From: a virus
Taxonomy: Duplodnaviria; Heunggongvirae; Uroviricota; Caudoviricetes
Virus record (IMG/VR): IMGVR_UViG_2537562014_000005
Direction: 5' to 3' (one strand)
Length of the DNA: 27,009 bases
This document shows, one piece after another, positions 1 to 27,009 of this stretch; the stretch's first letter is position 1; the number at the start of each line of letters is the position of its first letter. Made by a program: the position numbers and the translations under genes. The notes beneath the pieces are model-generated. The model was not told the origin of the DNA and did not search any database. It was given only the letters and a program-made list of their open reading frames with translations.

Positions 1-1284
1 TTACAGACTTCTGGAAGGTTGCGCAGCTCTTACAACACGCGGTTGATCTTCCGCAGCGTCTTCCAGCGCACTTAAATCACGGTCTTTCACCTCTGGCATT
101 TTCAGCGCAGAGATTAAACCAATCACTGAATATGCCATGATCATAATGGCGATCGGATACCAGGATTCCGTCATGGTGCAGAAAATACCCGCCAGGATAG
201 GACCAAAACCGGAAGCGATAAGACCACCAATTTCTTTAGAAATAGCCATCCGGGTAAAGCGGTTTTTACAGCCGAACATTTCTGCCATGGTAATGTTTTC
301 CAGAGCAAATAATCCCAGCACCGCACAGTTATGAATCACAATCAGTGCAACCATAATGGTGCTCGGGGCATAGCTTTTATCTACAATGATAGAAAGCATT
401 GGCCATGCCAGCACAATCGCGGAGGTATTCATAATAATATACGGGATCCGGCGACCAATTTTATCGGATAACCAACCAAGGAACGGAATGGTCATAAAGC
501 CGAGAATCGAACTGATCATCAATGCATCTGTTGGAATTGCTTTGTTAAACAATAACGTCTGCACTAAATAGCCTGCAAGGAAAGTCTGAATTAACCCGGA
601 GTTACCCGCCTGACCAAAACGCAGCCCTGTTGCCAGCCAGAAGGATTTGCTCTGGAACATGCTACCAGCAGGTGCAGGTTTTGCTGTCGGTTGGTTACTG
701 TCGTTAACCTTCTCAAAGACCGGGCTTTCTTTCAGATTCATACGCAACCAGATAGCAAAGACCATCACGACAACGCTCGCCAGGAACGGTATACGCCATC
801 CCCACGCCAGCAGTTCCTCTTTACTGAGAATGAAGAACATAAAGGCCCAGATTGCCGTTGCGCTCAAGGTTCCGCAGTTAGTTCCCATAGCCACAAATGA
901 GGAGATAATTCCGCGCTTACCTTTTGGCGCATATTCCGCCAGCATCGTACCGGCACCGGAAATTTCCGCACCTGCACCCAACCCCTGAATAATACGCAAC
1001 GTCACCAGCAAGATGGGTGCAAAAACACCAATCTGTGCATAGGTCGGTAACACACCAATTAAGGTGGTACAGATCCCCATCATGGTGATGGTAATAAAGA
1101 GCACTTTTTTACGCCCTATTCTGTCGCCCATTTTGCCGAAAATAAATGCTCCGACAATACGCGCCACATAACCTGCACCGTAGGTTCCCATTGCCAGAAT
1201 TAACGCCATTGCCGTTGATGATTCAGGAAAAAATATTTCATGAAACACTAACGCTGCGCCGAGCGAATATAACTGGAAATCCAT
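1..1284 (-). CDS. ydfJ: MFS-family transporter, apparently 5'-truncated at the prophage junction
   Basis: 427-aa ORF ending at the window edge (stop at 1..3); typical MFS motifs (GRKKVL, multiple TM segments). Compared with my memory of the ShiA-type paralog the N-terminus lacks about 30 residues and there is no Shine-Dalgarno before the ATG at 1284. Confidence 0.8.
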   Translation of the reverse strand: MDFQLYSLGAALVFHEIFFPESSTAMALILAMGTYGAGYVARIVGAFIFGKMGDRIGRKKVLFITITMMGICTTLIGVLPTYAQIGVFAPILLVTLRIIQGLGAGAEISGAGTMLAEYAPKGKRGIISSFVAMGTNCGTLSATAIWAFMFFILSKEELLAWGWRIPFLASVVVMVFAIWLRMNLKESPVFEKVNDSNQPTAKPAPAGSMFQSKSFWLATGLRFGQAGNSGLIQTFLAGYLVQTLLFNKAIPTDALMISSILGFMTIPFLGWLSDKIGRRIPYIIMNTSAIVLAWPMLSIIVDKSYAPSTIMVALIVIHNCAVLGLFALENITMAEMFGCKNRFTRMAISKEIGGLIASGFGPILAGIFCTMTESWYPIAIMIMAYSVIGLISALKMPEVKDRDLSALEDAAEDQPRVVRAAQPSRSL

Positions 1285-1529
1285 AATTCACAGGTGTTTT
1301 TTCCCATCCTGTGGTTTCCTTGGCGTTTTCTAGGTTTTTTCAGATAGTTGCATTTTTTAAAAAGCATCCTAAGTTCGATCTCTGTGTCTATCTGGGGCCT
1401 ATTTCTGTCCCATATATGCCCCAAAAAAACTCCCCAACAGATAAGTAGTTTTTTCATGGATTTATGCGTAAAATCAAGAACGGCTGGAAATCATTCAATA
1501 CTCACACTATCGAAAAATTTACCAGCCAA

Positions 1530-1568
1530 CCGCAGCACCTTCTTGCATAAGGCGTGTCTGCGGTTTTT
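1530..1568 (+). terminator. Candidate rho-independent terminator (stem CCGCAG/CTGCGG followed by TTTTT)
   Basis: Inverted repeat 1530-1563 followed by T5 at 1564-1568 on the + strand; no annotated + strand gene upstream. Confidence 0.3.
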
Positions 1569-2069
1569 CAACTATTCAGATACATCACTCCCATCACATT
1601 CATTCCTCCGCATCAAAGGCATATAGGCTATATCACCTTGATATTTTTCTTTTTCAGATAAAAACTGTTATCTATGTATACTTTTAAACCCAATCCGTGT
1701 AGAGTCTCTGCATAAGATAGTTTGCAGTTGCCGCTTCAGCTTGCGCCATAAACCGCCTGATTTTTGCTGCCACCTGTTAGCATTCCTGTATACCTGAAAC
1801 GACAATGTTTATCTACGAACTTTAAGAACACCCAAGATAAAAATTGTCAACTATATCATATATAACACATTACTAATTCGAGGCTATATGAACAGCATAC
1901 TGATAATCACATCTCTCCTTATCATATTCAGCATTTTTAGTCATGCCCTAATAAAATTAGGGATTGGCATATCCAATAACCCAGACAAAACCGATGTATA
2001 AGTCAACATATCCTGAATCAGACATACAATATCGCAATGAAAATCAATAATATTTTAAGGAATATCTTC

Positions 2070-2303
2070 ATGAAATCAAAAGACACCCTAAAGTGGTTCC
2101 CTGCGCAGCTTCCTGAAGTAAGAATTATCCTAGGGGATGCTGTAGTGGAAGTAGCAAAACAGGGAAGACCTATCAATACCAGAACATTGCTTGATTACAT
2201 TGAAGGAAACATAAAGAAAAAATCATGGCTGGATAACAAAGAATTATTACAAACAGCGATATCAGTTCTTAAAGACAACCAAAATTTAAATGGTAAAATG
2301 TAA
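2070..2303 (+). CDS. ydfK: Qin prophage small protein YdfK (77 aa; recalled as cold-shock induced)
   Basis: ORF 2037..2303 with internal ATG at 2070 preceded by AAGGAA 8 nt upstream; 77-aa length and position next to ydfJ/pinQ match my recollection of ydfK. Confidence 0.7.
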   Translation: MKSKDTLKWFPAQLPEVRIILGDAVVEVAKQGRPINTRTLLDYIEGNIKKKSWLDNKELLQTAISVLKDNQNLNGKM

Positions 2304-2619
2304 TATAATAAACTTACTTTTTTATCATTTTTCCACTTTAACAACATTTTGCTCCTCTTTTCCACGACCAAACAACTTGAAATCTGGTTAAAATAACACG
2401 CAACACTATTCTTCTTCCTTGAGTCCGCCCGGAACTCGAAAAACAAACCGAGTTAAAGCCATTTTTCACAAAATCGATTTTGGGTCTCACCAAAATTACG
2501 GGGTTGCATACGCATTCGTTTATTTTCGAACGTGTACATACAAATATGCACAAAAATAATCATAATTATTTTCTGAGATGCATTATGATATGAACACCAA
2601 TTTCGTATAGAGTCTCACT

Positions 2620-3210
2620 ATGTCTCAAATTTTTGCTTACTGTCGGATATCAACGCTGGATCAGACCACCGAAAATCAACGCCGGGAAATCGAAAGTGCA
2701 GGTTTTAAAATCAAACCTCAGCAAATAATCGAAGAACACATTAGCGGCTCAGCAGCAACCAGTGAGCGTCCTGGTTTTAACCGGTTGCTTGCTCGCCTGA
2801 AATGTGGTGATCAATTGATTGTGACAAAACTGGATCGCCTTGGTTGTAATGCAATGGATATCAGGAAAACAGTGGAACAACTGACCGAAACAGGTATCAG
2901 AGTGCATTGCTTAGCATTGGGGGGCATTGACCTGACCAGTCCAACAGGAAAAATGATGATGCAAGTAATTTCAGCAGTCGCTGAATTTGAACGAGACCTT
3001 TTACTTGAACGCACTCATTCCGGGATAGTAAGAGCCCGCGGCGCAGGGAAACGTTTTGGTCGACCACCTGTGTTAAATGAAGAACAGAAACAGGTGGTAT
3101 TCGAACGAATTAAGTCAGGTGTAAGTATAAGTGCCATTGCCCGGGAATTCAAAACCTCGCGGCAAACCATTTTAAGAGCCAAAGCAAAACTTCAGACACC
3201 TGACATATAA
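2620..3210 (+). CDS. pinQ: Serine recombinase, Pin/Gin/Hin-type DNA invertase
   Basis: 196-aa ORF with N-terminal resolvase catalytic motif (YCRISTLDQ) and C-terminal HTH; position convergent with the tail-fibre assembly gene. Confidence 0.9.
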
Positions 3211-3307
3211 AAAATAATCTCGGTGTGAGATGCTTTACGTCTTCCAAGCCCCCTTCCTTGCCGTAAATGGAAAGATACATCTAATTATAGAATTTATATG
3301 TTTTACC

Positions 3308-3883
3308 CTACGGCAGTGCTGGCCATTCAATATCCTGTGAAGTTGACGTATCAACACGGTTCAGCAATACCCGATACTTTTTCCATGCTTCCAGCAACGA
3401 GATTTCTTCCTCCGTTGCAATTTCCAGATCTGCAGCATCCTGAAGTGGCGCAATATGCTCATTCGCTGCCTGCATCAGGCTGTTTTTTGTTTCTTCCGCC
3501 TCCCGGATCCGGAATAGTTTTTCTGCTTCTGCATCTTTCACCCAGGCTGTGCCGTTCCACTTCTGAAACTCCCCTTCCGGGGATAACCAAGTGGCATTTT
3601 CCGGTAACGGACCGAGTTCAGAAATAAATAACGCGTCGCCGGAAGCCACGTCATAAACCGTTTTACCCCGATGATCTTCAACGAGATGCCACGATGCCTC
3701 ATCACTGTTGAAAACAGCCACGAAGCCTGCCGGAATATCTGGCGGTGCAATATCGGTACTGTTTGCTGGCAGACCTGTATGAGGCGGAATATATGCATCA
3801 CCTTCACCAATAAATTCATTAGTTCCGGCCAGCAGATTATAAATTTTTATGGTCCGTGGTTGTTCACTCATTCTGAATGCCAT
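3308..3883 (-). CDS. tfaQ: Tail fibre assembly protein (Tfa family)
   Basis: 191-aa ORF immediately downstream of, and translationally coupled to, the side tail-fibre ORF; Tfa-like sequence. Confidence 0.85.
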
Positions 3884-5424
3884 TATGCAAGCCTCACAAT
3901 ATAGTTAAATGCGATGTTTTTGACGGTGTTTTCCGCGTTACCAGCAGCGTTAACGGTGATGGTGTGTCCATGTGAACCAATCGCAACGGAGTGCGTATGA
4001 GCACCAATACCGACAGTATGCGCGTGTGCACCTGCAGATGCTGCTGTGCCGGACAGTGAGTGGCTATGATTACCATCTGTACTGGTATTAGCTAACCACC
4101 CCGTAGACATACCTACTGAGCCTTGTACACCCCAGGTATTTTGACCTGAGCTTGTATAACCATATTGATAAGTATCTTTAAAAACACTGGGGTTAAATCG
4201 ACGGCCATCTCTATGGCTGTGATTACCAGCTGCATTCGTGCTGCCACTTAAACTATGGGTATGCGCACCAGTGTTATTCGTGGATTTAGTGCCGTAATCA
4301 AACGACGATGTGGTTTTCGTCCCCAAATCCGTACTGGATGCGCTGGCGCTGTGGGTATGCGATTTAATGCCGTCCTGTTCCTGAGACAATACGGCCCGAC
4401 CACTGGCAGGTTTGCCCTTAATCGTCCAGCCACGCATATCAGGGATCACGCCTGACGGATAAGCCGCTGCAAGTTTCGGGTATGCAGATTTGTCAAAAGC
4501 CTGCCCCTGCATCAGGGCATAACCAGACGGAACGGTATCTGATGGCCACGGGATTGGTGCGCCGACTGGGTAGCTTTCTGGTGGAAGATTTTTCGAGGTA
4601 TAAACTTCTGCCCAGTCTTCCTCAAAACCATAGCCATCTCTTGAGGAACGGTAGAACAGACCTCCATTTCTGTAATGTGCCTTCATCTGCAAGGTCCGGC
4701 AACTTCCGACTCCGGTATAGAAGTTAACCAGAATATAGGTGTCGCCAGAGCGGGTGACATTGTAAGCGCCTGATTCGGCATTCCAGGGAACGCCACCATC
4801 CGCATCGGCATATGTATCCGTTGCCCTTCTGGCAAAAGCAGCCACATGCGCGGCGGTTAAAGTAATATCTTTGGAACCATCAAACTCAACACCAGAAACC
4901 CGTCTTGGCGTTTGCAGCTTTGTTGCTGTTAATGCATTACCGTTCAGACTTGCGGACAGTTTGGTTCCAATAACCAGTTCGCCGGTTGCGTTATCAATAG
5001 AAAACGGTCTTAATGTATTCCAGCCACCATAAACATCACCTTGATTGGTAAGCAGCAGGTGAGTTTTAGCGCCATCATTACGCCATAATGCACCATACTC
5101 CCCACCTATCATTCGAATCTGATTACCACCACGCGCTACAATTTCGTCTGTGGCAAAAAGTTTTTTGCACGACAAGTTATCGTTAACGATTAACGAATTA
5201 GACTCATAAAAACCACGCCCACTCTTAAAATCAAGGATAACGTCCGCCGCGATACATTCAGTCGCCGGATTTGTTGCCCCAAACTTATAGGTCGTATCAT
5301 TAACAACGAGATCAGCACCAGGTGCGGATATTGACAGGCCATCTTCGATAAACGCAAAAACAGGGAAAGCTGCGCCATCAACATAGAACACAGAGCGCAA
5401 ATCATCGCCCTTATTACTCATCAT
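3883..5424 (-). CDS. stfQ: Side tail fibre protein with Gly/Ser/Thr-rich repeats and C-terminal HxH histidine-box repeats
   Basis: 513-aa ORF; repeated HTHS/HSHS/HAHT/HGHT motifs near the C-terminus, typical of distal tail-fibre tips; ATG at 5424 overlaps the stop of the upstream reading frame (TAATG). Confidence 0.75.
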
Positions 5425-5460
5425 TATTGAGTGGATGGCTCGTTCATTGTTTTGATATTG

Positions 5461-6351
5461 TCAGAACATTCCATAAGCATAACGCCCCCTGTCAGTCCAG
5501 CCGCCAGGCATAACAAATCCGTTATGTTCGCAGAGATAAAACACGCTGGAGGGATCATCCGGCGTCCATTTGAGGCCAAACGGCGTCTCTTTATCGCCAA
5601 ATTTAAGGTACTGCTCCTCCCCGCAGTGCGGGCAGGCAACATGAAAACGCATAAAATGCGGGGATTCACTGGCTGCACGCTCAATCTGACAGGTGCCTCT
5701 CACTTTGGGCGTGGAGCCACGGATGGACTTTGGCCAGACCGAGCCTTCAATACGCTTGTCACCCAGGAACGTCGGAGAGCCTTCCTGTTCAATATCATCA
5801 TCAAAAGCAGCAAGTTCATCATAACCCGCCACATCCACCGACTTTTCACGGTAGTTTTTTGCCGCTTTACCGCCCAGGCACCAGAAGTCACGCCCATTAG
5901 TGAAACGCTTCATGGTGAGCGTGTTATCCCGGTGCTTTTTGCCATACCACGGGGCCAGCGCCAGCAGCGACGGAATATCACGAATAGTCGGCTCAACGTG
6001 GGTTTTCATAAAGTTCTCGGCATCACCATCCGTCGGCAACCAGATAAGGGTGTTGCGCTGCTTATGCTCTATGAAGTAGGCATAAACACCCAGCAGCATT
6101 TTGGAATAACCGACACGGGCAGACTTCACCACATTCACCTCACGGATGTAGTCGCTGCCCATCGCATTCATGATGGCCCGCTGAAAGGGCAGTGTTTCCC
6201 AGCGCCCTTCCTGGTATGCGAATTCTTTCGGGAGATAGTAATTAGCATCCGCCCATTCAACGGCGGTCTGTGGCTCCGGCCTGAACAGTGAGCGAAGCCC
6301 GGCGCAGACAAAATGCCGCAGCCTGTTAACCTGACTGTTCGATATATTCAC
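5461..6351 (-). pseudogene. Terminase large subunit (lambda gpA-like) N-terminal fragment fused to unrelated sequence
   Basis: ORF matches my recollection of lambda gpA from residue 1 to about 277 (MNISNSQVNRLRHF...FYLCEHN), then diverges into 19 unrelated residues and a stop; overlaps the Nu1-like gene by 26 nt as in lambda. Confidence 0.85.
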
Positions 6352-6871
6352 TCAGCAACCCCGGTATCAGTTCATCCAGCGCGGCTGCTTTGTTCATGGC
6401 TTTGATGATATCCCGTTTCAGGAAATCAACATGTCGGTTTTCCAGTTCCGGAAAACGCCGCTGCACCGACAGGGGGATCCCGTCGAGAATACTGGCAATT
6501 TCACCTGCGATCCGCGACAGCACGAAAGTACAGAATGCGGTTTCCACCACTTCAGCGGAGTCTCTGGCATTTTTCAGCTCCTGTGCGTCGGCCTGCGCAC
6601 GCGTAAGTCGATGGCGTTCGTACTCAATAGTCCCTGGCTGGAGATCTGTCTCGCTGGCCTGCCGCAGTTCTTCAACTTCCCGGCGCAGCTTTTCGTTCTC
6701 AATTTCAGCATCCCTTTCGGCATACCATCTTATAACGGCGGCAGAGTCATAAAGCACCTCATTACCCTTGCCACCGCCTCGCAGAACGGGCATTCCCTGT
6801 TCCTGCCAGTTCTGAATGGTACGGATACTCGCGCCGAAAATGTCAGCCAGCTGCTTTTTGTTGACTTCCAT
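6326..6871 (-). CDS. nohQ: Terminase small subunit, lambda Nu1-like
   Basis: 181-aa ORF matching my recollection of lambda Nu1 over nearly its full length (MEVNKKQLADIFGASIRTIQNWQEQGMPVL...). Confidence 0.85.
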   Translation of the reverse strand: MEVNKKQLADIFGASIRTIQNWQEQGMPVLRGGGKGNEVLYDSAAVIRWYAERDAEIENEKLRREVEELRQASETDLQPGTIEYERHRLTRAQADAQELKNARDSAEVVETAFCTFVLSRIAGEIASILDGIPLSVQRRFPELENRHVDFLKRDIIKAMNKAAALDELIPGLLSEYIEQSG

Positions 6872-6949
6872 TGTTCATTCCACGGCCAAAAACAGAGAAA
6901 GGAAACGACAGAGGCCCAAAAGCTCGTTTTCAGCACCTGTCGTTTCCTT

Positions 6950-7120
6950 TCTTTTCAGGGGGTATTTTAAATAAAAACATTAAGTTACGACGAAGAAGAA
7001 CGGAAATGCCTTAAACCGGAAAATTTTCATAAATAGCGAAAACCCGCGAGGTCGCCGCCCCGTAACCTGTCGGATCGCCGGAAAGGACCCGCAAAATGAT
7101 AATAATTATCATCTGCATGT
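6950..7120 (-). other. Lambda-type cos site (cosQ-cosN-cosB); cosN 12-mer at 7049..7060
   Basis: Reverse complement of 7049..7060 is GGGCGGCGACCT, the lambda cohesive end; flanking sequence matches remembered lambda left-end and right-end sequence. Confidence 0.8.
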
Positions 7121-7259
7121 CACAACGTGCATCTACGCAATCAAACCACGTCAAATAATCAATTATGACGCAGATATCGTATTAATTGATCTGCATCAAC
7201 TTAACGTAAAAACAACTTCAGACAATACAAATCAGCGACACTGAATACGGGACAACCTC

Positions 7260-7493
7260 ATGTCAACGAAGAACAGAACCCGCAGAACAACAACCCGCAA
7301 CATCCGCTTTCCTAACCAAATGATTGAACAAATTAACATCGCTCTTGAGCAAAAAGGGTCCGGGAATTTCTCAGCCTGGGTCATTGAAGCCTGCCGCCGG
7401 AGACTGTGCTCAGAAAAAAGAGTTTCTTCTGAAGCAAACAAAGAAAAGAGTGACATTACTGAATTGCTCAGAAAACAGGTCAGACCAGATTGA
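7260..7493 (+). CDS. ynfO: Small basic protein, possible ribbon-helix-helix DNA-binding fold
   Basis: 77-aa ORF next to cos; length and position match my recollection of ynfO; the RHH suggestion is an inference from the sequence pattern (RNIRFPNQMIEQINIALEQ). Confidence 0.55.
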   Translation: MSTKNRTRRTTTRNIRFPNQMIEQINIALEQKGSGNFSAWVIEACRRRLCSEKRVSSEANKEKSDITELLRKQVRPD

Positions 7494-7550
7494 AGCAATT
7501 TAGATAATCGTGCAGACTACGCCCCCTCATATCACATGGAAGGTTTATCT

Positions 7551-7961
7551 ATGGATCAGGTAGTCATTTTTAAACAAATATTTGATAAAGTTCGAAACGA
7601 TTTAAACTATCAATGGTTTTATTCTGAGCTAAAACGTCACAATGTCTCACATTACATTTACTATTTAGCCACAGAGAATGTTCATATTGTATTAAAAAAT
7701 GATAATACAGTGTTATTAAAGGGCCTAAAAAACATTGTGTCTGTCAAATTTTCAAAGGATAGGCATCTTATAGAAACGACCTCTAATAAGCTGAAATCCA
7801 GAGAGATCACATTTCAGGAATACAGAAGAAACCTTGCTAAAGCAGGAGTTTTTCGGTGGGTTACAAATATCCACGAACAAAAAAGATATTACTATACCTT
7901 TGATAATTCATTACTATTTACTGAAAGCATCCAGAAAACTACACAGATCTTACCACGCTAA
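7551..7961 (+). CDS. ydfO: DUF1398-family prophage protein
   Basis: ORF 7536..7961 with internal ATG at 7551 giving 136 aa, the length I recall for YdfO; position between cos and gnsB. Confidence 0.65.
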
Positions 7962-8112
7962 ACCATAACGTCCGGCTTCTCTCACTCCTGAGCCGGACTG
8001 CATTGGTTTAATAAAAACCATCAACAATTGTGATTTAGATATTCGGAACCATTCAAATATAACAAAACCCCGTAAAAACGAGGTTTATGGATAAATTTTA
8101 TTATTGAATACA

Positions 8113-8286
8113 TCAGATTAAATTAATCTTGACATCATAGCTTTCAAGACCCGTCATTTTTTCCCGTGCGGTAAACTGAATACTGGTAACTTCTTTCCCG
8201 GTCTTTTTCTTAAGTTCAATAATTTTTTTTGTTATATATTTAGAAATATCTGCTTCTGCTTTTGTTTTTAAGTTTTCAATATTCAT
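8113..8286 (-). CDS. gnsB: GnsA/GnsB-family small protein (57 aa)
   Basis: Hand-translated reverse strand gives MNIENLKTKAEADISKYITKKIIELKKKTGKEVTSIQFTAREKMTGLESYDVKINLI; below the length cutoff of the ORF track; closely resembles the GnsA family. Confidence 0.8.
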   Translation of the reverse strand: MNIENLKTKAEADISKYITKKIIELKKKTGKEVTSIQFTAREKMTGLESYDVKINLI

Positions 8287-8457
8287 CATTTCCTCTTTTA
8301 GTCTGTTATGACTTTCCAGTTACACAGTAAGTCGATTATATGGTGCAAACGTGTAAAAGATAAGATGAAACATCGCAATAATCAACATACGATAGTCTAA
8401 ATTTTACACAAACAGACAAAGAGAATTTTCCTGAATTATCAATGCAATAGCATCAAA

Positions 8458-8688
8458 TCAACTCAAGAGCCTTATTGCTGCTTCCAGAATTTCTTCTGAA
8501 GTAACATGTCGATCCGCGGCTACATAAATGACTTTATGATCTCCGGTCAGAGATGGAAACCCTGCGGCCATTACAGTAAGGTGTGTTTTTTCGCCATTTG
8601 GATATTCACGCATGATGGTGTTAACTCCAGTCATCGCTGGCACTACCACTGCTGGTTCAGAGTTAAAAAAAACTATGATTTTTTTCAT
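8458..8688 (-). CDS. Hypothetical small protein at the position of ynfN in K-12 Qin
   Basis: ORF 8458..8730; the start at 8688 (MKKIIVFF...) is preferred because a rho-independent terminator occupies 8733..8752; identity with ynfN is by synteny only. Confidence 0.5.
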   Translation of the reverse strand: MKKIIVFFNSEPAVVVPAMTGVNTIMREYPNGEKTHLTVMAAGFPSLTGDHKVIYVAADRHVTSEEILEAAIRLLS

Positions 8689-8732
8689 GATGTTACCGTA
8701 GTATGTGAGTATCCATCGAATAGACACCAAGC

Positions 8733-8752
8733 AAAAAAGCTCCCGAAGGAGC
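8733..8752 (-). terminator. Rho-independent terminator downstream of cspI
   Basis: Hairpin GCTCC-CGAA-GGAGC followed on the minus strand by T6. Confidence 0.5.
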
Positions 8753-8959
8753 CTTCATTTTCACTTTTTTAAATCCAACGACAGACGGCTGGCATTTAAG
8801 TATTGTGAAATATTATCAAATGTAATCATCATTGATTTACAAAAGATACATTTTGCCCCGAAAGGATTCATGTCAGAAACATCAAAAGATGATGTTCTAT
8901 ACTGGGAACCATGACAACACGGGCATCTAAAGTGAATATGGTTTGTAATATTGTCTACC

Positions 8960-9172
8960 TCAAAGCGCCACTACATGAACAGCGGCAGGACCTTTAGGTC
9001 CGTTCTCAATACCAAATTCAACTTCCTGATTCTCAGTTAATGTTTTGAAATCGTTGCTCTGAATTGCTGAGAAATGGACAAACACATCTTTGCTGCCATC
9101 TTTCGGCGTGATGAAACCAAAACCTTTTTCAGGGTTAAACCATTTCACTAAACCAGTCATTTTGTTAGACAT
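8960..9172 (-). CDS. cspI: Cold shock protein CspI (CspA family, 70 aa)
   Basis: Cold-shock domain with RNP motifs (KGFGFI, VFVHF). Confidence 0.9.
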
Positions 9173-9533
9173 AATTATTACCTTTTGAAGAAATTAGCCC
9201 TTGGGCAGAATGGTCCGAAAAAAATATCAGAGAGAAAAACCAACAAGGAAATCTCAAGAGGTACAAATAATAAAATTATAACAATGACTGCTTCAGATAA
9301 ATTTGTAACAAACCAGAACACCATTAACGCATGATTAACCACCCATAGCAAGGATTACTTTTGTAAAGAAAAACACAGCAATGAAAGAATAGCTTTATTT
9401 ATTAATAAAACGTGTCATTCTGATTAAGACCTTTTATCTTACCCTTAAGATTTCAGGAATTTTGGCTCATGGAAGAGTCCTTTTTATTTAAATTTTACAT
9501 TCCGCGATGTAAATGTTCCGATTTAATATTACC

Positions 9534-10557
<1,024 letters not shown>

Positions 10558-10561
<4 letters not shown>

Positions 10562-10869
10562 ATATATTTATGATGAGGACGCTCGTGCTTATTGGCAGGA
10601 TTTTCAATCTTAAAGGAGTACTGATGCTGCAGATAAGACTCAACTTTTTCTGACAATTTTTCTGCTACTTCCAGGAAGACTTGCCGGACGCTCCTTCTGG
10701 CTGCTGCCTCATAAAACTCCAGCGCAGCTCCTTCAACACGGTCCATGGCGACATCCAGGTCAAAAATTTCACCGTCAAAGCGTTCCTTGTCCTGTAAGGC
10801 TACAGTTACCGTAACTTTATTCTCAAAATTACGGACTCCTTTCACAACCAGTTCATAGTCTTGAGTCAT
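10558..10869 (-). CDS. ydfR: Hypothetical prophage protein between holin and endolysin
   Basis: 103-aa ORF; length and position match my recollection of ydfR. Confidence 0.65.
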
Positions 10870-10873
10870 TGGA

Positions 10874-11089
10874 TTACTCTCCTCTCGCAGCCTTACGCCT
10901 GTCTTCTTTAATCTTGAAATAAAGATTTGTCAGATACGTCAGCAGGCCAAAAACCAGGCTACCCAGCACACCGATTGCAGCCCACTGTGACGGAGTTACT
11001 TTATCGAGTAACTGCAATGCCCAGAAACCAGCATTACCCGCCGATGTGCCATAGGCAACACCTGTTGTTAACTTATCCATTGATTTCAT
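10874..11089 (-). CDS. essQ: Phage 21-type class II holin/antiholin (71 aa) with dual-start motif MKSM
   Basis: Sequence [28 protein letters not shown]... resembles the phage 21 S holin as I recall it; two in-frame ATGs at codons 1 and 4. Confidence 0.85.
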
Positions 11090-11308
11090 ATCCTCACCCC
11101 GATGTACACGGATGGTGCAATATGTTTGAAAAGATCGGAGTCTACGGGGTAGTTTTGACAGCACACGTTGTTCTCAACGGCGCTAAAAAAACATACACAT
11201 TAAAAATGTGGGTAATTATTTTGAAAGAAAGTCATATATAAAATAATAATACGAGAAATGTTTTCATATTTAGTGTACTGTATACGGCCATTTATACAGG
11301 AAAAGCCT

Positions 11309-11479
11309 ATGTCAGAACGTAAAGACTCAAAATCACGCCGTAATTATCTCGTTAAATGTTCCTGCCCAAACTGCACCCAAGAGTCAGAACACAGTTTTTC
11401 AAGAGTACAAAAAGGTGCCCTTTTGATCTGCCCTCATTGCAACAAAGTATTCCAGACAAATCTTAAAGCTGTAGCCTGA
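11309..11479 (+). CDS. Small zinc-ribbon protein (two CxxC pairs)
   Basis: ATG at 11309 preceded by AGGAAAAG; CPNC and CPHC pairs about 20 residues apart. Confidence 0.5.
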   Translation: MSERKDSKSRRNYLVKCSCPNCTQESEHSFSRVQKGALLICPHCNKVFQTNLKAVA

Positions 11480-11842
11480 TTGATTTTATTAGTAACAAGT
11501 ATTTTTTATATTTTAATAATATATTTAAAGCAGATAATAAAAAACCCGCCTGAGCGGGTTTGAGATTGTGGTGCTTTTTGTGGGAGTCATCCACTTACGC
11601 ACTTTGTTTTGCGATGCCAGCAGTTAGCTTCTGCTGTGAAACTATTCATGCAGCAAACCTGCACTTCACCACAATGGTTAGCATACTTTTCCTGATTAAG
11701 ATTTTGCCAAATATGCTGGCCATTGTTTCATGTATTGGACCTCCTTACTTTTTATTAAAGAGATCCAATATTCACTACTCTGTCCGTATCTCTACTCAGG
11801 CATCAGCCTTCTTCGTTATCGTATACAGACGAGCGATGAATT

Positions 11843-12058
11843 TTAATCAGTAATGATGACATTTACTGCTGCAGGACCTTTAGCACCACTCTCTATAGAG
11901 AAGGTAACCTTTTGACCTTCAAATAAGGTTCGATAATTATCATTCTGAATCGCAGAAAAATGCACAAACACATCTTTACTACCATCAACAGGAGAAATAA
12001 AGCCGAAACCTTTATCAGCGTTAAACCATTTTACTAAACCAGTCATTTTATTTGACAT
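11843..12058 (-). CDS. cspB: Cold shock protein CspB (CspA family, 71 aa)
   Basis: Cold-shock domain with RNP motifs. Confidence 0.9.
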
Positions 12059-12368
12059 TCTACATTCCTTAACTTGAGCCTTTCGGCATAAATGGTTTGC
12101 ATAACAGAAACGACTTCGTACTTAATTGGAGAGACTCAAAGAAGGAATAAGTGAATAACACCTGAAATGAGAACTGCTTTAGTAAACTACTTCGTATATC
12201 GTCTGTTCTTCAAACCGACGCAGTCATTAACTCATAGTTGAACATATGAAGCAATGTTTATTTTAGACATCCAGCCACCTTCAATCCTATCAAAAAAGTA
12301 GTTTTCTCCAGGAACGTGTGTATGGTGCACCAGGTTATCAGTATTAAGGAGTTTTTCTGTCCCCTAAA

Positions 12369-12569
12369 ATGACAGGAATTGTCAAAAACTTTGACGGCAA
12401 AAGCGGCAAGGGTCTTATCACCCCATCCGATGGTCGTATCGATGTCCAGCTTCATGTTTCAGCGCTCAATCTCCGCGATGCAGAAGAAATTACCACCGGA
12501 TTACGCGTGGAATTTTACCGGATAAATGGTCTGCGTGGCCCTTCAGCTGCCAATGTTTACCTTTCATGA
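12369..12569 (+). CDS. cspF: Cold shock protein CspF-like (66 aa from the first ATG)
   Basis: Cold-shock domain; in-frame TAA at 12345 leaves only CTG-TCC-CCT-AAA before the ATG, so the N-terminus is shorter than the 70 aa I recall for K-12 CspF. Confidence 0.75.
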
Positions 12570-12623
12570 GCTATATTAAAGCTTTAATTTCAGGCCCCAT
12601 CGGATCACACATGGAGAGTTTTT

Positions 12624-12713
12624 ATGAATAACCCCGTCTGTCTTGATGACTGGTTGATTGGCTTTAAAATCTTATGCTGTACTTTGGCCGTAATAGCTCT
12701 GCTAATAATATAA
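12624..12713 (+). CDS. Possible 29-aa single-pass membrane peptide
   Basis: ATG at 12624 preceded by GGAGAG at 5 nt spacing; product [29 protein letters not shown] is strongly hydrophobic; below the ORF-track cutoff. Confidence 0.25.
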
Positions 12714-12808
12714 TAAGCAGACTCATTGTGTTTAGGGACATTGTGATCTTACCCAGCAATAGTGGACACGCGGCTAAGTGAGTAAACTCTCAGTCAGAGG
12801 TGACTCAC

Positions 12809-13108
12809 ATGACAAAAACAGTATCAACCAGTAAAAAACCCCGTAAACAGCATTCGCCTGAATTTCGCAGTGAAGCCCTGAAGCTTGCTGAACGCATCGG
12901 TGTTACTGCCGCAGCCCGTGAACTCAGCCTGTATGAATCACAGCTCTACAACTGGCGCAGTAAACAGCAAAATCAGCAGACGTCTTCTGAACGTGAACTG
13001 GAGATGTCTACCGAGATTGCACGTCTCAAACGCCAGCTGGCAGAACGGGATGAAGAGCTGGCTATCCTCCAAAAGGCCGCGACATACTTCGCGAAGCGCC
13101 TGAAATGA
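12809..13108 (+). CDS. insE: IS3 transposase OrfA (InsE-like, 99 aa)
   Basis: Matches my recollection of IS3 InsE ([31 protein letters not shown]...). Confidence 0.85.
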
Positions 13109-13971
13109 AGTATGTCTTTATTGAAAAACATCAGGCTGAGTTCAGCATCAAAGCAATGTGCCGCGTGCTCCGGGTGGCCCGCAGCGGCTGGTATACGTGG
13201 TGTCAGCGGCGGACAAGGATAAGCACGCGTCAGCAGTTCCGCCAACACTGCGACAGCGTTGTCCTCGCGGCTTTTACCCGGTCAAAACAGCGTTACGGTG
13301 CCCCACGCCTGACGGATGAACTGCGTGCTCAGGGTTACCCCTTTAACGTAAAAACCGTGGCGGCAAGCCTGCGCCGTCAGGGACTGAGGGCAAAGGCCTC
13401 CCGGAAGTTCAGCCCGGTCAGCTACCGCGCACACGGCCTGCCTGTGTCAGAAAATCTGTTGGAGCAGGATTTTTACGCCAGTGGCCCGAACCAGAAGTGG
13501 GCAGGAGACATCACGTACTTACGTACAGATGAAGGCTGGCTGTATCTGGCAGTGGTCATTGACCTGTGGTCACGTGCCGTTATTGGCTGGTCAATGTCGC
13601 CACGCATGACGGCGCAACTGGCCTGCGATGCCCTGCAGATGGCGCTGTGGCGGCGTAAGAGGCCCCGGAACGTTATCGTTCACACGGACCGTGGAGGCCA
13701 GTACTGTTCAGCAGATTATCAGGCGCAACTGAAGCGGCATAATCTGCGTGGAAGTATGAGCGCAAAAGGTTGCTGCTACGATAATGCCTGCGTGGAAAGC
13801 TTCTTTCATTCGCTGAAAGTGGAATGTATCCATGGAGAACACTTTATCAGCCGGGAAATAATGCGGGCAACGGTGTTTAATTATATCGAATGTGATTACA
13901 ATCGGTGGCGGCGGCACAGTTGGTGTGGCGGCCTCAGTCCGGAACAATTTGAAAACAAGAACCTCGCTTAG
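13105..13971 (+). CDS. insF: IS3 transposase OrfB (InsF-like, 288 aa; DDE catalytic domain)
   Basis: Matches my recollection of IS3 InsF; overlaps orfA; AAAAG slippery motif at 13071..13075. Confidence 0.85.
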
Positions 13972-14124
13972 GCCTGTGTCCATATTACGTGGGTAGGATC
14001 ATTGTACTGGAAGAAAACATTTTAAACATCAGGCAAATAACCAAGTCACCAGCTAAATAATAAGTTAACAGACATGAGTCCCGGGATGAGATTCAACATT
14101 ACCATTGCCCCATTTAAAGCACAA

Positions 14125-14144
14125 AACCCGCTCATCAGCGGGTT
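14125..14144 (-). terminator. Candidate tR' (hairpin AACCCGCT-CATC-AGCGGGTT, T-rich on both sides)
   Basis: Stem-loop about 50-70 nt downstream of the candidate late promoter; T-rich tracts follow on both strands. Confidence 0.45.
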
Positions 14145-14191
14145 TTCTACTTTTTCTTAACGTCGGGTATACAAAGCCCATCGTTGAAAAA

Positions 14192-14220
14192 ATTTTATCC
14201 ATATTTTTTGAAAAATGCAA
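14192..14220 (-). promoter_or_regulatory. Candidate late promoter pR' (-35 TTGCAT, 17-bp spacer, -10 TAAAAT)
   Basis: On the minus strand just downstream of the Q stop codon: -35 at 14215..14220, -10 at 14192..14197. Confidence 0.4.
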
Positions 14221-14251
14221 ACATCATGTCGCCATCTTCAGCAAAAATCAT

Positions 14252-15004
14252 TTATCTCGTCACCTTCCTCAATTGCGCTTCCGCGTATGCTTCTTCCTGC
14301 CAGCACTTTGTTACCAGTTTACCAATGACGTCCGCATACCCCTTATACCACTGATAATCGGTCAGGTCTGGTACCAGCTTCTGGACATGACGTCGTGCCA
14401 GCGTGGTCGGTAAACGACTAAACCGGTTTCCATTACAACGCCCACAAATCTTATATACCGGTACGCCATGAAACCGGGTTCTTTTTTCATCCAGAACAAT
14501 CCCTTTACCCTTACACCCTCTGCACGCTGTGCTGGCTTCGCCCTTACCATGGCAATGCTGACATAGTTCCTTCACCCATTCTTCCTTGATTACAGATTCC
14601 CCGCGTCTGTAGTGTTTCACCACTTCGCGCAATACATTATAAAATCCCGTACCTGAACAATGCTCACAGCGAGCCTTACTTGCCGCAGACCTGGAGTAAT
14701 CAGCAAAGGCAAAACTCACGAGGTAAGGAATAATCTGTAACCGGATTTCTTCACTCAATTTGTTCAATGTCGGGTTATCCAGTGCCATCGCGTAATTTAG
14801 CAGGCCTTCAATCGCAAACTGAGGGTCCTGAACACCAACTTTTGCCAGAAATAAGGCCAACCCAAGTGGTGCTTTCGACTGCACCATCCCCTGCGCTGCC
14901 ATTACATCCGTAATTGTTAAACAACCGGTGCCTGTCGCTGAAGCGTCATCGCTCAATTTTGGAGATTTTGGGGAGTAATATTTTGGTAAGGCTTCAAGGT
15001 TCAT
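14252..15004 (-). CDS. quuQ: Late-gene antiterminator Q (phage 82/21 Q family; Cys-rich zinc-binding region)
   Basis: ORF 14252..15034; ATG at 15004 gives 250 aa; CxxC/HC clusters (CEHCSGTG, CQHCHGKG, CRGCKGKG, CGRC); located upstream of the lysis cassette. Confidence 0.8.
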   Translation of the reverse strand: MNLEALPKYYSPKSPKLSDDASATGTGCLTITDVMAAQGMVQSKAPLGLALFLAKVGVQDPQFAIEGLLNYAMALDNPTLNKLSEEIRLQIIPYLVSFAFADYSRSAASKARCEHCSGTGFYNVLREVVKHYRRGESVIKEEWVKELCQHCHGKGEASTACRGCKGKGIVLDEKRTRFHGVPVYKICGRCNGNRFSRLPTTLARRHVQKLVPDLTDYQWYKGYADVIGKLVTKCWQEEAYAEAQLRKVTR

Positions 15005-15017
15005 GCTCGTTCTCCAC

Positions 15018-16067
15018 TTACGCCAGTACGCCAATTGCCAGCGCGCGATCGATAAAACGAAATATCAGCTCCAGTTGGGAGCCATACTTATCTTCAAATG
15101 CCACTGTATCCGTATGCAGCTCGTTGTGATGCTTTCTGCACAAAGGCAACACAAAGAGATCATGTGCTTTTGTTCCCATTCCGCCCTGCCCGTGACCAAT
15201 CAGATGATGCGGATCGTCGGCTGGCATACCGCAGCAAGCACACGGCTGTGTCTTAACCCAACGTGTGTATTTCTCCTTAACCCAGCGGCGACGTTTAGGC
15301 AGCTTCATGAAAGATTCCGGAGACTCTGGATCAACGGTGATGCTTACCACCGTCTTTTCCTGTGGTGATTTTTGTTGCTGGTGGGCGTAAGGCAACGGTG
15401 CAAGATTTTTTGTGCGTTGTTTCAATATGCTGGTGGCGGTCTGCTCTCCCGGTACGATGTCGCTTTCGCGGTACACCGAGCAGATTTTTTCCGCTGGTAA
15501 TCCCAGCGAACGACGCGATACAGCCTCAGGTAGTGCATCCACCACCTGATTGCAGACCGCCCACCAGGATAATTCAGCCAAAGATAATTCCCGCTCCTGC
15601 GTACCGCTTATTGCGTGACGGATGACGTCAATCACCCATGCTGTCAGATTTTGTTGAGCAAGCAGCTCCAGTGATTCCGATGTCTGGTCACGCAGTTGGT
15701 TGTCGCAGTGCCAGCACAACACCATTGCGCCGGTACCATAACGGTGAATGACTGTTTCAGTGTGATGGTAATCGCCATTAGGCCACTGGCAGGATGTAAC
15801 ATGACGTAATAGCCAGTCGGACAATGCGCCAACGCCGCCAGCAGCACGAATCACCCGTTCGTTACTAAAAAACGGCAGCAATGTTTTGTCTTCCGCCAGC
15901 GGCTGGCGAACGGCAGGAACGACTCCGGATGGCAGATTACGCATGCTTTTTGGTTCCGGTTCCACCAGCACTCGAGGATTATGAAATATCTGTATGGATT
16001 CACGGCCCGGCTTAAGGACCACCAGCCCAAGCTCAGGCACCAGAACAGGTCTAAGTAATACCCGCAC
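15018..16067 (-). CDS. ydfU: DUF968-like protein with C-terminal HNH nuclease motif
   Basis: GTG at 16067 gives 349 aa, matching my recollection of ydfU; motif CACCGMPADDPHHLIGHGQGG...CRKHHNELH. Confidence 0.65.
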   Translation of the reverse strand: MRVLLRPVLVPELGLVVLKPGRESIQIFHNPRVLVEPEPKSMRNLPSGVVPAVRQPLAEDKTLLPFFSNERVIRAAGGVGALSDWLLRHVTSCQWPNGDYHHTETVIHRYGTGAMVLCWHCDNQLRDQTSESLELLAQQNLTAWVIDVIRHAISGTQERELSLAELSWWAVCNQVVDALPEAVSRRSLGLPAEKICSVYRESDIVPGEQTATSILKQRTKNLAPLPYAHQQQKSPQEKTVVSITVDPESPESFMKLPKRRRWVKEKYTRWVKTQPCACCGMPADDPHHLIGHGQGGMGTKAHDLFVLPLCRKHHNELHTDTVAFEDKYGSQLELIFRFIDRALAIGVLA

Positions 16068-16068
16068 G

Positions 16069-16347
16069 TTACCTCCAGATCCGTTGCTGGAAAGTGCGGG
16101 ACGCACGTGGTGGGCGTTCGGAATAAGGCAGCCTGACAGAGATTATCCAGTGCCGATAGTCGAGACTGAGAGCTTTCTTAACCTCGAACCCGCGCCTGCG
16201 GTAAGAATGAATCAGCCATTCGGCCTGTTCTGCAGTGCATGGAGGGTGCTGGAACCATTCAGACTTGAATGCGTGAGAATACCGCCCGTGCGTGCAGGCA
16301 AGAACGGGCGAATTATCAGAATTGTAATATTTTGCGTTGCGTGCCAT
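16069..16347 (-). CDS. Hypothetical 92-aa protein directly upstream of ydfU (stop abuts the ydfU start)
   Basis: ORF with protein-like composition; could be an independent gene or a split-off N-terminal part of a longer ydfU ancestor. Confidence 0.4.
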   Translation of the reverse strand: MARNAKYYNSDNSPVLACTHGRYSHAFKSEWFQHPPCTAEQAEWLIHSYRRRGFEVKKALSLDYRHWIISVRLPYSERPPRASRTFQQRIWR

Positions 16348-16413
16348 CGGTTTTCTCCGGTGGCACGGTGTTACTCAGCGGGAGTTCAGCCCCGCGCAAG
16401 ATTGTAGATGAGT

Positions 16414-16665
16414 TTATTCTCCTGAAAAAGCAGAAAAGCCAGCTTTTATTCCGATCTCTTTCAATGCCTGTAATGAAGTGACAAACTCACCTTCGCGCAA
16501 GATAAATCCGTCCGTGACCCGAGCATCCACAAAATTAATTAACGCAGCCCCATTCTTTCGCAAACACATAATGCGGTAATGACTAACAAGATTTCCATTT
16601 TCAACGCACACAGCATAGAGGCCATCTTCACAAAAAATTTTACGCAGTTCTTCGATGTTCATCAT
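16414..16665 (-). CDS. rem: Hypothetical 83-aa prophage protein
   Basis: Length and position (between ydfU and hokD) match my recollection of rem; the sequence itself was not recognised. Confidence 0.45.
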   Translation of the reverse strand: MMNIEELRKIFCEDGLYAVCVENGNLVSHYRIMCLRKNGAALINFVDARVTDGFILREGEFVTSLQALKEIGIKAGFSAFSGE

Positions 16666-16785
16666 CAGAATCCTTCCGGATAATTAGCTCTCCCCTTTAA
16701 GGGACCATCCCTCTTATCCCTGCGCGCTACTTAAGTATTTTTGATTCTATTCCGGCACCGTCCAGAACTTCAAACGCGTTGAAAA

Positions 16786-16811
16786 TAAAAACAAAAACCC
16801 GCCGAAGCGGG
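16786..16811 (-). terminator. Rho-independent terminator of the relB-relE-hokD operon
   Basis: Hairpin CCCGC-CGAA-GCGGG followed on the minus strand by a T-run, about 70 nt downstream of hokD. Confidence 0.55.
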
Positions 16812-16881
16812 TTAAGTGCGGGTGCGTTGAGGATGCCTGCCACATCAGAGGTGGCGAGGGATTTCTCCCCCGCCGGGTCTC

Positions 16882-17037
16882 TTACTCCTCAGGTTCGTAA
16901 GCTGTGAAGACAGCGACCTCCGTCTGGCCGGTTCGGATTCGTACCTCGCAGAGGTCTTTCCTCGTTACCAGTGCCGTCACTATGACGGTTAAACAGATGA
17001 CGATCAGGGCGATTAACATCGCCTTTTGCTGCTTCAT
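16882..17037 (-). CDS. hokD: Hok-family membrane toxin (51 aa)
   Basis: Hand-translated: MKQQKAMLIALIVICLTVIVTALVTRKDLCEVRIRTGQTEVAVFTAYEPEE; below the ORF-track cutoff; downstream of relE. Confidence 0.85.
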   Translation of the reverse strand: MKQQKAMLIALIVICLTVIVTALVTRKDLCEVRIRTGQTEVAVFTAYEPEE

Positions 17038-17108
17038 AGCCTGCTTCTCCTGTCAACGCAAAGCAGAAGTGTCACCTTCGGTGCGAAACAGAGATGTCAT
17101 GCTTTGGT

Positions 17109-17396
17109 TCAGAGAATGCGTTTGACCGCCTCGCTATATACTTCCGAGCGTTCTCTTTTCCCAACAGAAATCACGAAAACGACAACTTTCTCGTCTATAA
17201 CCTGGTATACAAGGCGATAGCCTGAAGACCGGAGCTTAATCTTGTAACAATCAGGCATACCACGGAGCTTGTTTGCTTCAATCCGGGGTGACTCAAGTAC
17301 TTCAACCAGCTTCTTTTTCAACTGTTCACGTACCGTCGAGCCCAGCTTTCGCCATTCCTTTAGTGCCCGCTCGTCAAAATCCAGAAAATACGCCAT
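17109..17396 (-). CDS. relE: mRNA interferase toxin RelE (95 aa)
   Basis: 95-aa ORF overlapping relB by 1 nt; RelE-like sequence. Confidence 0.9.
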   Translation of the reverse strand: MAYFLDFDERALKEWRKLGSTVREQLKKKLVEVLESPRIEANKLRGMPDCYKIKLRSSGYRLVYQVIDEKVVVFVISVGKRERSEVYSEAVKRIL

Positions 17397-17635
17397 CAGA
17401 GTTCATCCAGCGTCACACGTACTGGCTTAGGATTACGAAGCCGTTCTTTCACTATCTCCACAAGTTCAGCATCTTCATCACTCAGGAGTGTATGTTTGAA
17501 CGGCAAGCGTTCATTGTCAGCGATATACTCGAGCATGAGACGAAGCGCTTCAGAAGGAGTTACACCCATTTTTTCAAGCGCGGCGTAAGAACGCGCTTTA
17601 AGTTCATCGTCAATACGCAGGTTAATGCTACCCAT
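17396..17635 (-). CDS. relB: Antitoxin RelB (79 aa)
   Basis: 79-aa ORF immediately upstream of relE; RelB-like sequence. Confidence 0.9.
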   Translation of the reverse strand: MGSINLRIDDELKARSYAALEKMGVTPSEALRLMLEYIADNERLPFKHTLLSDEDAELVEIVKERLRNPKPVRVTLDEL

Positions 17636-17645
17636 GTCTTACACC

Positions 17646-17672
17646 TCTTGTAATTACAAATGTCATTACAAG
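17646..17672 (-). promoter_or_regulatory. relBE operator-like palindromes (CTTGTAAT / ATTACAAG and TTGTAATTACAA)
   Basis: Overlapping inverted repeats immediately upstream of the relB start. Confidence 0.45.
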
Positions 17673-17965
17673 TATCGCACTACAACATGCTTAGGGCAAG
17701 TCACGAAGGAAGTCAGAAAGTAGTCGTAAGAACGGTGATCACTGTCCGCTTTGTGCCAGGAGCAGCCATTGCTAAGTCCATCCTGTATTGTGCAGGTCAG
17801 CTCGTTTTTAAAGAGTCCGGCCATCATCTTACTGGTACAGACACCATATACTTTGTGACGGTCAGGCTACATATGCACAACTCAACTTATTCATCTATTT
17901 TTTGCTTTAGCATGTCAGTGTTGCTTTCTCGTCGGCGGGTGAGCGGTGACCTGACCTGTCGATAA
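17660..17965 (+). CDS. ydfV: Doubtful 101-aa ORF at the position annotated as ydfV in K-12
   Basis: Length matches ydfV, but the ORF overlaps the relB operator and has low-complexity composition; may not be a real gene. Confidence 0.25.
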   Translation: MSLQVSHYNMLRASHEGSQKVVVRTVITVRFVPGAAIAKSILYCAGQLVFKESGHHLTGTDTIYFVTVRLHMHNSTYSSIFCFSMSVLLSRRRVSGDLTCR

Positions 17966-18167
17966 AGGAACGTAACACGTTTTATGCAACACCCGCATGC
18001 GGCAGAAAATTATTGCCGAACGTTTACCCCTGTCAACAAGCTTTACTTTCTGAGGCGCGCCAGCCCGCGAGGAAAACAATCTGAACATCAAACAATTAAT
18101 GACACAAGAAATACGATTAAAGATTTTTTTGTGCATGCCGATAGTGCTTTTTTAAAAGGAGAAATCT

Positions 18168-18500
18168 ATGTCTGTCACAATTCAGGGAAATACCTCAACC
18201 GTTATTTCAAACAACTCCGCCCCGGAAGGAACATCAGAAATAGCCAAAATCACAAGACAAATTCAGGTGCTGACTGAAAAGCTTGGGAAAATCTCATCGG
18301 AAGAGGGGATGACGACACAGCAGAAAAAAGAAATGGCTGCATTGGTACAGAAGCAAATTGAAAGCCTCTGGGCTCAACTGGAGCAGTTGTTAAGGCAGCA
18401 GGCAGAGAAAAAGAATGAAGACGCGACAGTTCAGCCTGATAAAAAAGAAGAGAAAAAAGACGATACAAATACCGCTGGCACCATTGATATTTACGTCTAA
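18168..18500 (+). CDS. flxA: FlxA-like protein (110 aa)
   Basis: ATG preceded by AAAGGAGAAATCT; sequence matches my recollection of FlxA. Confidence 0.8.
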   Translation: MSVTIQGNTSTVISNNSAPEGTSEIAKITRQIQVLTEKLGKISSEEGMTTQQKKEMAALVQKQIESLWAQLEQLLRQQAEKKNEDATVQPDKKEEKKDDTNTAGTIDIYV

Positions 18501-18514
18501 GTGACAGCCGTATT

Positions 18515-18538
18515 GTGGCCCTCATCGGGCCACTTTTC
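18515..18538 (+). terminator. Rho-independent terminator after flxA
   Basis: Hairpin GTGGCCC-TCATC-GGGCCAC followed by TTTTCGCC. Confidence 0.5.
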
Positions 18539-18936
18539 GCCATCAGCCTTTTCTTTAAAGACATATTATCTTTGTATCATTTCTGATAGTTAACATTACA
18601 AGATATAAGTAATGGACGCACTCCCAATTAGTCTATTTAAATCGCCACGAGTTTAACTGACAACCCATGATCAATTATGAATTGCAACTATTTCTGTAGT
18701 CACTTTTGTGGGGACAGTCCACAAAACTGCCAACTTCCGCTTCTTGCTCTTAGCGGACATTAGCATAGGCTATTTACCATAACGCCTCATTACGCGCACC
18801 GCCCAGACTGACTCAGCGCGTTTCTGGCATATCCCCGGTAAAACAAGTAACAAACCACCCGAAAATGAACACCAGAAACGCGACTTAAGAATCTACCCTA
18901 TGAATGGATATGCACTCAACCGAATCGATCTTGGTT

Positions 18937-19434
18937 TCAATCTTTTTTATCGGGATCAGGCTTCTTTTTAGGTAACTTCGGGGGCTTAACTTGCTGATGA
19001 CTTTGCGTTCGGCGCGTAAGCCAGGGATGGTCAGCTTTAGGTTTAACATAGTATTTTGAGCGTAAATCAATACGGGCATTATCCACTCGTTCATGGACAC
19101 TCTTTTCATCATCCGGTGGTATAGGCTCCGGGCCATCAACATACTTTTCCCGGCCCAGCGCTTTCCCGTCATACAGAACGTTAATTTCACCGTCAAAGTT
19201 CTCGCATACAGTAACAACCGAATGCCTAAGTCGATATCCCCGGCCCTCACTGCGTACCTGAAACGCACTGCTTTTGTACTGGAAAGTGAGATTTTTAGAC
19301 AGAACGCGCTTCGCCTGTAGGCTGAAGATATAACCCAGTTCCTCTTCAGAATGGTGCACATCAAGATGAGCATTATCAGTAGTACGAGGCGACGTAGCGA
19401 ACCGGTTGTTATAGGCTTCAATAAAGGTCGGCAA
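18937..19434 (-). pseudogene. C-terminal remnant of a DDE transposase/integrase-like gene
   Basis: TTG-initiated 165-aa ORF whose start resembles the end of an rve-type catalytic domain (FIEAYNNRFA...); in-frame stop immediately upstream; a second long ORF overlaps in another frame. Confidence 0.4.
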
Positions 19435-19442
19435 TCCATTAA

Positions 19443-19731
19443 TCTAGTTGCCGGATGTTGGTGGATTTTCGCGTTTTAGTTGTTCATAAAAGTGCACAGC
19501 TTTAACCAGTTCTTCTGATGTAACTGGGACTGGTGAGGCAGTGAATAAGGCCTGAATTTGATAGTTCGGCCTGTCGTTACAATCCTCTTTTTTCGGTACA
19601 TATTTCCAGTCACCAGACCACTACTTCCCCTGAAAGTCCGTAACGCCTTTTTTCACGTAGCGATATCGCCATGCCACTGGTTTTGCTTGCCCCGCCGTTT
19701 CATGCCCTTCCTGATAATTAATCTCGCTCAT
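19443..19731 (-). pseudogene. Decayed small ORF (frame switch plus in-frame TAG)
   Basis: ATG at 19731 gives a 40-aa product; a second frame carries protein-like sequence interrupted by TAG at 19620..19622 and ends at 19443. Confidence 0.3.
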
Positions 19732-19919
19732 TCATCGCCCCACTCATCACAATATGCTTCGACCGGAGTTTTTCCCGCTTCATAGTCATCACGCTAGGAT
19801 TCGACATCAGCAGCACTTCCACCGCGTAACTCACCATAGTCCATTAATAGTTCATCCCGCTCTTCAAAACTGATGTTATATTTAGCTGAACAAAAATCAG
19901 CCACTTTGTTCTTCCTCAT
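19728..19919 (-). pseudogene. Small ORF interrupted by an in-frame amber codon
   Basis: MRKNKVADFCSAKYNISFEERDELLMDYGELRGGSAADVES, then TAG at 19794..19796, then RDDYEAGKTPVEAYCDEWGDE and stop; overlaps the next ORF by ATGA. Confidence 0.3.
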
Positions 19920-20341
19920 CGTCTTTTATTTCGTGGTATGAGTAATTGCAGTAGTTAAAGAAAATTTCTTATGCTCCGTCATGAATTTCCTCAGGTGTTG
20001 CGTCATCGTCCACTTCGAATACATCCTCAAAATCTCCACCAGCTATTCCCGTTTCAATAATAATTTTGAACTTTCGCATTTCACTACCGCCCTTTCGGGC
20101 GGCCTCCTGATGTTCTGAGGGTGCAGAAATCCATCCGGTTAAGGATTAAATTTTATTTACAGAACTGAATTTAATTATTCAGATATACGTATCTGTAGCC
20201 TTACGAATCTACTCACTGGATGCCTCTTTCATAAAAATAATCCAGTGGGTTTTATCGTTTTTTCCCTGTTCGTTGACAGATAACAGGTTTTCTGTCTGTC
20301 AGTGCCAGAATCTGGCTTACCGGTATTTGCGTTTCATTCCA

Positions 20342-20698
20342 TTAAAAAATCAGAACGCCGTGCGGCCTCAACACCCGAAAGGCTTCTTTAAATCTCTGTC
20401 GCGAATCATCACGCCAGGCATCTTTATTCAGCCGTCCATATTTCTTTCCCATCCAGGCGTTATCACCAACACTCTCAAGATGCGGAGGGTCTAATACAAC
20501 CATCGAAAAAGATGCGTCTGCAAATGATAATGCACGAAAATCTGCGATAATGTCAGGGCTGATAATCAAGCGTCTCCCATTGCGTAATGTGTATCCTTCT
20601 TTTCTGATATCGCTGAATATCGCCCGTTCGTCAGACTTATCGAACCAGAACATGCGGCTGCCACAGCACATATCAAGAATGGTTGCCGGTGCACTCAC
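20342..20698 (-). CDS. SAM-dependent amino-methyltransferase (DPPH motif IV), possibly C-terminally truncated
   Basis: 118-aa ORF with LDMCCGS (motif I-like) and DPPH; translationally coupled (ATGA) to the upstream Ren-like gene; 29 further sense codons follow the TAA stop. Confidence 0.55.
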   Translation of the reverse strand: MSAPATILDMCCGSRMFWFDKSDERAIFSDIRKEGYTLRNGRRLIISPDIIADFRALSFADASFSMVVLDPPHLESVGDNAWMGKKYGRLNKDAWRDDSRQRFKEAFRVLRPHGVLIF

Positions 20699-21117
20699 TG
20701 CGCCACGTCCTGAAAATTACCCTGATAGAAAGCCAGTATGCGCTGCATAACTTCGCTCTTCCGGCACTCGCGACAGATTATGTTTAGGCGACTGTCGTAG
20801 CGACGTATTTCTCCGTCAGGTGATGACCAGATAAGGTCCGGATCAACCACAGCAGGTTTCTTCACCTTTGCCCTCGAGAGTTTTTTGCGGGCGTTTTGCC
20901 AGTCCTTACGCGCCTGTTCAGAGGGGAATAACCCGTAGCCGGAGTTGTATACATCGCCACTGGCTACCAGCTCTCTGGCAAGAACGCTCATCAGATATCT
21001 AGTCGCACCTGTTTTAGCTTCCAGTTGCCGTAACGTCTCACGGCCGCTCTGGCGCACGAGTTCCACCACCTGCCATTTAATTTTTTCCCGCTCTTCTTGT
21101 GTAAAAACTTTTGCCAC
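20695..21117 (-). CDS. Ren-like protein (140 aa)
   Basis: GTG start preceded by AAGGGGGA; C-terminus RECRKSEVMQRILAFYQG resembles lambda Ren KECRQSAAMKRVLAVYG as I recall it. Confidence 0.45.
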   Translation of the reverse strand: MAKVFTQEEREKIKWQVVELVRQSGRETLRQLEAKTGATRYLMSVLARELVASGDVYNSGYGLFPSEQARKDWQNARKKLSRAKVKKPAVVDPDLIWSSPDGEIRRYDSRLNIICRECRKSEVMQRILAFYQGNFQDVAQ

Positions 21118-21157
21118 AAGTCCCCCTTAAAATTACCTCATGACCTGAAATCAACAC

Positions 21158-21382
21158 TTATCCTCTGAAACCAGGCGGAATTTCTGTATCCGGTTCAGAA
21201 ATATGATTAACACAACGCTGTACAGGTGAACGTCCCAGGCGGATGACCAGTTCGTCCCATTTTTCGCGGAGCTTTGACGGGCTCATGATGTTTTTTACCC
21301 AGAATGGATCTCGCTGAACCCGACCAAACATTTCGCAAATTTGTCTGTGGCTTCTGCCATCCAGCATCCGCATTGTGCGCAC
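21158..21382 (-). CDS. Hypothetical 74-aa protein immediately downstream of the replication initiator
   Basis: ORF only; occupies the position of a helicase-loader gene but is far too short and has no ATPase motif. Confidence 0.3.
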   Translation of the reverse strand: MRTMRMLDGRSHRQICEMFGRVQRDPFWVKNIMSPSKLREKWDELVIRLGRSPVQRCVNHISEPDTEIPPGFRG

Positions 21383-21391
21383 GTCATTGGC

Positions 21392-22177
21392 TCAGGCAGT
21401 CCAGTTAGGCTCTTTTGGTCGCATGATCTCGCCATCATCACTGGCTGCCTGTTCGTAGAGACCCACGATCCGCCCCCAGATCCACTGCGCACACGCCAAA
21501 TCCTCCCTGCTACCCCACTGGCGTTTTTTCGCACTAAACACAACCGCGTCGGAGTTCCGGGTTAAAAAATCCTGTTCAGTCGTCTGCGGGTCCGGTTGCG
21601 AAGCTTCCGGACGAAAAGTGTTTTTATTCTCTGTAGTAATCTCTGTTGTATTCTCTGTAAGATCATCAGGCCATTTTGACCCGATGACATTGGGTCGTTT
21701 TGAACCAATGGAGCGTTTCATTTTGACCTCTTCCATCGTGTCATTTTGACCTGATGGAGCGGCGCATTTTGAACCGATGGATTCGCTCAATTTGCCACCA
21801 TCTAAAAGCTCGCTCCCATAGTTGATCGTGTAGAAATTGGTCATATCGCGCTTTGATTTATTGAGCTTTTCACAACGCAAAAGCCCCAGCGTTTTCAGAC
21901 TTGCAAACGCGCGCTTTAACGTTGACTCTGACCAGAATGGGAACTGTTCCAGCCATTGTTCCGTTGTGTTATAAATCCAGCGAACACCATCACATTCCAT
22001 GCCGGAGTTGGTATCTCTCAACCAGTAGTGCAGTTGTTGCAAAACAATGGCTTCGTTTAAGCCAATTTTCATTGCCAGCTGCGTGTTTATAACCAGTGGG
22101 CGTTCAGCAAAAAGAAGGCTCATAATTCCATCCAGCTTTTTGTTGGTATTGCTGTCGATACGCAAGTTTGAAAGCAA
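21392..22177 (-). CDS. Lambda O-like replication initiator with internal origin iterons
   Basis: 261-aa ORF with an N-terminal winged-helix-like region; six tandem 23-bp repeats inside the coding sequence; start codon uncertain (alternative ATG at 22123). Confidence 0.65.
   Translation of the reverse strand: MLSNLRIDSNTNKKLDGIMSLLFAERPLVINTQLAMKIGLNEAIVLQQLHYWLRDTNSGMECDGVRWIYNTTEQWLEQFPFWSESTLKRAFASLKTLGLLRCEKLNKSKRDMTNFYTINYGSELLDGGKLSESIGSKCAAPSGQNDTMEEVKMKRSIGSKRPNVIGSKWPDDLTENTTEITTENKNTFRPEASQPDPQTTEQDFLTRNSDAVVFSAKKRQWGSREDLACAQWIWGRIVGLYEQAASDDGEIMRPKEPNWTA
21670..21811. repeat. Six direct iterons of 23-24 bp (core ATTTTGACC/ATTTTGAAC): putative ori
   Basis: Core starts at 21673, 21697, 21720, 21743, 21766 and 21789; lies in the middle of the O-like gene, as lambda ori does in O. 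Confidence 0.7.
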
Positions 22178-22325
22178 TTGCTTTTTCTATAAGTTCGTCA
22201 GTTTCACGATCCACTACGGCAGGATCAGCAAAAAGCAGTCCGGACTCCACCACATCGCCATATTCTTTGTTTAACCCGGCGATCATGCACGTGATGCTTT
22301 TTCCGTCAGTAATTTCACGATACAA
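22104..22325 (-). CDS. Doubtful ORF in the junction between the replication and dicB operons
   Basis: 73-aa ORF with TTG start and no convincing ribosome-binding site; no HTH pattern recognised; overlaps the predicted O-like start. Confidence 0.2.
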   Translation of the reverse strand: MYREITDGKSITCMIAGLNKEYGDVVESGLLFADPAVVDRETDELIEKAIAFKLAYRQQYQQKAGWNYEPSFC

Positions 22326-22429
22326 CCTGAAATCATTAATCCGGATATCCGGCGTTAATTGTTAACTGGTTAACGTCACCTGGAGGCACCAGGCACTGCA
22401 TCACAAAATTCATTGTTGAGGACGCGATA

Positions 22430-22618
22430 ATGAAAACGTTATTACCAAACGTTAATACGTCTGAAGGTTGTTTTGAAATTGGTGTCACTATCAGTAACCC
22501 AGTATTTACTGAAGATGCCATTAACAAGAGAAAACAAGAACGGGAGCTATTAAATAAAATATGCATTGTTTCAATGCTGGCTCGTTTACGTCTGATGCCA
22601 AAAGGATGTGCACAATGA
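22430..22618 (+). CDS. dicB: Cell division inhibitor DicB (62 aa)
   Basis: ATG preceded by GAGGA; length and sequence (MKTLLPNVNTSEGCFEIGV...) match my recollection of DicB. Confidence 0.75.
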   Translation: MKTLLPNVNTSEGCFEIGVTISNPVFTEDAINKRKQERELLNKICIVSMLARLRLMPKGCAQ

Positions 22619-22806
22619 ATTCAGCATTTGTGCTTGTTCTGACAGTTTTTCTTGTTTCCGGAGAGCCAGTTGATATTGCAGTCAGTGTTCACAGGACAAT
22701 GCAGGAGTGTATGACTGCAGCAACCGAACAGAAAATTCCCGGTAACTGTTACCCGGTCGATAAAGTTATTCACCAGGATAATATCGAAATCCCGGCAGGT
22801 CTTTAA
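22615..22806 (+). CDS. ydfD: Small protein with N-terminal hydrophobic segment, YdfD-like (63 aa)
   Basis: ATG overlaps the dicB stop (ATGA); N-terminal hydrophobic stretch FVLVLTVFLV; length and position match ydfD. Confidence 0.7.
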   Translation: MNSAFVLVLTVFLVSGEPVDIAVSVHRTMQECMTAATEQKIPGNCYPVDKVIHQDNIEIPAGL

Positions 22807-22898
22807 AACAGTTCCGTAATAAATATCCGGTTTCATTCTTATATGCCAGCAATGGCAGGGATTTGTTCATCCTTAAATCTGTCATGAGGTTAAAACAA

Positions 22899-25370
22899 AT
22901 GAGTAAAGTCTTTATTTGCGCCGCTATTCCTGACGAACTGGCAACAAGGGAAGAAGGCGCTGTGGCTGTAGCCACAGCCATTGAAGCTGGCGACGAACGC
23001 CGTGCTCGAGCAAAATTTCACTGGCAATTCCTGGAACATTATCCGGCTGCTCAGGACTGCGCTTATAAATTTATTGTCTGCGAGGATAAACCTGGCATAC
23101 CCCGCCCTGCCCTCGATTCATGGGATGCTGAATATATGCAGGAAAACCGCTGGGATGAGGAGTCTGCTTCTTTTGTCCCGGTTGAGACTGAATCCGATCC
23201 GATGAACGTCACTTTTGACAAGCTGGCCCCTGAAGTACAGAACGCTGTCATGGTTAAGTTCGACACATGTGAAAACATCACCGTTGATATGGTTATTAGC
23301 GCACAGGAATTGTTGCAGGAAGACATGGCAACATTCGACGGACATATCGTTGAAGCGTTGATGAAAATGCCAGAAGTTAACGCCATGTATCCGGAGCTTA
23401 AGTTGCACGCCATTGGGTGGGTTAAGCATAAATGTATTCCTGGTGCTAAATGGCCCGAAATTCAGGCAGAGATGCGCATCTGGAAAAAACGTCGCGAAGG
23501 TGAACGCAAGGAAACCGGAAAATACACGTCTGTTGTTGATCTCGCCCGCGCCAGAGCCAATCAACAGTACACTGAAAATTCAACAGGAAAAATCAGCCCG
23601 GTCATTGCTGCCATTCATCGCGAATACAAGCAGACATGGAAAACACTGGATGACGAACTGGCCTACGCTCTCTGGCCTGGTGATGTGGATGCCGGAAACA
23701 TTGACGGCAGCATCCATCGCTGGGCAAAAAAAGAAGTTATCGACAACGACCGCGAAGACTGGAAGCGTATCTCGGCATCAATGCGCAAACAGCCTGATGC
23801 CCTTCGCTACGACCGCCAAACTATTTTTGGCCTTGTCCGTGAGCGTCCGATCGACATTCACAAAGATCCCGTAGCACTGAACAAATATATCTGCGAATAC
23901 CTGACGACAAAGGGCGTGTTTGAGAATGAAGAAACAGACCTGGGCACTGTTGATGTTCTCCAGTCATCAGAAACACAAACTGATGCAGTGGAAACTGAGG
24001 TATCTGATATCCCAAAAAATGAAACCGCGCCGGAAGCTGAACCATCTGTAGAGCGTGAGGGGCCGTTCTATTTCCTCTTCGCAGATAAGGACGGAGAAAA
24101 ATACGGTCGCGCAAACAAACTCTCTGGTCTGGATAAGGCACTGGCTGCTGGCGCCACTGAAATCACAAAAGAAGAATATTTTGCCCGAAAAAATGGCACA
24201 TACACGGGCTTACCGCAAAATGTAGATACCGCTGAAGATTCAGAACAACCAGAGCCGATAAAAGTTACCGCTGACGAAGTAAACAAAATTATGCAGGCAG
24301 CCAATATCAGCCAGCCTGACGCCGATAAGTTGCTTGCTGCATCACGTGGTGAATTTGTTGAAGGGATTAGTGACCCGAATGATCCGAAATGGGTTAAGGG
24401 GCTCCAGACCCGCGATTCTGTGAACCAGAACCAGCATGAATCGGAACGGAACTACCAAAAAGCGGAACAAAACAGTCCAAATGCGTTACAAAACGAGCCA
24501 GAAACGAAACAGCCTGAACCAGTAGCGCAACAGGAAGTGGAAAAAGTCTGCACCGCCTGCGGTCAGACCGGCGGCGGCAACTGCCCTGATTGTGGCGCGG
24601 TGATGGGCGACGCAACATACCAAGAAACATTCGATGAAGAGTATCAGGTTGAAGTTCAGGAAGATGATCCGGAGGAAATGGAAGGCGCTGAACATCCACA
24701 CAAGGAGAACACTGGCGGCAATCAGCATCACAATAGCGATAATGAAACTGGCGAGACGGCAGATCACCCAATTAAGGTGAACGGTCATCACGAAATCACA
24801 TCCACCAGCAGGACGTGTGACCATCTAATGATCGACCTTGAAACCATGGGAAAAAATCCTGATGCCCCGATCATCTCAATAGGTGCAATATTTTTCGATC
24901 CGCAAACCGGAGATATGGGACCGGAATTTAGTAAGACTATCGATCTGGAAACTGCTGGCGGAGTCATTGATCGGGACACCATTAAATGGTGGCTTAAGCA
25001 ATCACGCGAAGCGCAATCTGCCATTATGACCGATGAAATCCCGTTAGATGATGCACTGTTACAATTGCGAGAATTTATCGACGAAAACTCCGGTGAATTT
25101 TTTGTTCAGGTTTGGGGAAATGGAGCCAACTTCGACAACACGATTTTGCGCCGTTCATACGAACGGCAGGGGATCCCCTGCCCGTGGCGTTACTACAACG
25201 ATCGCGATGTACGCACAATCGTTGAGCTGGGGAAAGCCATAGACTTCGATGCCAGAACGGCTATTCCATTCGAAGGTGAGCGCCATAATGCACTTGATGA
25301 CGCCCGTTACCAGGCAAAATACGTTTCAGTTATCTGGCAAAAACTGATCCCGAGTCAGGCTGATTCTTAA
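22899..25370 (+). CDS. RecE-like exonuclease VIII family protein with C-terminal DnaQ-like (DEDDh) 3'-5' exonuclease domain
   Basis: ATG at 22899 preceded by GAGG; central motif KLLAASRGEFVEGISDPNDPKWVKG recalled from RecE-family proteins; C-terminal motifs DLETMG, FDNTIL and H-x4-D (HNALDD). K-12 ydfE appears to be a truncated ortholog. Confidence 0.75.
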   Translation: MSKVFICAAIPDELATREEGAVAVATAIEAGDERRARAKFHWQFLEHYPAAQDCAYKFIVCEDKPGIPRPALDSWDAEYMQENRWDEESASFVPVETESDPMNVTFDKLAPEVQNAVMVKFDTCENITVDMVISAQELLQEDMATFDGHIVEALMKMPEVNAMYPELKLHAIGWVKHKCIPGAKWPEIQAEMRIWKKRREGERKETGKYTSVVDLARARANQQYTENSTGKISPVIAAIHREYKQTWKTLDDELAYALWPGDVDAGNIDGSIHRWAKKEVIDNDREDWKRISASMRKQPDALRYDRQTIFGLVRERPIDIHKDPVALNKYICEYLTTKGVFENEETDLGTVDVLQSSETQTDAVETEVSDIPKNETAPEAEPSVEREGPFYFLFADKDGEKYGRANKLSGLDKALAAGATEITKEEYFARKNGTYTGLPQNVDTAEDSEQPEPIKVTADEVNKIMQAANISQPDADKLLAASRGEFVEGISDPNDPKWVKGLQTRDSVNQNQHESERNYQKAEQNSPNALQNEPETKQPEPVAQQEVEKVCTACGQTGGGNCPDCGAVMGDATYQETFDEEYQVEVQEDDPEEMEGAEHPHKENTGGNQHHNSDNETGETADHPIKVNGHHEITSTSRTCDHLMIDLETMGKNPDAPIISIGAIFFDPQTGDMGPEFSKTIDLETAGGVIDRDTIKWWLKQSREAQSAIMTDEIPLDDALLQLREFIDENSGEFFVQVWGNGANFDNTILRRSYERQGIPCPWRYYNDRDVRTIVELGKAIDFDARTAIPFEGERHNALDDARYQAKYVSVIWQKLIPSQADS

Positions 25371-25442
25371 TGTTCAACTGTCGCCGGTTGTGACTGGTAT
25401 TCTGCAACCGGCGCTCGTCTGATGTAAGAGATAAAGAAATCG

Positions 25443-25694
25443 ATGAGCGAAGTAATCATGATTGTCTCTCCCGGCAAATGGGTATCCGAAGAGCAGTTAA
25501 TTGCGCTGAAAGGAATAAAAAAAGGTACGTTAAAAAAGGCCCGGGAAAAATCGTTTATGGAAGGAAGGGAATATAAGCATGTCGCTCATGACGGTATGCC
25601 ATGGGATAACAGTCCATGCTTTTACAACCTGGAAGAAATTGATCGCTGGATTGAGCGCCAGGCATCAGCGAGACCAAGACGTCATCTTACTTGA
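25443..25694 (+). CDS. Excisionase-like small protein
   Basis: 83-aa basic ORF immediately upstream of the integrase; start codon uncertain. Confidence 0.5.
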   Translation: MSEVIMIVSPGKWVSEEQLIALKGIKKGTLKKAREKSFMEGREYKHVAHDGMPWDNSPCFYNLEEIDRWIERQASARPRRHLT

Positions 25695-25728
25695 CTAAAA
25701 GCCACACTAACTAATGAGAGAAGTTGAA

Positions 25729-27009
25729 ATGAAATATCCGACAGGCGTGGAAAACCATGGAGGGAAATTACGTATCTGGTTTGTTTATAAAGACGTAAGA
25801 GTCAGGGAAAATCTGGGGGTTCCTGACACAGCAAAAAACAGGCGCGTTGCAGGTGAACTACGCTCCTCTGTTTGTTACGCAATAAAAACTGGTGTTTTCG
25901 ACTATGCAAAACAGTTTCCCTCCTCACGCAATCTGGAAAAATTTGGTGAGGCCCGACAAGATTTAACCATAAAAGAACTGGCTGAAAAATTTCTGGCACT
26001 GAAAGAAACTGAAGTCGCCAAAACATCACTCAACACATACCGTGCCGTCATCAAAAATATCCTGAGCATAATCGGTGAAAAAAATCTTGCCTCATCGATT
26101 AATAAAGAAAAATTACTGGAGGTTCGTAAAGAGTTACTGACTGGATACCAGATCCCCAAAAGTAACTATATTGTTACACAACCAGGGAGATCGGCTGTAA
26201 CTGTAAATAATTACATGACAAATCTTAACGCCGTGTTCCAGTTTGGTGTTGATAACGGTTACCTGGCAGATAATCCGTTTAAGGGGATCTCGCCATTAAA
26301 GGAATCAAGAACCATTCCGGATCCTCTTTCGCGGGAAGAATTTATCCGTCTTATCGATGCGTGCAGAAATCAGCAAGTAAAAAATTTATGGTGTGTTTCT
26401 GTTTACACTGGAGTTCGCCCTGGTGAGCTGTGTGCACTTGGATGGGAGGACATAGATCTGAAAAATGGAACAATGATGATCAGGAGAAATTTAGCAAAAG
26501 ACCGTTTCACGGTACCAAAAACACAGGCGGGAACCAATCGGGTCATTCATCTTATTAAGCCAGCAATCGACGCTCTCCGGAGTCAGATGACATTAACGAG
26601 ACTGAGCAAAGAGCATATCATTGATGTTCACCTCAGAGAGTATGGCAGAACAGAAAAACAAAAATGCACCTTTGTTTTTCAACCTGAAGTGTCAGCGAGA
26701 GTAAAAAATTATGGTGGCCATTTTACCGTTGACTCAATAAGGCAGATGTGGGACGCAGCGATAAAACGTGCCGGACTCCGCCATCGAAAATCATATCAGT
26801 CGAGACATACTTATGCCTGCTGGTCGCTGACAGCTGGTGCTAACCCGGCATTTATAGCAAACCAGATGGGCCATGCAGATGCGCAAATGGTATTTCAGGT
26901 ATACGGAAAATGGATGTCTGAAAACAATAATGCACAGGTAGCTTTGTTAAATACACAGTTAAGCGAGTTTGCCCCAACCATGCCCCATAACGAAGCAATG
27001 AAAAATTAA
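25729..27009 (+). CDS. intQ: Tyrosine site-specific integrase (lambda Int family), apparently intact
   Basis: ORF 25714..27009 (second ATG at 25729 preferred); C-terminal catalytic motifs (R...HxxR...Y region: SRHTYACW, GHADAQMVFQVYGKW); symbol by synteny only; stop codon is the last triplet of the window. Confidence 0.8.
   Translation: MKYPTGVENHGGKLRIWFVYKDVRVRENLGVPDTAKNRRVAGELRSSVCYAIKTGVFDYAKQFPSSRNLEKFGEARQDLTIKELAEKFLALKETEVAKTSLNTYRAVIKNILSIIGEKNLASSINKEKLLEVRKELLTGYQIPKSNYIVTQPGRSAVTVNNYMTNLNAVFQFGVDNGYLADNPFKGISPLKESRTIPDPLSREEFIRLIDACRNQQVKNLWCVSVYTGVRPGELCALGWEDIDLKNGTMMIRRNLAKDRFTVPKTQAGTNRVIHLIKPAIDALRSQMTLTRLSKEHIIDVHLREYGRTEKQKCTFVFQPEVSARVKNYGGHFTVDSIRQMWDAAIKRAGLRHRKSYQSRHTYACWSLTAGANPAFIANQMGHADAQMVFQVYGKWMSENNNAQVALLNTQLSEFAPTMPHNEAMKN

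What the first reader, a model, noticed from the sequence alone, without database searches (positions are those of the whole stretch)
22100..22430. No recognisable immunity region between the divergent replication and dicB/recE operons
The O-like replication gene (minus strand, start about 22123-22177) and dicB (plus strand, start 22430) are only about 250 bp apart. A lambdoid map, and K-12 Qin as I recall it (dicC, dicA, ydfA, ydfB, ydfC, dicF), would place cro-like and cI-like repressor genes, operators and the DicF sRNA here. Instead there is one doubtful TTG-initiated ORF with no HTH pattern, a perfect 14-bp palindrome AAAGCAATTGCTTT (22162..22175) at the predicted O-like start, a 12-bp palindrome CCGGATATCCGG (22343..22354) and three GTTAAC/TTAAC repeats. 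This looks like a deletion scar that leaves dicB-ydfD without its cognate DicA-type repressor, or an unconventional regulatory arrangement.
Basis: partly seen in the sequence, partly recalled or inferred. Interest (0 to 1): 0.6.

Follow-up and report, generated by a model that had tools for sequence, protein, structure and literature searches.

The report
Prophage immunity region lost by deletion
The missing repressor region is a clean 2.2-kb deletion in a Qin-type E. coli prophage that removed the on/off switch, the DicF small RNA and the only known promoter of the toxic dicB gene; this is ordinary prophage decay, except that independent strains have cut at the very same bases.

Summary
The window is a Qin-family lambdoid prophage at the ydfJ/rspB site. 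The phage PhiR42_1 is 99.9% identical on both flanks. Against it, the window lacks 2,166 bp.

**What was lost:**
- codons 1-93 of the YdaT/CII-like gene
- dicC (cro-like) and dicA (cI-like)
- the operators and the promoter dicBp
- ydfA, ydfB, ydfC and dicF

**The junction.** It is the TA at 22346-22347, at the centre of the 12-bp palindrome CCGGATATCCGG, so the deletion created that palindrome. The "doubtful TTG ORF" is the C-terminal 80 codons of ydaT.

**No replacement found.** No cI/Cro-type HTH gene and no DicF occur anywhere in the window.

**Effect on dicB.** dicB is not left derepressed. It lost its repressor and its only documented promoter together, so it is most likely silent (inferred, not measured).

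**Frequency.** The same junction is in 182 of 5,426 complete E. coli genomes.

**Unexplained extra.** Independent deletions reuse the same TA dinucleotides. The right endpoint has five different left partners. K-12's ydfX ends at the same TA as the window's ydaT remnant. Two sister strains deleted separately from an intact progenitor that is 99.9-100% identical. No mechanism was identified.

The parts
21158..22123 (-). O-like replication initiator gene (321 codons in relatives). In this window it is a pseudogene: TGG to TGA at codon 244 (window base 21392).
   Evidence: RefSeq CDS WP_000054512.1 at the equivalent position in L001, L002 and L016. The nonsense change was found by comparison with PhiR42_1.
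22104..22346 (-). Remnant of the YdaT/CII-like gene: codons 94-173 only. The N-terminal 93 codons are deleted.
   Evidence: tblastn with the full 173-aa protein of PhiR42_1 matched residues 94-173 at 100% identity to 22346..22107. RefSeq annotates the same stretch as a pseudogene 'missing N-terminus'. The full-length protein hits Pfam YdaT_toxin.
22171..22184 (.). 14-bp perfect palindrome AAAGCAATTGCTTT, inside ydaT coding sequence. It is native and unrelated to the deletion.
   Evidence: Located. Identical in the intact relatives aligned. About 1.9 such palindromes are expected per window.
22346..22347 (.). Deletion junction: a TA dinucleotide shared by the two parental sites. Site A is ...AATCCGGA|TA|GCCTCC in ydaT. 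Site X is ...TTCTCTG|TA|TCCGGCG, 84 nt upstream of dicB. The missing stretch is 2,166 bp, PhiR42_1 locus L006 8449..10614.
   Evidence: BLAST of the window against L006: 19433..22347 maps to 5534..8448 and 22346..27009 maps to 10615..15278, both at 99.9%. Parental sequences are shown.
22341..22352 (.). 12-bp palindrome CCGGATATCCGG, created when CCGGATA (site A) was joined to TATCCGG (site X). It is absent from intact relatives.
22348..22429 (+). Native 82-nt dicB leader, identical to K-12. It contains GTTAAT-T-GTTAAC-TG-GTTAAC and a CCTGG-AGGCA-CCAGG inverted repeat. It is now cut off from dicBp and DicF.
   Evidence: Alignment to K-12. The same element lies upstream of kilR in Rac-like prophages. 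No promoter-like site was found on the plus strand.
22430..22618 (+). dicB, intact (62 aa)
   Evidence: Pfam DicB, E = 1.9e-40. Corresponds to WP_000854559.1.
22615..22806 (+). ydfD, intact (63 aa, DUF1482)
   Evidence: Pfam, E = 3.9e-26.
22899..25370 (+). 823-aa exonuclease with a DEDD / Rv2179c-like 3'-5' domain at residues 642-813. K-12 ydfE is its N-terminal fragment. It is not RecE by domain content.
   Evidence: Pfam. RefSeq names it 'exonuclease' or '3'-5' exonuclease'.
25443..25694 (+). Excisionase (DUF1233)
   Evidence: Pfam, E = 1.6e-31.
25729..27009 (+). Integrase, the last gene of the now promoterless leftward operon
   Evidence: RefSeq CDS at the equivalent position in L001.
16414..16665 (-). 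rem, the antirepressor of DicA. It is retained although its target has been deleted.
   Evidence: Exact match to the start of K-12 Rem. Function taken from PMC10448788.

Best explanation
The interval is the scar of one 2,166-bp illegitimate-recombination deletion in a Qin-family lambdoid prophage.

**What happened (shown).** The break joined a TA inside the ydaT/CII-like gene (codon 93/94) to a TA 84 nt upstream of dicB. That removed the following:
- the 5' half of ydaT
- dicC (cro analogue) and dicA (cI analogue)
- both operator/promoter regions, including dicBp
- ydfA, ydfB, ydfC and the DicF sRNA

It also created the palindrome CCGGATATCCGG.

**Consequence (inferred).** Both divergent early promoters went together with the repressor. 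So neither the rightward replication operon nor the leftward dicB-ydfD-exonuclease-xis-int operon has a known promoter, and no repressor is needed. The prophage is locked in and transcriptionally orphaned. The nonsense codon in the O gene adds to its decay.

**Why such deletions are seen (inferred).** In K-12 the DicA/DicC switch flips spontaneously. Derepressed dicBp is toxic through DicB and DicF. Only deletions that remove dicA together with dicBp, or with dicB and dicF, should be viable, and these also remove the cost of spontaneous flipping.
For: **Deletion mapped against intact relatives**
- The flanks are 99.93% and 99.91% identical to intact PhiR42_1, with a 2-bp overlap at the break. 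The parental sites are shown.
- Intact gene order is seen in PhiR42_1, HannyBb, Ecol_224 and XJW9B263.
- The ydaT remnant matches residues 94-173 at 100% identity. RefSeq flags it as an N-terminally truncated pseudogene.

**Nothing relocated within the window**
- DicF is found by Rfam in intact relatives and in the J2 variant, but not in the window.
- None of the deleted segment occurs elsewhere in the window. No DicA, DicC, YdfA, YdfB or YdfC homologue was found, and no XRE/Cro-type HTH in 519 six-frame segments.

**Promoter loss**
- No plus-strand sigma-70-like promoter lies upstream of dicB.
- PMC10448788 reports that dicBp lies upstream of ydfA, that no evidence for other promoters was found, that a dicA deletion fully derepresses dicBp, and that about 1% of cells switch spontaneously.

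**Frequency**
- The same junction is present in 182 of 5,426 complete E. coli genomes.
Against: - Silence of dicB is inferred only. No expression data exist for any strain with this junction. The promoter scan is a simple consensus match, and read-through or weak promoters antisense to the O gene and ydaT' cannot be excluded.
- dicB and ydfD remain intact and identical to K-12. This could reflect retained function and low-level expression, or simply a recent event.
- The selective argument is extrapolated from K-12 experiments.
Confidence: 0.88

Rival explanations
1. dicB-ydfD is left constitutively expressed, or regulated in some unconventional way, because its DicA repressor is gone.
For: DicA and DicC are absent from the window. 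dicB and ydfD are intact. The conserved leader with the GTTAAC repeats is retained.
Against: dicBp and all operators lie inside the deleted segment. No other promoter was found experimentally in K-12 or by the scan here. Derepressed dicBp is toxic in dicBF+ cells, yet 182 genomes carry this junction.
Confidence: 0.08
2. The arrangement is native to a distinct phage lineage and is not a deletion.
For: The junction occurs on several different flank alleles: the window type, the 042 type, hybrid L010 and L073.
Against: The gene to the left is truncated in the middle of its reading frame. The intact 173-aa form exists with each of two alleles. Prophages with the junction are otherwise visibly decayed, with IS insertions, other deletions and a nonsense codon in the O gene. 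No phage record carries the junction.
Confidence: 0.02
3. Origin of the shared junction, view 1: the A::X junction arose once, long ago. It reached different backgrounds by homologous recombination of its flanks. The other variants (A::Y, B::X, U::X and so on) are unrelated chance events.
For: The flanks are mosaic, with block boundaries at gene borders. Hybrid allele L010 shows recombination inside the 243-bp remnant.
Against: SNPs differ up to 9 bp to the left and 6 bp to the right of the junction between the window and 042. A::Y and B::X sit on backgrounds that are 100.000% and 99.9-100% identical to one intact prophage, XJW9B263, sharing its IS66 insertion and two private SNPs. These two were therefore separate recent events. 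Site X has five different left partners, site A four partners and site U two. This cannot come from a single event.
Confidence: 0.3
4. Origin of the shared junction, view 2: the endpoints are true hot spots. Some sequence- or structure-directed process breaks or joins at particular TA dinucleotides, so the same deletions recur independently. Possible causes are a barrier to resection or replication just to the right of site X, a nuclease, or a topoisomerase.
For: Reuse of the same TA dinucleotides as listed under view 1. Twelve of 13 junctions in or around the immunity region have TA in the microhomology. Site A and the reverse complements of sites X and W all read CCGGATA. K-12's ydfX ends at the TA of site A.
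Against: The pattern was found post hoc. My searches were anchored on the A and X sequences, which gives some ascertainment bias. No candidate mechanism passed a test: no IS with a 2-bp TA duplication, no good match to the gyrase consensus, and the att core differs. Several junctions (U::X, V::A) have 5-15 bp of imperfect direct repeat and need no special mechanism.
Confidence: 0.5

Closest known systems
Qin cryptic prophage of E. coli K-12 (dicC-dicA-ydfABC-dicF-dicB-ydfD-ydfE)
   Same: Same chromosomal site (ydfJ/rspB) and the same dicB, ydfD, leader, relBE, hokD, rem, flxA and lysis genes, at 99-100% identity. Both are deletion-decayed.
   Different: K-12 kept the immunity switch, DicF and the N-terminal 93 codons of ydaT (ydfX), and lost the O gene and the C-terminal part of ydaT. 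The window kept the O gene and the C-terminal 80 codons of ydaT, and lost the switch and DicF. The two remnants meet at the same TA. K-12 also lost most of the exonuclease and integrase through IS2.
Escherichia phage PhiR42_1 (PV340562.1, from ECOR13) and the XJW9B263 prophage
   Same: 99.9% identical over all shared sequence. They show the undeleted state.
   Different: They retain the 2,166 bp that hold ydaT(N-terminal part)-dicC-dicA-ydfABC-dicF.
Lambda-type CI/Cro immunity region, and classical deletion survivors of prophage induction
   Same: Divergent early operons flank a repressor/cro switch. Loss of the switch together with both early promoters gives a locked-in cryptic prophage.
   Different: DicA lacks the RecA-cleavage site and is controlled by the Rem antirepressor. 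The CII role is filled by a YdaT-family protein (PMC9986795). No induction experiment was done here.
Rac prophage racR-ydaS-ydaT module
   Same: Same module logic (repressor, cro-like gene, YdaT, O-like gene), and the same conserved leader upstream of the first leftward gene (kilR).
   Different: The proteins and the integration site differ. The module is intact in the loci examined.

Membership tests
Qin-family lambdoid prophage at the ydfJ/rspB site | Integration between ydfJ and rspB, with the att core of this phage group | tested here: met
   The left prophage end lies next to ydfJ' at about window 1285. The core GAAATCCATAA is shared by the left prophage end (attL) in the window, the phage site (attP) of PhiR42_1 and the right prophage end (attR) of L001. 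rspB follows int in L001.
Qin-family lambdoid prophage at the ydfJ/rspB site | dicB-ydfD leftward operon with the downstream exonuclease, xis and int | tested here: met
   Pfam DicB, DUF1482, Rv2179c-like and DUF1233. 100% identity to K-12 over 22346..23665.
DicA/DicC (CI/Cro-like) bistable immunity switch | An HTH_3/XRE repressor gene and a divergent cro-like gene, with operators between them | tested here: not met
   DicA of PhiR42_1 hits HTH_3 (E = 1.3e-16). Nothing in the window matches DicA, DicC, lambda CI, lambda Cro, 434 Cro or P22 C2. The deleted DNA is not found elsewhere in the window.
DicF sRNA (Rfam RF00039) | Match to the covariance model at the gathering score | tested here: not met
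   No hit in the window. Hits of 72-77 bits in L002, L006, L007 and L012.
YdaT / CII-equivalent regulator | Full-length protein with the N-terminal DNA-binding (POU-like) domain | tested here: not met
   Only residues 94-173 remain. The remnant has no Pfam hit, whereas the full-length protein hits YdaT_toxin at residues 59-131. No YdaT-operator-like TTGATTN6AATCAA site lies nearby.
RecE (exodeoxyribonuclease VIII) | ExoVIII catalytic domain | tested here: not met
   The Pfam scan at E <= 0.01 returned only Rv2179c-like and RNase_T (DEDD) domains for 22899..25370.
Gyrase-mediated illegitimate recombination hot spot | Breakpoints at strong matches to the gyrase cleavage motif | tested here: inconclusive
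   Only the published consensus string was available (PMC6379681 supplement). A crude match score put site A at the 64th percentile, X, Y and R at the 87th, T at the 77th, B at the 97th and U at the 99.9th, after taking the best of 10 offsets. No consistent signal.
IS630/Tc1-type (TA-duplicating) element footprint | Related loci with an insertion flanked by a 2-bp TA duplication at these sites | tested here: not met
   The insertions found in 240 related loci were IS66-type (overlaps of 6-9 bp), an IS3-family element (4 bp), IS2 (12-bp overlap at its ends) and a roughly 600-bp insert with no overlap. None had a TA duplication.

The most novel reading that the evidence does not exclude
A site-preferring, as yet unidentified process repeatedly deletes the switch of Qin-type prophages by joining specific TA dinucleotides. 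Several of these sit in CCGGATA/TATCCGG. Under this reading, independent E. coli lineages, including K-12 (the ydfX boundary), silenced the toxic dicBF operon by nucleotide-identical or near-identical deletions. That would be parallel domestication through a deletion hot spot rather than random decay.
Probability: 0.35. Interest if true: 0.6.

Novelty: new member of a known kind. Interest (0 to 1): 0.35.

Why it matters
**The scar itself.** It explains an apparent anomaly as normal prophage decay. It also corrects the reading that dicB is unrepressed.

**Practical consequence.** About 3% of complete E. coli genomes, including the enteroaggregative reference strain 042, lack DicA, DicC and DicF at this locus but keep dicB and ydfD. 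Results on DicF or DicA regulation and on DicB-mediated phage resistance obtained in K-12 should therefore not be transferred to these strains without checking.

**The reused endpoints.** If their reuse reflects a real hot spot, this locus offers a natural and easily selectable system for studying how illegitimate deletions choose their endpoints. Loss of a toxic, bistable switch is the selectable event. It would also be a clear case of parallel prophage domestication.

Tried and rejected
**Searches for a relocated or replacement repressor**
- An HTH repressor hidden elsewhere in the window: tblastn, phmmer and a small HTH profile over all six frames found nothing.
- The deleted DNA relocated within the window: no.
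- A YdaT operator motif near the scar: no.
- A promoter upstream of dicB: none by consensus scan.

**Candidate mechanisms for the reused endpoints**
- A common ancestor junction B::Y that could give rise to A::Y, B::X and A::X by small secondary deletions: 0 of 5,426 genomes.
- An A::X strain on the A::Y / B::X background, which a 'partial restoration' model needs: none found. An intact progenitor (XJW9B263) was found instead.
- Integrase acting at secondary sites: the att core GAAATCCATAA is not at the junctions.
- A TA-duplicating IS element: none among 240 related loci.
- The gyrase cleavage motif: no consistent match. My post-hoc 'G|NNNN|C' framing does not fit the published preference for scission immediately before G.
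- Pin/Hin-type crossover sites, Ter/Tus, matS, Chi, REP and RuvC/RusA preferences: compared from memory only. None fitted, and none was formally tested.

**Other**
- The metagenome scan for other partners of site A returned only two contigs, both A::X.
- The palindromes as functional operators: rejected. One was created by the junction, the other is coding sequence, and both are within chance expectation.

Full report
**1. What the window is.** The window is a Qin-family lambdoid prophage of E. coli, integrated between ydfJ and rspB. It aligns at 99-100% with K-12 Qin over the lysis genes, cspB/F, ydfT/U, rem, hokD, relBE, ydfV, flxA, dicB, ydfD and the start of ydfE. It is 99.9% identical to Escherichia phage PhiR42_1 from ECOR13 (PV340562.1, locus L006), whose record carries a complete early region. 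The att core GAAATCCATAA is shared by the left prophage end (attL) in the window, the phage site (attP) of PhiR42_1 and the right prophage end (attR) of a near-identical chromosome.

**2. The observation.**
- The O-like gene starts at ATG 22123 on the minus strand, and dicB starts at 22430 on the plus strand, 306 bp away.
- The interval contains a minus-strand ORF (22104..22325, TTG start), a 14-bp palindrome and a 12-bp palindrome.
The correct positions are 22171..22184 and 22341..22352.
- Palindromes of this size are not unusual here: 11 of 12 nt or more in the window, against 7.2 +/- 2.9 in shuffles.

**3. What the interval is.**
- BLAST against PhiR42_1 gives two collinear blocks. Window 19433..22347 maps to L006 5534..8448, and window 22346..27009 maps to L006 10615..15278. 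They are 99.93% and 99.91% identical and overlap by the dinucleotide TA. The window therefore lacks L006 8449..10614, which is 2,166 bp.
- In PhiR42_1 that stretch holds the first 93 codons of a 173-aa YdaT-family (CII-equivalent) gene and a dicC (cro-like) gene. It also holds dicA (HTH_3, E = 1.3e-16), ydfA, ydfB, ydfC and DicF (Rfam, 76.7 bits).
- HannyBb, Ecol_224 and XJW9B263 show the same intact order.
- The minus-strand ORF in the window is residues 94-173 of YdaT at 100% identity. RefSeq annotates the same stretch in matching genomes as a pseudogene 'missing N-terminus'.
- The parental sites are A = AATCCGGA|TA|GCCTCC and X = TTCTCTG|TA|TCCGGCG. Joining them makes CCGGATATCCGG, so the deletion created the 12-bp palindrome.
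- The 14-bp palindrome encodes EKAIAFKL within ydaT and is present in intact relatives.
- The GTTAAC repeats belong to the native dicB leader, identical in K-12. They are also found upstream of kilR in Rac-like prophages.

**4. Is a repressor hiding elsewhere?** No.
- The deleted DNA has no copy in the window. DicA, DicC, YdfA, YdfB and YdfC give no tblastn hit better than E = 0.86.
- phmmer with DicA, DicC, lambda CI, lambda Cro, 434 Cro and P22 C2, plus a small HTH profile, found nothing better than E = 0.12 in 519 six-frame segments.
- Rfam finds no DicF in the window.

**5. Consequence for dicB.**
- Published work on K-12 (PMC10448788) places dicBp upstream of ydfA. It found no evidence for another promoter between ydfA and dicF.
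- The same work shows that DicA represses dicBp and that Rem is its antirepressor. It also shows that the DicA/DicC switch flips spontaneously in about 1% of cells, with no such colonies recovered when dicBF is present.
- dicBp and all operators lie inside the deleted segment, and no sigma-70-like site is predicted on the plus strand upstream of dicB in the window.
- I therefore infer that dicB-ydfD-exonuclease-xis-int is promoterless and silent, not derepressed. The rightward promoter for ydaT and the O gene is gone too.
- The O gene in this window also carries a nonsense codon, W244*.
- rem survives (16414..16665) without a target.
- These functional statements are inferences. No expression data were available.

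**6. How common is it?** The exact junction, called J1 (A::X) here, is in 182 of 5,426 complete E. coli genomes. These include strain 042, two metagenome contigs and three IMG/VR contigs. About 1,167 genomes have site A intact.

**7. An unexpected pattern: reused endpoints.** Other deletions at this locus share one endpoint with J1 to the base.

| Junction | Sites joined | Where seen |
|---|---|---|
| J2 | A::Y (Y is 6 nt upstream of DicF, so DicF is kept) | 4 genomes |
| J3 | B::X (B is 60 bp further into ydaT, at a GATAGCCT repeat of A) | 1 genome |
| J5 | A::Z (Z is inside rspB) | 3 genomes |
| J6 | W::Z (W is in the exonuclease gene) | same genome as J2 |
| J8 | U::X (U is in dicC) | strain MB06234 |
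| J9 | T::X (T is in the O gene) | IMG/VR contig L152 |
| J10 | S::X (S is in ydfU) | IMG/VR contig L170 |
| J11 | U::R (R is in ydfA) | IMG/VR contigs L104, L060 |
| J7 (K-12) | V::A | K-12 lineage |

- In K-12, ydfX is the N-terminal 93 codons of YdaT and ends at the same TA where the window's remnant begins.
- Site X therefore has five different left partners, site A has four partners, and sites U and Z have two each.
- Twelve of 13 junctions in or around the immunity region have TA in the microhomology.
- Site A and the reverse complements of sites X and W all read CCGGATA.

**8. Independent events or shared descent?**
- The J2 strain AHB21 is 100.000% identical over 6,103 bp to the intact prophage of XJW9B263. 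The J3 strain MLI105 is 99.9-100% identical to it.
- Both share its IS66 insertion and two private SNPs, one on each side of the junction. J2 and J3 were therefore separate, recent deletions from that intact state.
- A hypothetical common ancestor junction B::Y is absent from all 5,426 genomes. No J1 exists on that background.
- J1 itself occurs on at least four flank backgrounds. SNPs differ within 9 bp to the left and 6 bp to the right of the junction, and the intact 173-aa gene is known with each of the two ydaT alleles compared.
- Flank exchange by recombination could explain part of this (hybrid allele L010). It cannot explain the many different partners.
- Some ascertainment bias exists because my searches were anchored on the A and X sequences. 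However, J2, J3 and J8 were recovered as full-coverage two-piece hits, and a variant sharing neither endpoint would have been found equally well.

**9. Mechanism of the reuse: unresolved.**
- *Tested and negative:* identity with the att core; an IS element with a TA duplication in 240 related loci; similarity to the published gyrase consensus.
- *Needing no special mechanism:* U::X (CTGTA) and V::A (about 15 bp of imperfect repeat) are ordinary short-homology deletions.
- *Left unexplained:* A::X, B::X, A::Y and A::Z share only TA, plus one or two scattered bases.
- *Untested ideas:* a barrier to resection or replication at the conserved element just to the right of X, or a nuclease that prefers TA.

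**10. Verdict.** The finding is a real feature with an ordinary explanation: a deletion scar in a decaying prophage. Its 'unrepressed dicB / unconventional regulation' reading is not supported, because the promoter went with the repressor. The locus is a further defective member of the Qin family, already present and pseudogene-flagged in RefSeq, though I found no paper describing it. The reuse of endpoints is the only part that might interest a specialist. It is recorded as unexplained, with a laboratory test proposed.

Noticed in passing
window 22346-22347; L003 (K-12) 7359-7360; L002, L005, L008, L013, L152, L170, L104: Independent deletions in Qin-type prophages reuse the same TA dinucleotides. 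Site X has 5 left partners, site A has 4 partners, and U and Z have 2 each. K-12 ydfX ends at the same TA at which the window's ydaT remnant begins. Twelve of 13 junctions carry TA. No mechanism was found.
   Followed up: partly
window 21392 (O-like gene 21158..22123, minus strand): TGG to TGA nonsense at codon 244 of the replication initiator. It was not seen in PhiR42_1 or the other loci aligned over this position (L001, L002, L004, L007, L008, L012), so the O gene is a pseudogene in this strain.
   Followed up: yes
K-12 ydfE is its N-terminal fragment.
   Followed up: partly
window 16414..16665 (minus strand): rem, the antirepressor of DicA, is intact although dicA is deleted. It is an orphan regulator.
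   Followed up: no
window 22348..22400; L014 2505-2574; L015 2502-2564: The leader to the right of the junction (GTTAAT-T-GTTAAC-TG-GTTAAC followed by CCTGG-AGGCA-CCAGG) is conserved upstream of dicB in Qin-like prophages and upstream of kilR in Rac-like prophages. A 6-bp indel lies exactly at site X. Its function is unknown.
   Followed up: partly
window 12745..13995: An IS3-family element (orfA at 12800..13108, orfB at 13105..13971) interrupts the window relative to K-12 between cspF/ynfS and ydfT.
   Followed up: no
window 19433..19439: A second deletion relative to PhiR42_1 (L006 3965..5533, about 1.57 kb) lies next to the IS1202-like/ISNCY transposase remnant (ydfW). It is shared with IMG/VR contig L127, which also has the A::X junction.
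   Followed up: partly
L006 about 10150 (between ydfC and dicF) in 13 IMG/VR loci: A roughly 600-bp insertion with no target duplication is present in some relatives, in either orientation. It may be a small moron or mobile cassette.
   Followed up: no
window 3342..3540 (minus); 8933..9317 and 11796..12219 (minus): Rfam hits at gathering score: IS009 sRNA inside the tail-fibre assembly gene region, and two cspA-type thermoregulator leaders (cspI and cspB). These are expected Qin features.
   Followed up: no

Follow-up and report, generated by a model that had tools for sequence, protein, structure and literature searches.

The closest described counterpart of the locus examined here is the replication origin of phage lambda. 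Re-derived from the lambda record, ori-lambda consists of four iterons at nucleotides 349-435 of the initiator ORF (spacing 20, 24 and 23), followed by an AT-rich stretch and then by a palindrome with 12-nt arms (GTCAGAGAATTC/GAATCCTCTGAC). In RepA_N replicons, too, iterons are located midway along the rep gene. A third related system is DopC, a domesticated O-like protein of Cellvibrionales and Oceanospirillales, in which a 'DnaT C-terminal motif' (2ru8_A) detected by HHpred replaces the usual C-terminal domain; DopC has a P-like partner, DopE, and iterons were not found in its gene (Brezellec et al. 2017, PMC5509034), whereas the locus described below contains iterons and has no P-like gene.

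Here, we analyzed a viral DNA stretch of 27,009 nucleotides (IMG/VR record IMGVR_UViG_2537562014_000005, hereafter the window), which is a Qin-type lambdoid cryptic prophage of E. coli or Shigella. Its genes include an invertase, tail-fibre and terminase remnants, lysis genes, IS elements, ydfU, a methyltransferase, a DUF977 gene, a replication initiator, a YdaT remnant, dicB, ydfD, an 835-aa exonuclease and an integrase, while most morphogenesis genes are missing. Among complete E. coli genomes, none is colinear with the window; the best one covers 96% of it, in 7 pieces. Based on the sequence comparisons presented below, we consider it likely that an array of direct repeats in this window represents the initiator-binding part of a lambda-type origin located inside the initiator gene, and that it survives here as a relic. 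A first-pass annotation of this DNA had already proposed lambda-ori-like iterons inside an O-like initiator gene, and this proposal gained support from DNA-level selection, a set of 12-mers, an inverted repeat, co-inheritance of the iterons with a protein domain and family-wide phasing of the repeats. The features are listed in Table 1.

Table 1 Features of the initiator locus (positions in the window)
Feature	Position	Strand	Basis
DUF977 / 'Ren-like' gene, next downstream, not a helicase loader	20695..21117	-	Pfam DUF977 E 5e-29; PHROG 142
O-like replication initiator gene, 321 codons, pseudogene in the window	21158..22123	-	translation, PHROG 391, annotated relatives
DnaT-like C-terminal tail …RCVNHISEPDTEIPPGFRG	21161..21232	-	phmmer, NCBIfam, hhalign
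Lambda-O-like C-terminal domain, residues about 185-295, broken by the stop	21239..21571	-	BLASTP, tblastn, model
In-frame TGA in place of the Trp244 codon TGG	21392..21394	-	comparison with ATCC 8739
Inverted repeat GTCCGGAAGC-TTC-GCAACCGGAC (coding strand)	21590..21612	-	pairing across homologs
Three tandem 12-mers TACAGAGAATAC / AACAGAGATTAC / TACAGAGAATAA (coding strand), presumed DNA-unwinding element	21625..21660	-	repeat searches, GC
Iteron array, six 23-bp units	21673..21811	-	Tandem Repeats Finder, repeat search, motif counts, frames
Predicted N-terminal winged-helix domain, residues 1-104, presumed iteron-binding	21812..22123	-	AlphaFold2 model, Foldseek, homologs
YdaT/CII-like gene, C-terminal remnant	22104..22347	-	ends at the 2,166-bp deletion junction

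The initiator gene is interrupted by a private nonsense mutation

The first-pass annotation had described a 261-aa initiator protein and, separately, a 74-aa ORF; both turned out to belong to one gene, which they cover in two parts. Residues 35-261 of the former match PHROG 391 ('replication initiation O-like'; profile positions 11-214, E 1.6e-47), the latter continues this match (profile positions 220-298, E 3.5e-32), and the translation of 22177..21158 yields a single continuous frame with one internal TGA. E. coli ATCC 8739 and isolate AHB21 have a single 966-nt CDS annotated on this DNA, whose product WP_000054512.1 is labelled either 'hypothetical protein' or 'phage replication protein O'; the gene of the window encodes exactly this protein, save for the in-frame stop. 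The family search that had been suggested for the 261-aa part gave a replication-initiation family in PHROG, but no Pfam family at E <= 0.01, and the full-length protein matched nothing relevant in Pfam at E <= 10.

The responsible base is position 21392, which is T on the + strand here and C in the relatives, and it is the sole difference between the window and ATCC 8739 over 2,915 bp. Trp244 is invariant in the alignment of distant homologs, and its replacement takes away the conserved half of the C-terminal domain together with the tail. When 5,426 complete E. coli genomes were examined, about 1,100 contained the gene; none of the 5,426 has an exact match to a 61-nt probe spanning the TGA, and 1,014 have a sequence about one base off. 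The two ORFs are thus one gene cut by a nonsense mutation private to this window.

A second lesion lies upstream of the gene. Alignment to the ATCC 8739 locus (L002) pairs window 19433-22347 with L002 5134-8048 and window 22346-26176 with L002 10215-14051, which shows that 2,166 bp have been lost from the interval separating the YdaT gene from dicB. The deletion spans all sequence up to just before dicB and removed dicC, dicA, ydfA, ydfB and ydfC as well as the divergent promoter region; in intact relatives, the dicC/dicA intergenic promoter region drives the early right operon. Because the initiator is truncated and the dicC/dicA immunity-promoter region is deleted, the origin in this window is probably a non-functional relic, and our literature search retrieved no paper reporting that the Qin prophage has an active origin. 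It might be argued that this strain retains an active origin, either because low-level read-through of the UGA by tRNA-Trp restores exactly the wild-type protein or because the TGA is a sequencing error. The stop does replace a Trp codon by a single transition, E. coli tRNA-Trp is capable of near-cognate decoding of UGA, and the origin DNA elements are all intact and identical to those in genomes with an intact gene. Nevertheless, the deletion has taken dicC, dicA and the early-right-operon promoter region, most of the morphogenesis genes are missing as well, and read-through would yield only a small fraction of the protein; we therefore regard continued activity as improbable.

The repeats follow the order of ori-lambda

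The units of the array start on the + strand at 21673, 21697, 21720, 21743, 21766 and 21789, at intervals of 24, 23, 23, 23 and 23 bp. The exact core is found as ATTTTGACC at 21673, 21720 and 21743 and as ATTTTGAAC at 21766, while the unit at 21697 (GTTTTGAAC) has one mismatch and that at 21789 (AATTTGCCA) is degenerate. Accordingly, the positions and the 23-24 bp regularity given in the first-pass annotation are borne out, and so are its six repeats as positions in register; exact cores, however, number four rather than six, with one further near-exact and one degenerate unit. In relatives, the sixth position is occupied by a canonical core (GAGGTCAAAGT) in an unchanged register, so six is a fair count of the ancestral units. 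The consensus on the coding strand reads G....TCCATCrGkTCAAAAT, with CCAT and TCAAA as the most conserved positions, and inspection of the units (TCCATCrGkTCAAAAT) revealed no internal palindrome.

The periodicity was recovered by Tandem Repeats Finder (period 23, 3.7 copies, score 70) and by a separate repeat search, which returned 4-copy families spaced 23 bp. The 27-kb window contains six occurrences of the motif ATTTTGAMC, four of these within one 94-bp stretch of the array, compared with a mean of 1.0 and a maximum of 4 in shuffled sequences (0 of 100 shuffles reached six). We dropped a longer pattern (16 nt, 3 mismatches allowed), since its count was uninformative against chance.

Next to the array, in the coding direction, lie the three tandem 12-mers. 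The GC minimum of the gene (30%, at 21620-21659) falls on them; an analysis of AT-richness in the flank was among the checks suggested in the first-pass annotation. Three to five copies of the 12-mer are present in almost all gammaproteobacterial homologs, and the motif is recognizable in some Firmicutes (Bacillus and Staphylococcus). The inverted repeat comes next. It is weak in the window, where it pairs over 6+2 bp and is interrupted by two A·A mismatches, and the arms in relatives reach 9-10 bp. Across 22 distinct homologs and ten pairs, 88.6% of the cells can pair, versus 17-39% in slid registers; at one pair, the bases covary among GC (16), UA (4) and CG (2), as compensatory changes without a single unpaired case.

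In ORF nucleotides, the order is iterons (313-451), 12-mers (464-499) and inverted repeat (512-534). This closely resembles ori-lambda: in both, direct repeats 20-24 bp apart lie within the initiator ORF at a near-equal distance from its start (349-435 in lambda), and are followed by an AT-rich stretch and then by an inverted repeat, which in the window corresponds in position to the lambda palindrome with 12-nt arms. Palindromes near the lambda sequence are found in the Edwardsiella and Scandinavium homologs. The gene order is also shared (cII-like gene, initiator, P in lambda, ren-like gene), and in BLASTP the origin-encoding region of lambda O together with its C-terminal domain aligns with the corresponding part of the window initiator. 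The differences are that the window has six units and lambda four; that the lambda units have internal dyad symmetry (TCCCTC…GAGGGA) and those of the window do not; that the AT-rich part here is built of conserved 12-mers; and that the window lacks a P gene and its initiator has a DnaT-like C-terminal tail, which lambda O does not have.

This layout also bears on a different function for the repeats, namely that they are initiator-binding sites with a mainly regulatory role (autorepression, handcuffing for copy-number control, or incompatibility), with replication starting elsewhere. Iterons of plasmids are known to serve both replication and regulation, which would fit such a role. However, an AT-rich block and then an inverted repeat accompany the array in the canonical arrangement of ori-lambda, and the window contains no second repeat cluster with the iteron motif; hence, a chiefly regulatory array appears to us an unlikely reading, and the initiator-binding part of an origin is preferred.

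The iteron array and 12-mers are conserved as DNA

Since 23 is not a multiple of 3, the same iteron motif is read in three frames along the array. Its translation gives IGSK in three units (residues 134-137, 157-160 and 165-168, numbered on the TTG-started ORF) and SGQN and EVKM in two others. The SIGSK peptide motif pointed out in the first-pass annotation is hence present, but it is confined to the three units in that frame.

We compared codon positions as the mean pairwise identity among eight colinear homologs, comprising the window, prophages of Citrobacter, Raoultella, Enterobacter and Izhakiella, and one Klebsiella phage. In the N-terminal domain, identity at codon positions 1, 2 and 3 was 0.90, 0.95 and 0.60, respectively, whereas the corresponding values were 0.86, 0.91 and 0.83 in the iteron array and 1.0, 0.82 and 0.96 in the 12-mers. 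The usual relaxation at third positions is thus lost in both elements, which argues that selection on the array acts on the DNA and not on a peptide repeat; the compared homologs are not phylogenetically independent, and part of the conservation of the origin segment could stem from recent horizontal exchange. That the repeats merely mirror a repetitive or low-complexity linker peptide (SIGSK, TENT), without any role as DNA, is very improbable: the region does encode a predicted disordered linker (residues 109-174), and each 12-mer spans four codons in frame, giving a T-E-x-T peptide repeat recognizable in Gram-positive homologs, but one DNA motif yields IGSK, SGQN and EVKM in its three frames, third positions in the iterons and 12-mers match the first two in conservation, unlike in the N-terminal domain, and the period of about 23 bp, but not the peptide, is preserved across phyla.

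Iterons and N-terminal domain are co-inherited

An AlphaFold2 model of the initiator (mean pLDDT 58) predicts two folded parts separated by a linker. The N-terminal part (residues 14-101) has the order helix-helix-strand-helix-helix-hairpin, compatible with a winged helix, with pLDDT up to 83, the linker at residues 109-174 appears disordered (pLDDT about 25) and coincides with the origin-coding stretch, and the C-terminal part is helical (pLDDT 66-84). Since the DNA elements sit in the stretch coding for a disordered linker between two domains, the protein would tolerate the constraints imposed by the DNA. The best Foldseek matches were winged-helix DNA-binding domains, including 4pql_A (E 0.04) and the DnaD N-terminal domain 2v79 (E 0.23); the low-confidence whole model gave no match at E <= 0.001, and these matches were not used for family assignment. 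The likeness to RepA_N plasmid initiators from Gram-positive bacteria (pSK41 and pTZ2162 RepA; PDB 4pql), which provided the best structural match, and to the DnaD N-terminal domain is a weak similarity at the fold level only (E 0.04-0.2) without sequence-level membership, and those proteins have other hosts and other C-terminal partners.

Assignment of the N-terminal domain to the Phage_rep_O family of lambda O (PF04492) was ruled out, as there was no Pfam match. With 43-46% identity to initiators of Staphylococcus and Bacillus phages, the domain is best described as a predicted winged-helix domain, unassigned in Pfam, that is common to the 'DnaD-like' initiators of Gram-positive phages. The lambda-O-likeness of the initiator is confined to its C-terminal domain, which shows 34% identity to lambda O over 148 residues in BLASTP (E 1e-26) and 36% identity to lambda and Stx phages in tblastn (E 2e-16).

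The same iteron array is found in Klebsiella phage vB_VIPKPNMC05 and in prophages of Citrobacter, Enterobacter, Edwardsiella and Xenorhabdus. Three phages that were deposited as complete, with intact genes, contrast with the pseudogene of this decayed prophage and show how the parts are combined. In vB_VIPKPNMC05, the N-terminal domain is 75% identical and is accompanied by GGTCAAAAT iterons and 12-mers as in the window, while the C-terminal domain is a different one (Pfam Phg_2220_C). Conversely, Shigella phage VIT_AJPSC has the C-terminal domain of the window with another N-terminal domain (HTH_36) and other repeats, spaced 15 bp. Hafnia phage yong2, whose N-terminal domain is 56% identical, has a variant core (GGACAAATT) at 23 bp. 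Judging from these combinations, the iterons travel with the N-terminal domain, whereas C-terminal domains are exchanged.

The diversity for a broader comparison came from a scan of genome contigs; a scan of viral contigs with the N-terminal domain alignment gave 80 loci, all about 100% identical and useless for this purpose. Phased repeats, defined as a 9-mer occurring three or more times in a register of about 23 bp, were present at ORF nucleotides 271-560 in 54 of the 76 ORFs with a homologous N-terminal domain (taken from one-genome-per-species contigs), compared with 1 of 76 in the N-domain-coding control and 1 of 76 in shuffled sequences. The 54 include ORFs from Pantoea, Pseudomonas, Acinetobacter, Staphylococcus, Bacillus and lactobacilli.

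A DnaT-like tail goes with the absence of an adjacent helicase-loader gene

As the first-pass annotation had noted, no recognizable helicase loader follows the initiator: the next gene belongs to DUF977 and to PHROG 142 ('Ren-like exclusion protein'), and tblastn with P, DnaC and DnaB seeds found no homolog of any of them in the window. None was found anywhere in the 34.5-kb genome of vB_VIPKPNMC05 either, and yong2 and VIT_AJPSC likewise have no helicase or loader gene adjacent to the initiator. An initiator followed directly by DUF977, with no P gene between them, is an arrangement shared by ATCC 8739, AHB21 and PhiR42_1 (a literature search found no paper on PhiR42_1). Judged by gene content, the missing loader is a conserved property of this initiator class and not a consequence of decay.

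The last ~20-24 residues of the full-length initiator (…SEPDTEIPPGFRG) resemble the C-terminal end of E. coli DnaT and no other part of that protein; in the window, they would be translated only upon read-through of the TGA. The phmmer matches to DnaT chains (2ru8, 6aep and 9zbt) covered residues 301-321, with the tail alone matched in the PDB search; the sole NCBIfam match was DnaT, at profile positions 160-179 and far under the cut-off of that model; and hhalign of tail-bearing C-termini against DnaT 156-179 gave an E-value of 1.2e-5. The initiator is not a DnaT homolog, because it lacks the DnaT N-terminal domain and three-helix-bundle C-terminal domain and shares the tail alone. The idea that the whole C-terminal domain is DnaT-like was also dropped, as Phg_2220_C-type C-termini showed no homology to DnaT profiles outside the tail. 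The proteins of all three phages above have an (I/V)PAGFR motif at or near the C-terminus.

We then scored 74 homologs for the tail and for the genes downstream. A P, DnaC or DnaB gene was present in the next three ORFs in 0 of 21 homologs with a P.GF[RK] tail versus 31 of 53 without such a tail (Fisher p = 8e-7, from raw counts that ignore phylogeny). The tail (…D..IPxGFRG) occurs on three different types of C-terminal domain. The Trabulsiella homolog, which has the N-terminal domain, iterons and C-terminal domain (64% identical) of the window, terminates in …GGHWNSPEAWENTL, and a lambda-P gene follows; in Izhakiella, the …GGHWNSPEAWENTL tail is attached to a Phg_2220_C domain and is again followed by P. 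The downstream partner gene is hence tracked by the tail, not by the C-terminal domain.

A tentative suggestion is that these ~20-24 residues may form a portable partner-selection peptide, the DnaT-type version of which would mimic the C-terminus of DnaT, a restart protein of the host, and bring host DnaB-DnaC (or another DnaT partner) to the phage origin without a phage loader. The comparison also suggests that the invariant DnaT tail may itself be a partner-binding peptide. How DnaB/DnaC is recruited is stated as still unknown in a 2026 preprimosome structure paper, and neither this paper nor the DnaT reviews contain anything specific on DnaT residues 155-179.

Proposed mechanism and significance

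In intact relatives, the predicted winged-helix N-terminal domain of the 321-aa initiator would bind the six 23-bp iterons, as is argued by analogy with described origins and by the co-inheritance of the repeats with this domain. The resulting nucleoprotein complex may then destabilize the neighboring AT-rich 12-mer block, after which the C-terminal part of the initiator could recruit the host replicative helicase. From the lack of a P, DnaC or DnaB partner in this class, we infer that the DnaT-like tail (…IPPGFRG) would engage the host machinery directly. Through these steps, the segment would act as an origin.

The arrangement itself, an origin inside the initiator gene, is a textbook one, here found in a very common cryptic prophage of E. 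coli. For annotation, its value is that a gene without a Pfam domain, whose homologs are named 'hypothetical protein' in nearly all records, can be named as a replication initiator with a defined origin. Other parts of the analysis could matter more, namely the family-wide origin signature and the dichotomy between tail and loader. The 23-bp iteron period and the (T/A)CAGAGAnTAC 12-mers go with the N-terminal domain from enterobacteria to Bacillus and Staphylococcus, and together they define a widespread origin type that is recognizable from sequence. The separation of the DnaT-like tail from phage-encoded loaders offers a testable idea of how 'initiator-only' phages may load the host helicase, as well as of what the conserved C-terminal tail of DnaT may bind.

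A private nonsense mutation in the replication initiator gene

Comparison of the split O-like initiator gene with its intact counterpart in E. coli ATCC 8739 by sequence alignment showed that, across 2.9 kb, the TGG-to-TGA change at Trp244 is the sole difference. This allele was found in none of the 5,426 complete E. coli genomes, all of which were searched. Read-through of the TGA codon by near-cognate tRNA-Trp would give back the wild-type initiator. In a Shigella flexneri contig (L154), the N-terminal part of the initiator gene is identical and an early stop is present, so the prophage may come from a Shigella-like lineage or from another that is heavily decayed.

Features of the prophage and its initiator gene
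Feature	Position	Strand	Remarks
Tail-fibre gene, truncated	3883-5424		
Terminase large subunit fragment	5461-6351		
Short tandem repeat, period 12	17649-17671		Tandem Repeats Finder
Second deletion junction	19433-19439		about 1.57 kb absent vs ATCC 8739
Sequence for initiator C-terminal tail …D..IPxGFRG	21161-21232		also loci L087-L125, L004, L005
TGG>TGA nonsense change	21392-21394	minus	private; at invariant Trp244 of initiator
12-mer repeats (T/A)CAGAGAnTAC	21625-21660		three to five copies across loci L087-L166
Junction of 2,166-bp deletion	about 22347		reference ATCC 8739
Short tandem repeat, period 13	22434-22458		start of dicB; Tandem Repeats Finder
835-aa ORF	22863-25370		Rv2179c-like 3'-5' exoribonuclease domain at the C-terminus (E 2.5e-67)

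Deletions and remaining gene content of the prophage

The remnants of the tail-fibre and terminase genes lie only 36 bp apart, indicating that essentially all head and tail genes have been deleted; the same loss (stfQ to nohA) is seen in Qin of K-12. The 2,166-bp deletion took the N-terminus of a YdaT-family gene together with dicC, dicA, ydfA, ydfB and ydfC, and its far end falls just before dicB, so that the YdaT remnant now adjoins dicB. The second deletion falls in the region of an ISNCY transposase remnant, a site at which isolate AHB21 carries an IS66 insertion as a further variant. None of the complete E. coli genomes was colinear with the window, the best covering 96% of it in seven pieces spread over 47 kb. 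The 835-aa ORF, in which a long, acidic, low-complexity N-terminal part precedes the exoribonuclease domain, occupies the position of a recombination exonuclease, and its counterparts in relatives are annotated as 'exonuclease' or 'exodeoxyribonuclease VIII'.

Conserved 12-mers and a DnaT-like tail in the initiator family

The 12-mers, which lie 3' of the six 23-bp iterons within the initiator gene, are kept at synonymous sites in enterobacteria, Pantoea and Pseudomonas, and they are still recognisable in homologues from Bacillus, Staphylococcus and clostridia. At the protein level, the tail …D..IPxGFRG is common to such initiators and to the final ~24 residues of host DnaT, and three different C-domain types carry it. 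Among the initiator homologues, an adjacent P, DnaC or DnaB gene accompanied none of the 21 with the DnaT-like tail, as against 31 of the 53 without it. In the Izhakiella and Trabulsiella loci (L095 and L097), a lambda-P gene accompanies an alternative tail, …GGHWNSPEAWENTL.
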